Shown here one piece after another: positions 1 to 64,000 of a DNA stretch of 64,000 nucleotides; position 1 is the first letter of the stretch, and every line of letters starts with the position of its first letter. The notes below the pieces were generated by a model. It worked only from the letters and a program-made list of their open reading frames with translations. It was not told the origin of the DNA and made no database searches. The translations under genes were made by a program, and so were the position numbers. Source of the stretch: Promethearchaeota archaeon (GTDB lineage: Archaea; Asgardarchaeota; Lokiarchaeia; Sigyniarchaeales; SOKP01); the NCBI GenBank assembly GCA_030599585.1, contig JAUVNS010000008.1:9628-73627 (forward strand). The letters are read 5' to 3'.

Positions 1-552
1 AAAGTTATTGCTGTCTCAGATGTGTCAACAGGAATCTACTATGAAGATGGCTTGGAGATTGAAAAATTACTCGAATGGGTTAAGCAAGGGAATTATTTGA
101 AAGATTATGAAAATGATAAATATAAGCTCATCACTAATCGTGAATTATTAACTACGAAATGTGACGTGTTGGCACCATCTGCAATTGAAAATCAAATAAC
201 TCAAGCAAATGTAAATGAAATAGAATGCAAAATCATAGTAGAAGGTGCTAACGGACCAACAACTCCCGAAGCGGATAAAGTCCTGTTTAAAAAAGAAATA
301 CGCGTCTTACCAGATATCTTAGCTAATGCAGGAGGTGTATGCGTCTCTTACTTCGAGTATGTTCAAGGTATTAATTCATACTTCTGGAAACTAGATCGGA
401 TTAATGAAGAACTTAAACGAATTATACTTGAAGCATTCGAAGAAACATACAAAATCTCAGAAGAGAGGCACATCTCTCTTAGAACTGCAGCTTATATCAT
501 AGCCGTTTCAAGAATTGCAAAAGCAATTGAGTTAAGAGGGATTTTCCCTTAA
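1..552 (+). CDS. gdhA: Glutamate dehydrogenase (Glu/Leu/Phe/Val dehydrogenase family), C-terminal fragment; 5' end outside window
   Basis: Frame 1 is open from base 1 (KVIAVSDVSTGIYYEDGL). GDH-type motifs EGANGPTTPEAD and ANAGGVCVSYFEYVQ. Stop at 550-552. Confidence 0.85.
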   Translation, partial: KVIAVSDVSTGIYYEDGLEIEKLLEWVKQGNYLKDYENDKYKLITNRELLTTKCDVLAPSAIENQITQANVNEIECKIIVEGANGPTTPEADKVLFKKEIRVLPDILANAGGVCVSYFEYVQGINSYFWKLDRINEELKRIILEAFEETYKISEERHISLRTAAYIIAVSRIAKAIELRGIFP

Positions 553-577
553 ATCGTTTTTTCTATTACACTTTTTT

Positions 578-1897
578 TTATAAAGTAAGGGGAATAAGGA
601 TTAACAAATAAAGGCATGAAACTCCAATATGAATAAACGCAAATAAAGCTCCTGTTTTTAGTAACCTTTTAAAACCTAGGTTTTCAACGCCATTATCTTT
701 AGCAACTTTAAGCGTCATCATATCTGCTGCGGCACCGCTAGGTAAGATATTCCCCCCTATATTTACAGCAACGATAAAGGCAAATAGTAGAGGTATTGCT
801 GGAAAGGAAAATTCCTCCATTAAAACATCAATAATCGGTAAAAAGATCAATGCAATTGGCGTATTTGCTATAAAACCAGAAAGTAGGCTAACAAGAATAA
901 GGATTATAAATACTGTTAATATAGGACCAAAGGCTTCGAATGGAATCAGCCCAATAATATCTCGAAACCCAGCTTGCAACATGCAATTAATAACCACATA
1001 CATGGAAATAAAGAAGAATATAATTTCCCATTCAACATCCTTTAAGATTTTCCCCATTGGTTTATTAGTATATTTTCTATTAGCTAAAACTAATATTACT
1101 GCTGCAATTGCAGCTGTAAGATATAGTAAGGGCAAAACGACAAATAAAGTAATTGTAACGAGTATAGCGATGCTATTAAAGTAAAACATTGTTTTATTTT
1201 TGATCACAACATCTGTACTTATTAATTCTAACACGTACTCTCTCTGTTGCTCTTTAATCTCCGGCTCTTTTGAAAGCATTAATTTATCTATCAAAAATAT
1301 AGTTAAAAACAATAATGCAAAAGAAAAAACCCAGAAATATTGGAAAAAAAAGACTGTATCAAGTCCAAACCAAGTAGAGATAATGATATTCTCCCCGCTT
1401 GAGAAGGGCGTAATAATAGAACCGATGTTAATACAAATCGTCATTCCCAATAAGTAAGTACCGGCTCTTATTTTTAAAAAATGACAAAGGCGAACGACTA
1501 CAGGTGCTAAAATAATAACCACGACTACATCACTGATAACCGCCGCTAATAATGTAGTAATAACACAAATTAGATAAAAAAAATAGCGTTGATTTCCTTT
1601 TGAGATTTTAAAAATCTTTACGGCTAGATATTCTAACACGTTTGAATCTTGAGCAATTTTAGATATAATACTCATGCTCATTATAATGATTATTGCTTGC
1701 CATTCAATAGATAATACGAAATTATCAAACCAACTTTCAAAACTTAATGGTACTTCTAATACCAAACCGGTAACAAACGCTGCTACGAACATGCATATGA
1801 GGGAGATTGCTACGAAATCTGCATCTTTCATAGAGTAACTTACAATAATTAATGCAAAGACAATAAAAACAAAAATGAGTAGAGGAAGATTAATCAT
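578..1897 (-). CDS. Polytopic membrane permease, ArsB/NhaD (CitMHS-like) ion transporter superfamily
   Basis: 439-aa ORF with more than 10 hydrophobic segments. Two halves are separated by a hydrophilic loop (KEPEIKEQQREYV). NIGGNILPSGAAADMM-type motif near the C-terminus. Family assigned by resemblance only. Confidence 0.55.
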   Translation of the reverse strand: MINLPLLIFVFIVFALIIVSYSMKDADFVAISLICMFVAAFVTGLVLEVPLSFESWFDNFVLSIEWQAIIIIMSMSIISKIAQDSNVLEYLAVKIFKISKGNQRYFFYLICVITTLLAAVISDVVVVIILAPVVVRLCHFLKIRAGTYLLGMTICINIGSIITPFSSGENIIISTWFGLDTVFFFQYFWVFSFALLFLTIFLIDKLMLSKEPEIKEQQREYVLELISTDVVIKNKTMFYFNSIAILVTITLFVVLPLLYLTAAIAAVILVLANRKYTNKPMGKILKDVEWEIIFFFISMYVVINCMLQAGFRDIIGLIPFEAFGPILTVFIILILVSLLSGFIANTPIALIFLPIIDVLMEEFSFPAIPLLFAFIVAVNIGGNILPSGAAADMMTLKVAKDNGVENLGFKRLLKTGALFAFIHIGVSCLYLLILIPLTL

Positions 1898-2015
1898 TTC
1901 TCTAAATTAAGATGATAGTTTTATATTAATATTGGTTAATAAAGAGTTTTTAATAAACCTAATTAAAATACATTTTCAAGGTTTTTAGAATACATCGACT
2001 ATTTCATAGATAAAT

Positions 2016-2864
2016 CTATTTAAATAGAAATAGTTGTAGAAGAAATTTGAATAGGTTTAATTCGTTTAGTAGATTGATATTTGAAATTAGATATTCAAAA
2101 ATGTTCTCTTCAATAAAATAGTGCAAGGTCACATAATAACCTTCTTCTTGCTTTATTTTGCTTACAAGCCGGCTAATAAGATTAATAATTTGCTTTTCAA
2201 CGACAAGCATATCGCAATTGGTAGGATCTATATTTATGATATTTATACCAGAAGTGCGACTAAACGATATTTTACTTAATTCCGGATTATTTTGAACATA
2301 TTTGTGATTCAAATAATTAGTAAACATGTCTTCTATCTGATTGTACATTTCGGTTTTTTTCTCAGCCGTAAAGTGCCCTTCAATTACATTCATGAGTAAA
2401 TTCAGAATTTGTTGAAAGACTCCTAGAATATCAAAATATTCAGCAATCGTTGAAATATTTTCAGCAGTTAACCACTGGGTGTAATACTCATCGATTGTAT
2501 CTTTAAATGCACTAAAATGTTCGGTGTTGCCTTTCCATAAGCTTTTCCATTCATCTCTATTTTTAGAAACGTAACGTTCTAAGAAGGATTGCATAATAAT
2601 GTTAAGTCGAGCTTTTAACATGTTTGAACTGATATTTTTTTCTGAGGTTGCAACAAACAATAAGTTTGCATCTTTTTCCTCTAAATATGACCATCTTAGG
2701 CCACCCATTTCGATGCTTTCAATACCTTCTTTTAATTCATAGGTCGTAAACTGATTAAGGGCTGCTAGTAAACCACTGATAAGATCTTCGTCTATTGGTA
2801 AATCCATATATGCCTTGTATAGCAATGTAATACCGCTTTCTGAATCAAGAATCCATATATTCAT
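2016..2864 (-). CDS. Hypothetical protein with N-terminal roadblock/longin-like domain
   Basis: 282-aa ORF. The N-terminal ~100 aa (MNIWILDSESGITLLYKAY...DEDLISGLLAALNQFT...IESIEMGGLRWSYLEEKDANLLFVATSEK) follows the beta-beta-alpha-beta-beta-beta-alpha pattern of roadblock/longin-type domains. The C-terminal part is helical. Confidence 0.45.
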   Translation of the reverse strand: MNIWILDSESGITLLYKAYMDLPIDEDLISGLLAALNQFTTYELKEGIESIEMGGLRWSYLEEKDANLLFVATSEKNISSNMLKARLNIIMQSFLERYVSKNRDEWKSLWKGNTEHFSAFKDTIDEYYTQWLTAENISTIAEYFDILGVFQQILNLLMNVIEGHFTAEKKTEMYNQIEDMFTNYLNHKYVQNNPELSKISFSRTSGINIINIDPTNCDMLVVEKQIINLISRLVSKIKQEEGYYVTLHYFIEENIFEYLISNINLLNELNLFKFLLQLFLFK

Positions 2865-2950
2865 AATATAACGTGTTTTTAGAAATTACAATTAGATATA
2901 TAAAAGCACGCGTTAATAAATGATTATTTTTAAATAAAATTTTAAAAATA

Positions 2951-3445
2951 TCACAAAAAATCTTTTAAATCCTTTATTTTGCAATATTTTTCAATATTTC
3001 TTAACATTTCAGAGATTTTATTTTGTAGAACTAAATCACCTACACCGGCTATACTGCGTAATACATCGCTACTAAGCGTAAAAGTTTCCACAAATACTCC
3101 AACTTTTGATTTATTGGGAGATAAAGGTTTGATACGTATTCTTCCTTCCAATTCTCGAATATCTTTATTGTTTCTCACATTAAATTCGATGAGATGTCCT
3201 TTACCTGGATCTTGACCCTTATCAGAAAGTATCAATTCTCCCTCCATTTCGATTGGAATTTTTATTAAGTCTACTTCATCGTATATCTTGGTATGTAGTA
3301 CGTTTGGTGCCGTAAACTTTGCTTCCATTTTTTTGGAGGGGTTAATCTCTTCCCAAAATTCTGCTTTATAAAGTGCTTTAAGGAGTGTGCCGTCGTTACA
3401 GTTATCTATTTCTAAAACTTTCGATATTTTAGTCATAATTCTCAC
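2951..3445 (-). CDS. Hypothetical protein (possible SRPBCC/START-like fold)
   Basis: 164-aa ORF with a clean intergenic context. Alternating beta-rich core plus long C-terminal helix (DLVLQNKISEMLRNIEKYCK). Fold assignment is a guess. An alternative ATG lies at 3436. Confidence 0.4.
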   Translation of the reverse strand: MRIMTKISKVLEIDNCNDGTLLKALYKAEFWEEINPSKKMEAKFTAPNVLHTKIYDEVDLIKIPIEMEGELILSDKGQDPGKGHLIEFNVRNNKDIRELEGRIRIKPLSPNKSKVGVFVETFTLSSDVLRSIAGVGDLVLQNKISEMLRNIEKYCKIKDLKDFL

Positions 3446-3641
3446 CTTAATTTATAATGAGTATGATTTACTAATAAAAATCGAAAGTTTTTAACCTTTT
3501 ATGTTAATAAATACAAAAGGTAGAATGGTAGCCTCAGACTTCCTTGATTATTTCATTTTTTAGACATTAAATCATTTTAAATTTGTCATCATTGGCTCTT
3601 ATGCAAATCTCTATTATTTAAAAAATAAGATTGATTTTAAT

Positions 3642-3845
3642 TTACTGGTCCCGAAATAGCATACTTTTATCTAGTTGTCGTTCTTCTTTACAATTGGGGC
3701 ATATCCAAGTTGCATCGTTTTTTTTTATCGAATTAATGCACACGTCACATACAAACGTGTCGCAAATGCAGTAATAGCATCTATCTAGTATATTTTCACA
3801 GTTTTTTCCACATATAAAACAAAATGGTGGAGGATTTTTGGACAT
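3642..3845 (-). CDS. Cysteine-rich zinc-binding mini-protein (treble-clef / RING- or PHD-like spacing)
   Basis: 67 aa with 10 Cys: C9xxC12, C16, C23xxC26xC28, C33xxC36, C49xxC52 (FCFICGKNCENILDRCYYCICDTFVCDVCIN...WICPNCK). Confidence 0.55.
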   Translation of the reverse strand: MSKNPPPFCFICGKNCENILDRCYYCICDTFVCDVCINSIKKNDATWICPNCKEERQLDKSMLFRDQ

Positions 3846-3926
3846 ATCTATAGTACGATTTAAATTCTTTTATAATATACAGTATTATGTTTATTATTAA
3901 TTAAATTTAACAACATTCTGAAGATA

Positions 3927-4112
3927 ATGGATAAGCTTAGGTCACGAATTCAATTACTCTCCCTGCTCATAATATTCTTTATATATAAAACGATTTCAGC
4001 AGTGTTTGACAATAATTCTCCAGAATTTACGCTTTGGTTTCTGATCTCTATAAGTTATGCGATCTCTCTTATGATTTTATATATAGTTTTCAGACGTAGA
4101 GAAAATTTTTAA
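3927..4112 (+). CDS. Small two-TM membrane protein (hypothetical)
   Basis: 61-aa ORF with two hydrophobic stretches (LLSLLIIFFIY, LWFLISISYAISLMILYIVF). No homology recognised. Confidence 0.3.
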   Translation: MDKLRSRIQLLSLLIIFFIYKTISAVFDNNSPEFTLWFLISISYAISLMILYIVFRRRENF

Positions 4113-4167
4113 ATCCATTCATTTGGAGCCAAGAAATAAGCATAAATAAATTTTGGGATGTTTTGAT

Positions 4168-4437
4168 TCATTTGCTTTTTTTTTTAAACATGTCAGGTAT
4201 TAAACCCTCTATTCCTAAGCTTTTTAATACACTATCCCTAATATCGACTTGAACTCTCATGTCACGCATTACTTTTAATGTATCACCTAAAGTTTTTGAG
4301 AAAGTATCGCTCATTTCCTTTATAGAGTCTGATGTTAGTTTTAGAGATTCACGAATCGCTAAGTTAGTTTCATGCAATTCAGCAGTTAACGCTTCCATAG
4401 TCTTTCTCATTTCCGAGAGTTCTTCTTTCAGTCCCAT
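4168..4437 (-). CDS. Small coiled-coil protein (hypothetical)
   Basis: 89-aa ORF, heptad-like charged and hydrophobic pattern throughout, basic tail KKKSK. Confidence 0.4.
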   Translation of the reverse strand: MGLKEELSEMRKTMEALTAELHETNLAIRESLKLTSDSIKEMSDTFSKTLGDTLKVMRDMRVQVDIRDSVLKSLGIEGLIPDMFKKKSK

Positions 4438-5204
4438 TTTAACTCAACATTAACAAATATTCTAATAATATTCTTAAAGTTAGTTTGATTTAAAGTTTTT
4501 TTTATCCGAGAGTCTATCTAATAGCTTTATCAAATATAATCAACTATTCTTTTAAGAATCCATTACTATATAAAATCAATAATAAGAAGAAACTTGTGAA
4601 TAGTATGTCGGAATGGAAAAGCAGAGTTAAAGAACCAGTTTCAAACGAGTATTACTGTACGGGCTGAAGTATGGCCGATGGATTTATAAAATTAATCAAT
4701 TTACTAAAACAAAAACGGAAAGAAAAAAAATCAAAAAAAAATCTCATAGATTAAATCAAAAATATTAGGATTTTATCTGAAGTTCCGCAAGAGCTCGAGA
4801 TTCTACCAAAATTGAAGGAAAAAGGAATTTTTAGAAAAAAAATAAATTAGTTTCGTGAACAATAATAGCCTTCTAAATCCTTATTTTTTATAAAACGCAC
4901 CCTTAATAGGCTTATTTTTTCTATATTACTTAATATGTAATATAATAGTGATTAAAACTTATGTCTGAGGAAGAAAACGAATTTGATTTCGGTTTTGATG
5001 ATGATTGTTACTCAACCAGTTGATCGTTAATCAGTATGTGGTACTTAAGAGCATTGAAATTACGTAAAACTGAAGAAAATAAAAAATCCCATAAGAATTA
5101 AACAAAATTAAATCTCGATGGTTAAGTCGTTAAATGGTAGGATTTGATCAATAAGGTCCTCGCAAGGACTTGAGATAAAACAATTTTTTTTATTTAAATA
5201 AATA

Positions 5205-6569
5205 TTAAACAGGTCTTTTGGCACCTTCTCCGACTTTTCGGTAAATGAAGCCTTTTTCTTCAACAGTTTTCTTATCAAATATGTTTCTTCCATCAATAAT
5301 TATTGGAGTATTTACTCTTTTTTTAAGATCATCCAAATCTATATCGTAATATTCAGTATGATTCGTCGTGAAAAGTAAAACATCTGCGTTATCGACAGCT
5401 TCGTTAAAATCGCTTGTAAGATCAGTAAGGTTATAATCTCGCTTTTTTACATAAGGATCGTGTGCTAAATAGACGATATTGTGGGAATGGTATCGTGCTT
5501 TTAGGATTTTTACAATATTTTCAGTTGGAGTATTTCGGGTATCGTCAGTATTTGCCTTATAAGAAACGCCTAAAAGAGTGATTTTAATGTTGTCTACTAA
5601 CTGATGCGAATCTCTAAATACATTTTCCATTAATTCTATCATATGATATGGCATGAAATCGTTTATTTTTCTCGCATCAGGAATTATTTTCATTTTTGAT
5701 TCGTTAATTCTTTCGGTATATTTGTTAAAACCGTAGAGTAAGAGCCAAGGATCCTTCGTGAGACAATGTCCTCCTACTCCTGAACCGGGATAATGCATCA
5801 TTCTGTCATGACGGTGATTGATTAAAGTTATAATTTCGAATATATTCCTATTGAAATCTTCACATAGTAAAGCCATTTCATTTGCAAATGCGATATTTAC
5901 ATCTCTATATGAATTTTCTATGCATTTTGTTAGTTCTGCTGTAAGCGTATCCGTTACTTGTAGTTCTTTTTTAACGACCTTACCATATAAAAATTTACCT
6001 TTTTCATTGGCTTGTTCGCATCCACCTCCTATTACGCGAGGAAAATCCGTAATATATTCAATTAATTTCCCTGGCATAACTCTCTCAAATGAAAACACTA
6101 AATAAAAATCAGAACCTCTTTTTAGTCCACTTTCTTCCTCCAATATAGATTGAACAATGTTATCTGTTGTTCCAGGGGCTACCGTAGATTCAACTATTAT
6201 TGTTGCTCCCTTTTTTATATGTTTGGCAATTCTTTTGGATACTTCTTTTAAGGACGCATATCTTGGAACTTTTTCGTCATCAACGGGAGTTTGAACATCA
6301 ATCAATATGAAATCAGCCTCGCTTACATCATCGTAGTTATCAGTAACTTTAAATTTTCCGGCTTTTACTACTCTCTCAATCAGTTCATCTAGACCTGGTT
6401 CTTCTCCCTCGTAAGGATTCTTACCGTTATTAAGCCACTCAATTTTCCATGAGGATCTATGTGATCTCCTCTGAATTCCTGTAACATAAAAATCCTCAAC
6501 ATCAGCCAATAAAGCTGCCATAGGAATCCCAACATATCCCATTCCAATTACTACTATTTTTGTCGTCAT
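5205..6569 (-). CDS. Nucleotide-sugar dehydrogenase (UDP-glucose/GDP-mannose/UDP-ManNAc dehydrogenase family)
   Basis: N-terminal Rossmann motif KIVVIGMGYVGIPMAALLA. Catalytic-region GGHCLTKDP with conserved Cys. C-terminal UDP-binding domain (HDPYV...). Confidence 0.9.
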   Translation of the reverse strand: MTTKIVVIGMGYVGIPMAALLADVEDFYVTGIQRRSHRSSWKIEWLNNGKNPYEGEEPGLDELIERVVKAGKFKVTDNYDDVSEADFILIDVQTPVDDEKVPRYASLKEVSKRIAKHIKKGATIIVESTVAPGTTDNIVQSILEEESGLKRGSDFYLVFSFERVMPGKLIEYITDFPRVIGGGCEQANEKGKFLYGKVVKKELQVTDTLTAELTKCIENSYRDVNIAFANEMALLCEDFNRNIFEIITLINHRHDRMMHYPGSGVGGHCLTKDPWLLLYGFNKYTERINESKMKIIPDARKINDFMPYHMIELMENVFRDSHQLVDNIKITLLGVSYKANTDDTRNTPTENIVKILKARYHSHNIVYLAHDPYVKKRDYNLTDLTSDFNEAVDNADVLLFTTNHTEYYDIDLDDLKKRVNTPIIIDGRNIFDKKTVEEKGFIYRKVGEGAKRPV

Positions 6570-6699
6570 TTTCTTAAATTAAAAATGAGGTCTATTTTTG
6601 AATTATTGAAGTAATATTGAAACAAATTAATCATAATTCAATAAATTATAGGTTAGGAAGTAAAAAAAAAATAAAAATTTAATTATTTGTTTTTCATAA

Positions 6700-7371
6700 T
6701 TACTTCGGCTTTTTCTTATAAGAAGTCCCTTTTACAGCCTTAAACATAAATGCCATTATAGCTCCCGCAACAAAACCTCCCACGTGGGCAAAGTGAGCTG
6801 TTCCAGTTAATTCAAACGAGAAAAATGCGTAGGTTAATTCCGCGATAAAATACGTAATAATAAAATAACTAGCAGTTACTTTACGCATGTAAGTTCCGGT
6901 TGGGAGATAAAACTTATTGGAAGGATAAAGTATTGCATAAACAGCCATAAGACCAAAAATCGCTCCGGACGCTCCAAGTGAAGGGATAAATTGAGCTATT
7001 GTGACTCCCCAAACTGGAATAAAAACCGTGCTCCAAGCGTGGAGTAAAGTGGCAAATATACCCGAGACGAAATACGTTATTAAATAAAAGACATGCCCCA
7101 TTGCGTGTTCGCAATTATCCGTAATAACCAGAAAAAACCACATATTCATAATTATATGCATTAAATCTCCATGCATAAACATTGAAGTGAATATAGTCCA
7201 CAGTTTCTCCCCTGCAAAGAATTCAGCAGGCACAAAAGCGTATTCAATGTGCATTTGCCCCGTAGGATCCATCATTTGCCACACAAATACTGCTATGTTC
7301 GCAATCAATATTATTACGGAAAAATATTGCTTAAAAAAAGAAATTTTGTCGTCAGTTGCTTCTAAAACCAT
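6700..7371 (-). CDS. Rhomboid-family intramembrane serine protease
   Basis: Six TM segments. HxxxN-like region (MHGDLMHIIMNMWF), catalytic GASGAIFG serine motif and downstream AHVGGFVAG histidine motif. Confidence 0.9.
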   Translation of the reverse strand: MVLEATDDKISFFKQYFSVIILIANIAVFVWQMMDPTGQMHIEYAFVPAEFFAGEKLWTIFTSMFMHGDLMHIIMNMWFFLVITDNCEHAMGHVFYLITYFVSGIFATLLHAWSTVFIPVWGVTIAQFIPSLGASGAIFGLMAVYAILYPSNKFYLPTGTYMRKVTASYFIITYFIAELTYAFFSFELTGTAHFAHVGGFVAGAIMAFMFKAVKGTSYKKKPK

Positions 7372-7488
7372 TTTAAATCATCAATTATGTATTATTTGAA
7401 TAATTATTTAATATATTGAATTGATTTTAAGAGTTATTTAAAATTTTCTTAAATAATTAATAAATACTAATTAATGCTTATTTAAACT

Positions 7489-8673
7489 ATGAAACTAGGT
7501 AAATCGAGTTTAAACGATATCGCAAAGATACAACCCGATTCCGTGAAAAGAAGAAGAATTTCGAGTTATGACGCTTCTGGTGGCAACCATGATTGGGTTG
7601 ATATTGAACCAGAGGAAAAGGTTGTAATAGCCGAAGTGAATGATCCAGGTTGTATTACTCATATTTGGTGCACAATTTTATGCAAATCACGCTATTATTT
7701 AAGGAATATCATACTTAGAATGTATTGGGATAACGAACAAGAGGATTCTCCAAGTATAGAAGCACCTATAGGAGATTTTTTCGGATTAGGTCATGCCAAA
7801 CATAAAAATTACATTTCTTTACCGCTCCAAATGAGTCCTCAGTGGGGAAAAGGATTTAATTGTTGGTGGCCGATGCCTTTTTCAAAAGGATTCAAAATTA
7901 CAGTAGAAAACGATAATTCAAAAACAATGAGGTTCTTTTTCTATATAGATTACGAAATATATCAAGAAGGATTTGAAAACGAAAAAGATTATGGGCGTTT
8001 TCACGCACTTTGGCATCGAGAAAATCCAACGATACCTAAAAAGAAAGATAGTAACACGGGTAAGAAATTCACTAAAATCAAACCTAAAAACTATGCCTAT
8101 AGTGGAGATAATATCGAAGACCCTCGATCTCAGAATTACAAAATTCTCGAAGCCGCTGGAAAAGGTCATTTTGTAGGATGTCATTTAGATATTGATAATA
8201 TAACATTTCTCCCATGGTATGTAAATTGGCCAGGTGAAGGCGATGATATGATATACATTGACGAGGATATCGATAAAGGTATTCCGACTCTCCATGGTAC
8301 GGGCACAGAAGATTATGTAAACCAATCTTGGGCGCAATTTCAGAAATATCATGCTCCCTATCACGGTACAATCAAAGCGGGGGGAATAAATTGGTGGGGA
8401 AAAATTTCTTATTACAGATACCACATTGAGGATCCAATCTATTTCAACAAAAAAATTCTTGTTACCATTGAGCATGGACACGATAATCACCGTAGAGACG
8501 ATTGGTCGTCCACTGCGTATTGGTATCAGATAGAACCACACGACCAGAATTTATTCCCTACCTTATTGGATAAAAAAGGAAGAAAACCACGCTTTCACTA
8601 TGCACATATGGTTAGAAGAATATTTTGTATTGGCTTAATAATTACAATTGCATATTTTTGGATTTTTCTTTAG
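7489..8673 (+). CDS. DUF2961 / GH172-family glycoside hydrolase-like protein with C-terminal hydrophobic anchor
   Basis: Typical DUF2961 N-terminus (SSYDASGGNHDWVDIEPEEKVVIAEVNDPGCITHIWCT) and GTGTEDY motif. The last ~20 aa are hydrophobic (IFCIGLIITIAYFWIFL). Confidence 0.8.
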   Translation: MKLGKSSLNDIAKIQPDSVKRRRISSYDASGGNHDWVDIEPEEKVVIAEVNDPGCITHIWCTILCKSRYYLRNIILRMYWDNEQEDSPSIEAPIGDFFGLGHAKHKNYISLPLQMSPQWGKGFNCWWPMPFSKGFKITVENDNSKTMRFFFYIDYEIYQEGFENEKDYGRFHALWHRENPTIPKKKDSNTGKKFTKIKPKNYAYSGDNIEDPRSQNYKILEAAGKGHFVGCHLDIDNITFLPWYVNWPGEGDDMIYIDEDIDKGIPTLHGTGTEDYVNQSWAQFQKYHAPYHGTIKAGGINWWGKISYYRYHIEDPIYFNKKILVTIEHGHDNHRRDDWSSTAYWYQIEPHDQNLFPTLLDKKGRKPRFHYAHMVRRIFCIGLIITIAYFWIFL

Positions 8674-8757
8674 TTTTTTGACTTTATTGTTTAAAAAATG
8701 AGCTGAAAAAACCAACAAGTGAAAATTATAAGATATAATACTTTTCACCTAATATCT

Positions 8758-9762
8758 ATGTCAGAAGTTACTTTAATTAACGCAATTGTTGGAATAATTC
8801 TTGCTTTAATCACTACTTTTTGTTTCAATATAGGTATTGTCTATCAAAAAAAAGGTCTGAAAGAAGCTGCATTAAAGGGTATTGAGATAAAAACTGAAGA
8901 AGGCTTGGTCAGCATAATAAAAACGTTTCTGAAGTTATTTAAAGTTAGATCATGGGGTATTGGTGCGATTTTAGGAGTCGCAGGTTGGTTTCCGTATATT
9001 ATTTCTATTGGACTGGTTGGAGTTCTAGTTACGGAACCGGTTATGGCGACAGGTTTTATATTTTTTGTATTTGCAGCTATGAAAGTATTAAAAGAGAGAG
9101 TAGGTATTGTCGAGTACATTGCTATAGGAATACTAACGGTTTCACCAATTCTCATTGGAGTTGCCGGGATATCTGATGTTGAATTAGATCTAGTCGAATT
9201 TGTACCTTCACTTGTTATATTTTTAGCAATCTCGGTTTCCCTCAGCGTTATATCTTTGACACTCGCAAGGAAAAAAAGAGGTAAGAGCTCTGAGGGACTC
9301 TTTATAATGTTTGGAGGTGCTATTCTTTTCGCTCTCGGAGGATCTGCTACAAACATATTAGCTCAAGCGTTAATTCAAGCAGGTGATTTTCAATGGTATA
9401 CAATATTCCAATTACCTTTTGGTATATTCTGGTTTATATTTGCAGGAAATTACATTGTTTTATGGGTATTTTTAGGATTTTGGATGATGGCTGTTTTCAA
9501 CCTTAGTAGTCTTCCGTATTATCAAAGTGGGTTCCAGAAAGGGAAGATTCTTATAATGTATCCAATATTAGATTCAATTGCTTTATTATTTCCCATTTTT
9601 GCTGGTATTTTCGTATTTAAGCAAACATTTGCGAATTTTCCGTTATTTTTTATCGCTTTGCTTTTTACTGTTTTTGCTACAATAGTCTTAAGCAAGTATC
9701 AAGTTGCAATCGAGGAAATGGATACTACTGGTAACCCAACTAAGGAAGATCTACCTAGCTAA
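8758..9762 (+). CDS. Polytopic membrane protein, DMT/NIPA-like transporter
   Basis: About 9-10 TM segments. N-terminal NIGIVYQKKGLKEA resembles the NIPA/DMT motif. The ORF opens at GTG 8719; the first ATG at 8758 is used here. Confidence 0.5.
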   Translation: MSEVTLINAIVGIILALITTFCFNIGIVYQKKGLKEAALKGIEIKTEEGLVSIIKTFLKLFKVRSWGIGAILGVAGWFPYIISIGLVGVLVTEPVMATGFIFFVFAAMKVLKERVGIVEYIAIGILTVSPILIGVAGISDVELDLVEFVPSLVIFLAISVSLSVISLTLARKKRGKSSEGLFIMFGGAILFALGGSATNILAQALIQAGDFQWYTIFQLPFGIFWFIFAGNYIVLWVFLGFWMMAVFNLSSLPYYQSGFQKGKILIMYPILDSIALLFPIFAGIFVFKQTFANFPLFFIALLFTVFATIVLSKYQVAIEEMDTTGNPTKEDLPS

Positions 9763-9867
9763 TTAGATATATCAATAAAACCAAATTAACATTACAGTTA
9801 TATTCTATTTTGAAATGATTTTACTAAAAGAAAAAGTTGATTTGACAATTCTTTAATCTATGAATAA

Positions 9868-10251
9868 TTAGTTATTTTTTTTTTTTAGGATATTCTTAAC
9901 ATATGCTATAATTTCATTACCAGAAATGGCCTTAACTAAGTAACCATCCGCACCTAATTCCTTACCTTTTTGAATGTCCTCAAAAAAATTTTTCACAGAA
10001 AACAAAACTACAAGAATTTTTGGATATCTTGCTTTGATCTCCGTTAATATTTCATAGCCGTTCATTCCAGGAAGCATAATATCAAGCAAAATTAGTGCTA
10101 TATCGTCATGTTTTTCTTCTACGATATCTAACGCATCGTAACCATTATTACATGTAATTGTTTCGTATTTCTCCAACTGTAAAAACTTTTCAGTCAGATT
10201 TGTAATATCTTCCTCATCATCGACTATTAAAATCTTTTTTACTGCTGACAT
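9868..10251 (-). CDS. Single-domain response regulator (CheY-like receiver)
   Basis: ILIVDDEEDI acidic pocket, phospho-acceptor LILLDIMLPGMNG, conserved S/T (FSVK) and K (YLVKAISG). Confidence 0.9.
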   Translation of the reverse strand: MSAVKKILIVDDEEDITNLTEKFLQLEKYETITCNNGYDALDIVEEKHDDIALILLDIMLPGMNGYEILTEIKARYPKILVVLFSVKNFFEDIQKGKELGADGYLVKAISGNEIIAYVKNILKKKNN

Positions 10252-10420
10252 TGTAACTCTATTTTCAGATAAGTCTAATTATTATATAAAATCCTTAAAT
10301 TTTAATCTTAATTTAATAACTACCTAATATAGTGTCATTTTAGTTGTTTAAAAAGTATGTATGATTTGCATGTTTTGATCCCTAGGCTCGATCAATTTAT
10401 TTATTTAAAAAGGAGTTAAT

Positions 10421-10442
10421 CCTAATGCGAGTAGGCATTAGG
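10421..10442. other. Perfect 8-bp hairpin between the two receiver genes (possible terminator or attenuator)
   Basis: CCTAATGC-gagtag-GCATTAGG. Lies 45 nt downstream of the 10487 gene end and about 170 nt upstream of the 10251 start. Confidence 0.3.
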
Positions 10443-10486
10443 AAATGTTATAAAAGTCCAATAATTTATTGAATATTTAATAGAAC

Positions 10487-10867
10487 TTAATTATTTAATA
10501 CTTCCTTTACATAAGATCGAAGTTCGTTTCCTGAAAATGGCTTAGTTACATAACCATCAGCACCTAATTCTGTGCCTTTTTCTATATCCTCTTTAAAACT
10601 CTTAACTGTAAAAAGAATTACTTTAACATCCTTATAAGTATCCTTTGATCTAATGGTTCTAAGGACCTCAAAACCTGAGAGCGCGGGCATCATCACATCA
10701 AGTAATATTAATAAGATTTCATCATACTTCTCTTCAAGAATCTTTAATGCTTCTTTACCGTTACTACATGTAAGGGTATTGTAATTATCGAGTTGTAAAA
10801 ATTTTTGAACGAGACTAACTATATCTGGCTCATCATCACAAATAAGAATAGAATTTTTATCTGACAT
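10487..10867 (-). CDS. Single-domain response regulator (CheY-like receiver), paralog of 9868-10251
   Basis: ILICDDEPDI, LILLDVMMPALSG, FTVKS, YVTKPFSG. Roughly half of the positions are identical to the neighbour by eye. Confidence 0.9.
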   Translation of the reverse strand: MSDKNSILICDDEPDIVSLVQKFLQLDNYNTLTCSNGKEALKILEEKYDEILLILLDVMMPALSGFEVLRTIRSKDTYKDVKVILFTVKSFKEDIEKGTELGADGYVTKPFSGNELRSYVKEVLNN

Positions 10868-10984
10868 ACCAAATCTTGATACTTTTTTTTGATTACTTAT
10901 ATTAAATTTCGTTTAATATATTAGATCAACTTATTTAACTAATTTATATGTATACTTTTTACTATTCTGAATCAAAATTCTATT

Positions 10985-11644
10985 ATGCCTAAATACGATA
11001 GTACTCCGAAGTTCCCTGACTCATATCTTGGGCATAAATCTTTAGACTATGATTCATCAATATGGATGGAGAGAAATCAAAAAAAAACTACACTCCTCTG
11101 TTCACAATATTTGTATGACGAAAGATTAGATGAACTAGAGAAACCGAATTTTTTAAAAGACGAACCTTTTTTCATTCTTGATTTAGGCTGTGGAACTGGG
11201 TTTTCCACTGAAATTTTATTAGAGTGTGGTTTTAGGGTAATCGGAGTCGATATCCTACACGACATGCTTTCAAAAGTAAAAACTAAGAAGAATCATATGA
11301 AAAACCAAAACAATCTCGAACTACTTTTGGCAGACATAAATTATTTACCCTTAAGAAGTTCTTCAATAAATCACGCAATTTCTATCTCAGCCTACAATTT
11401 CATCACCCATAGAGCAAAGTCGATTAGAGACAAAACGAAAATTGCAAATAATACTGCAAAGTATTTGTATAAATTACTAAAACCAGGTGGAAGAATTATA
11501 ATTGAATTCTACCCTAAAAACGATCATGAACTGGAAATGTATAGTTCATCTTTTAACAACAATGGGTTTACTGGGTTTGTCGTCAAACAAAATCCTAATC
11601 AAAAATCAGGTCAGACTTTCTTATTACTAAAAAAATGTGATTGA
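10985..11644 (+). CDS. Class I SAM-dependent methyltransferase, Bud23/WBSCR22-like (candidate SSU rRNA m7G methyltransferase)
   Basis: SAM motif I ILDLGCGTGFS. AISISAYNF block. C-terminal EFYPKNDHE...GFTGFVVKQNPNQKSGQTFLLLKK closely mirrors the Bud23-specific block as I recall it (QFYPKNDDQ...GFSGGLVVDDPESKKNKKYYLVL). Confidence 0.65.
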   Translation: MPKYDSTPKFPDSYLGHKSLDYDSSIWMERNQKKTTLLCSQYLYDERLDELEKPNFLKDEPFFILDLGCGTGFSTEILLECGFRVIGVDILHDMLSKVKTKKNHMKNQNNLELLLADINYLPLRSSSINHAISISAYNFITHRAKSIRDKTKIANNTAKYLYKLLKPGGRIIIEFYPKNDHELEMYSSSFNNNGFTGFVVKQNPNQKSGQTFLLLKKCD

Positions 11645-11805
11645 ATATGGGAATGTGTAAATTTTGCGGCAGATTTGAAAAAACAATTTCAAATGTTCTC
11701 AGTTTATATAGAAAATAGAAGATAAAGTTCTTTTAATGTATTAATGATAAAATTTATTACTTTTTAATAATTTTTCAAACTACTCAATTAAAAAAAGTTT
11801 AAATA

Positions 11806-12111
11806 ATGCAGCAAGCACGAATAAGACTTAGTAGCACTCAATTACCAGCTTTGAAAGCTGTGTGTGACCAAATTGAAAGCGTATGCAAGAATCAAGGAAT
11901 TAGAAAACTAGGCCCTATTCCTTTACCTACAAAAAGATTACGAGTTCCAGTGATGAAAGCACCATCTGGGCAAGGTACCTCAACTTGGGCAAAATTTGAG
12001 ATGAGAATTCATAAACGCCTCTTTGAAATAACTGCCAATGAACGATCAATGCACCTTATTATGAAAATTCAAATTCCAGAGTCTGTCTTAGTAGAAATTG
12101 AGTTAATGTAA
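11806..12111 (+). CDS. rps10: Ribosomal protein uS10 (S10)
   Basis: ARIRLSS...GPIPLPTKRLRVPVMKAPSGQGTSTWAKFEMRIHKRLFEI matches the archaeal/eukaryotic uS10 consensus. 101 aa. Confidence 0.95.
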   Translation: MQQARIRLSSTQLPALKAVCDQIESVCKNQGIRKLGPIPLPTKRLRVPVMKAPSGQGTSTWAKFEMRIHKRLFEITANERSMHLIMKIQIPESVLVEIELM

Positions 12112-12181
12112 TAAAACTTCTTTCTTTAGATTTTTAACATTTTTCAAGAGAATTAATATAGTTTGAATTTCTCCATTATTT

Positions 12182-12691
12182 ATGCCCTTTACACCATTTC
12201 ATTTTGGTCCGGGTTTACTTATTAGCTTAACATTTCTTTCATTCATTGATATTCCTACTTTCTTAATAGCGAGTGTAATCGTTGATATTGAACCATTTTT
12301 AGTGTTAATTTTTGACCTAAATTATCCTCTTCATGGTTTTTTCCATAGTTTTTTAGGAGGTTTCATCGCTGCCGTTTTTTTATCGATGGTTATGAGTAAG
12401 ATTAGAAGGTACTTTACCCCTTTGCTTACATTTTTTAAAATAGAACAATCTATATCGCTTAAAAAAATATTATTTTCGAGTATTTGTGGGATTTTTCTCC
12501 ATATATTATTAGACTCTCCTCTTTATTTGGATATCCAACCATTTTTCCCTTTTGAATTTAATCCATTTTATAGAAATACCTTCATGCCTGGCTTAATTGA
12601 GTATTTAATTTGTGCTTGGTGTTTCATAGGAGCAATTTTTGTCTATATAATTAGGTTGTTTCAACATAAAAATAGAAAATTATTTCCTTAA
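12182..12691 (+). CDS. Integral membrane protein (DUF4184 / membrane-bound metal-dependent hydrolase-like)
   Basis: The MPFTPFHFGPG N-terminus and several conserved His in TM segments (HGFFHSFLGG, LHILLD) resemble that family. Assignment is tentative. Confidence 0.4.
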   Translation: MPFTPFHFGPGLLISLTFLSFIDIPTFLIASVIVDIEPFLVLIFDLNYPLHGFFHSFLGGFIAAVFLSMVMSKIRRYFTPLLTFFKIEQSISLKKILFSSICGIFLHILLDSPLYLDIQPFFPFEFNPFYRNTFMPGLIEYLICAWCFIGAIFVYIIRLFQHKNRKLFP

Positions 12692-12760
12692 AACTTTTAG
12701 GATGAATTTAAATCAATGGTTAAATTTTATGTTTATAAGACATTGAGCTCTTTTTAAATC

Positions 12761-13483
12761 ATGACAGATTATCATACTAAAACATTTTACGGCCAAAAAT
12801 CAAGCATTACACTTACAAGCCCTTCTAAATCAGCTCCGTATGTTTTCTTAAGTTGTATAAATCGTAAGAAAGATGGTACATGGGAGAACACATCTAAAGG
12901 AGAAGGAAAAACAGTTAAAATAAGTACTGAAGAAATCATTTGTATTTTAGAAGTTCTTCTTAAAAAAAGCGCAAATTGGAGAGGTTTTCACGTCTTTAAA
13001 GAGCGTAAAACAGAAATATACGTAGGCTGGGAAAAAGAATCTCGTGAAGTAGTTCAGATCAAAATTGGTGAATATATAAAGAAACTCCGTTTTCCTAATC
13101 TAAATTTTTTCACATTAATGCTTGAGCATATATTGAGCGAAAAAATTGAATTTGCTACTAGCGGAAAATCCAAGATGACATCATCGGACGGAGTTACTCA
13201 GGATGAGGGCGAATATGGTGTATTTTCAGAACACATTATTGCACGAAACGGATTACAAGTAGTTGAAACTACGGAATTTGGTGTTTTAAAAGATACGATC
13301 GAGATCAAAGCTAAAGTTAAAGTAGAAAGCCCTAAAGCACTTTTAATAACGCTAGAATCGGATAAAGAATTTTGGATTCCAAAAAGCACAATTCACAGCA
13401 ATTACGACATGGAAAACAAAAAGAACTTCCAAACTCTTGTTGTAGATAAATGGATTATAGAAAAACAAAGAATACCCCAATGA
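12761..13483 (+). CDS. Hypothetical two-domain protein
   Basis: 240-aa ORF. Its stop overlaps the next start (ATGA at 13480-13483). No family recognised with certainty. Confidence 0.5.
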   Translation: MTDYHTKTFYGQKSSITLTSPSKSAPYVFLSCINRKKDGTWENTSKGEGKTVKISTEEIICILEVLLKKSANWRGFHVFKERKTEIYVGWEKESREVVQIKIGEYIKKLRFPNLNFFTLMLEHILSEKIEFATSGKSKMTSSDGVTQDEGEYGVFSEHIIARNGLQVVETTEFGVLKDTIEIKAKVKVESPKALLITLESDKEFWIPKSTIHSNYDMENKKNFQTLVVDKWIIEKQRIPQ

Positions 13484-14727
13484 CAAATAAAGATATAAGT
13501 GAAAAATTTTATGGTAAGCCATTATTTGTGAATTTACTATTATTAATTATAAATCTGTTTTTGTTTATCTTCAAGCTCATTGTTTCTAGTTTAAGTGGAA
13601 GCTTAGCTCTTCAAGCAGATGCTTTTGATAATTTAACAGATATAATTATGGTTTTTGCGGCTATAGTTGGAATATACTATGCTAAAAGAAAACCTAATAA
13701 TAAATTTCCCTATGGTTATTACAAAATCGAAAATATAATTAGCCTAATTATTTCAATGGTCATATTTTTTACAGCTTATAACATAATTACTACATCGTTC
13801 TCTGAAATTTCTGAAACTATTGCTGGATTTCCAAAACAGATAATAGTTACCCCTACAATTTTTCTTTTCCTAATAATATCTTTACTAATTTCTTTCTTAT
13901 CAACTATCTATTTAAAAGTAGTAGGAAAACAGACGAAATCACCCATTATTCAATCTCAAGCTACTGAAAAACTTTACGATAATCTGATATCTTCTTCAGT
14001 AATAATCGGGTTTATTAGTGCTTTATTTAGTATAAACCTTGTAGATTCAATTATTAGTTTAGTTATTGCCTTGCTTATCATTAAAGGGGGATATGATATT
14101 TTCTTAACATCTACTAAAACATTATTAGACGCAGTGATCGATTTTGATAAAAGAAATGAACTCTATAAAATAATAGATAGCTATCCAAATGTTAAAGAGA
14201 TTGAAAACATTGAAATTCGCTCCTACGGGAGATATATTTTTGTTGAAATTGTAATTGAATTAAATAAAGAACTCCATTTACATCAAGTAGAATTACTAAA
14301 AAATAAAATATCAACAAAAATAAAAACAGAGTTCCCTGAAATCTTTAAAATTATAATTATTTCTCAGGCTCAACCAAAAGAAATTATTAAAATTGCTGTC
14401 CCTTTATTGAAAAACAATGGATTAGATTCTAAAATTTCTGAGCATTTTGGAGAATCTCCTTTCTTTTCTATAATGGAATTGCAAGAAGAAAATAATCAAT
14501 TCAAATTAATCAATCATAACATTGTCCCAAATAAGTTTAAAGACGAAGAAAAAAGGAAAGGAATTTTGATTTCTGAGTGGTTCTTAGAAGAAAAAATTGA
14601 TAAGCTTTATTTAAAAAGTGATTTAAAAAAAGGTCCAAAATTGATCTTAGAAAATAGTTTAGTTCAAATGATAATTACTAAATTTGAAAGTTTACATGAG
14701 ATTATCGAACAAGAAACACAAATTTAA
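13480..14727 (+). CDS. Cation diffusion facilitator (CDF) transporter fused to a NifX/NifB-type (dinitrogenase FeMo-cofactor-binding family) domain
   Basis: Six TMs with SGSLALQADAFDNLTD (TM2) and ZT_dimer-like IEIRSYGRYIFVEIVIEL. The C-terminal IKIAVPL..GLDSKISEHFGESPFFSIMEL matches the NifX-like family start. ATG 13480 was chosen over 13450. Confidence 0.8.
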   Translation: MTNKDISEKFYGKPLFVNLLLLIINLFLFIFKLIVSSLSGSLALQADAFDNLTDIIMVFAAIVGIYYAKRKPNNKFPYGYYKIENIISLIISMVIFFTAYNIITTSFSEISETIAGFPKQIIVTPTIFLFLIISLLISFLSTIYLKVVGKQTKSPIIQSQATEKLYDNLISSSVIIGFISALFSINLVDSIISLVIALLIIKGGYDIFLTSTKTLLDAVIDFDKRNELYKIIDSYPNVKEIENIEIRSYGRYIFVEIVIELNKELHLHQVELLKNKISTKIKTEFPEIFKIIIISQAQPKEIIKIAVPLLKNNGLDSKISEHFGESPFFSIMELQEENNQFKLINHNIVPNKFKDEEKRKGILISEWFLEEKIDKLYLKSDLKKGPKLILENSLVQMIITKFESLHEIIEQETQI

Positions 14728-14793
14728 GTCTTAGAATAAAAAATATTTACCTAAGAACATTTTATTAAGTACTTAAACTTTTAATTGATTTCT

Positions 14794-15621
14794 ATGGAAT
14801 TGGATATTAACTTGTTAAAATTAATTGCATTAAACGTATATGATGCCATACATCCGATCTTAGGCTCTAAGAAGGCCGCAGAAAAGGCTCAGAGGGGCGC
14901 AGGAGGCGATATTTCAATGCAAATAGACCTTATTGCGGAAAAGATCATTGTTAACACTTTGGAAAATGAGAAAGTAAATCTATTGTTAATTAGCGAAGAA
15001 TTAGGCGAACAATATATAGGAAATAGAGAAAAAGCAATTAAAAGCCAAAATGTTTTAATTATCGATCCTGTTGATGGTTCTAATAACGCAGTGAGAGGAA
15101 TCCCTTACTGTTCTATATCAATAGCCTATGCAATAGGTAAGAGTATAAAAGACATAAGAAAAGCTGTAGTCTTAGATTTAGTTTCAAAAGACATTTATTG
15201 GGCTGTTAAAGGAGAAGGTGCTTATTTAAACGATAAGAAAATTCGAGTTTCAAATTTGGACCTTTCAGATAATTGTTTTTTTGAGCTCAATCTTCCAAAA
15301 AATAACGCTTTTACATCTATCGAGAGATTAAAACCAATAATTGAACGATTCTATCGCATCAGAATACTCGGGAGTAGTGCTTTAACCTTATGTCAAGTTG
15401 CCAAGGGTAGTATGGAAGCTTTTATTAATTTGCGAGAATCTAATAGGTTAGTTGACGTTGCTGCTGGCCTTCTAATACTCAAAGAAGCAAACGGTCAATT
15501 TTTCTCTCTTGATGGAATCGAGATTGATCAAAAACTATCTATAGACTTAAAATTTCCCTTTGTAGCTTGTAATGCGAAACTAGAACATTTCTTAAAAAAC
15601 GAGTTAAGTTCCAATTATTAA
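14794..15621 (+). CDS. suhB: Inositol monophosphatase / fructose-1,6-bisphosphatase family protein
   Basis: ISEELGE metal motif, IIDPVDGSNN, VDVAAGLLILKEANG. The ORF opens at TTG 14785; the first ATG is 14794. Confidence 0.85.
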   Translation: MELDINLLKLIALNVYDAIHPILGSKKAAEKAQRGAGGDISMQIDLIAEKIIVNTLENEKVNLLLISEELGEQYIGNREKAIKSQNVLIIDPVDGSNNAVRGIPYCSISIAYAIGKSIKDIRKAVVLDLVSKDIYWAVKGEGAYLNDKKIRVSNLDLSDNCFFELNLPKNNAFTSIERLKPIIERFYRIRILGSSALTLCQVAKGSMEAFINLRESNRLVDVAAGLLILKEANGQFFSLDGIEIDQKLSIDLKFPFVACNAKLEHFLKNELSSNY

Positions 15622-16697
15622 GATGGGATATTGATAGGATATTTGCCGTATTTTCTCTTTATATTATGCATCGCTTCAAATCTATCAATTGTAACTGCTG
15701 GATTTATACTGTGACCCGAGCTAAATATGTATCCCCCGCCTGGTGCTAATTCTCGTATTAACTTTTTAGCATAATCTTCTATCTCTGAAATCTCCCCCAT
15801 TACTAACATGATGGGACTTAGATTGCCAATAAAAGTTATCTTGTCACCATATTTCTTGTTTAGTTCAAATATATCGTAATCCTTATTAGCAGTTGTAGAC
15901 TCTACAGGATTGATGGCGTCAACTCCACAATTCACAATATCGCTAAAAATTTCCATTAAATCTCCATCCGAATGCAAAATAATCTTGCAATCTTGCTTAT
16001 GAGCGGCATCACATATTTTTTTTATCCATGGAAATATATATTTGCGATATAAACTAGGTCTCATGAATAATCCGTTTTTAAATCCATAATCATCCCACAA
16101 TAATACCATCTGAGCGTCATTTTCGGCGAGAATTTTAACTAATTCCAGAGTAAAGGAACCTCTATCATCAAATATTCTTTTTATTTGCTTTTCGTTGCCT
16201 AATATTCTTGAAAATGTTTCGATTCCAAAGCCCTCCCAAGCACATTCCATGAGTGCCCCCGTGGATGGAATTGAAAATACTGTATCATCCATTTCATTTT
16301 GTATTTTTCTTCCGCTTTTAAATTGCATTATTCTAGCTCTTAAATTCGGATCTGGCAGTTCCCAGCTTTCATAGTCCTCAAACGAGTTAAAGTGCCCTCC
16401 GTGGTAAGCCATGATCATAGTTTTATCATCAGCATATTCATATTTCATTATTCTACCATATTCGTCTATAAATCCTCCCCTAAACATTTTTCGGGGAAAT
16501 AAGCTTACATAACTAAGAACTAAATCAATTCCAACTTTCTCAAAGAATGCATAAGCACCCTTATAACCTCCTGATGTACGTGGATCAATACCGTAATGTC
16601 TAATAATTGTATTGTTTGTAAAAGCGCTTTCAAAAGCAGGAACTCGATCCGGTTCTTTGTGCTCAATAGTAGTTAAAACTCTTTCTGGAGCCTTCAT
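15618..16697 (-). CDS. Uroporphyrinogen decarboxylase (URO-D) family protein, MtaA/CmuA-like
   Basis: N-terminus VLTTIEHKEPDRVP, central HSDGD, TIM-barrel-length 359 aa typical of URO-D-like methyltransferases/decarboxylases. Confidence 0.7.
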   Translation of the reverse strand: MKAPERVLTTIEHKEPDRVPAFESAFTNNTIIRHYGIDPRTSGGYKGAYAFFEKVGIDLVLSYVSLFPRKMFRGGFIDEYGRIMKYEYADDKTMIMAYHGGHFNSFEDYESWELPDPNLRARIMQFKSGRKIQNEMDDTVFSIPSTGALMECAWEGFGIETFSRILGNEKQIKRIFDDRGSFTLELVKILAENDAQMVLLWDDYGFKNGLFMRPSLYRKYIFPWIKKICDAAHKQDCKIILHSDGDLMEIFSDIVNCGVDAINPVESTTANKDYDIFELNKKYGDKITFIGNLSPIMLVMGEISEIEDYAKKLIRELAPGGGYIFSSGHSINPAVTIDRFEAMHNIKRKYGKYPINIPS

Positions 16698-16802
16698 TAT
16701 ATCTTCTATTAATAATGTTTTATTAAAATCTTTAATTACCTTAAGAAGGGCTTTAAAATATTTAAAAGTTTAATTTTACAAATTTGTAGAGCTGATTCTG
16801 AT

Positions 16803-17399
16803 TTGAGTGAATTTAAAAGACTAACAACAGACTTCTTTTCAAGAGGAACAATTGAAGTGGGTAAGGATCTGTTAGGTAGATATCTAATAAAAGAAACCGA
16901 AAAAGGAACTATTATAGGAAAAATAATAGAAGTCGAAGCGTATTTAGGTCTAAATGATAAAGCGTGCCACGCTTATAAATACAATAAAACCGAAAAAACA
17001 AACGCTATGTATATGAAACCTGGTACTTTTTATGTGTATTATATTTATGGCATATATTTTTGCTTTAATGTCATTACTGAGCCAATAGACATCCCCTGTG
17101 CTATTTTTGTAAGAAAACTTCATCCAATAGAGAGAATTGATTTAATGTTGGAAAATCGAAGTGTAAAAATTGGAAAAAATAATAAGAATTTGGTTGATGG
17201 ACCAAGCAAATTGTGTATGGCATTCAATATAACTAAGGAAAATTACAACGGTAAAGATTCTTGCGCAGAAAATTCAAAACTCTATTTTGCTCAAGGAAAA
17301 AAGATTTTAGATAAACATATTATTTTAGGAAAAAGAATTGGGATCGCTTATGCAGAAGAGGACAAAGACAGGTTATTGCGGATGTCTTTAAAGGAATAA
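16803..17399 (+). CDS. mpg: DNA-3-methyladenine glycosylase (MPG/AAG family)
   Basis: FFSRGTIEVGKDLLGRYL, EVEAYLG..DKACHAY, PGTFYVYYIYGIYFCFNV. TTG start, no in-frame ATG upstream. Confidence 0.9.
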   Translation: MSEFKRLTTDFFSRGTIEVGKDLLGRYLIKETEKGTIIGKIIEVEAYLGLNDKACHAYKYNKTEKTNAMYMKPGTFYVYYIYGIYFCFNVITEPIDIPCAIFVRKLHPIERIDLMLENRSVKIGKNNKNLVDGPSKLCMAFNITKENYNGKDSCAENSKLYFAQGKKILDKHIILGKRIGIAYAEEDKDRLLRMSLKE

Positions 17400-17404
17400 T
17401 AAAG

Positions 17405-17713
17405 CAAAAACCTGGATTTCGATTCCAATTCGAATACTACGACCATATAATGTGCTCCTCCACGACCTTACCATAAAGCGTGAACATCTAAACTTACGAT
17501 TGCTCCATCCCTGGCCTGATCGGTTTTGTTATTACGAGTTTATGCCTTCCCTACGGAAGACCCTACTCTGACACCCACCATCATGGGGATCGCTTCGCCG
17601 GAACATAAAATTGGATAATATTCCTCATGAAACCTGAATCCAAGCAATTTGCACTAATGAGGACTTTGTGCTCCGTCCAACAAAGGGACTTTAGGCCACC
17701 CCAAACGGCCCAT
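17405..17713 (-). ncRNA. Signal recognition particle RNA (archaeal 7S RNA)
   Basis: GC-rich, ORF-free island in an AT-rich genome. On the minus strand, helix 8 reads CGAU-CAGG-CCA-GGGA-UGG-AGCA-AUCG (plus-strand 17497-17522): asymmetric-loop CAGG, GNRA-type tetraloop, symmetric-loop AGCA, closing CGAU/AUCG. It is preceded by a helix-6-like hairpin GGUCUUCC-GUAG-GGAAGGC (17544-17563). 5' GGGCCG... and 3' oligo-U. About 309 nt. Ends are approximate. Confidence 0.75.
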
Positions 17714-17731
17714 AAAAATAAAATGAATGTA

Positions 17732-17741
17732 TTAATAAAAA
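17732..17741 (-). promoter_or_regulatory. TATA-box-like element upstream of SRP RNA
   Basis: Minus-strand TTTTTATTAA centred about 25 nt upstream of the GGGCCG 5' end. Confidence 0.3.
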
Positions 17742-17783
17742 CTTGATGAACTATTGAGAATAAGAAATGTTAAAGTTAAGGGA

Positions 17784-17942
17784 TTAATCTAATGTTAATT
17801 CTTTATTGATCCTACGGCGTAATATAGATAAAAATTCTTCAGTATCTGGAAAAACATAAGTAATATTGTCTCCATCGTCATCAATCGTAACTTCTTTGAA
17901 AAATTTACCTTCAATTTTCACTTTCATGTCGTTTAGTATCAT
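17784..17942 (-). CDS. Small ORF (52 aa), hypothetical
   Basis: MILNDMKVKIEGKFFKEVTIDDDGDNITYVFPDTEEFLSILRRRINKELTLD. Below the ORF-track cut-off. It is the only ORF in this 280-bp gap. Confidence 0.2.
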   Translation of the reverse strand: MILNDMKVKIEGKFFKEVTIDDDGDNITYVFPDTEEFLSILRRRINKELTLD

Positions 17943-18001
17943 ACAAAAAGAATATTAATCGAATTTCAAAAAACCACATAACATGGAAGTAATATTACTT
18001 T

Positions 18002-18886
18002 CTAATTACCATTCTTGTTGCTATTCGCGACAAAAGCGTTTACAATGTGTGGTATGACTTCACGAGGAAAACTATGCCCCATCCCATCTAGAATCAATAA
18101 TTCTGCCCCAGGTATGGTTGTTGCGATTTCTTTACCCGCTTCAATAAGGTTAAAAGGATCTTCACTTCCATGAATAACAACTGTAGGTGCCATTATTGTA
18201 GATATATAAGGTTTAATGTTACCCGGAACTGCCATCGCTGCTAATTGGCGGGTTATTCCTTGAGGGTAATAACTTCGATCATACTCGCTTGTTCTATACT
18301 CTCTTGATTTATCCTCATCATAAGGAAATGTACCATTGATCAGACTATCACGTTTGACCATCTCTTCAATATATGCTTCACGCTCGGATGGAACGGGTGC
18401 AAAGAAATGCATCAAGATTTCAGGCTTTGAAGGTGGAAGTTCTGGATTTCCAGTTGTGCTCATAATTACTGTGAGAGATAATAATCGAGAAGGATGTCTA
18501 TAGGCTATAATCTGTGCGATCATTCCACCCATCGAAGCACCACAGATGTGTGCCTTATCAATATTTAGAGCATCCAAGACCCCAACAGCATCCCCTGCCA
18601 TGTCTTCTAAAGTGTACGGTACTTCGGGTAATTCTCCACGAGTATAGGTAGCATTAATCTCCACAAAGTTTGGTATACCTGCATCTTCAAATTTTGTTGA
18701 CAAGCCTATATCCCTGTTGTCGAATCTTATGACAAAAAAACCATGATTTGCAAAATTTTCGCACATCTCGTCCGACCAAGCAAGTAATTGGCTTCCCAGT
18801 CCCGCTATCAATAACAACGGTTTTGAAGTCGGATCTCCGATTGTTTCATATTCAATTTCTATATTATTTACGTTTGCTTTTGGCAT
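18002..18886 (-). CDS. Alpha/beta-fold hydrolase
   Basis: HG-type oxyanion region (LLLIAGLGS), nucleophile elbow ICGASMGG, C-terminal GMGHSFP catalytic His. Confidence 0.85.
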   Translation of the reverse strand: MPKANVNNIEIEYETIGDPTSKPLLLIAGLGSQLLAWSDEMCENFANHGFFVIRFDNRDIGLSTKFEDAGIPNFVEINATYTRGELPEVPYTLEDMAGDAVGVLDALNIDKAHICGASMGGMIAQIIAYRHPSRLLSLTVIMSTTGNPELPPSKPEILMHFFAPVPSEREAYIEEMVKRDSLINGTFPYDEDKSREYRTSEYDRSYYPQGITRQLAAMAVPGNIKPYISTIMAPTVVIHGSEDPFNLIEAGKEIATTIPGAELLILDGMGHSFPREVIPHIVNAFVANSNKNGN

Positions 18887-19031
18887 TATAGATATTCCTC
18901 ATTTATCTCTTTAAATATAGTAATTGTGAAGTGTAATATTAAGTTAAACTTTATGTAAAACCAAAAATAAGCTAAACTATAGTTTAATCATCATAAATTA
19001 ATGAAATATGAGTAAATTTTAAGTGATTACA

Positions 19032-20135
19032 ATGTCAGAAAAAATAATATATCTAGATGCAGAAACACTTGAAAGTTTCATGAGAGATGTTTTTATTGGG
19101 CTTGGGGTTCCTAAAGATGATGCCCAAATTATAGCTGAAGTGTTAATTGCTTCTGATATTAGAGGAATTGACACTCATGGAATACAACGCTGTAAAATGT
19201 ATTTTGATCGTATAAAGGCGGGTATCTATGAGGTAGATACTAAAATCGATATCATTAAGGATGGTCCAACTACTGCTCTTTGGGACGGAAATTGTGGAAT
19301 GGGACATGTTATTGCTTATAAAGCCATGAAAACTGCAATTGAAAAAGCGAAAAAGTATGGATTAGGCTCTGTAGCAGTCAGAAATTCAACTCATTTTGGC
19401 ATTGCGGGCTACTATTCACTGATGGCAATTAAAGAAGGGATGATTGGATTGGCAGTAACTAACGCTCGACCTTCCATGCCACCTACCTTTGGAGTCGAAC
19501 CAATGCTTGGCACAAACCCTTTAACTGTGGGTACACCAACAGACGAAAATTTCCCCTTTTTAATTGATTGTGCTACTACTATTGTTCAAAGGGGTAAAGT
19601 AGAGTTATATAATAGAATTAACAAACCTTTACCTGCTGGTGTTGTAATAACAGACAAGGGAAAAATGGAAACTGACCCCGCTATTATATTGGAAAATATG
19701 AGTAAAGGTAAAGCTGCTTTATTGCCTTTAGGCGGTAAGGGAGAAGAAACTTCAGGGTATAAAGGGTATGGATATGCCACATTGGTTGAATTATTATCAG
19801 CCGCCTTACAAGATGGAATATATCTTAAAGACACAATAGGAATTGTAGAAGATGGTCAAAAAAGGTTAAAAGTGGGGCATTTTTTCTTAGCAATTAATAT
19901 CGAGAGTTTTCTTCCTCTCGATGTTTTTAAAAAAACAGCAGGAAACATCATGAGAGGTCTTCGATCTTCTAACAAAGAACCCGGAGCAGATCGAATTTTT
20001 ACAGCCGGCGAAAAGGAATATGATGCGATGACAAGTAGAGGAAAAACTGGAATTCCTCTTAATAAAAGTTTACAAGAAGATATTAAATTTATGCGAGAAG
20101 AACTCAATTTGGATAAATACAAATCTCTTTTTTAA
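19032..20135 (+). CDS. Ldh_2-family (malate/L-lactate/sulfolactate dehydrogenase type 2) oxidoreductase
   Basis: RGIDTHGIQR, VRNSTHFGIAGYY, GTNP, IDCATT..QRGK motifs. First ATG after GTG 19023. Confidence 0.85.
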   Translation: MSEKIIYLDAETLESFMRDVFIGLGVPKDDAQIIAEVLIASDIRGIDTHGIQRCKMYFDRIKAGIYEVDTKIDIIKDGPTTALWDGNCGMGHVIAYKAMKTAIEKAKKYGLGSVAVRNSTHFGIAGYYSLMAIKEGMIGLAVTNARPSMPPTFGVEPMLGTNPLTVGTPTDENFPFLIDCATTIVQRGKVELYNRINKPLPAGVVITDKGKMETDPAIILENMSKGKAALLPLGGKGEETSGYKGYGYATLVELLSAALQDGIYLKDTIGIVEDGQKRLKVGHFFLAINIESFLPLDVFKKTAGNIMRGLRSSNKEPGADRIFTAGEKEYDAMTSRGKTGIPLNKSLQEDIKFMREELNLDKYKSLF

Positions 20136-20286
20136 TAAAAGGTTCCTTTTTTAATTTTTATTAAGAAAAAAGCTAATAATTAATAAGTTTAGAGCTGTAA
20201 ATACGAACTTTCACCTTATATTAGATATGAATTTTATTAAATAGTCTTCTAGATAAATAACTTCTATTGCATTCAAAGTGGTTATA

Positions 20287-21420
20287 ATGACAAGTACAAA
20301 AGCTGATGTTGCATCTAGTTCCAAAGATGTGGTCTACATAGATTTTAGAACGCTTAAGAATTTCATTAAAGATGTATTTATTGGTCTTAATGTGAAGAGA
20401 GCTGATGCTGATATAATTGCTGATGTATTAATTACATCAGATTTACGAGGAATAGATTCACACGGCATTCAAAGATGTAAGATGTATTACGATAGGATTA
20501 AAGAAGGAATATATAATACAGAAACTAAAATAAAGATCGTTAAAAAAGGGCCAACTACAGCTGTTATTGATGGTGGGTGTGGATTAGGACCTGTAATTGG
20601 TTATAAGGCTATGAAATTAGCTATTCAAAAGGCTAAAAAATATGGTCTTGGGGCTGTAGCAGTGAGAAATTCAACGCATTTCGGAATTGCTGGATATTAT
20701 TCGCTTATGGCGATAAATGAGGGTATGATTGGGATTACTACAACGAACGCTAGACCAGCAGTTCCTCCCACATTTGGCGTAGAACCAATGTTGGGAACAA
20801 ATCCATTCACTGCAGGCGCACCCACAGATGAAAATTTTCCGTTTTTAATTGATTGTGCTACATCGATTATTCAAAGAGGTAAAGTAGAAGTGTATGATAG
20901 GATTCACAAACCGCTCCCAGATGGGCTAATAATTACCACAAATGGAAGATCACAGAATGATCCTCACGAAACCCTTAAAAATTTAGAAGAAAGCACTGCT
21001 GCTCTTTTACCCTTGGGAGGTTTAGGTGAAGGAACATCGGGTTATAAAGGTTTTGGCTATGCGACATTTGTAGAGATTTTATCCTCAGGTTTGCAAGATG
21101 GAATATTCCTTAAAGATACGGCGGGGATTATTGAAGACAATCAAAAACGTTTGAAAGTTGGGCATTTCTTTTTAGCGATAAATATAAATCATTTTACCCA
21201 TTTAAAACGGTTTAAGCGAACTACAGGTACTATTATGAGGAACCTTAGAAACTCTAAAAAAGCACCTGGAAAGTCGCGAATATATACCGCTGGAGAAAAA
21301 GAATATTCTTCTGAAAAAAAACGGAAAAACCAAGGCATTCCAATCAATAAAAGTTTACAAGAAGATATTAAAACAATGCAGAAAGAATTGAAATTATTTA
21401 TGTACAATTTTCCGTTTTAA
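20287..21420 (+). CDS. Ldh_2-family oxidoreductase, tandem paralog
   Basis: Same motif set as the upstream gene (RGIDSHGIQR, VRNSTHFGIAGYY). High identity to 19032-20135 over most of its length, by eye. Confidence 0.85.
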   Translation: MTSTKADVASSSKDVVYIDFRTLKNFIKDVFIGLNVKRADADIIADVLITSDLRGIDSHGIQRCKMYYDRIKEGIYNTETKIKIVKKGPTTAVIDGGCGLGPVIGYKAMKLAIQKAKKYGLGAVAVRNSTHFGIAGYYSLMAINEGMIGITTTNARPAVPPTFGVEPMLGTNPFTAGAPTDENFPFLIDCATSIIQRGKVEVYDRIHKPLPDGLIITTNGRSQNDPHETLKNLEESTAALLPLGGLGEGTSGYKGFGYATFVEILSSGLQDGIFLKDTAGIIEDNQKRLKVGHFFLAININHFTHLKRFKRTTGTIMRNLRNSKKAPGKSRIYTAGEKEYSSEKKRKNQGIPINKSLQEDIKTMQKELKLFMYNFPF

Positions 21421-21423
21421 TTA

Positions 21424-22866
21424 CTAGAATATAACTCCATCAGTTCGTCTTTCCAAAGGTTCGGAATGAAGAATTATCTCAGTTAAATTTTCAATCTTTA
21501 AAGTATTTTTTATTTGTTGCTCTACACTTGTAATCAAAGTATGGACTCGCGAGATGTTAAGAGCACCGTCAAAAAAGACATGTAGTTCGAGCACACAAAA
21601 ATCAAGTGCAGCCCAAAATTCCAACCCATGATATCCCCTTACCTCTGGAATCTTTTTTAGTAATTTATCTATCGTATCTTGAATTTCTCTCTTCTTTTGG
21701 GGTTTTATAGGTGTGCAAACTAGATGATCTGTTAAGGATTTTTTCAGTGTGGATTGGGATTCTATATGCGTAATGATTCGCGAGATAAATGGAACTTGCT
21801 CTTGTAACTGTCTTTCAAACAGACTGCTTAATTCGTGAGCCTCTTCTAAAGATAAATTATCATCAACAACTATGGCAACTGATAAGAAGTATTTGTTTTC
21901 AATTCTAAACACATTCAAATCTTTAAAATCTGATATTTCTTTAAATTCACTTTTCATAGTATAAAGCAAGTTGACTATCTTTTCTCCGAGTGAAGATTCT
22001 CCACTTAAAGGATTCATTTCAACCAATGTCTTAACATTGTAAGAAGGAAAAAATTTCTTGCTCAAAGTACGAATCGCTTTCGTAATTTCATTCGCATGCA
22101 CAACAGATATATGATCTTCAACAGCTAGTCTAATTTCTAAAAACAAGGTGTTACCACTAAATCTAACTTTTAAATCTTCTACATTGTTTACATGATCAAG
22201 ATTAAATACGCTTAATTTTATTTCCTCTAAAATTACTGAGTTTATTGGGTTTTCATCGAGTAAGTTTTTAATTCCTTCCCTAGATAGAATGATTGAATTT
22301 GTAATTATCCATATAGCGAGAGCAATACTAAAAAATGGGTCTAAAAATTGGATATTCAAAAATAAAGCAAACATGAAATTAATTATAACGACAAGCGCTC
22401 TAAGAGAATCTTGGAATAAATTTATACCTTGCATTTTAAGTAATAAGCTTTTATGCTTCTTTCCTTGCCTTATTAAAACTCTAGAAAATACCATATTAAT
22501 GATAAAAGATATCGTTAGTATCACGAATCCCAAATCAGGATTGATAATCCCATATGAGCTGGTTAAAATGGTTTGAATTGCAATAAAAATAAGAACGCCA
22601 TAAATGTTGATTAATATAACACCCTGAACCAATCCTCCTACGGAATCAATTTTAGTATGGCCGTACATATGTTGGAAATCTGGGGGTTTTTGACTCACAT
22701 AAAGAGAATAGATAGTAAGAAGAACAAAAAAAAGATCCGTCAAAGTATCAACAGTTTCGGTTAAAAAGCTTAAACTACCAGTTAATATTACCCCTAATAA
22801 CTTTATGCTTGATTGAATAAGAATTATAAAAAATGCTATAATTCCATATTTAATTTTAATATCCAT
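21424..22866 (-). CDS. CDF-family cation efflux transporter with extended, repeated cytoplasmic C-terminal region
   Basis: Six TMs with SLSFLTETVDTLTD and HxxxD-like sites, followed by three successive ZT_dimer-like alpha/beta modules. Confidence 0.75.
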   Translation of the reverse strand: MDIKIKYGIIAFFIILIQSSIKLLGVILTGSLSFLTETVDTLTDLFFVLLTIYSLYVSQKPPDFQHMYGHTKIDSVGGLVQGVILINIYGVLIFIAIQTILTSSYGIINPDLGFVILTISFIINMVFSRVLIRQGKKHKSLLLKMQGINLFQDSLRALVVIINFMFALFLNIQFLDPFFSIALAIWIITNSIILSREGIKNLLDENPINSVILEEIKLSVFNLDHVNNVEDLKVRFSGNTLFLEIRLAVEDHISVVHANEITKAIRTLSKKFFPSYNVKTLVEMNPLSGESSLGEKIVNLLYTMKSEFKEISDFKDLNVFRIENKYFLSVAIVVDDNLSLEEAHELSSLFERQLQEQVPFISRIITHIESQSTLKKSLTDHLVCTPIKPQKKREIQDTIDKLLKKIPEVRGYHGLEFWAALDFCVLELHVFFDGALNISRVHTLITSVEQQIKNTLKIENLTEIILHSEPLERRTDGVIF

Positions 22867-22955
22867 AATCTTCGGAGATTTACTTTATTCATGAATAAAA
22901 AATTTTAAGCAATACTGAGAATTAAATATTTGGCAATAAAAATAAAAAAAAGTTA

Positions 22956-24188
22956 TTATAGATCTCTAGGAATGTTAATTTCGAGATCTGTAATGGGATA
23001 AGAAGCACAAGGATGAAAATAGTTGAATTTTTTATCTGCACCTTTTCTCCAATCAGAAACCGGATTTATATATACTTTACCATCCATAAGAAGCGATCGA
23101 CAGAATCCACATTCACCAGAACGGCATTTTGAGGGTGGATTTAAGTTTGCCCTTTCTAAAGCTATTAAAACAGACTCGGTTGCTATTGCAGGTATTTCCT
23201 TTGTTAAATCACCAATATGAACTTTTATCTTAAATATTTTTTCAGCAACTTCTTTGGGGAAATCTGGATGAGTTAGGATATCCTTCACTTCACCGAAGGC
23301 TTCTCTGCGAATTCTTTTAACAGGCAAGTTAAACTTTTCAAACTCTTCTTCAATGAAATTATACATGACTTGTGGTCCACAGATAAAAAATGTGCTGGAA
23401 TTCACATCACAGTATTTTTCAATTATCTCTTTGGTAATGAAGCCCTTTTCACATCCTTCTAATGTAACAACATCGCAACTTAAAACATGAACAATTTTAA
23501 TTTTCGCGGGATTATTCTTTTCCATTTCTTTGAATTCTTCGTAGAAAATGATGTCGTCTTCCTCGGAACTACCGTATAACAATGTTAATTTTGCATCAAT
23601 TGTCCCATTGATTATCGCTTTAGCCATCGATCGAAAGGGTGTGATACCGGAACCTCCTGCAATTCCAACTATTTGGTTCAAATCTCTTAGCTTTTCGTAA
23701 TAGAAGAACCCTTCGGGTCCAGAACTCTCAATTTTTGTACCTACCTTCCAGTTATCCCAGATGAAATCAGTTAAAAATCCATGTTCTTCTTTTCGAATAG
23801 TTAAATCGTAAAATCCTTTTAATGCGTCCTTAGGTGAAGAGGCTATCGAATAAGGGCGTGTTATCCGCACTCCCTCTAAATCAACCTTTAAACTAATGTA
23901 TTGGCCCGGTCGAAAATATGCTAATTCCTTGGTTACAGATTCGGGGTTTGGAGTTAGTTTAAATGTCCTTGTAGACTTAGTTTCTTCTTTAATCTCGTCA
24001 ATTATTAAGAATTGCCTATCAGGGTGCAATTTCCACGATAGATCCATAATTGGATCTTCTCTAATTGGTTCACTTGAAGCTCTTTCGATTCTCTTTTTCC
24101 GATTTGGAACTAATTTAGTAAATGCGAATAAATCCTTTGTGTTGGATCTGACTACTACATTTAGCTTCTCTTCCTTTTCTTTGCTCAT
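22956..24188 (-). CDS. Ferredoxin-NAD(P) reductase-like flavoprotein with C-terminal plant-type [2Fe-2S] domain
   Basis: FAD motif RPYSIASSP, NAD(P) motif GIAGGSGITP, C-terminal CRSGECGFCRS...C cluster ligands. Confidence 0.85.
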   Translation of the reverse strand: MSKEKEEKLNVVVRSNTKDLFAFTKLVPNRKKRIERASSEPIREDPIMDLSWKLHPDRQFLIIDEIKEETKSTRTFKLTPNPESVTKELAYFRPGQYISLKVDLEGVRITRPYSIASSPKDALKGFYDLTIRKEEHGFLTDFIWDNWKVGTKIESSGPEGFFYYEKLRDLNQIVGIAGGSGITPFRSMAKAIINGTIDAKLTLLYGSSEEDDIIFYEEFKEMEKNNPAKIKIVHVLSCDVVTLEGCEKGFITKEIIEKYCDVNSSTFFICGPQVMYNFIEEEFEKFNLPVKRIRREAFGEVKDILTHPDFPKEVAEKIFKIKVHIGDLTKEIPAIATESVLIALERANLNPPSKCRSGECGFCRSLLMDGKVYINPVSDWRKGADKKFNYFHPCASYPITDLEINIPRDL

Positions 24189-25753
24189 GCTTTCCCACCC
24201 TCTTGTAATAGTTTTCCTAATATTATCTGCGCCGAAATCAAACCATCAGATAGACAACTACTATATCCATGCGCTCGTCTGTTAAACCCTCCTGCAAATT
24301 CAAGCCCTTCAATGTATACATCTTTTCCCATCATACTTAATCTCGGTACTATAGAATCCCAAGATTCAGGCTCGTAGCCATAAAATATCCCGTTATATAA
24401 CTTCGCATATCTAGCAAAAGTAGCAGGAGTCGCAATCTCTATTTCTTCGATATGATCTCTAAGAGATGTTCCAGTACCTTTTTCAAACTTTATCAATAAT
24501 TCTTCAGCAATTTTGTTCTTAAGATCCACATATTCTTCAGGCTTAACATCTTTCCAAGCTTCAGGTCGGTATAAGGTCGTGATATCCAACATACATGTTC
24601 CAGGGGGGGAACAACCAGGAACAGCATTATTAAGAACGACACAAGCCAAACCTTTTGGGGCTTGAAGTTTTGTCCATGAGTCATAGGCTTCGTCAGTATC
24701 CATAGTATCCATAATAAAATACCCATATTCGTGCAATCCTAATTCCTCGGCTGTAGCGTCTAATCCCACATACACAACAAATCCCGTCAGTCCGTGGATT
24801 CGAGCATTAATATCTTTGTACGCGATTTCCGGTACTTCAGACTGGGGGTAAATTAGTTTGTTATATGTGAGGATTGGAGAAGCGTTACTTATAACGTAAT
24901 TTGTTTTTATTTTATCCCCGTTAGTAGTTTCGACGCCAACCACTTTTCCCCCTTCCACCAAAATTTTATCTACCCTAGTATTGTATTCAATCCTTCCTCC
25001 ATACTCTCGTATTTTGGCATCAAAAGCGGTTGTATATCCATGAGATCGATTTGTGGGAATCCATCCTCCCTTTTCAGCATAAACTAACACCATAGATGCA
25101 TAAAGTGTAAAGTTCATGCGTGACATAGGTAATCCGAGATAAGCCCAGAGTCCATTTAGGATTTTCTGTGCTTTTTCCGGAATCCCTAATGCGTTTTCTA
25201 CCTCAGTAACTGAATAAGCGGCTGTTTTAAGAAAATTTGAATACTCCTTGAATAATACTCCCTGATCCGGCTTTCCTTTCGTTTTTCCTATATAGGAAAA
25301 AGCGTCTCTAATCTCTTTAGCTACTTTAAAGAACTTTTCGACTGATTCTTTACTGCCTGGTACTTCTTTTTCAATAGTATCAATAAAGTTATCTACTCCA
25401 AAAGGCATGGAAACATCCATTTCTTCTCCCGGTTTAGTAACAATTAGCCTAAATGCTTCTGGAACCTGGACAAACTCGGCATCTAATTTAAGTTTGTCTT
25501 CGAACATTGTTCTAATGCTTCCCCTATTCGATTCAGGACCATAACTAGCAAGCTCATGAAGTGATGTTTCAAATTCGAACCGTCCCCTAACAAAACTTGT
25601 AGCCACGCCCCCAGGTAAATTATGCTGTTCTAAACATAGAACCTTCACGTCTCTCTGTGCTAAAAATGCAGTTGCCGACAATCCACCATTACCAGCTCCA
25701 ATAACTACAACATCATATGAGTCCTCAATTCTTTGTTCTTCACTTTTACTCAT
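24185..25753 (-). CDS. FAD-dependent oxidoreductase, phytoene desaturase (CrtI)/amine-oxidase-like family
   Basis: Dinucleotide fold YDVVVIGAGNGGLSATAFLA...LEQHNLPGG. 522 aa. 4-bp overlap with the downstream reductase. Confidence 0.8.
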   Translation of the reverse strand: MSKSEEQRIEDSYDVVVIGAGNGGLSATAFLAQRDVKVLCLEQHNLPGGVATSFVRGRFEFETSLHELASYGPESNRGSIRTMFEDKLKLDAEFVQVPEAFRLIVTKPGEEMDVSMPFGVDNFIDTIEKEVPGSKESVEKFFKVAKEIRDAFSYIGKTKGKPDQGVLFKEYSNFLKTAAYSVTEVENALGIPEKAQKILNGLWAYLGLPMSRMNFTLYASMVLVYAEKGGWIPTNRSHGYTTAFDAKIREYGGRIEYNTRVDKILVEGGKVVGVETTNGDKIKTNYVISNASPILTYNKLIYPQSEVPEIAYKDINARIHGLTGFVVYVGLDATAEELGLHEYGYFIMDTMDTDEAYDSWTKLQAPKGLACVVLNNAVPGCSPPGTCMLDITTLYRPEAWKDVKPEEYVDLKNKIAEELLIKFEKGTGTSLRDHIEEIEIATPATFARYAKLYNGIFYGYEPESWDSIVPRLSMMGKDVYIEGLEFAGGFNRRAHGYSSCLSDGLISAQIILGKLLQEGGKA

Positions 25754-25832
25754 AATCTCTTTCTCTTTTTTTTATTTTTTAATTATTAGTATTTCATAGT
25801 TCTTGATTTATTTTAAAGAGTATAATAACTTA

Positions 25833-27215
25833 TTATAATTCATTTGGAATTACCTTGAACACATAGACTGGAGATTCTATCAAATTTTCAGGAATGTTGA
25901 TAATCAAATCTTCTTGATCCTGTTCCCATTTTAGTTGATTATCGTAACCAAGCAACATAATTTTTGAATTCTGAGCGATTTTTAATGCCATTATCTTTAA
26001 TGTTTTTCCTATTGGGTTATTTAAGAGATGGATGTACAGTAATTCATTTTTATGCGTAAATCTAATTTCGAGATTATCCAAAGTGTTGCCCTCAGCTCTT
26101 TCCCAAGGGCGAGTGCCATAAATTCCTTCTCCGTTAATCTCTAACCATTGACCTATCCCTAGTAATACTTTTTTCTGAATTTCGGGTATTGATCCATCTG
26201 GTAAAGGTCCAACATTCAATAACAAATTACCATTTTTACTTACAATATCTACAAGCATCTTGATAATCTCATCGGATGTTAAGTAATCCCCTTCTTTTTC
26301 CATTTTATTATATCCATACGAATTTCCAATACCCCGATTTGATTCCCATTTCTTCTTTTTTATGGTGTTATAGGACTCATATTCAGGAGTAGTAAAATCA
26401 TAAAAAGGTGTTCTTCTTAACTTGATGAGCTTACCGTCTTCATGATAAAATTTTTCCCAACGATCATTAATTACTCCTTCTGGGAATTTATTATAATAAT
26501 AAGCAAAAAGTTCAAAGAGGCCGAGAAGTGGAGGTGCTCCGATGTCACTCCATAATATCGTAGGGTTATATTCATCAATTAATTCATACCAATGATTTTT
26601 TACATATTCTGTATATTCTGGAGTTGTAACTCCATTTACCATAAAGCTTAAACGATCTTTAATTGGTTCACGATTGAAAGACCAATCAAGAGAGCTTGAA
26701 TAATAAAAACCCATCTGTAGACCCAATTTTTTTACTTCTTCTGTTAATTCTCCAACGATATTTCTACTGGCATAATAACCTTTTTTTTGTGGATGTTTAT
26801 GTTTACTTGGCCATAGAAGAAAGCCATCATGATGTTTAGTGACTAAAACAACATACCGAGCTCCAGCTTTTTTAAAAAGAGCGGCCCAATTATCGGGTTT
26901 CCAATTCTTTATCTCCTTGTTAAAATCTTTAATAAAATCGTCATAAGAAACATTTTCACCATAAGTCTCATCGTGATATTTTTGAGTAGGGCTTCCATCA
27001 ATTCTTAATGTATTAAGATACCATTCTGCATAGGGGTTATTTTTATTGTGATATTCCTCCCCTTCTTTTGATGACTCTATGAAATTTAAACCTGTAACTG
27101 CGAATGCTGGTACAGAATACAATCCCCAATGAATGAAAATCCCGAATTTTGCGTTGTGAAACCAGTCAGGCACTTTGTGTTTCCTAATTGATGTTTTAGT
27201 AGGTTCAAAATTCAT
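25833..27215 (-). CDS. Alpha-L-fucosidase (GH29)
   Basis: PDWFHNAKFGIFIHWGLYSVPAF, HHDGFLLWPS, DIGAP. Start moved to ATG 27215 (MNFEPTK) because the 41-aa upstream extension is low-complexity and not part of the family. No signal peptide. Confidence 0.9.
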   Translation of the reverse strand: MNFEPTKTSIRKHKVPDWFHNAKFGIFIHWGLYSVPAFAVTGLNFIESSKEGEEYHNKNNPYAEWYLNTLRIDGSPTQKYHDETYGENVSYDDFIKDFNKEIKNWKPDNWAALFKKAGARYVVLVTKHHDGFLLWPSKHKHPQKKGYYASRNIVGELTEEVKKLGLQMGFYYSSSLDWSFNREPIKDRLSFMVNGVTTPEYTEYVKNHWYELIDEYNPTILWSDIGAPPLLGLFELFAYYYNKFPEGVINDRWEKFYHEDGKLIKLRRTPFYDFTTPEYESYNTIKKKKWESNRGIGNSYGYNKMEKEGDYLTSDEIIKMLVDIVSKNGNLLLNVGPLPDGSIPEIQKKVLLGIGQWLEINGEGIYGTRPWERAEGNTLDNLEIRFTHKNELLYIHLLNNPIGKTLKIMALKIAQNSKIMLLGYDNQLKWEQDQEDLIINIPENLIESPVYVFKVIPNEL

Positions 27216-27348
27216 TGTTAAATTCTCTAGGTGCTTATTTATTCTAATAATTATAAAAAAAAATTGGTCTATTAAAAAATTATATTTTTTAAGATTCTTT
27301 TCAATATTAATAATTAAAATCTTTTTAGAATGGAACAATTAAAAGAAA

Positions 27349-28500
27349 ATGGGAATAAAAACAACTCTTAAGCTTGTCGATATGAATATGGCAAAAGTAT
27401 TTGCACCTTGGATACTGCGCCATCCTAAGTACTTTTTAGTATTCAAGAAATTAGTAAAATCTTTTAAGAAATCGTTAGTATTGAGAAACAAAGCTAAAGA
27501 AGAAGGCTATTTAGTTCCACCCTTTATGATTCTAAGCATTACTAAGCAATGTAATCTCCATTGTGTTGGATGTTACGCGGCTGAGGTTGGCACGTTAGAT
27601 ATCGAATCGAGTTCGCAGTTAAAAATCGATGAGTGGAGAAGTATTATCAAAGAAGCAAATGATTTGGGAGTATTTGCTTATATTATCGGGGGAGGAGAAC
27701 CTTTCCTATTTCCAGGATTATTAGAGCTAAGTAAAGAATTTAGTGAAAGACTATTTATTATATTCACAAATGGGACTGCTATCAAGGAAGACGATTTCAA
27801 AGTTTTAAAAAAGCTGAAGAACACTGCAGTAATAGTGAGTTTAGAAGGAGATCGCGAAGCAACGGACTTTAGGAGAGGTAAAGGTGTGTATGAGAAAGCA
27901 CTTACTACTTTAAAGCGTTTAAACAAAATTGGAGTATTAAATGGGATATCCGTTACCATAAATGGTTTAAACTACGAACACTGGATGAATCCGCAACTCA
28001 TCGATTCATTGATTAAAAAAGGGATCCGCATTGGGTTCTTTTTAGAATACATTCCCTCAAAAAAGGATATAACCTCTTCTCTTATGCTGACTGAACAAGA
28101 AAGAAAAGCATTTCGAGCAAAAATCTTGGAATATCGATCAAATAAACGAATTTATTTAATCCATTCTCCTGGAGATGAAGAACTTCTAGGTGGTTGTGTG
28201 TCCGCTGGTCGAGGTTTTGCTCATATTACGCCATCAGGAGATTTAACGCCATGTCCCGTTTCTAATATTGCCTCTCATAATCTCAAAACCTCCACACTAG
28301 AAGAAGGCTTAAAGAGCCGATTGTTTAAAGTAATTAGGGAAAATGAGCATTTATTAGAAACCGAAGGTGTACCCTGTGCTCTTTTCGCTCACAAGGAAGA
28401 AGTAGAAGAACTAGCCTTATCCGTTGGAGGTTATGTCATAAACAATAAAGAAAAGTTAATTGAAATAAAACAAGTTAAAAAATCTCAAAAAGTCTCTTAA
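27349..28500 (+). CDS. Radical SAM enzyme with C-terminal Cys-containing (twitch/partial-SPASM-like) extension
   Basis: CNLHCVGCYA (CxxxCxxC), GGGEP glycine motif. C-terminal GGCVSAGRGFAHITPSGDLTPCPV and GVPC. Confidence 0.8.
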   Translation: MGIKTTLKLVDMNMAKVFAPWILRHPKYFLVFKKLVKSFKKSLVLRNKAKEEGYLVPPFMILSITKQCNLHCVGCYAAEVGTLDIESSSQLKIDEWRSIIKEANDLGVFAYIIGGGEPFLFPGLLELSKEFSERLFIIFTNGTAIKEDDFKVLKKLKNTAVIVSLEGDREATDFRRGKGVYEKALTTLKRLNKIGVLNGISVTINGLNYEHWMNPQLIDSLIKKGIRIGFFLEYIPSKKDITSSLMLTEQERKAFRAKILEYRSNKRIYLIHSPGDEELLGGCVSAGRGFAHITPSGDLTPCPVSNIASHNLKTSTLEEGLKSRLFKVIRENEHLLETEGVPCALFAHKEEVEELALSVGGYVINNKEKLIEIKQVKKSQKVS

Positions 28501-28581
28501 CATCTTTATATTACGCTTTTTCTAAGCATTTTAATAGGTTCCTACTTGTCAAAAAAAAAAAAGATAAGTTTATTTTTTAAT

Positions 28582-28896
28582 TTATTCTGGTGGCTTGAGC
28601 CCTAGCACATCCAATGCTTCTACAATTGAGGACATGATTTCGATCTGATATTTATAACCTTCAATACCTTTCGCTATAAAAATTACGGTATTATTGAGTT
28701 GGGCAAGATATTCATTAAGTTTCCCTTCTTTAATTTCAGATGCACTAACACTTTTGTATCCCTCTTTAGTTGCAGAAATAGCATTATTTAGGAGTTGTTT
28801 AGAAAGTGATTTATCTTCTGGAAACTTTTTTGAAGCTTCAAGGAACAGTTTTCCCGCCTCAGAGGCTTTAGCATGAGGGATCCATACTGTAGTCAT
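28582..28896 (-). CDS. Hypothetical small protein
   Basis: About 104-aa ORF (MTTVWIPHAKASEAGKLF...), isolated by clean intergenic regions. No family recognised. Confidence 0.4.
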   Translation of the reverse strand: MTTVWIPHAKASEAGKLFLEASKKFPEDKSLSKQLLNNAISATKEGYKSVSASEIKEGKLNEYLAQLNNTVIFIAKGIEGYKYQIEIMSSIVEALDVLGLKPPE

Positions 28897-29064
28897 AACT
28901 ATTACCATCTATATCACCTTGATTAATTTTTATTTAATTGGAATCGCATCATTTTTTGACAAAAATGACAATTTTTATATGTGTTTTATCTATATAAAAA
29001 TATTGTTGCGATTTCAGAAAAATTAAAGAAAATTATCAGTTATATACGGCTCTCTTTAATAGGT

Positions 29065-30174
29065 TCATTCAATACAACCAGAATTTACTATTGAATTATA
29101 ATTTTCTTTAGTTTTCTTTGAATTATGCCCTGAACAAACCATTTGACAAAAACCACAACTCGCTCTAAAATCTTCTGCGGCTTTATCATTACGACCTAAA
29201 AAAGAATTTTCAACCAGTCTATATACATTTTCAGCTTCATCGCCACCCTTCTCAACAGCTTTAGCAAACATATTTTGAACGTAACTTGCAACAGTATCAT
29301 CAAGAGGAAGTCGCTCTATATCGTCGAAGCGAAAGGGTGACCATGTTGACCATTCTTTAAACTTATTTTGTCCGGACATACCGCTACAAACAGCAATACA
29401 ATAGGCATAATTATTTCGTTTAGCTATAGTTTCTTCAATTCCTGCAATATTAATGATTTCTTCATCATCTTTTGCAAAAAGCCCTCCTTGACACGATTTT
29501 TCGCAGAGTTTACAATTGGAACATGGATTTTCTTCCAAAGGGGTATCTGTTTTTAATTTAACAGTCGTAATAATCGAATTTAATAATACCCTTGCTCCAT
29601 AATTTTCAGTGATTAAATTTCCACTCCATCCAATCCTTCCCACTCCCGCAGCTACAGCGACACATCTATGCGATAGCGATGGCACAAGATTCATAGGCGT
29701 TTTTCTTAAGCCACCCAACATCAATTTTTTTAATGAAGAAAGTGTTTTCTTTTCTCTTTCTGTTAGTTCCACGCTCTCATCTCTCTCTTTGTTTATTAGA
29801 TCAATCAATGTTCTTAGAGTAGAAACTATAATTTTACCTTTAGTACCAATATTTCTATAATCGTAATTACAATCGCAATTATACGCTTCAAAACCTTTTT
29901 CCTCGAGAAATAGTTTAATTTTTTCAGCTATTTTTTTCAGCTTCTTAGTAATAAGACCTTCTTCAAGCATTAGGGGCTTATGTTCTTCTTTAGAAAGATA
30001 TTTTTTTACTGCCTCATCACTAAATTTCATAGCAATACTTATTACAGATTGAGCTCCGGGTAATAAAAAGTTCGGGTCAGAAAAATCTTTATCTTTAATA
30101 CTATCGGCAGAGCAAATACCTACCAAATCCGCACCAGCTTCTAAAGCTAGCTTTTTAATTTCATCTTCAATCAT
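29065..30174 (-). CDS. Fe-S protein, epoxyqueuosine-reductase (QueG)/reductive-dehalogenase-like family
   Basis: AVAAGVGRIGWSGNLIT...GARVLL core followed by CSNCKLCEKSC. Extra C-terminal CGFCQMVC and NSGC motifs. Confidence 0.6.
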   Translation of the reverse strand: MIEDEIKKLALEAGADLVGICSADSIKDKDFSDPNFLLPGAQSVISIAMKFSDEAVKKYLSKEEHKPLMLEEGLITKKLKKIAEKIKLFLEEKGFEAYNCDCNYDYRNIGTKGKIIVSTLRTLIDLINKERDESVELTEREKKTLSSLKKLMLGGLRKTPMNLVPSLSHRCVAVAAGVGRIGWSGNLITENYGARVLLNSIITTVKLKTDTPLEENPCSNCKLCEKSCQGGLFAKDDEEIINIAGIEETIAKRNNYAYCIAVCSGMSGQNKFKEWSTWSPFRFDDIERLPLDDTVASYVQNMFAKAVEKGGDEAENVYRLVENSFLGRNDKAAEDFRASCGFCQMVCSGHNSKKTKENYNSIVNSGCIE

Positions 30175-30241
30175 TATAACTCACATAATGTAATTAAACA
30201 AACGATATAAAATAATAATAATATTACCCCATTTTAATAAA

Positions 30242-31747
30242 TTAGCTACTTGCTTGCCTTCTTGGAATTTTTGATTGAGCTTTTAAATTTTCATGTAAAA
30301 GCTTAGTTACTAGTCTTTCCTTTAAATCTCTATCCTTATCCCACAAATTATTTAATTCATCGGGGTCATTTATACGATCATAAATATCGCCAGCATCTTC
30401 TAAACCTGCGTATACTGTAATTTTATGAGTTTCTGTAATTAAATGCCTTAGGCGTATCGTTAATGATCCAAATTCTTCATCTTCCTCTACTAAGCAGCTA
30501 TCTCTTACTTTTTCCTCGGGATTTTTCAGTACCGGTGTAAGATCAACTCCTTGAATAAATGGAGAATGAAGTCGGCCACGAATGTTTGTTAAATGTAAGA
30601 TTGTTTTTGCAAAATCAATCGAGCTAGCTAAAGAATTTGAGATACTTCCAGGTCTAGTTATTCCTGGAACTCTCATAATCAAAGGAACATTTAAAACCCC
30701 AGTAAAGGGCGAAGGTCCTTTATAAATCATTCCGTGATCTCCCATTAAATCCCCATGATCACTAGTATAAATTACTATTGTGTTTTCTGCATATCCTAAT
30801 TTTTCTAAACTTGCGAGAATTTTTCCAATAGCATTATCAATTAATGAAATTGAACCATAGGTTAAGCGGATAAATTCCTTTACTTCATTTTCATCAGATT
30901 CTCGAATCATAGCTCCACGAAAAAGTGGATTTTTTATTAATGGGCCTAAAAACTTATGGTTATATATATTTTTAATATCAGAAAAGGTAGAAGGGAGATT
31001 AATCTCATCAGATTTGTACATATCCTTATATTTACCTGGAGGACAGACGGGATGATGAGGATCTGGGATGGAACAACAGAGAAAGAATGGTTTTTCTCCA
31101 AATTCTCCTTTTGAATGTTTTTCTAAAAATTTTATGGTTCTCTCTTGACAATATGTAGTTGGATAATGCTCAACAGCCATATCGCTATCATAATAGACTT
31201 GGTCAAAGAATTTCAATGTTAGTCTTTTACGCATCCACCCTGTTGCTCCTGGACGTAATTCTTCTAACCAATCTAAATAATGTCCACCACATAAGTCACC
31301 ATGACCTAAAGTAATTTCACATTCTTCAAATCCATAATATGGTTTAGGAAAGTTTTCTTTTGCGCCCTTTGATGTTTTTTTACTCATCCAGTCTGCTATC
31401 ATTTCGACAGATTTTGTTTTTCGCTTAAAAGGGGGGATATAAAATTGTAGATGCATTTTACCAACATTATGAGTAATATATCCACTCTTTCGCATAGCTT
31501 CAACAAAGGTTTCAACGGTATCTGGTAAATTTATGCCATTGCTTCGGCAACCATGAACGTTAGGATAAACTCCCGTAAAAATAGACGATCTATTTGGCAT
31601 ACACATTGGATTAGCGCAAAAAGCATTTGTAAATCTAATCCCTTCTTTAGCCAGTCTATCAAGGTTAGGGGTTTTCACAACAGGATTCCCTGAACAGCTC
31701 ATATGATCAGCTCGATGCTGATCTGTCATAATAAATAAGACATTCAT
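30242..31747 (-). CDS. Cys-type sulfatase (arylsulfatase/alkaline-phosphatase superfamily)
   Basis: NVLFIMTDQHRADH metal site, formylglycine motif CMPNRSSIFTG (C-x-P-x-R), YTSDHGD. No signal peptide. Confidence 0.9.
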   Translation of the reverse strand: MNVLFIMTDQHRADHMSCSGNPVVKTPNLDRLAKEGIRFTNAFCANPMCMPNRSSIFTGVYPNVHGCRSNGINLPDTVETFVEAMRKSGYITHNVGKMHLQFYIPPFKRKTKSVEMIADWMSKKTSKGAKENFPKPYYGFEECEITLGHGDLCGGHYLDWLEELRPGATGWMRKRLTLKFFDQVYYDSDMAVEHYPTTYCQERTIKFLEKHSKGEFGEKPFFLCCSIPDPHHPVCPPGKYKDMYKSDEINLPSTFSDIKNIYNHKFLGPLIKNPLFRGAMIRESDENEVKEFIRLTYGSISLIDNAIGKILASLEKLGYAENTIVIYTSDHGDLMGDHGMIYKGPSPFTGVLNVPLIMRVPGITRPGSISNSLASSIDFAKTILHLTNIRGRLHSPFIQGVDLTPVLKNPEEKVRDSCLVEEDEEFGSLTIRLRHLITETHKITVYAGLEDAGDIYDRINDPDELNNLWDKDRDLKERLVTKLLHENLKAQSKIPRRQASS

Positions 31748-31780
31748 GTTTTTAGTTATTTTTATCCACTCTCTTGTTTT

Positions 31781-32959
31781 TTAGGGCATCATTCCAGTTG
31801 AGCTAGATTTTCTCCTTATTCTATTCTTATAATCTTTTCTATACCATCTTTGTCTCTTCAGTGGCATTTTTTCAAACTCTTCCTTTGCTTTATCTGGAGG
31901 GAATACTTCTAAAGTGCCATCTTCTCTCTGAATAACACAACCAGAATTAACAAGTGTTTTATAGTTTTTTGCAGTCTCTTTAGGATCTCCCCAACATATT
32001 ATTTGGCAATTACCACATGAAAGCTGAACTACATCGTTCTTAGTCTCTTCTGTTGGTAGTGAAGACGCGCCTTTACCTCCAGAAAATGAGGCTGGAATGT
32101 ATCCTTTTGAAGAATCTTTAATTAAAGGTCTTTTCCTCTGACCAGCCATAGCTGCGGTTAAAACTCTTGTTACTTCCATCGGATTTTCTGGATAGTCGTA
32201 TCGTCCTGGAGAGAATGTTGAAAATTTTCCGGATTTATGTAATCCATTAAATCCACCACATGTTAGAACACATCGTAATTTATTTATACGCTTCGAATAA
32301 GAAAATGTCTGACCTCCAAGAGTAACTTCTACTTTTTCATCAGGAGAAAACATCTGAAATGCACAAACTTTTGTGCAGATTTTACACTCATCACAAAATG
32401 AATCTGATTCTGGTATAGGATCTGTAGGTTCAAGTTTCGCATTAGTTATTGTTCCTCCTAAAATTATTACTGTACCATATCCTTTTATTCCTACATTACC
32501 TGACCAACCAAATGAGGCAACTCCAGATCGTACAGCAAGATATCTTAATGAAATCTCCGGAGGTAAGGTTACACTCCAACTCGGATCATCCTCTCTATAC
32601 TTATTATTTGCTATAACGCTTGCTGCTTCATATCCCTTTTCCACTAAGAATTTAGCTATTGTTCTAGACATACTACTTGACTTAATATTTACTTCGATGT
32701 TATCCTTTTCATGATCTCCCCTCGCATTAGAATGTGTCTTTCCTAAATAAGGTCGGATTAAATCCATCTGCATTGGAATTGCCCAACAAACTGCACTTTC
32801 AGCACTCGGAAGCAAATATTTCAAGTTAGCTCCTTCTGGACCACCCGCTAATGTTTCAAGAGTCACAAAACCAACTCTGAAAGCCCCTAATTCTTTTAAT
32901 TTTTGTTCAAGTTCTTCATTTAAAGTTATGATTATAATTTCACCTTTATTTTTAAGCAA
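31781..32959 (-). CDS. Fe-S protein, QueG/RDH-like; paralog of 29065-30174
   Basis: AVRSGVASFGWSGNVGI...GTVIIL, CDECKICTKVC, C-terminal CGNCQIIC and NSGC. TTG start, no in-frame ATG near the N-terminus. Confidence 0.6.
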   Translation of the reverse strand: MLKNKGEIIIITLNEELEQKLKELGAFRVGFVTLETLAGGPEGANLKYLLPSAESAVCWAIPMQMDLIRPYLGKTHSNARGDHEKDNIEVNIKSSSMSRTIAKFLVEKGYEAASVIANNKYREDDPSWSVTLPPEISLRYLAVRSGVASFGWSGNVGIKGYGTVIILGGTITNAKLEPTDPIPESDSFCDECKICTKVCAFQMFSPDEKVEVTLGGQTFSYSKRINKLRCVLTCGGFNGLHKSGKFSTFSPGRYDYPENPMEVTRVLTAAMAGQRKRPLIKDSSKGYIPASFSGGKGASSLPTEETKNDVVQLSCGNCQIICWGDPKETAKNYKTLVNSGCVIQREDGTLEVFPPDKAKEEFEKMPLKRQRWYRKDYKNRIRRKSSSTGMMP

Positions 32960-33261
32960 ATTGAATGAATTAGACCATATTTTTTAATATTTTTAAATCG
33001 GTTTACCTTGAGCGTCCCATCTATTTCTCGCGTGAAGATCGCAGTTGCTAAACCCATTCCTCCGATTAAAGATATTTCATCTTCATTAATGTAATCTTCA
33101 TGTTCAATGTTTTTTGTTTCTAAATCTATTCTTAAAATTTTTGCGATTTTTTTAACTAATTTTTGCTTTTATTTGATTATACTAAGTTCCATCTACATGT
33201 TATTTATAGGTTTTCCTCGTGATTATGATGAGCTCAAAGATATAAAAATTCTGAGTTTAAA

Positions 33262-34152
33262 TCACTTTTTAGCAGGAGAAGCATAGCAATAACCACAGTT
33301 ATGTCTACATCGAAATATACCTATATATCCACCTATATCTTTAGATTTAGAGCATCCGCAACCTTTTCTTTGTCCTGTATCTTTTATTTTTTGAATTTTC
33401 TCTCCTATTAATTTCTCAATTTTATTGGCGTCTATACAATGAGCTTGTTTTATTCCCGCAGTGTCAATTAAATCTGGTTGACAACAAGCTTCCATTTGCA
33501 TATTGTATTTATCACAAATTTCTAGTAGAGAGTCGAGAATTTCTTTTTTCTTATTTAAAGGGGGATCAACGGGGATAAAACCTCTCTTTTGCAAGCGATT
33601 ATTTACTTTTGAATAGAATGTCGCAAAAGAAAATATCATTTCCTTCAATCCAAGAGCAGAAACCCTTTCTATAATATATTCGAATTTATCTAGATTACTT
33701 CTTATACTTTTTTCATCTTTCCTTTTGTATAAAATGATAGGGTCAAATCGAAAACTGATAGCATTTGATCCAAACTCCTTGATCAACCAATTTAATTGAG
33801 AAAATCTCTCTTCTAAGGAAATCTTAAGATTTTGCTCTAATTCAGAAGGCGAGTTAATTGTAAATTGAAAATAGTGCCCCTTATACGCTCTGAAGATTTG
33901 AGTGTTTTTTTTATAGGTTTTTATCCATTCTTTAAAGTTCTTACTCCACCACACCCAACATTTTACATTTTCTGGTGATAATAATACTCTGGATACTTGC
34001 TTTCGATTGAACGGATTAATTACATCCACATAGCCGATGTGAATTTTTTCCATTACCCAATCCATCAGGAACGCTGGTATATCTGTTCTACGAGAGCATG
34101 ATATTATTGGAGCTTGTATAATTTTACTGAAATTATTTGATTTAGTTTCCAT
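33262..34152 (-). CDS. DUF1848-domain protein
   Basis: ISCSRRTDIPAF...GYVDVINPFN...WWSKN at the N-terminus and GCGCSKSKDIGGY...CRHNCGYCYA at the C-terminus match the DUF1848 hallmark blocks as I recall them. Confidence 0.8.
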   Translation of the reverse strand: METKSNNFSKIIQAPIISCSRRTDIPAFLMDWVMEKIHIGYVDVINPFNRKQVSRVLLSPENVKCWVWWSKNFKEWIKTYKKNTQIFRAYKGHYFQFTINSPSELEQNLKISLEERFSQLNWLIKEFGSNAISFRFDPIILYKRKDEKSIRSNLDKFEYIIERVSALGLKEMIFSFATFYSKVNNRLQKRGFIPVDPPLNKKKEILDSLLEICDKYNMQMEACCQPDLIDTAGIKQAHCIDANKIEKLIGEKIQKIKDTGQRKGCGCSKSKDIGGYIGIFRCRHNCGYCYASPAKK

Positions 34153-34173
34153 TCTTCACTTAAACTTTCTTTA

Positions 34174-35043
34174 TTAGACTAATACTCCTATAAGGTAAGA
34201 CAATACTCCTACCTGCATTATCACAAAGATAAGTTTTCGTAACTTTAAGGTATTTTCTTTTGTTTGATTTTTCAATAATGAGATTGATAAGAATACATAG
34301 GAAATCACTGGTATAAGAATAAGTATAAGAAATAGCGGATCCAAATACAAGCGAGAATCAATTAGAACAAAAAAGGGTAATGGATCCATAATTATTATTA
34401 TGAAATAAAAGACAACCGAAACCTTTGCTGCAGTTTTAATCCCAAATTTGTTTGGTATGGAATTAATACCTAATTCTTTATCACCTTCAATATCAGCTAT
34501 ATCAAACATGATTTCTGAACCTAAACCAACAATAAAACCCATGAAAGCAAAGTATATGATTATCGGTTCTAAAACTGCATCCGTAACAAGAGAACCAAAT
34601 AGAATAGTTCCAGCATAAGAATAAGCAATTAAAGCATTCTTTACTATTACCAATTTCTTTAGTCCCAAACTGTAGATATAAAAAGCCGGGATACTGATTA
34701 AAGCAAGAAATAACGCTACTCCATTTAGAAATAGAATCAGTAGAAGATTGAATATCATTAATATTATCACAATTATCAAAGCTGATTTTCTACTAAGTAA
34801 ACCTAATACCAAAGGTCGATCACTTCTATTATTTTTAATATCAATTTCATAATCAATGTAATCGTTTATCGCAAATGCTCCCGCTTCAGATACGAAGATA
34901 ATTAGAAACCCTACAATATATTCAAATTGAAATCCTATTAGATCTCCCGCAAGTATTCCGGAAACAAAAAAACCAATTGTCCCAAATACACATAATTCTA
35001 TTCTAATTAATTTTAAAAATCCGATTATTTTTTCTTTAAACAT
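34174..35043 (-). CDS. UbiA-family prenyltransferase (DGGGP-synthase-like)
   Basis: NDYIDYEIDIKNNRSDRPL (NDxxDxxxD) and a second Asp-rich motif DIADIEGDKELG. 8-9 TMs. ATG 35043 preferred over GTG 35052. Confidence 0.8.
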   Translation of the reverse strand: MFKEKIIGFLKLIRIELCVFGTIGFFVSGILAGDLIGFQFEYIVGFLIIFVSEAGAFAINDYIDYEIDIKNNRSDRPLVLGLLSRKSALIIVIILMIFNLLLILFLNGVALFLALISIPAFYIYSLGLKKLVIVKNALIAYSYAGTILFGSLVTDAVLEPIIIYFAFMGFIVGLGSEIMFDIADIEGDKELGINSIPNKFGIKTAAKVSVVFYFIIIIMDPLPFFVLIDSRLYLDPLFLILILIPVISYVFLSISLLKNQTKENTLKLRKLIFVIMQVGVLSYLIGVLV

Positions 35044-35227
35044 ATTAATCACTCATTAAGGGTCGTAGATATGTAGTAATCTAGAAATTTTTACTAGCGA
35101 AATAAACCTTTATATAATTTTTTATAAGTGAAGATTTGGAGCATTTCAGATATGTAATCTTAAAATACAGTTTTGTAAGAAGATTAACAAATTATAATTT
35201 GAATATAATAATAATTCTATTATAAAA

Positions 35228-36874
35228 ATGAATATCGTGGCTTCTAATATTATTTATTCAAAAAAGGTTGAATTTGTTCCTTTTAATAAAATTCGTAAAA
35301 TTCATGGTTCTCAAATCATTTCAACAGATTATCCTGCTTATCTTGTTGATGAAAGTAAATTGGAAGGAACTGCAGATTGGCTATTTTTTCCAAAATCAGA
35401 AGCAGAGATAATCTCAATTATTGATTATTTAAGAGAGAAAAAGATACCTGCATATATTAGTGCCGCTCGGACAGGAATTGTAGGCTCCAGTGTTCCTAAA
35501 TGTGGTTCAATTTTTTCTATTGAAAAAATGGATAAAATGCTGGGATTTGGATTTGATGAAAATAAAGGGAACTATTTTTGCCGATTCGAACCGGGCATTA
35601 CCTTAAAAGCAATTAACGATATAATCCTTAAGAAAGAAGTCGAAAGAGTTAAGGAGCTTACTCCAAACACTATTTCACGATTTATTGAAGAAAAAAAATC
35701 TTATTATTATCCCATGGATCCAACGGAAATGTCTGCTTCAATAAGCGGTACCGTAGCAACAAATGCTTCAGGGGCAGGAACATATAAATATGGTGCGACA
35801 AGGAAATGGGTTAAAAAAATTCGGGTTGCGTTATCAATTGGAGAAATTCTAGAAATTCAGAGAGGGAAATATTTCGCTTCAAATGATGGAACATTTATTG
35901 TAAAACTAACTGATGGAACCGATTTAGTTTTTAAAATCCCCTCCTACGAATTCAATACTAATGTGAAAAACACAGCAGGGATATATGCCAAACCGAATAT
36001 GGATCTTATTGATTTATTTATTGGAAGTGAAGGAATATTCGGTGTTATTACAGAAGTTGAGGTATGGATTATAGAGAAACGTCCATTAATCTCTAATGTT
36101 TTATTTTTTAATTCAGAGGATGATGCTCTTGATTTTGTAAAAAAAATCCGGAATAATCAAGCGGTCAATCCAGAATTCATAGAATATTTTTCAGGTGAAT
36201 CTTTGGATCTTCTCAGAAATGTTCAAATTAAAACCCCCGCTGTAATTAACATGCCACAAATCCCTTTTAAAGCAAGATCAGCATTATTTTTCGATCTTCC
36301 ATATTCCGAGGATAATTTAGTCTCCTACTTTAAAAAGATCGATAAAATGGCCAAACTATGCCATACAACATTGGAAACAAGTTGGTCGGGTTATGACAAT
36401 AGAGAATTTGCACGATTCAAGCATTTTAGACATGCTTTACCTGAAACTGTAAATTCCATTATTGTAGAACGTAAAAGGCAATATCCCGATTTACACAAAT
36501 TAGGCACAGATATGTGTGTTCCGGAAGAGAAATTTGGAGAGATGATGAAATTTTATCATTCTGTTTTACGGGAAGCAGCATTAGAGTATGTGATTTTTGG
36601 TCATATAGGTGATAATCATGTTCATCTTAATATTCTCCCAAAAAATACTGAAGAACTAGAACTCGGTCTTAAAATTTACGAACAATTTGCAAAAAAAGCG
36701 GTCGAGTACGGTGGAAGCGTTTCTGCTGAGCACGGAATTGGAAGAATAAAAGTGGATTTTTTAAAATTCATGTATGATGAGAAAGAAATTGAACAGATGC
36801 GGGCTGTTAAAAGAGCTCTCGATTCTCTATTAATGTTCAATTGTGGAAATATCTTTGAGATTAAGGGGGTGTAA
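35228..36874 (+). CDS. FAD-linked oxidase (GlcD / D-lactate dehydrogenase-like, FAD_binding_4 family)
   Basis: PCMH-type FAD domain (ARTGIVGSSVP, SGTVATNASGAG), C-terminal FGHIGDNHVHLNI and SAEHGIG motifs. Immediately followed by etfB/etfA. Confidence 0.8.
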   Translation: MNIVASNIIYSKKVEFVPFNKIRKIHGSQIISTDYPAYLVDESKLEGTADWLFFPKSEAEIISIIDYLREKKIPAYISAARTGIVGSSVPKCGSIFSIEKMDKMLGFGFDENKGNYFCRFEPGITLKAINDIILKKEVERVKELTPNTISRFIEEKKSYYYPMDPTEMSASISGTVATNASGAGTYKYGATRKWVKKIRVALSIGEILEIQRGKYFASNDGTFIVKLTDGTDLVFKIPSYEFNTNVKNTAGIYAKPNMDLIDLFIGSEGIFGVITEVEVWIIEKRPLISNVLFFNSEDDALDFVKKIRNNQAVNPEFIEYFSGESLDLLRNVQIKTPAVINMPQIPFKARSALFFDLPYSEDNLVSYFKKIDKMAKLCHTTLETSWSGYDNREFARFKHFRHALPETVNSIIVERKRQYPDLHKLGTDMCVPEEKFGEMMKFYHSVLREAALEYVIFGHIGDNHVHLNILPKNTEELELGLKIYEQFAKKAVEYGGSVSAEHGIGRIKVDFLKFMYDEKEIEQMRAVKRALDSLLMFNCGNIFEIKGV

Positions 36875-36877
36875 GAA

Positions 36878-37687
36878 GTGAAAATTATCGTTTCAATCAA
36901 GCAGGTTCCTGAGGCAGATAAAGTTGCGGTAAACCCTGAAACGGGGACTTTAATAAGAGAGGGAGTTGAATCAATTCTCAATCCATTTTGTGAGTATGCC
37001 TTAGATACGGCTGTTAAAATCCGAGATGATAATCCGGACATTGTTGTTGAAATAATAGCAATCTCAATGGGACCTCCTCAAGCAAAAATGGCGTTATTGC
37101 GTTGTTTAGAACTGGGGGCTGATAGGGCATTTCTACTGTCTGACATGGCATTTGCGGGTTCAGATGTTTGGGCAACTGCTTTAACCTTAAAAGAAGGTAT
37201 ACGGAAATTTGTACCTAATTTTGATTTGATATTATGCGGAAAGCATGCTATTGACGGAGATACGGCACAAGTTCCAGCGGAATTAGCCGAAAATTTAGGT
37301 ATTCCTCAAATTTTTTATGGAATTGATGCAAAAGTCGAAAAGAAAAAGATTAGAGTTAAAAAAGAAACCGAAAATGGTTTTCAAATCATTGAAACCCGAA
37401 CGCCAGCCTTAATAACAATTAGTAAAGGGCCATCTAATATTCGCAGACTTCCATCAATAAAAAATATAATTGAAGCACGAAATAAGCCTTTAGAGATCAT
37501 TACTGCAGATGAGTTGGACATTGAGATGGAAAAATTAGGATTAAATGGTTCTTATACACAAGTAATTAGTATCTTTGCACCACCCGTAAAAGAAACAGGA
37601 AAAATTATCGACGGTAGCGATCCTGGTAAAGCAGCCGAACAAATGATGGCATTTCTAAAGGAAAATAAATTGATAAAATTGAGGTAG
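36878..37687 (+). CDS. etfB: Electron transfer flavoprotein beta subunit
   Basis: KIIVSIKQVPE...NPFCEYALDTAVKI, CGKHAIDGDTAQV. GTG start 3 nt after the upstream stop. Confidence 0.9.
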   Translation: MKIIVSIKQVPEADKVAVNPETGTLIREGVESILNPFCEYALDTAVKIRDDNPDIVVEIIAISMGPPQAKMALLRCLELGADRAFLLSDMAFAGSDVWATALTLKEGIRKFVPNFDLILCGKHAIDGDTAQVPAELAENLGIPQIFYGIDAKVEKKKIRVKKETENGFQIIETRTPALITISKGPSNIRRLPSIKNIIEARNKPLEIITADELDIEMEKLGLNGSYTQVISIFAPPVKETGKIIDGSDPGKAAEQMMAFLKENKLIKLR

Positions 37688-37698
37688 TCTAATATAAA

Positions 37699-38913
37699 AT
37701 GCTAGAAATCAATGAAGAAAACTGCATTGGCTGTACAATCTGCGAAAAAGTCTGCCCATTTGGTGCAATATTTGTTGATCCGGAAGATAAGAAAGCCAAA
37801 GTTTTGGATACCTGTACTCTCTGCGGAGCATGCGTGAATGCATGTAGATATGATGCAATCACTATCAAACGTAAAACAGTTTCAGAGGAAGATTTAGAAA
37901 AATATAGCGGAATTATGATTTGGGGTGAATTGGAGAAAGATGAGCTCAAGAATCTACAAATAAAAAATGTGGTTTTTGAACTCTTAGGAAAAGCTCAAGA
38001 ATTAAATAAAACTCTTAATGAAACAATATCGGTTGTTATTCTCGGACCTCCGGGAAAAATACCACCGATCGATATATTATATCACTATGGAGCCGATGAA
38101 GTTTTTTTATGTGAGCACGAACTACTTGAAAATTACTCAACCGATGGTTTTACAACCGTTATTACAACGTTAATTATTAATGAGAAACCGTCAATATTTT
38201 TCTACGGTGCTACCGTTAACGGGCGTGATTTAGCACCAAGAATTGCAGCAAGAATTGCAGCTGGCTTAACCGCAGATTGTACTGCATTTGACATAAATAA
38301 AGAAAAGCAGCTTGTTCAAACACGACCTGCATTCGGGGGGAATATTATGGCTTCAATTATATCTCCATTTACAAGACCTCAAATGGCAACCGCACGACCT
38401 AATAATTTCCAAATACCTATAAAAGATACTTCCCGGAAGGGAGATCTTAAAAAATTTGAAGTTAAAATTGAAAAACAAACCATTAGAACGAAAATTATAG
38501 AAGAAACAATTTCCAAAGTTGATACAATAAACATTGAAGAAGCCGATATTCTCGTTTCTGCAGGAAAGGGAATCGGAAATAAAGAAAATCTAAAATTAGT
38601 AAAAGAATTAGCACGAGAAATAAAAGGAATAATGTCAAGCTCCCGTGCTTTAGTTGACCTAGGTTGGACATCTCATCCTATACAAGTTGGTCAATCAGGA
38701 AAAACAGTAAGCCCAAAATTATATATCGCTTTAGGAATTAGTGGAGCGATACAACATTTAGTTGGAATGAAAAGCAGCGATATATTAATTGCAATAAATA
38801 CCGATCCTGAAGCCCCAATATTTAAAGTAGCTGATTTTGGAATAGTAGGTGACATTTTTGAAATTATTCCTCAATTTCTTAAACAACTGCGTGCTGAACG
38901 AAGGAAAAATTAA
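37699..38913 (+). CDS. etfA: Electron transfer flavoprotein alpha subunit with N-terminal 2x[4Fe-4S] ferredoxin domain
   Basis: CIGCTICEKVCP and CTLCGACVNAC, followed by the EtfA core (GATVNGRDLAPRIAARIAAGLTADCT, SGAIQHLVGM, IAINTDPEAPIF). Confidence 0.9.
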   Translation: MLEINEENCIGCTICEKVCPFGAIFVDPEDKKAKVLDTCTLCGACVNACRYDAITIKRKTVSEEDLEKYSGIMIWGELEKDELKNLQIKNVVFELLGKAQELNKTLNETISVVILGPPGKIPPIDILYHYGADEVFLCEHELLENYSTDGFTTVITTLIINEKPSIFFYGATVNGRDLAPRIAARIAAGLTADCTAFDINKEKQLVQTRPAFGGNIMASIISPFTRPQMATARPNNFQIPIKDTSRKGDLKKFEVKIEKQTIRTKIIEETISKVDTINIEEADILVSAGKGIGNKENLKLVKELAREIKGIMSSSRALVDLGWTSHPIQVGQSGKTVSPKLYIALGISGAIQHLVGMKSSDILIAINTDPEAPIFKVADFGIVGDIFEIIPQFLKQLRAERRKN

Positions 38914-38956
38914 TACTTAATTTAATTTTTTAAACCTTGCAATATTTAATATTAGT

Positions 38957-39982
38957 ATGATTCCTTCAATTGAATGGACCATCGATAACAAAGTTAAGAT
39001 GATTGATCAAACTCTCCTACCGCATAAACTTGAGTTTTTAGAGTTTAACGATTTTAGATCTGTCGCAAAATCTATAAAAGTCATGAATATCAGAGGTGCT
39101 CCAGCAATAGGAGTAGCAGCTGCAATGGGAATGGCGTTAGCTACGATAGAATATAAAGAATTAGTAAAAGAGAAATTCCTTATTAAAATGGAGGACGCTG
39201 CTGATGTGATACGCAGTACAAGACCTACAGCATCTAACCTTTTTTGGGCAGTAAATAGAATCTGGAAGATAATTAAAGAATTCCCTGATAACCCATTAAA
39301 CATATCTGATCTTGTTATTGAAGAAGTAAAATTAATGGCACAAGAAGATATCAATGTTAATAAAAACATCGGTAAAAATGGTGCTGCTTTGTTGCAAGAT
39401 GGAGATGTGGTTCTAACACATTGTAACGCGGGATCTTTAGCTACAGTTCAATACGGTACGGCTTTAGCACCAATTAGAGCTGCTATCGAAATGGGAAAGG
39501 AAATAAGCGTTATTGCTGACGAGACGAGACCAAGATTACAAGGTGCAAGATTAACTGCATATGAACTTCAATACGATAACATTCCCGTAAAAGTCATATC
39601 CGATACTTCTTCTGGACTCTTGATGAGGCTTGGAAAAGTAAATAAAGTAATTGTTGGCACCGACAGAGTCACATCAGACGCAGTTTTTAATAAAATTGGA
39701 ACCTACTTAGTTGCCTTAGCTGCATTTGATAATGGAATTCCATTTTATGTTGCCGCTCCAACATCTACCTTATCTCTTCACGAAACGATTGAAGATGTTA
39801 CTATAGAGCAAAGAGATAGTAGTGAAGTAGGAAACATACTTGGAAAAGTGCAAATCATCCCTAATGGTGTTGAATGCTTAAATTATGCGTTCGATATAAC
39901 TCCCTTTAGATTAGTATCTGGCGTTATTACGGAAGACGGAGTTTTTACACCAGAAGAGTTATTAAAAAAGTATAAAGATTGA
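38957..39982 (+). CDS. mtnA: Methylthioribose-1-phosphate isomerase (eIF-2B alpha/beta/delta-like family)
   Basis: IDQTLLPH...IRGAPAIGVAAAMG, THCNAGSLAT, GTDRV. Confidence 0.85.
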   Translation: MIPSIEWTIDNKVKMIDQTLLPHKLEFLEFNDFRSVAKSIKVMNIRGAPAIGVAAAMGMALATIEYKELVKEKFLIKMEDAADVIRSTRPTASNLFWAVNRIWKIIKEFPDNPLNISDLVIEEVKLMAQEDINVNKNIGKNGAALLQDGDVVLTHCNAGSLATVQYGTALAPIRAAIEMGKEISVIADETRPRLQGARLTAYELQYDNIPVKVISDTSSGLLMRLGKVNKVIVGTDRVTSDAVFNKIGTYLVALAAFDNGIPFYVAAPTSTLSLHETIEDVTIEQRDSSEVGNILGKVQIIPNGVECLNYAFDITPFRLVSGVITEDGVFTPEELLKKYKD

Positions 39983-40030
39983 CATTAATTTACTTTAAAT
40001 AGTTATTTAAAAACTTAAAAGGTTAACATA

Positions 40031-40279
40031 ATGGCGCTTAGTGAAAAACAAAAAGATACTCTCTTTAAGGTATTTCTTTTTGGTATAATTGAATTCATTT
40101 GTTTTGTTGTCTTTATTACAATTTCTGGACTCGCAGGTCATTTCTCTTGGACAATTGAACAATTAACTACCACTCCAATGGGAATGGTCATACAGATAGT
40201 CAATCTTATTATAGTCGTTGATGGAATAGTTATGTTTTTGTATTTTCTTGCCTTTATCATAATGTTTATAGCGGGTTAA
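40031..40279 (+). CDS. Small two-TM membrane protein (hypothetical)
   Basis: 82-aa ORF with two long hydrophobic segments. Its stop overlaps the stop of the convergent dus gene (TTAA). Confidence 0.4.
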   Translation: MALSEKQKDTLFKVFLFGIIEFICFVVFITISGLAGHFSWTIEQLTTTPMGMVIQIVNLIIVVDGIVMFLYFLAFIIMFIAG

Positions 40280-41262
40280 TTCAAACTATTGATTATTTGA
40301 TGTAATTCCTCTAAGCTTTTTGTTTTTGAAATTTGTGTTCTTAAGCTAATTGAGTCTTGAATGTTTTTTATAAACCATATTGCATTTCTTCTCAATTCCA
40401 TAAACTTAAATTTCTCGTGTGAAAAAGGCATATCGATTATATCGTCTAAATACTCATCCACACATTCCTCGTACAACTTGAAATATTTTCTCACTTTGAA
40501 GAAACTATTTTCGAGATTAGACTCTATTCCCTTTGTAAGATATTGATTAATTTGTTGAAAGATTTCGGGATTTCCCATTGAAGCTCTTCCAACCATAAGG
40601 GCGTCAACATTTGTAATTTCTAAAAATTTTTCCGCTGTTAACCCTCCCTCAATATTTCCATTTCCAACCACAGGAATCTTGACTAAAGATTTTATTTTCT
40701 TTATAGTATTAAGGTCAAGGGTTGAGTCAAGGTATCGGCCTTTTACTGTTCTTCCATGAATTGTTAGGAAGTCAATACCTGAACGATTTACAATATCAGC
40801 TATTCTTTCGATATTATTTGTATTATTAAAACCAGTTCTCATTTTAAGCGAAACTGGTCGCGAAGAATATTTTATCGAAGTTTTGAGCAAAGTTTCCAAT
40901 TCATCGAGATTCTTGAGGAGATAGCCACCTTCTTTAGCTTTTATCGCTCTTCTGGAAGGACAACCCGCATTGATATCTAAAACATCAAAACTATAGCTTT
41001 CCAGAAAGTCGATGGAACTTTTTAACGCGTCTAAATCTGAACCAATTAATTGTACACTTACCGGTCTTTCTTCCTCAATTTTGTGTAAAAATCTCAAGAC
41101 AGTTCGGGAATGAGTTTCAATCCTTTTAGTATAAAGCATTGGAACGCTAACTAGCCCAATATTACCGAATTTCCTACAAAACAGTCTAAATGGCGCTGTA
41201 GATACTTGTAGCATTGGGGCTAAAATTAAGTTATTTTCTAAAAAGAGCGTTCCTAATTTCAT
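40276..41262 (-). CDS. dus: tRNA-dihydrouridine synthase
   Basis: LAPMLQVSTAPFR, DINAGCPSRR (catalytic Cys), HGRT, GNG motifs. Confidence 0.85.
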   Translation of the reverse strand: MKLGTLFLENNLILAPMLQVSTAPFRLFCRKFGNIGLVSVPMLYTKRIETHSRTVLRFLHKIEEERPVSVQLIGSDLDALKSSIDFLESYSFDVLDINAGCPSRRAIKAKEGGYLLKNLDELETLLKTSIKYSSRPVSLKMRTGFNNTNNIERIADIVNRSGIDFLTIHGRTVKGRYLDSTLDLNTIKKIKSLVKIPVVGNGNIEGGLTAEKFLEITNVDALMVGRASMGNPEIFQQINQYLTKGIESNLENSFFKVRKYFKLYEECVDEYLDDIIDMPFSHEKFKFMELRRNAIWFIKNIQDSISLRTQISKTKSLEELHQIINSLN

Positions 41263-41406
41263 TTTATTTGTAAAGTATTATTTTCTTATCTTTTACTTTT
41301 CATAAACAAGAATTTTTTAAGAAACTTCAATTTTACTAAAATAGTAAGAATAAGTTTAATCTATATTACTAAAGAACTATATCACATTATCGAAAAATTG
41401 CTTAAA

Positions 41407-41910
41407 ATGTCAACTAACTTAAAGGAGTACGTTTTCAAGTTAAAACCAACTGAAATTACATATTTGGATAAAGATCCATTAAAATTAAACAAAGATTTTA
41501 TTTTCTTTCACAATAAAATAAAATTTAGGAAGGAAATTACTCAATTACAAAATCTATTCAATAATTATACAAAAATTGCGCTTCAAGCTTCTGGAATACG
41601 CGATTCATATTTAAAGGAAGAGTTTTCAGAAGCCTTCTATATCATTGTTTTTACTACGCACGATGTGGTAAGAAAAACAAATGAAATTATTGGACCTCAT
41701 AGTCATATCGAATTAAATAAAGGATGTTATTATCTAGAATCGACACCTGAGTATATTCTTTTGCTTGCAAAAGATCTTGCTGGGATTAAATCTGGAGTAA
41801 TTACATTGGAAGACATTTTTCATCAAACTTTTGAAGATTATTTCGCTCAGAAAAATAATGATGATTATGTAAAAATTAGATCGTTTAAGCTTTTCAATTG
41901 TATTGAATAA
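41407..41910 (+). CDS. Hypothetical protein
   Basis: About 167-aa ORF from the first ATG (the ORF opens at TTG 41398). No family recognised. Confidence 0.4.
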   Translation: MSTNLKEYVFKLKPTEITYLDKDPLKLNKDFIFFHNKIKFRKEITQLQNLFNNYTKIALQASGIRDSYLKEEFSEAFYIIVFTTHDVVRKTNEIIGPHSHIELNKGCYYLESTPEYILLLAKDLAGIKSGVITLEDIFHQTFEDYFAQKNNDDYVKIRSFKLFNCIE

Positions 41911-41950
41911 TTTGCTTACTAAATCTAAGAAATTTAATATAAAGAAGTAA

Positions 41951-43672
41951 TTATTTTACAAATTGCCACGGTTTTTGTTTTCTGAGGTTATACGCTTTTT
42001 TAGCGTATTCTTTCATCATCCGATTAGTGTTGAAAAAAGCTGTTAAAGCTATAGCATTCTTACTTCTAAACAACCAATCTTCGTGGTTTAAATAAGTTGG
42101 AATAATTTCGTTTTCGAGAATCTCATATATTGCCTTCGAATCAATATCCCAATCATTAGAAACTCCCGGATCATTTGGTTTTGAGTCGTCAGGACCAATT
42201 GCCCAACCCGCCATAGGATTCTTATGGTATCCTTCTAACCACCAACCATCTTGAACGCTAAAGTTTAAAACACCATTTAATGCTGCCTTCATACCACTGG
42301 TGCCACTTGCTTCGCGATATCTCTCAGGAGTATTTAGCCAGATGTCACATCCAGATACTAACATATGAGATAGATCCATATTATAATTTTCCATCATCAC
42401 AACCTTTACTCCGTAATTATCATAAAGGTATTCACCAGATTTATAGATTTCCTTAATATAATCCTTTCCCATTGTGTCCTGGGGGTGTGCTTTTCCAGCA
42501 AATATGAATTGAATTTTGTCTTTGCAAATACTCCCAAGTCTATCAATATCCTCAAATATTAAAGTAGCTCTTTTATAGGTAGCGAATCGTCGAGCAAATC
42601 CTATAGTAATGCGTTCCTCGTCTAAAAGATTCCAACTATGTCCCTTCTGATAACTTATTAGATTAAATTTATTTTCGATATGTGCGTCAAATATGTCCAA
42701 GTCATCAAGTTCAATTGCATTTTGAAGAATCGACGGATTTGCTTTCCAATTAGGCCATTTTTTATCAAAGATTTGACGAAATGGTCGACTAACCCAATAT
42801 CCTAAATGAATCCCGTTTGTAATAGAATCGACTTCATACTGAGGAAACATTTTTCTGGAAATATCACCGTGTTTTTTTGCGACCCCATTCCTATATCGAG
42901 AAAGCCCCATCCCTAGATATGTCATGTTAAATTGGCCATTATCTTCAGCAATTTTGCTTATTTCAGAAGGCATCCTATGTTCAAATACCTTATTTACCAA
43001 ATCTTTATCGAATCTATCGTGTCCTGCTGGTACAGGAGTGTGAGTTGTGAATACAACCTTATCCCGAACTTTGTCAAGATCTCCGTTTAACATGTCATAT
43101 AGTTCCACTATAGAAAAAGAACCGTGTCCTTCGTTTAGATGGTAGGTTTCTATGTTGTTATATCCTTGAGAATTTAGAAGTTTCACGCCCCCAATTCCGA
43201 GTATCATTTCCTGTACAATTCTATTCCAGCGAGATGTGGAATCGTATAAGGAACCCGTCATTTTTTTCATCCAATCTTCGTTGCCTTCTATATCTGTTGT
43301 TAATAAGTAAATCGGTAGTATGTGACCTGATTGACCTATTACTCGGTATAGCCAAGCAGATACTAAAACTTCTTTATCTTCAATTTTTATCTTTATTGGG
43401 TTTTCAATTTTTTCAAACTCGTAAAAAAAGTTCCACTCAATTTCTTTTTCTTTTTGCTCACCATTTTCATTAAAGAACTGATAAAAATAACCTGAGCTGT
43501 AGCATAAGCACAAACCTACCATGGGCAGCTCTAAATCTGCTGCAGCTCGAACAGTATCACCAGATAATACTCCCAATCCGCCACTATAAGTTGGAATGTT
43601 TGAATCTACAGCGATTTCCATAGAAATATATGCAACTTTAGTACTACTTTTTAAATCTTTGTCAACTTCCAT
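41951..43672 (-). CDS. glgP: Alpha-glucan phosphorylase (GT35, short archaeal type)
   Basis: AYISMEIA...YSGGLGVLSGD, FTTHTPV, PLP-lysine region EASGTSGMKAALNG. Confidence 0.9.
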   Translation of the reverse strand: MEVDKDLKSSTKVAYISMEIAVDSNIPTYSGGLGVLSGDTVRAAADLELPMVGLCLCYSSGYFYQFFNENGEQKEKEIEWNFFYEFEKIENPIKIKIEDKEVLVSAWLYRVIGQSGHILPIYLLTTDIEGNEDWMKKMTGSLYDSTSRWNRIVQEMILGIGGVKLLNSQGYNNIETYHLNEGHGSFSIVELYDMLNGDLDKVRDKVVFTTHTPVPAGHDRFDKDLVNKVFEHRMPSEISKIAEDNGQFNMTYLGMGLSRYRNGVAKKHGDISRKMFPQYEVDSITNGIHLGYWVSRPFRQIFDKKWPNWKANPSILQNAIELDDLDIFDAHIENKFNLISYQKGHSWNLLDEERITIGFARRFATYKRATLIFEDIDRLGSICKDKIQFIFAGKAHPQDTMGKDYIKEIYKSGEYLYDNYGVKVVMMENYNMDLSHMLVSGCDIWLNTPERYREASGTSGMKAALNGVLNFSVQDGWWLEGYHKNPMAGWAIGPDDSKPNDPGVSNDWDIDSKAIYEILENEIIPTYLNHEDWLFRSKNAIALTAFFNTNRMMKEYAKKAYNLRKQKPWQFVK

Positions 43673-43868
43673 AATTCATCATTTCTCTTATGGTTTTTAA
43701 TTTAGAATTGCGATTTCTCCTATTTAATACTATCTATATTATTTTTAACACTCTTGTTTTAAAATCTTATGTTAAAAAGAATAGTATGTAAGTTTTAATC
43801 TAGTAAGTATTATTTTAGGCTTAAAGTTAGGGATTGTCAGTAAAATAAAAAGAGTATTTAAATCATAG

Positions 43869-44240
43869 CTAATCTTCATCAAGTTTTACCGTTGGACTTT
43901 CAAGTTTAATTTTCTTTGAAATTCCGTGAGGATCCAATCCTTTAAGATCTAAAGCATCTAATTTTTTCATAAAATCTTTATTTTCAAAAGTAGGAATTTT
44001 AGTTATAAGGTTTGGCACAGGTAATGGATTTATGATATTTGGCCTTAATATTGTATTATTTTTTGTGAGGTATTCTTCACTTTGTTTTTTTTTTTCAATA
44101 TAATTTTTAAAGAATGGATTTCCGGGCCTTAAATTTTCGATTTTGACAGAATTTTTAGCTATTGGAGTGTTAGGGATAGTAGATTTCGATATTCGGCAAA
44201 TAGGGCAGTTATTATTATCCAAACCGTGTATACATGACAT
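43869..44240 (-). CDS. Hypothetical protein with N-terminal Zn-knuckle
   Basis: MSCIHGLDNNNCPICR (C-x-H-x7-C-x2-C) followed by a Pro/Asn/Lys-rich low-complexity region. Confidence 0.4.
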   Translation of the reverse strand: MSCIHGLDNNNCPICRISKSTIPNTPIAKNSVKIENLRPGNPFFKNYIEKKKQSEEYLTKNNTILRPNIINPLPVPNLITKIPTFENKDFMKKLDALDLKGLDPHGISKKIKLESPTVKLDED

Positions 44241-44336
44241 TTTATATCACTATTTTTAATTTGACTACTGAATTGTTTAAATTAATTTTATCTTATATTT
44301 TTTTTTATAATATATAATAAAACATGAATTAATTTT

Positions 44337-45428
44337 ATGGGGATAGTTATGACTAATAATTTTCTTAAAGAAATTAAATCTCAACCTCAAGCGTTAGAAG
44401 ATACCTTAAAATATATCATAGGCGATGGTAGACCTCAATTTTTAAAGATTAGAGATTTTATAAAAAAAGGAGGGATAACTAAATTAATTTTTACAGGTAT
44501 GGGTTCAAATTACATCAGTTCATACCTGCCATATTATATATTGAACCAATACGGAATTGCTGTTGAAATGCGAGAGGCAGGAGAATTCTTGTTTAATACT
44601 TTTCCACGAGTTAAGCAAACCTGCTTTAAGGATACAGGAATCATAATAATCTCTCCGTCTGGTGATTCTGAAGTAATCCGGGAGCTCCTAAGAGATATTA
44701 ATACTATATCTATAGAGAATAAACCATTAACGATTGGTATCACTAATAATCCGGAAAGTTATCTTGCTTACATGACCGAATTGCAAATTTTAATGAATTT
44801 TGACGAAGAAGTTTCGGTCACTTCAAAGAGTTATGTGTGTACTCTGCTAATGCTTTACATAATGGCCAAAACTATTATAGGAGAATTTTTTACCTCTGAA
44901 GAAGAAAAACAAGGCGTAGAAGAGGTTTTAAGGGAAATTAGAGGTTTATTGCAGAACCAAAAACAAATTAACAAACTTTGGAAAGACTTTGTACCTGTTT
45001 TTGGAGAAAAGATTGATTTTTTAGAATTTCTCTCGAGAGGTTCTTCACTTACGACTGCTCATCAAGCGGCTTTAAATTTTAAGGAAATTGTTAAATCTTA
45101 TTCGGAAGCAAATTCTATATCAACTTTTGAACATGGGAGTATAGAATGCTTAAACGAAAATACGAATTTAGTAATTCTCTCGTCTGATAAAGACAATTTT
45201 GATTTGAATGTTCAATTTATTGAAAATCTAGTAAAAAAATGGGCATTTGGGAAATTACTACATATTACCAATCAAGATTTTGATGAGAGAGTAAAAAAAT
45301 TACACGATAACTCCAAAATTTTTACATACAAGCATGGAATTAAAGATCCACACCTCGCACCTATTATGGAAATAATTGTTCTCCAACTAATTTTTTACAA
45401 GATTGCAGAAAAAAAGGGAATTGATTAG
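44337..45428 (+). CDS. SIS-domain sugar phosphate isomerase/aminotransferase-like protein (two SIS domains)
   Basis: LIFTGMGSNYISS and IIISPSGDS in SIS-1, a second SIS-like half. GlmS-C/AgaS-like architecture. Confidence 0.7.
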   Translation: MGIVMTNNFLKEIKSQPQALEDTLKYIIGDGRPQFLKIRDFIKKGGITKLIFTGMGSNYISSYLPYYILNQYGIAVEMREAGEFLFNTFPRVKQTCFKDTGIIIISPSGDSEVIRELLRDINTISIENKPLTIGITNNPESYLAYMTELQILMNFDEEVSVTSKSYVCTLLMLYIMAKTIIGEFFTSEEEKQGVEEVLREIRGLLQNQKQINKLWKDFVPVFGEKIDFLEFLSRGSSLTTAHQAALNFKEIVKSYSEANSISTFEHGSIECLNENTNLVILSSDKDNFDLNVQFIENLVKKWAFGKLLHITNQDFDERVKKLHDNSKIFTYKHGIKDPHLAPIMEIIVLQLIFYKIAEKKGID

Positions 45429-45494
45429 AAAAATTAAGATATTATCATAAATTATGAGTAAATATCAATTAATTCTTCTCAGTCATTAGGAAAT

Positions 45495-46754
45495 ATGCAA
45501 TCAACCGCTTCATCACAATCATTTAAAAATTATCTTTTCTTTTGGTCAGGTCAGCTTTTTTCGTTGCTAGGTTCTACTATTGTTCAATTTGTAATAATTT
45601 GGTGGATTACCGTTGAAACTCAGGATCTTACAATTATCTCAGTGGCAGCCTTCTTCTCATTTCTCCCACAATTCGTTTTTGGGCCATTAGCAGGTGTGTT
45701 TGCAGATCGCTGGAATAGAAAAATCATGATAGGGCTCTCTGATTTCTTTCAAGCTATCACGACTTTTAGCTTAGTATTATTGTTTTTTTTTGATATTCAA
45801 GAAGTCTGGATGATTATTTTAATAAACAGTTTCAGAGGATTATTTCAAGGATTTCATTGGCCTGCAGTAAACGCTATAATTCCTTTAATGATACCAAAGG
45901 AACATTTAAGCAGGATGAACGCTATTAATTATATTTTCACAGGTTTAGTTAATACTATGGGACCTGTTATTGCAGGTACTTTCCTATTAATCTTACCAAT
46001 AGATCAAATTTTATGGGTTGACATTTTGACTTTTCTTTTTGCTATTGTACCTCTTTTATTAATAAAAATACCTCCACTCCCTAAAAAAGAAAATATCAAA
46101 AAAGAAAAGTCTTATATCGGAGAATTTAAGAACGGATTGAAAGCAATCAAAATTGTTCCAGGTTTGCTTACTCTCCTTTTTGTAGCAACAATTTTGAATT
46201 TTCTCGGAAACCCTTATGGTACTTTAATGGTATATTATGTAGAAGTGACACATTTTGGGACTGTTGAGAACACAGCTATCGTCCTTGCTTCAATCCAAGC
46301 AGGAATGTTCGTTGGGGCTATCATCGTCGTTATCAAAAAAGTCTGGAAGAGAAAGATATTAATCATATTTCTGGGCATTTTTGTAGGGGAAATCGGTCAT
46401 TTGATATTATCCTTCGCTCCGCCACAAAATTTCCTCGTTATAAGTATTGGTGGTTTTATCTTTGCGTTTATTGTTCCTTTTGTTAACACCATGTTTTTAA
46501 CGATTCTGCAGACAGTAATCCCTCCAGATAAGCAAGGTCGGGTCATGTCAAATGTGATTACTATAGTTACGTTAGTATCACCGTTAGCGATGATAATTTC
46601 AGGGCCGCTAGCAGAGGTAATAGGCATCACGACTCTTTTTATGTTAAGTTCGTCTTTAAATATCCTATTTATCGCAATTGTTTGGTTGTTTTCTAATATC
46701 AAAAACACAGATTACGATAGAGTATATGAATTAGATGAGAATAATAATAATTAA
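45495..46754 (+). CDS. MFS transporter (EntS/MFS_3-like)
   Basis: FKNYLFFWSGQLFSLLGS, GVFADRWNRK loop motif, 12 TMs. Confidence 0.85.
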   Translation: MQSTASSQSFKNYLFFWSGQLFSLLGSTIVQFVIIWWITVETQDLTIISVAAFFSFLPQFVFGPLAGVFADRWNRKIMIGLSDFFQAITTFSLVLLFFFDIQEVWMIILINSFRGLFQGFHWPAVNAIIPLMIPKEHLSRMNAINYIFTGLVNTMGPVIAGTFLLILPIDQILWVDILTFLFAIVPLLLIKIPPLPKKENIKKEKSYIGEFKNGLKAIKIVPGLLTLLFVATILNFLGNPYGTLMVYYVEVTHFGTVENTAIVLASIQAGMFVGAIIVVIKKVWKRKILIIFLGIFVGEIGHLILSFAPPQNFLVISIGGFIFAFIVPFVNTMFLTILQTVIPPDKQGRVMSNVITIVTLVSPLAMIISGPLAEVIGITTLFMLSSSLNILFIAIVWLFSNIKNTDYDRVYELDENNNN

Positions 46755-46821
46755 AATAGTTTTTAAAAAAAGTCTTTTTAATTATTTTATACATTCCAAT
46801 ATTAACTTTTTTTGAAAAAAG

Positions 46822-47958
46822 ATGACAAAAGCAATTATACTATCGGGAGGATATGGAACCCGCTTACGGCCATTATCATGCACAGTACCAAAATCTTTAA
46901 TGCCAATAGTCAACAAGCCTGTTATGGAGCGACAGATTCTCCTTTTAAAATCAGCAGGGGTTAAAGAAATCGTTCTGGCTGTGAGCGTGATGGATGAAAT
47001 TGTTAAAAATTATTTTAAAGATGGTTCCCAACTAGGAGTTAGAATACATTATACAGAAGAAAAACATCCTTTAGGAACCGCGGGGGCAGTTAAAATAGCT
47101 GAGCCCTATTTGGAAAAGGAAAATTTCTTCATGATAAACGGGGATGTGATCTTAAACTGCGATTTAAATAGAATGCTGAATTTTCATATAGCTAAAAAAG
47201 GTATTGGAACTATTGCTGGAAAGGTTGTTGACGATCCTTCACGATATGGTGTATTAATAGAAAATGAGAATACTCACCAGATATTGGAATTCCTAGAAAA
47301 AGACGAATATTCTCCTCCTAACGGCAAGATTATCCCCATGCCAATCAATGCAGGAGTCTATCTATTAGAACCCGAAATTTTTACTTATATTGAACCACAT
47401 AAAAAAGTATCAATAGAGAGACAAGTATTTCCCGATGTAGTAAAAAAAGAACAACTATACTATCACCAAATAAGTGGTGTATGGAAAGATATTGGAAAAC
47501 CATACGATTTACTCGAAGGTAATATGATTTTAATGGTGGATTTAATGAAAAATTTAGAAACTAATGTTAAAAATTTAATAGATCAATCTGCTGACATCCA
47601 CCCTAGCTCAAAAATTTATTCACCGTGTACCGTAGGTGAAAATGTGGTAATTCGAGGTAATAGTACAATCGGTCCGAATGTAATAATAGGAGATAATGTA
47701 TTTATTGATAGCAATGTCGAACTCAGAGATAGCGTAATCTATAACGATTCATATGTATCAAAGAATGTTAAGATCGAAAAGGCAATTATCGCCGATAATT
47801 GTCACATTCAAGAAAATGTAACGCTAAAGGGAAATAATGAGAACCTCGTAATTTTAGCGTCATATGTTGAAGTGTTAAAAAATCTCGAAATTTTAGCACC
47901 TAAAACAATTTCGTTAACAGTGTGTCACCACGAGGTTTTGAAGGAAAGTATGAAATAA
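46822..47958 (+). CDS. Sugar-1-phosphate nucleotidylyltransferase with C-terminal left-handed beta-helix domain
   Basis: AIILSGGYGTRLRPLS..PKSLMP, GTAGA. C-terminal hexapeptide repeats (IGPNVIIGDNVFIDSNVEL). Confidence 0.85.
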   Translation: MTKAIILSGGYGTRLRPLSCTVPKSLMPIVNKPVMERQILLLKSAGVKEIVLAVSVMDEIVKNYFKDGSQLGVRIHYTEEKHPLGTAGAVKIAEPYLEKENFFMINGDVILNCDLNRMLNFHIAKKGIGTIAGKVVDDPSRYGVLIENENTHQILEFLEKDEYSPPNGKIIPMPINAGVYLLEPEIFTYIEPHKKVSIERQVFPDVVKKEQLYYHQISGVWKDIGKPYDLLEGNMILMVDLMKNLETNVKNLIDQSADIHPSSKIYSPCTVGENVVIRGNSTIGPNVIIGDNVFIDSNVELRDSVIYNDSYVSKNVKIEKAIIADNCHIQENVTLKGNNENLVILASYVEVLKNLEILAPKTISLTVCHHEVLKESMK

Positions 47959-47961
47959 GTT

Positions 47962-48765
47962 ATGAAAGACCATCCAACACCAGAGAGTATTTACTCTAAA
48001 TATGTTGATAAAAAGATAGGAACGAAACAGGCTCTAAAATTATTTGAATCCATTATTAACAAGAGCGACAATGAAGAAATCAGAGTAAATGTGTTAGAGT
48101 ACATCGGTAAATTAACAGTTGATGACGAATTAGCCTTCAGCATTATTGAAAATTGCCTAATTTCTGATGAATCGCCTATTGTTAAATTCGGTGCTGCGAA
48201 AACTTTGATCCATTACTTTACTGGACGTGAAATAAAACCGTTAATATGGGCAATAGATAACGAAAATTCAATATACTTTCTTAAAAATTTGATCAACTTA
48301 TTGGAAACTCAAGAATATCCTCAATTTGAACAAATTCGGAAAAGAATTTATAAAAAAATAACAACTAAATATAATTTAAATTCATTCGACTCGAAATTTA
48401 TCCTAGATATTGAGTATCTTGATTTCATGAAATTTCAAGCCGATTTTAATAATTTTCTCGAGAAATTTGAATTATCTGATGCAGATAAACTTACTTTGCT
48501 TAAAGAAAACACTGAAATTGGAAATAAAGGCTTGGGGAGAGTTAAGAAAGCTGAGGGAGGTTTTATAATAAGTTTGGTTCTTACGGATCTTAATGAAATT
48601 CCTTCCTCAATATGTAACTTAAGAAATTTGCAGGAATTAGAAATCTCCAATTGTAAAATAGAAAAATATCCTGAAAAATGTCCAAAACTCTTGTCACTAA
48701 AACGGATTATATTCAAAAATAACACAATAGATAAAGTTCCTAGTTGGATTCGAAAAAATAATTAA
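47962..48765 (+). CDS. HEAT-like repeat / leucine-rich-repeat protein
   Basis: N-terminal HEAT/PBS-lyase-like repeats (EEIRVNVLEYIGKL, SPIVKFGAAKTLIH). C-terminal LRRs (LTDLNEIPSSICNLRNLQELEISNCKIEKYPEKCPKLLSLKRIIFKNNTIDKVPSWI). Starts 4 nt after the upstream stop. Confidence 0.6.
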   Translation: MKDHPTPESIYSKYVDKKIGTKQALKLFESIINKSDNEEIRVNVLEYIGKLTVDDELAFSIIENCLISDESPIVKFGAAKTLIHYFTGREIKPLIWAIDNENSIYFLKNLINLLETQEYPQFEQIRKRIYKKITTKYNLNSFDSKFILDIEYLDFMKFQADFNNFLEKFELSDADKLTLLKENTEIGNKGLGRVKKAEGGFIISLVLTDLNEIPSSICNLRNLQELEISNCKIEKYPEKCPKLLSLKRIIFKNNTIDKVPSWIRKNN

Positions 48766-48786
48766 AATTCTTATGGAGCATGTAAA

Positions 48787-49074
48787 ATGGAAGATTTAAA
48801 AGAAAAAGGTTTAAAAATATATAACGCAATGTTTCAAGGAGAAAAAGAGGTCGAAATTGACGAGATACGCTACCCTATAAAGAAATTTTCAAGCGGTATT
48901 AAATATGTTGATTTATTTGGGTATCGCTTTATAGAACAAAATTACCGAAAAAAATCAGAATGGGGGAAAAAAGCTCGAGAAGGACACAAAATCATGTGGA
49001 TAATTAAAGGTAGGAGATATCTTTCTCAGATTTTAGACGGAAAATATTCTGATTTAAAGAAAAAATCATCCTGA
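48787..49074 (+). CDS. Hypothetical small basic protein
   Basis: 95-aa ORF. Its 3' third is duplicated at 50271-50371. Confidence 0.45.
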   Translation: MEDLKEKGLKIYNAMFQGEKEVEIDEIRYPIKKFSSGIKYVDLFGYRFIEQNYRKKSEWGKKAREGHKIMWIIKGRRYLSQILDGKYSDLKKKSS

Positions 49075-49186
49075 GCCTAGGATAATCTTAAGTAAAATCG
49101 CTCTTCTAGTCAATCCCTGAAATAATTAAAGAAATTATTTATAGTGATTATCTTTAGTAAACCTGATTCGAAAATAACTTCTTCAA
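48974..49186 (+). repeat. Direct repeat copy A (~213 bp), spans the 3' end of the 48787 gene plus downstream non-coding DNA
   Basis: Aligns by eye with 50271-50484 at an offset of about 1297-1298 nt. It is near-identical over ATGTGGATAATTAAAGG...GATTTAAAGAAAAAA and ATCGCTCTT...TTAAAG.AATTATTTATAG. Confidence 0.7.
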
Positions 49187-49395
49187 TCTAAAATTATAAT
49201 TAATTCCTAATAATTTTCAGTGTCTTAATTAGGGCTATGATGACCATTAAAGCCCTTGAAAATAATCGAATCAAAGTTCGATTTTATATATTTCTTACTA
49301 ACCTTCTAAAATAAGTGAAAGTTTGTTAATGATTATCTCTTATAAAATATAATCTACAAGTGGAAAAAGAAAAAATCCAACCTGAGTTGTAATAA

Positions 49396-50244
49396 ATGTT
49401 TTTTCAGACAGATACACCCCCCATTAATCATTATTTCGCAGTACCAATGTTTATTTTCTGGATAATCTTTTCATTATTCGTTATTTTATTAATACGTAAA
49501 AAAAAGTTAAGTCGAAATGTGAGAATTGCGATTCTTGTTGTAGCCACGATTTATGCTGGCATAATTTTTGGAGGTTTTCCTAATCTTATCATGCCTTTTC
49601 AACAAGTTTTATCTACTATTGCAGTGAGAGGTGACCTCACCAAACTCTTTCCTGAAGTTTTCGCAGTATTTGTAGGTTTAATAATTACGACAATTTTCTT
49701 TGGTAGAGTTCTCTGTGGTTTTGTATGCCCTTTAGGAACACTACAGGAATTAATCTCACAAATAAATTTCAAATCTGATGTAAAAGCTCAAGAAAAAAAC
49801 AAATTTCATATTGAAACTTCTTCACAAAAAGCAAGTTTGGTACGAAGGTTTTTCCTCCTTATTTTAATACTCTTAGCGAGTATTTGGAGTATACAAATTC
49901 TACAGATATTCAATCCTAATTTAGGATTTTGGTATTTTATTAACTTTTTTACATTCACATCCATTTTCCCTTTAATCGGGTTGGTTGTAGTATCAATTAT
50001 TAGTATTTTTATATATCGCCCTTTCTGTAGGTATATATGTCCCGCTGGAGCAGTTACTTCTCTTTGTAGTCGAGTTACTAGACGTAAATATCGGCGTACA
50101 AAAGATTGTGATGATTGTGGATTGTGTGAAAAGATTTGTCCAACTCAAGAAGGATCTACTAACAGTAAAAAGAATGAATGTTATTATTGCAATCGATGCA
50201 TTGACGTATGCCCTAAGGATGCTATAGAATTCTCTAAGTCTTGA
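49396..50244 (+). CDS. Membrane-bound polyferredoxin (NapH/MauN/NosR-like 4Fe-4S binding protein)
   Basis: TM-embedded CGFVCPLGTLQE and FCRYICPAGA motifs, plus C-terminal CDDCGLCEKICP and CYYCNRCIDVCP ferredoxin motifs. Confidence 0.8.
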   Translation: MFFQTDTPPINHYFAVPMFIFWIIFSLFVILLIRKKKLSRNVRIAILVVATIYAGIIFGGFPNLIMPFQQVLSTIAVRGDLTKLFPEVFAVFVGLIITTIFFGRVLCGFVCPLGTLQELISQINFKSDVKAQEKNKFHIETSSQKASLVRRFFLLILILLASIWSIQILQIFNPNLGFWYFINFFTFTSIFPLIGLVVVSIISIFIYRPFCRYICPAGAVTSLCSRVTRRKYRRTKDCDDCGLCEKICPTQEGSTNSKKNECYYCNRCIDVCPKDAIEFSKS

Positions 50245-50270
50245 AAATAGAAGTGCTAAGAAGTGAAAAG

Positions 50271-50371
50271 TCCGAGAGGGGCATAAAATAATGTGGATAA
50301 TTAAAGGAAGGAGATATCTTTCTCAAATATTAGACGGGAAATATTCTGATTTAAAGAAAAAATTATCCTAA
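50271..50371 (+). pseudogene. 3' fragment duplicate of the 48787-49074 gene
   Basis: Encodes ...RGHKIMWIIKGRRYLSQILDGKYSDLKKKLS*, versus EGHKIMWIIKGRRYLSQILDGKYSDLKKKSS* in the intact gene. An in-frame TGA lies just upstream (50264-50266). Confidence 0.65.
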
Positions 50372-50484
50372 ACTTATCTCTATTTTGAAAGGAAATCGCT
50401 CTTTTATACAATCTCTGAAATAGTTAAAGTAATTATTTATAGGAATTAACTCAATCAAATCTGATACGGACATAACTTCATCGA
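50271..50484 (+). repeat. Direct repeat copy B (~213 bp)
   Basis: See copy A. It begins 27 nt after the polyferredoxin stop. Confidence 0.7.
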
Positions 50485-50715
50485 CTTCACTTAAGAAAAA
50501 AAAGAAGAATAGATGAAGAACTAAAGAAATAAATCACCCTAATAATGGGATACCGTTCCCATTTCAGGGACTAAGTTGATACAGAATCACATCAATTAGT
50601 AATACTCCGATATCTGAACCTGTAAATACTGGACTCCAGTTTATTTTTAATTGTAAATTGCTATTTTATAATTGTAAGAACATAAAAATAAATCAAAATG
50701 GAGAATTGAAAAATC

Positions 50716-50910
50716 ATGAATGAATTGGTAGAAAATAATGTTGAATATTATAAATTCTTGAGTGTCATTCACGAAATATCGAAAAAATCACATATTATTG
50801 CGATACAGAAAGATAGTATCAGAAAAGTTTATCAGAATTATGATTCAAAGCTATATCGATTAAAATTAGAGAAAGAAATAGCAGAACTCGACAAATTACT
50901 TGTTAAATAA
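50716..50910 (+). CDS. Hypothetical small helical protein
   Basis: 64-aa ORF, coiled-coil-like C-terminus (LKLEKEIAELDKLLVK). Confidence 0.3.
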   Translation: MNELVENNVEYYKFLSVIHEISKKSHIIAIQKDSIRKVYQNYDSKLYRLKLEKEIAELDKLLVK

Positions 50911-51052
50911 ATTACCTATTAATTTAAAATCCTTTTTTTATTATAACCCTAATCAAATAAAAAACAATTAGAGTTACTAATTAGATTAGTTGAGGGTATC
51001 TAACAGTTCCAATTTATTCCCGTTTTAATCATAGATAATAATTGAATTATTT

Positions 51053-52321
51053 TTAATTCTTGAGAGTCTTTATCTTTAGGATTATTTTTAATACTTGAGA
51101 GTCTATTATTGATTGACAATTAAAATTTTTTAAATAATTGTAATTTTTATTAACCCATTCAAAATATTTTCTCTTTAAATCATCCCAAGAGCGAAATGTC
51201 TGCATTCCGATTTTTTTTTTTCTTATTCTACTTATTTTTCCACTAATATCAGATTGAATGTCATTCAATGGAACAAATTCCATATTTAAATCATGACTTA
51301 TTACACAATGAAATGAATATTCTAAATGACGTCTGTTAATCTTTGACCAATATTCATCAATTTTTAATGGATTCAACAAATAATATTTGATTGGCTTATC
51401 ATATTCATGATATGAATCATATTCATATCTTATCAGACGAATTAATGTATGTGATGGAAATACTATCGTTTTTTCTGTATGAACATTTTTCCATTTTCTT
51501 TCTGCCCAATTCTCACCTTTATTATTAAATAAAATTTTTCCTTGAAAATGCTTATCAGAATATCTTGAACAATTTTCACATGAATCAAACACAATTACAT
51601 GAATATTTCCAAGTGAAGATTTTCGAATATAGGCGTGTTTATGTCCTTGTATATGATTTTTCATTTTTAGTTTATTTTGGGTAGTATCAGCATCCAAGAA
51701 AATAGCATTTCTCAGATCCAGTTGTGACACTTCAGCAGAGCGGAGCACGGAATTCTTCGATGTAAGTTTTTGTTTTTTTTTTTCATTTTTTTGAAGTAAA
51801 GGACTCGTATTGACCAAATCCTTATCATTCTTTTTTAAATCAAATAAATTTTTTACTATATCAGGGGTATCAATTGAAAATTGTCGTTTATCGGGAAAAT
51901 ATTCATAATCATATACAATCACATTTTTTTTTTTCATTTCCATAACATATTCATTCAATTCTAGTACATCAAAATCACATTCTTCAATATATTCACTTAA
52001 TTTTGGATTATAACCACTGTTTACCCATATTCTATAATAATTTGGATTATTTCGCAAAGCATAGTTTAATGCTTGATTAGTTCCCGAAGATTCAAAAATT
52101 ACAACTTTAACTTGATTTTTTGTAGCAATTTTTAGAAATCTATCTACTTCGAGTTGTATGTAATCAAAAAATTCTTGATATCCCTCATCTTGATTTAATG
52201 GGTTAAAATTTAAACGCTTATATATCTGTTTTATATCAAATATATTTGTAATATTCATGAAATTTGTTCTTAAGAAGGTCTTTCCAGCACCTACTTCTCC
52301 AACTAAATGTATTATAATCAT
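51053..52321 (-). CDS. P-loop NTPase/kinase-like N-terminal domain fused to an uncharacterised C-terminal domain
   Basis: Walker A at the extreme N-terminus (IIIHLVGEVGAGKTFL) and a hhhhE Walker-B-like VVIFESSG. Lys-rich linker. The C-terminal ~230 aa contain AIFLDADTT, HIQGHKH and CENC but match no family I recognise. Confidence 0.55.
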   Translation of the reverse strand: MIIIHLVGEVGAGKTFLRTNFMNITNIFDIKQIYKRLNFNPLNQDEGYQEFFDYIQLEVDRFLKIATKNQVKVVIFESSGTNQALNYALRNNPNYYRIWVNSGYNPKLSEYIEECDFDVLELNEYVMEMKKKNVIVYDYEYFPDKRQFSIDTPDIVKNLFDLKKNDKDLVNTSPLLQKNEKKKQKLTSKNSVLRSAEVSQLDLRNAIFLDADTTQNKLKMKNHIQGHKHAYIRKSSLGNIHVIVFDSCENCSRYSDKHFQGKILFNNKGENWAERKWKNVHTEKTIVFPSHTLIRLIRYEYDSYHEYDKPIKYYLLNPLKIDEYWSKINRRHLEYSFHCVISHDLNMEFVPLNDIQSDISGKISRIRKKKIGMQTFRSWDDLKRKYFEWVNKNYNYLKNFNCQSIIDSQVLKIILKIKTLKN

Positions 52322-52683
52322 TTCAAGCCCTTTAATATTTCAAATTTGATTTTTTCATTAAAAACCTTAGAGGTTTCAATTAGATAATCATCCCCTAAAT
52401 CATTTTTAATTATACCAATTACTTCTTCTTTTAAAATAGCTTTTTCTTCAATTTTTTCCTTTTTTTGCTAATCTCTGTGTTTTTTGATTTAGTAACAATA
52501 TATTGTTACATGTGCAATTTAAAATTTAAGATAGTCTCGACTTCAATCAAATTACTACTATTTTTTCTTTTATTAATAATTATTTAAATTTAGTTAACTC
52601 TAAATTTTTTTTACTTCAATAAAATTGTTAGTAGAAATCATACTCCTCTTCTAAATTCCTACTTTTTAAATTTAGCTTTCAAT

Positions 52684-53283
52684 TTATACCTTCTTTAATT
52701 TATTCATCACTAACTCTAAATATGATGTTCTAATCGATTCTTCCCTTTTAAAGTCAAAACTTTCTAAGAATTGAAAGAGAATGTCTTTAGCTTTCTCCAC
52801 TTTATTAATTGATTCAGCTAAAATTTCGACTTCTATGAAATATTGTTCCAATATTGGCAAATAATCGATTAGAGCTTCTATCCTTGTATCTTGAAATTTG
52901 AAATCATATAGTTCTCTTTCTTTAATGACGGTGAATACTTCTTGAAATCCTAATAATTTGAGAAGATTTGCTATATTTTCAGTTTCATTTAATTTTACTT
53001 CGATTTCTTCTCTTGTTTTGGTTGTTTTATCAATCTTTTTACCTTTATAAGTTATAAAATAATTGATTTTTTGAGCAATCAAATTATTATCTCTATTAAA
53101 TTCAATAGACTTTCTTAATCTTAATGCTTCATCAGTCTGTTTAAAATCCCTTAACCCTTTTGGCATGTTAAAATAAGTATCCTCATGATGTAAAGAGAGT
53201 TTGTATACACCATTTAAATCCTCAAACTTTTTCAGTAGAAGGTTTGGATCGGAGATTTTGACTTTAATCTCAACTTCAATCAT
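52684..53283 (-). CDS. CYTH-domain protein (class IV adenylate cyclase / triphosphate tunnel metalloenzyme)
   Basis: N-terminal MIEVEIKVKI (ExExK), later LRLRK and EVEIL acidic/basic tunnel strands. 199 aa. Confidence 0.8.
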   Translation of the reverse strand: MIEVEIKVKISDPNLLLKKFEDLNGVYKLSLHHEDTYFNMPKGLRDFKQTDEALRLRKSIEFNRDNNLIAQKINYFITYKGKKIDKTTKTREEIEVKLNETENIANLLKLLGFQEVFTVIKERELYDFKFQDTRIEALIDYLPILEQYFIEVEILAESINKVEKAKDILFQFLESFDFKREESIRTSYLELVMNKLKKV

Positions 53284-53357
53284 AATGCTAATCTTTTTTC
53301 GATTAATAACAAATATATAAAATTAATTTTTATTAGTAATAATAGTTTCACTTAGAG

Positions 53358-54332
53358 TTGATTTTTATATCTCTGAATTCTAAATCTATTCAAAAACTCG
53401 CAGAACAATTTGGATATCTACCCTATATGATTGAAAGGTATTTTCAATTCTTAGGAGAAGATCAAACTAAACAATTATTAGAAGCAAATGAAAAGCCATT
53501 AACACCTTCAATAAGAGTTAACGCGCTTAAAATAGACAAAGAAACTTTAAGAAATAGACTGGAAAGCAAAGGAATTAAGTTAGAATCGATTGATTGGATA
53601 AATTACGGATTCAAAATTAGAAACTCTCCTATAAATTTAGGATCGACTCACGAATATCTTCAAGGATTTTATTATTTGCAGAGTGTTGCTCCAATGTTAC
53701 CATCTTTAATTCTTAACCCTAAACCAAATGAGGTTGTGATTGATATGTGTGCTGCTCCAGGCGGAAAAGCAACTCACTTGGCACAAATTATGAACAACGA
53801 GGGAAACTTAATATTAATAGAAAGAAATAGAAATAGGATACCTGCTCTAGAGATTAATCTTAGAAGATTGGGGGTTTCCAACTCGATTATTATCAATAAG
53901 GATGCTGTGAATCTGTCAAAAATGAATTTGAAGGCAGACAAGATTTTATTAGACGCACCGTGCACCGGAGAGGGACTGATCAGGCAAGATTCTAGTAGAA
54001 AACGGAGTAAAACCATGAAAGATATCAATAAATTAAGTAGTATTCAAAAAAAATTACTGAAAAATGGTTTAAATTCCTTAAATCCAGGAGGACAACTATT
54101 ATACAGTACCTGTTCGATCGCGCCAGAAGAAAACGAATTAGTTATAGATGATGTGTTAAAAGATAATTCAGATTTCGCCATTGTTAAGATACCCGGTAAT
54201 TACGGCGTGAAAGGAATAATAGATGTTTACAATAAAACGCTCAGAGAAGATATAAAATATTCTCAGAGATTATATCCGCACTTACATAATACAATTGGTT
54301 TTTTTATTAGTTTAATTCAAAAAGTCAAGTAA
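53358..54332 (+). CDS. RNA cytosine-C5 methyltransferase, NOL1/NOP2/Sun (NSUN) family
   Basis: DMCAAPGGKATHLAQ (SAM), LDAPCTGEG (motif IV Cys), LLYSTCSIAPEENE (motif VI Cys). TTG start. Confidence 0.9.
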   Translation: MIFISLNSKSIQKLAEQFGYLPYMIERYFQFLGEDQTKQLLEANEKPLTPSIRVNALKIDKETLRNRLESKGIKLESIDWINYGFKIRNSPINLGSTHEYLQGFYYLQSVAPMLPSLILNPKPNEVVIDMCAAPGGKATHLAQIMNNEGNLILIERNRNRIPALEINLRRLGVSNSIIINKDAVNLSKMNLKADKILLDAPCTGEGLIRQDSSRKRSKTMKDINKLSSIQKKLLKNGLNSLNPGGQLLYSTCSIAPEENELVIDDVLKDNSDFAIVKIPGNYGVKGIIDVYNKTLREDIKYSQRLYPHLHNTIGFFISLIQKVK

Positions 54333-54362
54333 AATTCACGAATAAATTGAATCCGAGATTCT

Positions 54363-54935
54363 TTATTGTCTTTTTCTTAAGTAATAACCCTTATCTACAA
54401 GATTTTGAGCTACTCTTTGATTTGATTTGAGATTTTGAAACGAACTAGAATCAATCGTGGCTCTTGCTATAGCTATAATTTCGTTCTTCTGATTAAAAAC
54501 TGCGATAAGATTATTTTTTTTTAACTTGGGTGGGATCATAGTTATTACGCTCTTTAGGATATCGTTTCCATAGAGAATTGATTTTTCTCCTTCTTCATTT
54601 ATAGTAATTTTATTACTATTTGGAAGAATATGCTGATTACGCAAAAATTCAGCTCCTTCTAAGCTTAAGTGAAAAATTCCTTTCTTAATGAAACCAAAAT
54701 AAATACCCGCTGCATTTATATTCTCATTTCGTAATTTTTCTTCCAAAATATTACTATTTTCGTATGGAACTAAATAGATTAAAGGGAATTTGCTTTCTGT
54801 TTGCTCATCGTTAATAAAAATATAGAACCTATGATCTTTTTTCTTAAAATACGATAGTACTTCGGTTGATAATTTTTGAAGAGAATTAGTAATAAATGAG
54901 TTTTCAATTTTATTAATTAATCTAAAAGTATTCAA
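54363..54935 (-). CDS. nip7: NIP7-like pre-rRNA processing protein (N-terminal NIP7 domain + C-terminal PUA domain)
   Basis: GIYFGFIKKGIFHLSLEGAEFL...KITINEEGEKSILYGNDILKSVI...NNLIAVFNQKNEIIAIARA...NLVDKGYYLRK parallels human/yeast NIP7 blocks (G.CFGKF.K...F.L...ALDYL, EQSFLYGNHVLKS, ADIGEYVR) as I recall them. Confidence 0.75.
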   Translation of the reverse strand: MNTFRLINKIENSFITNSLQKLSTEVLSYFKKKDHRFYIFINDEQTESKFPLIYLVPYENSNILEEKLRNENINAAGIYFGFIKKGIFHLSLEGAEFLRNQHILPNSNKITINEEGEKSILYGNDILKSVITMIPPKLKKNNLIAVFNQKNEIIAIARATIDSSSFQNLKSNQRVAQNLVDKGYYLRKRQ

Positions 54936-55023
54936 TTCTCTTATTCTCCGTTAAAATAAAAAGAAATAAGTAGTTTTATAATTATTAATCAATAAAGTTA
55001 TTAAAAAATACTGTTGTCAAAAA

Positions 55024-55740
55024 ATGGGCATTCGTAAAATTGAGGACGAAATAGATTTAAGAGAAGCCATGAAGAAAAAGGCAGCTGAGTTGAAGCTTAA
55101 AGACATGGAAGCAAAAGCTGCAACAGAAAACTTCACAAAAGAAAGGCTTACAGAATTAGCTAAGGCCCATGGAGTCATTTTGGCGTTAACTCCCGAATTA
55201 AAGGCTGAAGTTAAAGCGTTACAAAAGAAGTTTAATATTCCCTCGTCCAAAATAATTACTGAACAGATTACAGAAAACGATGTTTTGAAGAAATTTTCTA
55301 AAATAGATCATGAAAAGTTAGGAATGCTTGCTTACCAAAGAATTTTGATGCAGAAAGAAGAAATTGGAGTAGGATTATTGCCTATTTCTAGAGTGTACGA
55401 ATTAGTAAATACGGGAATTTTAAATGGGATATTAGATGTTAAAGATTTGTTAAAAGCTTTAAAACTACTCAAGAAGAATCATGTCATCGACGATTTGCAA
55501 GAATTTAGCTCAGGTATTGTAATGGTAAGATTTTTTCCAGTTCAATATACTACTGATCAAGTGAAAGTTGTAGGAGTTGCTAAAGATAAGGGTTTTATTT
55601 CTCTTGAAGACGTATGTATTGCTCTAAGCTGGTCTCAAGATCGAGCTTTAGAGACTTTAAAGTCATTAGAAGACACAGGAATGGCGAAGTTAAGAGAATC
55701 TCTCCTTAAGGGAAAGCAATGGTACTTCCCTTCTTTATAA
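55024..55740 (+). CDS. ESCRT-II subunit, Vps22/Vps36-like (EAP30 family)
   Basis: N-terminal helical region plus two winged helices. GLLPISRVYELV...DVKDLLKALKLLKK...SGIVMVRF...GFISLEDVCIALSWSQDRALETLKSLEDTGMAKL...QWYFPSL tracks human SNF8 (GGLITLEEL..., SLKWETERARQVLEHLLKEGLAWLD...YWLPAL) from memory. Confidence 0.85.
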   Translation: MGIRKIEDEIDLREAMKKKAAELKLKDMEAKAATENFTKERLTELAKAHGVILALTPELKAEVKALQKKFNIPSSKIITEQITENDVLKKFSKIDHEKLGMLAYQRILMQKEEIGVGLLPISRVYELVNTGILNGILDVKDLLKALKLLKKNHVIDDLQEFSSGIVMVRFFPVQYTTDQVKVVGVAKDKGFISLEDVCIALSWSQDRALETLKSLEDTGMAKLRESLLKGKQWYFPSL

Positions 55741-55745
55741 ATGAT

Positions 55746-56636
55746 TTATTCTATTTTTATTTTAAATGAAACTTGATCATCCTCTAATCTAATAATCTTC
55801 CCCCTCTTTTCTTTCTCTAACATTTTAAAAATTTTAATAATATCATCATTGGGAAGTTTACTAAACGCTTTGTTAGATTCTCTAATTTCAAATATTAATA
55901 TTGGTTCCAATGGAGAAATCTCCATAGCCCAATCATATATTTCCTCAGCCCAATTATCTAAGCTCTTCCAATAAACTCTTAATTTCTCTTTACTTTTTGA
56001 TAACCATTCAGCTTGTTCTTTTTTAACTAATTCTTCAGCAATTTCCTCTAAGGCTTGTTTACGGTCTTCAAAATTAGAAAAGGGTTTTTCAGATTCAGAT
56101 TGTCGAAGATATAAAATATGAAGTATTGCATACCGTGCGTAATCGAAAAGAACTTTAGACCATTCGCTCTTCCAAGATTCATAGTCTTTCAAGTCAGTTT
56201 TTTTATTTGGAATTGAATACATAAATATATATCTTTTCTCTTCAAGCCACGGGTAATCGTTAAGTAACAATTCATAAGTTGATATTTCTTTAGTAACAGC
56301 TTCTCTTTCCTTTACTATTTCTAGCTCAATCTCGCGAAGTTCTATTTCAATTTGAGCGGCGTTTTGTTCGTATGTTTTTTGGTCTATTTCACCTAGTTTT
56401 GATGTGAGGAGATCTTCAAGTTTATTTAATCGCTCTTCAATTTCTTCACTTGGAAGCCCTTCTTGGATCGCTTCTGAAGCGATTTTTACTGTTTCATCTT
56501 CGATTTCTTTTAAATCCTTTTGTTTCTTTAGCTCTTTTAATCGAGTTAATTCCTTCCTTAAACCATCTAATTCTCTTTCAGGTTTTTCTTTTAAGTCCTT
56601 TACTGTATCTTCAGTTTTTTCTTTTTGCCGTTCCAT
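55746..56636 (-). CDS. vps25: ESCRT-II subunit Vps25-like with ~125-aa N-terminal charged coiled-coil extension
   Basis: The C-terminal 170 aa (YPWLEEKRYIFMYSIP..., AEELVKKEQAEWLSKSKEKLRVYWKSLDNWAEEIYDWA, LPNDDIIKIFKMLEKEKRGKIIRLEDDQVSFKIKI) parallel human VPS25 (LEELRKKGNLEWLDKSKSSFLIMWRRPEEWGKLIYQWV; LLRALQALQQEHKAEIITVSDGRGVKFF) from memory. The N-terminus is E/K-rich heptads. Confidence 0.8.
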   Translation of the reverse strand: MERQKEKTEDTVKDLKEKPERELDGLRKELTRLKELKKQKDLKEIEDETVKIASEAIQEGLPSEEIEERLNKLEDLLTSKLGEIDQKTYEQNAAQIEIELREIELEIVKEREAVTKEISTYELLLNDYPWLEEKRYIFMYSIPNKKTDLKDYESWKSEWSKVLFDYARYAILHILYLRQSESEKPFSNFEDRKQALEEIAEELVKKEQAEWLSKSKEKLRVYWKSLDNWAEEIYDWAMEISPLEPILIFEIRESNKAFSKLPNDDIIKIFKMLEKEKRGKIIRLEDDQVSFKIKIE

Positions 56637-56657
56637 AATCTACATCTTAATATGTTT

Positions 56658-57875
56658 TTAGTATTCTCCGAATTCTGTAGCCCATTGTTCGTATTGGTGT
56701 AAAGAAGATCCTGTAGTCATAGGCTTTACTTTTTTTAAAGTTTTAGTAAAGTCTTTTAATTCAATATCCCTTATAACAACTTCTTGATCGTTATTTTCCA
56801 GAAGCCCACCCATATCTAGTTCTCTAATTGGAAGCATTATAACTTCGCGACATACATTAGATATATCTCTTCCAGAATATCCATCAGATCTAACTCCTAA
56901 CTCAATAAAATCTTCCTCGGTCATAGCCATATTAATACCTGCGGTGTGAATTTTAAATATTCCAACTCTGGCTGGTAGATCTGGAAGAGGAACATACACT
57001 TTTTTTTCAAATCTACTAAGCATGGCTGTGTCAATATCCCATGGTCGATTAGTTGCCCCTAAAACTAACAGAGGTTTTTTAGAGCCTGATTTAACTCCTT
57101 GAATTTCAGCTAACAATTGAGTTTTTACTCTCCTTTCTCCACCGCCTTCGTGACCTTCACCTCTCTTAGTAGCTACAGAGTCAATTTCATCCATAAAAAT
57201 CAGACTAGGGGCTTTTATTCGAGCAACTTTAAAAAGTGAACTGATTAGCTTCTCACTTTCTCCTAACCATTTACTTAATAAATCGGCTGATGAGACACTA
57301 AAAAAAGTTGCTTCACATTCTGTTGCTGCAGCTCTTGCTAATAATGTTTTACCACATCCTGGAGGTCCAAATAATAAAATACCTGACCATGGCTTTCTTG
57401 CTCCTGTGAATAATTCAGGTCTCATAATTGGCAAGACTATAGCTTCTCTTAAGGCTTGTTTGCTTCCTTCTAGACCTGCTATGTCTATCCATTTTACGTT
57501 AGGTGATTCAGTTAAAATAGTCCCCGATATTGAATCTATGATTTCTTGTTCTTCAGCAGAATATAACCCTTCCTCTTCTTTTGTCTCGCCTTCTTTTGGT
57601 TCACCTGGTTTACTAGAAGGTCTTCCTCTCTTAACGCGGGGACCACTTAAGTGGGCTTTAAGTACGGTAGCGCGATCTAAGTATTGCTCGATTTGTTCAT
57701 GGCATTTCCGAATCATTATCGGATTTTTATTAAATTTTACGAATTGTATTAGGATTTCTGCTGCTCTTTGATACTTATTTAGAGCTTGTCTATAATGCCC
57801 CTTTTCATCCAAATCAACGGCAGCTTGCGCTTCTTGAACGGCATATAGGTAAAGTTTACTATCAACACTACTCAA
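56658..57875 (-). CDS. vps4: Vps4 AAA+ ATPase (MIT domain + AAA domain + Vps4 C-terminal helix)
   Basis: MIT-like three-helix N-terminus (AVQEAQAAVDLDEKGHYRQALNKYQRAAEILIQ), Walker A GPPGCGKT, Walker B IFMDEIDS, SRH GATNRPWDIDTAMLSRF, C-terminal YEQWATEFG. TTG start, no in-frame ATG near the N-terminus. Confidence 0.95.
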   Translation of the reverse strand: MSSVDSKLYLYAVQEAQAAVDLDEKGHYRQALNKYQRAAEILIQFVKFNKNPIMIRKCHEQIEQYLDRATVLKAHLSGPRVKRGRPSSKPGEPKEGETKEEEGLYSAEEQEIIDSISGTILTESPNVKWIDIAGLEGSKQALREAIVLPIMRPELFTGARKPWSGILLFGPPGCGKTLLARAAATECEATFFSVSSADLLSKWLGESEKLISSLFKVARIKAPSLIFMDEIDSVATKRGEGHEGGGERRVKTQLLAEIQGVKSGSKKPLLVLGATNRPWDIDTAMLSRFEKKVYVPLPDLPARVGIFKIHTAGINMAMTEEDFIELGVRSDGYSGRDISNVCREVIMLPIRELDMGGLLENNDQEVVIRDIELKDFTKTLKKVKPMTTGSSLHQYEQWATEFGEY

Positions 57876-58096
57876 CGGCTATAACCTTTTAAAAGTAATT
57901 ATTTATCTTATCTATGTTAAAATATTCTTAATATATATAGGTAAGCTAGTTCAATGTTTATTTTATTAATTAATTCTTCCACATATATCAAATTTTCTTT
58001 TTAAAAAGGTATTGTAAACATTGGTCTACAACAAAAAATTATATAATCTTGAGTTTTCTTATATTATATAAAAATAATAATAATTGATGAATTAAG

Positions 58097-58723
58097 ATGG
58101 GTTTTCTCAAAGATATGAGTAATTGGCTCTCAGGAGGCAAGAAAAAAGATACTGTTCGTTCTGCAACCGTCAAGCTTAAAGTGTTTAACAAAAGACTTAT
58201 GAGGCAAACGAAACGCATGGAAATCACAGCAAAACAAGCTAGAGATAAAGCCGTTAGATTGCGAAAAGCTGGTGATATGGATGGGTCCGCATTCCACGCA
58301 CGAAATTATCTTCAAGTTAAAAAACAAGCTAGGGCGATAGACCATTTTAGAACAAATTTAGAAGGAATGGTGTTCAAACTTGAACAGGCTAACGCAGTTA
58401 AAGACATTTCTAACATAATGACTGGCATCGCTGCTAGTCTAGGTGCTTTAAAGAGTCAATTGTCAGTCCCACAACTAACCGAAATGATGACCGAAATCGG
58501 AATTGATATGGAAGACTTTGAAGTAACGCAAGAAATAACTTCGGATGGAATCGATAGTATGACGTTAGATACTGCTGTTTCAGATAGTCAAGTAAAAGAT
58601 ATATTAGGCGAAATCGATGCAGAGATTCAAGTTGAAGTTGGTGGAGCATTACCATCAATAGATCCTGATGGAAAAGTTAAAGAATTAGAAGAAGAGTTAA
58701 ATAAATTAAAATCACGAGATTGA
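58097..58723 (+). CDS. ESCRT-III (Snf7 family), Vps2/24/46 (CHMP1-3)-like, with C-terminal MIM1-like motif
   Basis: Basic N-terminal helical hairpin, acidic C-terminus. VPQLTEMMTEIGIDMEDFEVTQEI resembles CHMP2 LPQIQKIMMEFERQ.... The terminal KELEEELNKLKSR fits LxxRLxxLK-type MIM1. Confidence 0.9.
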   Translation: MGFLKDMSNWLSGGKKKDTVRSATVKLKVFNKRLMRQTKRMEITAKQARDKAVRLRKAGDMDGSAFHARNYLQVKKQARAIDHFRTNLEGMVFKLEQANAVKDISNIMTGIAASLGALKSQLSVPQLTEMMTEIGIDMEDFEVTQEITSDGIDSMTLDTAVSDSQVKDILGEIDAEIQVEVGGALPSIDPDGKVKELEEELNKLKSRD

Positions 58724-58828
58724 GTACTAGCAATATTTAGTTCCTCTTCCTTCCTACCTACCAAAATTATTTAAGGTTAAACTCTATTTTTAATTTATTC
58801 TTAAACTCAATTTGAACGAGTGTTAAAA

Positions 58829-59836
58829 ATGAATCCAGAAGTAATCGCAATTGGTAGTTGTACGCTTGATTGTATGCTACAAGTTAAGGATATTCTTAGA
58901 TTTGAGCTTTTAGATAAGGATATTATTAAAAAATATACAGCAATTGAATATAGTCACAAATTGAATGTAGATGGCGTTTTATTCGTTCCAGGAGGTTCTG
59001 CTGCTAATATTGCTTCAAATTGCGCAATGTTAGGCTTAAAAAGTGCTTATATTGGCGTACTTGGACATGACTTTTCTGCTGATATATGTTTAGATGATAT
59101 GAAAAAGAGGGGCGTTGATTTATCGAATGTCATTCAAACTGATGAGGATTGTACTGCTTTTTCAGTAATTTTAAAAACAGAATGGGGAAAAGATCGAAGT
59201 ATTTTAGCATATAAAGGTGCAAATAATATGTTAAAGCCCGAGGATGTCAAAGAAGAATTTTTTAAAGATATCAAAGCTTTTGCTTGGACTTCCTTGACTA
59301 CAGAAAATGGATGTAGAGCAATCGAAAAAGCACTTACATTTACATTAGAAAATAATGGTAAAGTATTTGCTGCTCCTAGCATGTCAATCATTAAAAATAG
59401 TCCAAAATGGGCAAAAATTTTAATTTCTAACTCGGATGTAGTTTCCCTGAATAAAGAAGAAGCACAAGAATTTACTGAAGAACAAGATACCGTGCCTATG
59501 ATTCATAAATTTTTAGATATGGGCGTAAACTTAATATCTATTACAGATGGACCAAATGGATCCATAATTTCAGACGGTCAAAATATAGTAAATAGTTCGA
59601 TTTACGAAGGACCAGTTGAAGACACAACGGGTGCTGGAGACGCATTTCTAACTGGTCTATTAATATCTCGTCTAAATGGATTTTCTTTAGAAAAGTCCTC
59701 TAAAATGGCAACAGCTATGTCCTATTTAGAAAGTAAGGAGATTGGAGTTCGAGAGGGTCTACCTAACAGCTTAAAAGAATTAGAAGATTTTATTAACAAT
59801 AATCAGATAAAACAGATTGTATCTAAAATTGTATAA
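58829..59836 (+). CDS. PfkB-family carbohydrate/nucleoside kinase
   Basis: GGSAANIA near the N-terminus, DTTGAGDAFLTG catalytic motif. First ATG after GTG 58820. Confidence 0.85.
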   Translation: MNPEVIAIGSCTLDCMLQVKDILRFELLDKDIIKKYTAIEYSHKLNVDGVLFVPGGSAANIASNCAMLGLKSAYIGVLGHDFSADICLDDMKKRGVDLSNVIQTDEDCTAFSVILKTEWGKDRSILAYKGANNMLKPEDVKEEFFKDIKAFAWTSLTTENGCRAIEKALTFTLENNGKVFAAPSMSIIKNSPKWAKILISNSDVVSLNKEEAQEFTEEQDTVPMIHKFLDMGVNLISITDGPNGSIISDGQNIVNSSIYEGPVEDTTGAGDAFLTGLLISRLNGFSLEKSSKMATAMSYLESKEIGVREGLPNSLKELEDFINNNQIKQIVSKIV

Positions 59837-59931
59837 CATACAATTCTAATTACGTTCTGAGTTTTATGGTAAAAGATTAAATTTTAATTTCTTAGTGTAT
59901 TTTTCATATCATTATACGACTTAAACAAAAA

Positions 59932-60033
59932 GCGCTGCTAGTATAGTGGTCAGTATACTCCTCATTTGGTAAACTAATTTGGGTATAACAGGTTGCCAAC
60001 TTGGTGACCCGGGTTCGAGTCCCGGGCGGCGCA
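59932..60033 (+). tRNA. tRNA-Gly(GCC) with a 28-nt intron at a non-canonical position (5' strand of the anticodon stem)
   Basis: Acceptor GCGCUGC/GCGGCGC+A73. D-arm GUAU-AGUGGUCAGU-AUAC. T-arm CCGGG-UUCGAGU-CCCGG. After removal of 59961-59988 the anticodon arm is CCAGG-UUGCCAA-CUUGG with a 4-nt variable loop UGAC. No encoded CCA. Confidence 0.8.
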
Positions 60034-60036
60034 TAC

Positions 60037-60043
60037 TTTTTTT
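60037..60043 (+). terminator. Oligo-T tract downstream of tRNA-Gly
   Basis: Seven consecutive T starting 4 nt after the discriminator base. Archaeal terminators are typically T-runs. Confidence 0.45.
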
Positions 60044-60110
60044 ATTTTATAGAATTTATTAAATATAATTCAATTTTATTAGACTATGGGAAACTAAAAG
60101 GTGGTTTTAC

Positions 60111-60236
60111 TTGGATGATAAAGAAGTCGGTAGATATTGGGACGAAAATGCAGAAAACTGGATTAAACTAGCAAAGTTGGGATATGATCGATGTCCCTAT
60201 TTTTTGATTACACGCTGTCGGAAACCAAAAATATAG
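60111..60236 (+). pseudogene. Internally deleted remnant of a class I SAM methyltransferase
   Basis: The 41-codon ORF LDDKEVGRYWDENAENWIKLAKLGYD-RCPYFLITRCRKPKI* joins a typical N-terminal block of a methyltransferase family (..VGKYWDENAE.W..L...GYD..) directly to a typical C-terminal tail (..F....C.K). The whole SAM-binding core is missing. Confidence 0.45.
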
Positions 60237-60330
60237 TCTTTTACGAAAAACTTCGTGAAAGGTGTGTTTCACGATCTGTTTACAGATGTTCAAAGAATAA
60301 AAAAAAAATAGTTAAAATTTTTATGATTTA

Positions 60331-62019
60331 CTAAATTGGTATTGGTATTGGTTCTTTCAAACCGTAATGGAGAGTTACAAATCCTACAACTAAAACAAAG
60401 AGTGCCAAGCCTGGCCAAAGAGAAGCCCATGGGGCGTCGTATAAATGTTGTCTAGCTCTACTAATATCGTTTCCTAATTGTATAAGCGTCGGATCGGAAA
60501 ATCCAAGGAAACTTATTGCTTCGAATAACAAAATATTGAGTGCCATGAATAACGGGAAGTACGCAATTAGTTTTTTGGCTGTTAATTTCAAGCTGTAATT
60601 TCCCCTACTGATTAATAATGCGACCCCGGGGATCGTATACAGTGCCATAATGCTCATTGCTACTGAAACATTCTGTCCTAAAATACCTGTGAATAGTAAG
60701 ATTCCGATAATACTAGGTATAATGAAAAGAATTACCGTGAGTCCCAAGACTAACCCTTTTAGCCACCTATGAACTTTCGATAAATAACCAAATAACGATC
60801 CTATTGCAATTCCTATGAGAACGGAAAAGACGCACACTATTATCGATGTTGATACACCATATGCCAATCGTGCGAGTACGTCGCGTCCGAACATAGTTTG
60901 TCCCAAGGGATGAGTCGCAGATGGCGGATCCCAAGAACCAACATAAATACCCGTAGCTTCTTCGAAAGTAAATGGCGTCAATACCTGCGGAAATATAGCA
61001 ACTATTATCGTAAACACTACGATCGCTAATCCTATTATTGTTAATGGAGATTTCAGGCGATTAAATGTAAAACCCTTAAAGTTTTGTCCTGAGTCGAGGT
61101 CATAACTAGCGCTTTCTTCAGCCATTTGTTCAGTTCTACCGAAAATGTTAGTAAATATTCTCGATTCCCTTTCTCCTAAGAGGTGATTGTAAGCTGTGTA
61201 AACGCTATTAGATAGGAATAGTATAATAACAATCAATAGGATAATACTAAAGATTATTGCATGAGTTACCCAATAATCAGCATTGTGGATCGCTACTATA
61301 AAAAGGTTAAAAAATCCATTTATTCCGAACGTAATTTCGAGTAGGAAAAAACTTGCAATTAAGACGCTTGCGTTCATAATGATCTGTAGGCTATTTGACA
61401 AAATATGTTTTTCTTCCGATTCTTTTAAATAATTAGAACGAACCTGTCTTGTTGTAAGAAATAATGTTAACGGAAATAGTACGGAAGCCGGTAAAAATGG
61501 ATCGCCGACCGCTGGAAAAAGTTCCAACTGAAATGCGAAAGTGTATTGGAACCACATCCCTACGACAAACACAGGCGTCGAAATACCTAAAATAATTAGA
61601 ATTTGAATCAATCCTTTAACTAATTTATACCTAACTCTTACTGACAAGATTCCTAGTAAAATACCCGCGATTAAACCTAAAACAATAGGTAGTATTGTAA
61701 AACCTAAACTTTCTGGAATCCTGCTAGCCAAAAGATCAAATACGGGTTGGCCTGAAGCAATAGAAGCAGAAAATCCTAGATTTCCTGTAAAAAAATCTCC
61801 AAGATACCTAAAGAACTGCTCGATCAAAGGTTTATCGAATCCAAACATGTGGAACATCATATTATATTGTTCTTGTGTAAAGGACGGAGGTAGATATGCA
61901 AGAACCGGGTCACCGGGTAATAGTCGAATCAAAAGAAAACTCAAGGTCAATCCGAAAAATAATGCCACGATAGGGAGTAAAAAAGTATAAATTATGTTTT
62001 TTTTAAGAACACTGGTCAT
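60331..62019 (-). CDS. Fused ABC-transporter permease (OppB/DppB-like half + OppC/DppC-like half)
   Basis: The N-terminal half starts LLIRLLPGDPV (DppB-type). The C-terminal half contains HPLGQTMFGRDVLARL (DppC-type N-terminal motif). About 12 TMs in one 562-aa ORF. Confidence 0.75.
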   Translation of the reverse strand: MTSVLKKNIIYTFLLPIVALFFGLTLSFLLIRLLPGDPVLAYLPPSFTQEQYNMMFHMFGFDKPLIEQFFRYLGDFFTGNLGFSASIASGQPVFDLLASRIPESLGFTILPIVLGLIAGILLGILSVRVRYKLVKGLIQILIILGISTPVFVVGMWFQYTFAFQLELFPAVGDPFLPASVLFPLTLFLTTRQVRSNYLKESEEKHILSNSLQIIMNASVLIASFFLLEITFGINGFFNLFIVAIHNADYWVTHAIIFSIILLIVIILFLSNSVYTAYNHLLGERESRIFTNIFGRTEQMAEESASYDLDSGQNFKGFTFNRLKSPLTIIGLAIVVFTIIVAIFPQVLTPFTFEEATGIYVGSWDPPSATHPLGQTMFGRDVLARLAYGVSTSIIVCVFSVLIGIAIGSLFGYLSKVHRWLKGLVLGLTVILFIIPSIIGILLFTGILGQNVSVAMSIMALYTIPGVALLISRGNYSLKLTAKKLIAYFPLFMALNILLFEAISFLGFSDPTLIQLGNDISRARQHLYDAPWASLWPGLALFVLVVGFVTLHYGLKEPIPIPI

Positions 62020-62138
62020 TTCGTTTTGCCTTTTTTTTTAAATTAATTTTGGTAGTATGTTTCATTAAGATATTTACTTATATAAATATAGCAGAATCGT
62101 GTTATTACTTAATTTATCCCAAATAATATTAGATTTTG

Positions 62139-62984
62139 TTAGAGAGTACTGAGAAAATTAGAAACGTTCGAAGGTTTTGGGATTTTAACCTCGAAATAAT
62201 GCTCAACGATTTCGTAAAGAAAGTCGAGATATGGTAATTGGATTTTTATGCTATGAACTTTTGCTATCTCTTCAATTACCTTTTTAGAAATAAGTTTCTC
62301 TTTCTTTTTCAAACTGTTGACTCTTTCAACAATTGTTTCAGAAAGTTCGTAAGATTTTTGGATTGCATTATGCAAATAAATTAAACTTGGTATAGGTTCG
62401 TATTCTTCTAAAAATTTTCTTACTAATAATCTTTCTATACTGATCTTCTTTGGATTAAGAATATCGTCGTAATCTTGAAGGATTTTGTTGTTTTTCAGTA
62501 TAATATCCTCTTTAAAACTCTCGAGTTGGTATTGTTCTTCTGATTTTACCCGTATAGACGTTTTATAGGAATTTTTCGTTATGTAGTTAAAAAAATTGTA
62601 GATCTGATCAACCATGAATGCTTGATCAGTAAGTATCAATACATTTTTCTTAAAAAAAATCGCTCGAATGATGTTTACTAATAAAGTGGCTGTCAAATTA
62701 AGTTTGATAAGGCTCACATCAATTGATTCTAATTGAGGAGACGTTTCAGGGTCCTTAACTGGTCGGGAAGTTATTTCAGGAAGCTCTAATTGAAAATCTG
62801 CTATAAAAGTGTCTCTTACAGTAAGATTTTTGTCGATGTAAGCGACGAAAGAATGTTCACAAGCAATTCCTTCCGATACATTTACTGCAAAAACGCCTCT
62901 AACGGCTTTTTCCACTTCTTCCTCTGATACTTCAATGTATCCTATTCTTGAACAAGATGGACATCGAACTTCGAGCTTTTTCAT
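62139..62984 (-). CDS. Hypothetical protein with N-terminal Zn-ribbon-like element
   Basis: RCPSCSRIGYIEV...GIACEH, then an alpha/beta middle region (DVSLIKLNLTATLLVNIIRAIFFKKNVLILTDQAFMV) and a helical C-terminus. No family recognised with certainty. Confidence 0.5.
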   Translation of the reverse strand: MKKLEVRCPSCSRIGYIEVSEEEVEKAVRGVFAVNVSEGIACEHSFVAYIDKNLTVRDTFIADFQLELPEITSRPVKDPETSPQLESIDVSLIKLNLTATLLVNIIRAIFFKKNVLILTDQAFMVDQIYNFFNYITKNSYKTSIRVKSEEQYQLESFKEDIILKNNKILQDYDDILNPKKISIERLLVRKFLEEYEPIPSLIYLHNAIQKSYELSETIVERVNSLKKKEKLISKKVIEEIAKVHSIKIQLPYLDFLYEIVEHYFEVKIPKPSNVSNFLSTL

Positions 62985-63143
62985 TTATAAAAATCTCACT
63001 ATTGTTATCAAATCAATATTGGAGTTTTTCTAGCAGTTACAATTAAATTTTAAACAATCAATTATATAAAGGTTAACTGAGTAAATAAATAAAAATTAAC
63101 ATTGAATATATAATTCTTTCAAGATTGTATAGTCTGTGAAAGG

Positions 63144-63623
63144 TTAATACCGATTTATCTTTGCATATTTCTTTTCAATCAGGTTAGCTATAAGTAAGGA
63201 GATTACTACTGCTAAATTTTCAGATATCAAAAATGCCATTACACTATTTAAAAAGATCAAGCTTATCCCATAAGTACTAAAAAATATAACAGCAAAAACA
63301 GGAAAGACTATTAATATCGGTCTAATAATGGGAAAATATAGTATTGTTCGAAACTTAGATGCCCCTGACCTTGATTTTTGAAATTGGCTTCTCATTTTCT
63401 TCCTTTTTTCAACTTGGACAAAGGACTCAAATATAATAACTACTCCAAAAAACAGAGCTATGGTTGCGCCAATCGGTATTAATATTACTACTAAATAATT
63501 CCCTACCCCCAGTATGAATTGAGCTAAGAATATAAACAATATTTGGAAAATTCCACATGCACCGAATAGCATTAAAGCAATTGGCATGTATTCCTTTGAT
63601 GTCCAGCGAAATCTTATTGGCAT
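63144..63623 (-). CDS. Four-TM membrane protein (hypothetical)
   Basis: 159-aa ORF with four long hydrophobic segments and a basic central loop (KRKKMRSQFQKSRSG). Starts 27 nt downstream of tRNA-Val on the same strand. Confidence 0.45.
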   Translation of the reverse strand: MPIRFRWTSKEYMPIALMLFGACGIFQILFIFLAQFILGVGNYLVVILIPIGATIALFFGVVIIFESFVQVEKRKKMRSQFQKSRSGASKFRTILYFPIIRPILIVFPVFAVIFFSTYGISLIFLNSVMAFLISENLAVVISLLIANLIEKKYAKINRY

Positions 63624-63650
63624 TTTTATAGATTGTTTTTTGTTTTATAA

Positions 63651-63724
63651 TGGGCCCGGTGCGATTTGAACGCACGACCTTCTCCACGTCAAGGAGACGT
63701 CATACCGAGCTAGACCACGGGCCC
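63651..63724 (-). tRNA. tRNA-Val(GAC)
   Basis: Minus strand GGGCCCG-UG-GUCU..GAC-G-UCUCC-UUGACGU-GGAGA-AGGUC-GUGCG-UUCAAAU-CGCAC-CGGGCCC-A. Canonical cloverleaf, no intron, no encoded CCA. Confidence 0.9.
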
Positions 63725-63890
63725 GAGATTGATTTCCCTAATTTAAGTTTAAAAAATACTAAAATTTGAGATAACTAATGTATATAATTAAAAAATAAAT
63801 AATTTATTAGTTTTTTCTGAAAGATCACAAATCTAGTTAAACACGACTACTATTACTAAAAAAAATATAAAAAAATAATTAACGATATAT

Positions 63891-64000
63891 TTAAGGTTTT
63901 TTTTCTCTTAAAGCTCTAACCATTGGAACGTCTTTTCCTGATAATATTTCTAGCATAGCTCCCCCACCTGTAGAAATGAAGGAAACATCCTGAGCATAAC
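63891..64000 (-). CDS. pgk: Phosphoglycerate kinase, C-terminal fragment (5' end outside window)
   Basis: The minus-strand reading ..YAQDVSFISTGGGAMLEILSGKDVPMVRALREKKP* carries the PGK C-terminal signature STGGGA.LE.L.GK.LP. Confidence 0.8.
   Translation of the reverse strand, partial: YAQDVSFISTGGGAMLEILSGKDVPMVRALREKKP

Follow-up and report, generated by a model that had tools for sequence, protein, structure and literature searches.

A stretch of 64 kb (the window) was analyzed here, in which four adjacent open reading frames of 238, 296, 405 and 208 amino acids lie at positions 55024–58723. Their boundaries in the ORF listing coincide exactly with those given by an earlier sequence-only reading, which had assigned them to ESCRT-II (an EAP30-family and a Vps25-like protein), Vps4 and ESCRT-III. 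All four identities were borne out by profile matches, by comparison with the sequences of solved structures and by synteny. The features considered in the following are:

11806–12111, plus strand: ribosomal protein uS10 of archaeal/eukaryotic type (TIGR01046, 122.8 bits; cut-off 96.25)
17400–17656, minus strand: 7S/SRP RNA (Rfam, 63.8 bits, below the gathering score of 96.5; E 6e-14)
54363–54935, minus strand: NIP7-like PUA-domain protein (Pfam UPF0113, 55.8 bits; PUA, 30.2 bits)
55024–55740, plus strand: Vps22-like ESCRT-II subunit of the EAP30 family, 238 aa (Pfam EAP30)
55746–56636, minus strand: Vps25-like protein, 296 aa (Pfam ESCRT-II)
55749–56261, minus strand: tandem winged-helix core of the Vps25-like protein, residues ~126–296 (Pfam, PDB sequence matches)
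56262–56636, minus strand: N-terminal extension of the Vps25-like protein, ~125 aa (alignment of 25 orthologues)
56658–57875, minus strand: Vps4 AAA+ ATPase, 405 aa, with MIT, one AAA and Vps4_C domain (Pfam)
57876–58096: intergenic region separating the divergently transcribed Vps4 and ESCRT-III genes (alignment of 15 loci)
58097–58723, plus strand: A-type ESCRT-III (Vps2/24/46-like; "ESCRT-IIIA"), 208 aa (Pfam Snf7)
58820–59836, plus strand: PfkB-family sugar kinase downstream of ESCRT-III (Pfam PfkB, 138.9 bits)
59932–60033, plus strand: interrupted tRNA, recovered with an intron allowed

The genes of the cluster are densely packed and free of introns. Vps4 lies upstream of the Vps25-like gene on the same strand with a gap of 21 nt, and the two are therefore probably transcribed together. 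The intergenic region between Vps4 and ESCRT-III holds conserved A/T-rich, TATA-like blocks plus other conserved blocks, which stay (nearly) identical in the 15-locus alignment while the identity of the flanking proteins falls to 72–80%. Within the window, these blocks occur once or are no commoner than expected by chance. We infer from the alignment that they are putative promoters; ESCRT-III and the Vps22-like gene would each be driven by a promoter of their own. The flanking genes named in the sequence-only reading, NIP7 and PfkB, were correct. The NIP7-like gene is transcribed away from the Vps22-like gene and adjoins it in all related loci with an identity of just 35–84%, while the PfkB gene adjoins ESCRT-III in every related locus that is sufficiently long. 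Both are conserved neighbors, whose part in the ESCRT system is putative at most.

Every profile for which a search had been proposed (EAP30, Vps25, Snf7, MIT and Vps4_C) gave a match above its cut-off, and all Pfam matches of the four proteins exceeded the curated gathering cut-offs. The EAP30 match of the Vps22-like protein (39.5 bits, cut-off 26.8, E 6.5e-10) covers residues 1–221 and spans the whole model including its N-terminal helical part. The protein has a helical region at its N terminus (residues ~1–95) and, behind it, two winged-helix domains. Searched against PDB sequences, a profile built from 25 orthologues matched human SNF8 (2.3e-8) and yeast Vps22 (4.6e-5), with Vps36 as a weaker match (2e-3). 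The Vps25-like protein also matched the Pfam ESCRT-II/Vps25 family significantly (48.4 bits, cut-off 27, E 1.4e-12). Its PDB sequence matches are 9uyv at 3e-46 (titled "ESCRT-II complex subunit"), 7pb9 at 3e-22 ("Tandem WH domains of Vps25") and, at 2e-8, human VPS25. The first of these is presumably the crystal structure of MK-D1 Vps25 and the second, as we assume, an Odinarchaeota protein. The core has a mean identity of 81% over 24 orthologues. The extension, in which no Pfam domain was detected, is charged and predicted to be helical; its conserved segments 1–45 (61% identity) and 63–125 (68%) are separated by a variable acidic linker (46–62; 31%). N-terminal additions on Asgard Vps25 have been reported previously (PMC11188069; bioRxiv 10.1101/2025.11.01.685982).

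The two winged-helix proteins might be ordinary archaeal transcription factors next to Vps4 and ESCRT-III, matched through generic winged-helix similarity. The EAP30 match is modest, and in the structure prediction that had been proposed as a check both AlphaFold models are of low confidence (mean pLDDT 50.5 for the Vps22-like protein and 45.1 in the second model). With the Vps22-like model, the top five Foldseek matches were all ESCRT-II Vps22/Vps36 chains, but at a TM-score of ~0.3, so that the fold evidence from this model is weak, and they were followed by MarR-type and Fur-type winged-helix regulators and by TFIIIC/RNA polymerase III chains. We nevertheless regard this explanation as very unlikely, given the match to the entire EAP30 model, the best solved-structure matches specifically to SNF8, Vps22, Vps36 and Vps25, the 3e-46 match to a deposited ESCRT-II subunit, and the fixed position of both genes beside Vps4 and ESCRT-III in 26 of 26 related loci. 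Yeast two-hybrid data on Vps22 self-interaction in Lokiarchaeota and on Vps25–ESCRT-III interaction in Asgard archaea (PMC9192718) also speak against it.

The ATPase carries a MIT domain (residues 12–73; 48.5 bits), an AAA domain (166–297; 136.1 bits), AAA_lid_3 (32.7 bits) and the C-terminal Vps4_C helix (364–403; 26.1 bits, cut-off 21.3). Walker A (GPPGCGKT, from 170), Walker B (DEID, from 229), the pore loop (KWLG, from 202) and the pore-loop-2 arginines R238, R248 and R249 are present. According to an alignment with Asgard and eukaryotic Vps4, the beta-domain is missing, as already reported for relatives, and the first arginine-finger position is taken by Ser287, with serine in all 27 Loki orthologue sequences from the fetched loci. 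Because of these two features, its mechanism need not equal that of eukaryotic Vps4. Identity to mouse VPS4B is 42% (global) or 46% (local), and yeast Vps4 matched with 334 bits over residues 13–355. Of 1.84 billion representative proteins, those that match best as full-length single-AAA sequences come from Asgard archaea or are eukaryotic Vps4; the best 150 include Heimdall/Hod Vps4 (354 bits) and mouse VPS4B (324 bits) and no named TACK protein.

The ESCRT-III protein matched Snf7 with 62.7 bits (cut-off 27.3, E 4.5e-17). Two motifs, GFLKD.S.WLSGG at the N-terminal end and the MIM1-like L197-x3-L201-x2-L204-K205 (nt 58676–58711) at the C-terminal end, are invariant in 19 orthologues. In a profile search of PDB sequences it matched CHMP2A (4e-11), CHMP1B (2e-10), CHMP1A and Vps24, and no eukaryotic B-type ESCRT-III.

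These two proteins could also belong to a TACK-type Cdv division system (CdvB/CdvC), with the two winged-helix proteins unrelated to ESCRT-II. Of the NCBIfam families, CdvC indeed scores highest with the ATPase (268.9 bits), CdvB weakly matches the ESCRT-III protein (31.5 bits), and the ATPase, lacking a beta-domain, aligns with its C-terminal 100 residues nearly end to end with the CdvC chain 4lcb. However, the equivalog cut-offs of 650 and 370 bits lie far above these two scores, the EAP30 and Vps25 profiles match above their own cut-offs, and Pfam detected no CdvA among the window ORFs. The ATPase also falls below the PAN and Cdc48 model cut-offs, and mouse VPS4B and protist Vps4 outscore any protein named TACK CdvC, which speaks against a CdvC or proteasomal type. 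The MIM1-like tail is reported to be lacking in CdvB proteins (PMC7240154). A Cdv system is thus largely refuted and highly improbable.

The four genes are intact and unchanged in order and orientation in 26 related species-level genomes, all Promethearchaeota/Promethearchaeia, two of them labeled Hermodarchaeota. On all contigs of sufficient length, the shared order is PfkB, ESCRT-III, Vps4, Vps25, Vps22, NIP7-like, RsmB-like and CYTH, with the same flanking genes down to 48% Vps25 identity. The host genome is therefore of the Promethearchaeia (Loki-type Asgard), in line with the placement proposed from the sequence. The features on which that placement drew were recovered: the AT-rich composition (G+C 27–37% over the window), uS10, the 7S RNA, albeit below the Rfam gathering score, and the intron-bearing tRNA, missed by default ARAGORN and by Rfam. 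Although such proteins are otherwise characteristic of eukaryotes, contamination by or recent transfer from a eukaryote is refuted by the shared synteny in 26 independently assembled genomes, and dense intron-free packing, a locus G+C of 30–35% matching the rest of the window, uS10 and archaeal SRP RNA on the same contig and an identity to eukaryotic proteins of just ~18–46% make it negligible.

We therefore read the cluster, with a probability of about 0.9, as the core ESCRT module of an Asgard archaeon of Loki type (class Promethearchaeia), consisting of ESCRT-II (Vps22-like and Vps25-like), the ATPase Vps4 and a single ESCRT-III of A type. It is an ordinary ESCRT gene cluster of these archaea and, as had been stated, already described; its layout agrees with published accounts of Lokiarchaeota (PMC9192718).

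The window contains no ESCRT-I or ubiquitin gene, so these components, if present, are encoded outside of its 64 kb. Their absence had been noted correctly, but it is not peculiar to this copy: the compact layout is lineage-typical, as the gene order recurs in at least 26 related genomes. In Lokiarchaeota, ubiquitin and ESCRT regions are separate and ESCRT-I genes loosely clustered (PMC9192718). Neither the window nor the 10 kb around the cluster in relatives holds a second ESCRT-III, EAP30 or Vps25 gene. A free-standing steadiness-box gene, which has been reported near the Lokiarchaeota ESCRT machinery, was not detected in either; this box is short and easily missed. A B-type ESCRT-III, the expected partner of Vps25, was likewise absent from both, and the pathway can therefore not be completed from this locus alone.

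Motifs for the known interactions are present: the Vps4 MIT domain, the MIM1-like ESCRT-III tail, Walker A/B, the pore loop and the Vps25 tandem winged helix. Judging from eukaryotic ESCRT biochemistry and published experiments with Asgard proteins, a Vps22-like dimer would carry Vps25 subunits, consistent with Vps22 self-interaction. Vps25, which is linked most tightly to Vps4 and ESCRT-III and interacts with ESCRT-IIIB (PMC9192718), would bring to the membrane a B-type ESCRT-III whose gene lies elsewhere in the genome. The polymer of this B-type protein may then recruit the A-type subunit encoded here, narrowing the membrane into a tube, in the reported order of B type before A type (PMC11804906). 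The Vps4 MIT domain would bind the MIM1-like tail, a contact suggested by docking simulation and biochemical assays, and Vps4 would spend ATP pulling subunits from the polymer for remodeling and recycling; yeast vps4 is complemented by Asgard Vps4 (PMC7240154).

Compared with known systems, the cluster shares with TACK Cdv (CdvA, CdvB, CdvC) an ESCRT-III and a MIT-AAA ATPase without beta-domain, but it has ESCRT-II genes and no CdvA, widely misses the CdvB and CdvC equivalog cut-offs, and its tail is of MIM1 rather than MIM2 type. In the superclusters of Odin-, Heimdall- and Helarchaeota, ubiquitin, E1/E2/E3-like and ESCRT-I (Vps23/UEV, Vps28) genes lie beside the core (PMC9192718), whereas none of them occurs in the 64 kb here. 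With eukaryotic ESCRT-II, ESCRT-III (CHMP2/CHMP1/CHMP3 class) and Vps4 it shares EAP30, the Vps25 tandem winged helix, the Snf7 core with MIM1-like tail, and a MIT-AAA-C-terminal helix ATPase with Walker motifs, pore loop and pore-loop-2 arginines. It differs from these in its single Vps22-like gene without a Vps36 with GLUE domain, the ~125 aa helical Vps25 extension, the missing ~35 aa beta-domain (Vta1-binding insert), LSRF instead of RRRF in the second region of homology of Vps4, a single ESCRT-III gene in the cluster and a prokaryotic-style gene arrangement. The closest counterpart is the region in Lokiarchaeota and "Ca. Prometheoarchaeum syntrophicum" MK-D1, with the same families (Vps22-like EAP30, Vps25, Vps4, Vps2/24/46-type ESCRT-III), Vps25 tightly linked to Vps4 and ESCRT-III, ubiquitin genes in a separate region, an N-terminal extension of Vps25 and a Vps4 without the human VPS4 insertion (PMC9192718; PMC7240154; bioRxiv 10.1101/2025.11.01.685982). 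Apart from the undetected steadiness-box gene, we found no substantive difference, and the cluster is that region's orthologue in a further uncultured lineage of the Promethearchaeia.

Four adjacent open reading frames make up the ESCRT cluster, and the ORF listing reproduced exactly the boundaries given to them by the sequence-only reading. The cluster lies between a NIP7-type gene and a PfkB kinase gene, both assigned with Pfam and both as first named.

Genes of the ESCRT cluster and its flanks
54363-54935, minus strand: NIP7-type PUA protein (flank)
55024-55740, plus strand: Vps22-like protein, 238 aa
55746-56636, minus strand: Vps25-like protein, 296 aa
56658-57875, minus strand: Vps4, 405 aa, TTG start
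58097-58723, plus strand: ESCRT-III protein, 208 aa
58820-59836, plus strand: PfkB kinase (flank)

Pfam matches of the four cluster proteins
238-aa protein: EAP30, 39.5 bits (cut-off 26.8), E 6.5e-10
296-aa protein: ESCRT-II (Vps25, PF05871), 48.4 bits (cut-off 27), E 1.4e-12
405-aa protein: MIT, 48.5 bits (cut-off 30), E 9.6e-13
405-aa protein: AAA, 136.1 bits (cut-off 21.2), E 1.2e-39
405-aa protein: AAA_lid_3, 32.7 bits (cut-off 27.2), E 5.6e-08
405-aa protein: Vps4_C, 26.1 bits (cut-off 21.3), E 8.5e-06
208-aa protein: Snf7, 62.7 bits (cut-off 27.3), E 4.5e-17

The curated gathering score was exceeded by every one of these matches. The gene identities and the overall interpretation first proposed were right. 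The four-gene ESCRT observation is confirmed, far beyond chance.

Scanning one genome per species, we found 26 related loci, all from Promethearchaeota or Promethearchaeia and two of them from genomes labelled Hermodarchaeota. By taxonomy lookup, the class Promethearchaeia belongs to the kingdom Promethearchaeati, the Asgard lineage. The order and orientation PfkB, ESCRT-III, Vps4, Vps25, Vps22-like, NIP7-like, RsmB-like methyltransferase and CYTH is conserved in every sufficiently long locus, down to 48% Vps25 identity, and copies 98-100% identical to the cluster proteins are present in public assemblies. The Vps25 gene follows 21 nt downstream of Vps4, and the ESCRT-III gene lies 221 nt upstream of Vps4 and is divergently transcribed. 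Within this 221-bp divergent region, TATA-like and other blocks are identical or nearly so across loci, although the proteins of those loci share merely 72-80% identity; we infer that these blocks are probably promoter elements. They do not recur above chance elsewhere in the window, and we therefore rejected them as a shared regulatory motif.

Pfam searches of all substantial ORFs in the window gave no gene for ESCRT-I, ubiquitin, E1/E2, a second Snf7 or a second MIT-AAA protein, and when human ubiquitin and the four ESCRT proteins served as phmmer queries, the window ORFs of at least 35 aa returned self-matches alone. Within 10 kb of the cluster, profile searches in the relatives gave no additional gene for ESCRT-III, EAP30 or Vps25, and a B-type (Vps20/32/60-like) ESCRT-III was found neither in the window nor within 10 kb in the relatives. 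Because the same order occurs in the relatives and further components were not found there, the compact arrangement of four genes is usual in this lineage. The absence of ESCRT-I and ubiquitin genes beside the cluster stands as first noted, but it is not peculiar to this copy. In Lokiarchaeota, Ub and ESCRT genes occupy two separate regions, and the genes for ESCRT-I are loosely clustered (PMC9192718).

In every related locus, the NIP7-like gene (54363-54935, minus strand) is the neighbour of the Vps22-like gene, and its product diverges much faster than the ESCRT neighbours (35-84% versus 62-99% identity). Between the NIP7-like and RsmB-like genes, some related loci (L002, L003, L009-L012, L014, L016 and L019; positions 12384-14680 in L003) carry a two-gene insert, of which no homologue was found anywhere in the window. 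The insert encodes a membrane protein of ~436 aa and a ~318-aa protein with sub-threshold winged-helix matches (HTH_HVO_0163_N, HTH_24). An assignment to ESCRT-I or a Vps36-like subunit was rejected on present evidence, as Pfam gave nothing informative for the 436-aa protein and only the sub-threshold matches for the other. Conversely, L003 and L004 lack, between the same neighbours, a stretch that the window has at 49396-52321. Encoded in it are a 4Fe-4S protein (49396-50244) and, at 51053-52321, a 422-aa ORF that has a P-loop at its N-terminus and matches no family. The G+C content of the stretch, ~27%, is the window minimum. A few kb beyond PfkB, a 281-aa protein whose N-terminus starts with a zinc-ribbon-like CxxC motif (62139-62984, minus strand) and a 159-aa membrane protein (63144-63623, minus strand) hold their position in many related loci. 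Neither these two nor the small conserved neighbour at 48787-49074 matched a Pfam or NCBIfam family.

Among the ESCRT-II candidates, the Vps25-like protein is the better supported. A search of PDB sequences aligned its residues 110-294 with 9uyv ("ESCRT-II complex subunit"; 3e-46), and further matches were to 7pb9 ("Tandem WH domains of Vps25"; 3e-22), human VPS25 (2.3e-8) and yeast Vps25 (7e-3). Going by the organisms we assume for them, 9uyv is probably the MK-D1 Vps25 crystal structure and 7pb9 probably Vps25 of Odinarchaeota. The winged-helix core shows a mean identity of 81% among orthologues. In the preceding extension of ~125 residues, the orthologue alignment reveals conserved, predicted-helical segments at 1-45 and 63-125, joined by a variable acidic linker. 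A steadiness box in this extension was rejected, as Pfam detects none. N-terminal subdomains on Asgard Vps25, some of them steadiness-box-like, were noted in a survey of archaeal ESCRT (PMC11188069). The MK-D1 preprint, which reports a Vps25 crystal structure, describes the extension of that protein as unstructured in an AlphaFold3 model (bioRxiv 10.1101/2025.11.01.685982).

The identity evidence for the Vps22-like protein is weaker than that for the Vps25-like protein. The EAP30 profile (Pfam PF04157) is matched over its full length, with residues 1-221 covering profile positions 1-215 of 219. Searched on its own against solved structures, the 238-aa protein reached human SNF8 at 2e-4, and a profile of 25 orthologues searched against the PDB reached human SNF8 at 2.3e-8, yeast Vps22 at 4.6e-5 and Vps36 at 2e-3. 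Because the orthologue profile ranks SNF8/Vps22 above Vps36, the protein is, as judged by profile similarity, Vps22-like rather than Vps36-like. Pfam detected no GLUE or PH domain in it. Asgard EAP30 proteins in general have been described as Vps22-like rather than Vps36-like, and yeast two-hybrid data bearing on a Vps22-Vps25 complex exist for other Asgard proteins (PMC9192718); in the relatives, the adjacency of the two genes is conserved. Since the alignments for structure prediction were built from near-identical homologues (75-100% identity), the models of both proteins were poor. That of Vps25 (mean pLDDT 45.1) was left unused. The AlphaFold2 model of the 238-aa protein (mean pLDDT 50.5) is confident solely in the second winged helix (residues 175-238), and its order of secondary structures is compatible with two winged helices. 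The best five Foldseek matches of this low-confidence model were all ESCRT-II chains (TM 0.24-0.33), a ranking that may lend weak support to an ESCRT-II fold. The two proteins might instead be generic winged-helix regulators, but this is unlikely: the EAP30 and Vps25 matches are specific and full-length, the Vps25-like protein reaches a deposited ESCRT-II structure at 3e-46, and the linkage to Vps4 and ESCRT-III is fixed.

The Vps4 protein has an N-terminal MIT domain (PF04212, residues 12-73), a single AAA cassette with Walker A GPPGCGKT from 170, pore loop 1 KWLG at 202 and Walker B DEID at 229, and a C-terminal helix (Vps4_C). It was judged against CdvC by NCBIfam cut-offs, by its ranking among representative proteins and by a published tree (PMC11188069). 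In that tree, Asgard Vps4 groups with eukaryotic Vps4, and the two together are the sister group of the TACK clade; a second criterion for Vps4 is that other ESCRT genes lie nearby (PMC11188069), and here Vps25 and ESCRT-III adjoin. The ranking covered full-length, single-AAA matches among 1.84 billion representative proteins with cluster names, and the closeness it indicates is one of similarity, not of a tree.

NCBIfam models on the 405-aa ATPase
CdvC: 268.9 bits, cut-off 650, failed
PAN: 210 bits, cut-off 500, failed
CDC48: 256 bits, cut-off 802.65, failed

Matches of Vps4 among representative proteins
Representative of its own near relatives, an unnamed metagenomic protein (68% identical): 586 bits
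Unnamed archaeon: 360 bits
Hod/Heimdallarchaeota cluster: 354 bits
Mouse VPS4B: 324 bits
"Asgardarchaeia" protein: 322 bits
Protist Gefionella: 321 bits

All three NCBIfam cut-offs were missed widely, in agreement with the initial identification of the ATPase as Vps4. No protein named TACK CdvC appeared among the best 150 matches, and among solved structures yeast Vps4 was the best full-length single-domain match (334 bits, residues 13-355).

Two features set this Vps4 apart from its eukaryotic counterparts. It does not have the beta-domain insert (~35 aa in the small AAA subdomain), a feature of eukaryotic Vps4: in the alignment, mouse VPS4B and Gefionella Vps4 carry it, and the five other sequences, from Asgard or unidentified archaea, all lack it. 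Over its C-terminal 100 aa, the protein can be aligned along the whole length with spastin and along almost the whole length with katanin and CdvC. The second feature concerns the second region of homology, which reads AMLSRF, invariant in 27 Loki orthologue sequences read from fetched loci, with Ser287 (nt 57015-57017) at the first arginine-finger position. We take the two residues before the Phe to be the arginine fingers known from Vps4 and spastin. In the alignment, the Vps4 sequences of Heimdall/Hod, "Asgardarchaeia", mouse and Gefionella read RRRF here; two adjacent fingers (RRF) were not found in the window Vps4, and Ser287 therefore replaces the first. We did not find this Ser-for-Arg exchange in Loki-lineage Vps4 described in the literature; it is minor, and its consequence is putative. 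The MK-D1 Vps4 is likewise without the beta-domain (bioRxiv 10.1101/2025.11.01.685982). The pore-loop-2 region contains R238, R248 and R249, equivalent to the "arginine collar" that all Asgard Vps4 are reported to possess (PMC7240154).

The Snf7 core (PF03357) of the ESCRT-III protein spans residues 24-187. A profile of 19 orthologues searched against the PDB matched CHMP2A (4e-11), CHMP1B (2e-10), CHMP1A (9e-5) and Vps24 (9e-5) and gave no match to the eukaryotic B-type proteins CHMP4/5/6/7; with this profile, Heimdall ESCRT-IIIB reached merely 3e-4. By this ranking of similarities, which is not a tree, the 208-aa protein is classed as an A-type subunit (Vps2/24/46). The orthologues share an invariant N-terminal motif, GFLKD.S.WLSGG, and L197-x3-L201-x2-L204-K205 is invariant at the C-terminus of all 19. 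Compared by eye with the MIM1 consensus, this tail is presumably of the MIM1 kind. For the A-type subunit we use the name ESCRT-IIIA (PMC11804906). The CdvB model (NCBIfam) gave 31.5 bits on this protein against a cut-off of 370. That the locus represents a TACK Cdv system is excluded: the cut-offs of both the CdvC and CdvB models were missed, Pfam found no match to the CdvA family among the window ORFs, ESCRT-II is present, and the ESCRT-III tail is MIM1-type. Eukaryotic contamination is excluded by gene density, uniform G+C, archaeal markers on the same contig and synteny in 26 genomes.

Gene identities, motifs and linkage were observed here, and the steps by which the proteins could act are drawn from eukaryotic biochemistry and published Asgard work. 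A dimer of the Vps22-like protein would carry Vps25, which would nucleate a B-type ESCRT-III encoded elsewhere; Vps25 has been reported to bind B-type ESCRT-III (PMC9192718). The B-type polymer would then recruit the A-type subunit of this cluster, and Vps4, its MIT domain bound to the MIM1-like tail, would disassemble the polymer with ATP. Candidate cellular roles of Asgard ESCRT are division, vesicle or protrusion formation, and membrane repair (PMC11804906).

A bolder reading would take the cluster as a partly self-contained ESCRT core without direct ESCRT-I or ubiquitin input. The helical N-terminal extension of Vps25 may then recruit or bridge, for example as a steadiness-box-like hairpin, and the ATPase may run with a single arginine finger (Ser287). 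If true, the cluster would stand for a pathway of the eukaryotic type with a variant mechanism, but we consider the combination highly improbable, and no finding speaks for it in particular. N-terminal additions on Asgard Vps25 are already described, and ESCRT-I and ubiquitin genes may simply be elsewhere in the genome.

Further features were noted elsewhere in the window.

Other features of the window
2016-2864, minus strand: 282-aa protein, sub-threshold first longin domain of FUZ/MON1/HPS1 (20.8 bits, cut-off 26.1)
3642-3845, minus strand: 67-aa cysteine-rich zinc-finger protein, sub-threshold FYVE_2 (19.3 bits, cut-off 27.2)
17400-17656, minus strand: archaeal SRP (7S) RNA, whole Rfam model (1-317), E 6e-14
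19023-21420, plus strand: two adjacent paralogous Ldh_2-family genes (malate/L-lactate dehydrogenase type 2), each ~394 bits (Pfam)
59932-60033, plus strand: interrupted tRNA gene

The first two products are candidates for further eukaryote-like small proteins; the 281-aa protein at 62139-62984, considered as a relative of the longin-like one, proved unrelated. The SRP RNA scores 63.8 bits, far below the gathering score of 96.5; it is a divergent form, rich in A/T, and routine annotation would pass over it. The tRNA gene was missed by default ARAGORN and by Rfam at the gathering threshold, and ARAGORN with introns allowed reports an Ile(AAT) tRNA that has an unusual additional arm. When ~25-32 nt directly behind the D arm are removed, nearly all starts and lengths tried yield tRNA-Gly(GCC). 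This suggests a non-canonically placed intron that separates the D arm from the anticodon stem.

The locus is useful as a taxonomic marker, placing the window in a Loki-type Asgard genome. The literature already covers the ESCRT system, its layout of the Loki type, the extension of Vps25 and the lack of the beta-domain, and the layout was described before (PMC9192718), as the sequence-only reading held for the system. Compared with these known systems, the locus is one more clean and complete example, with no new component or arrangement, whose well-conserved orthologue set exposes two lineage traits, the Ser-for-Arg exchange in Vps4 and the two conserved helices of the Vps25 extension.
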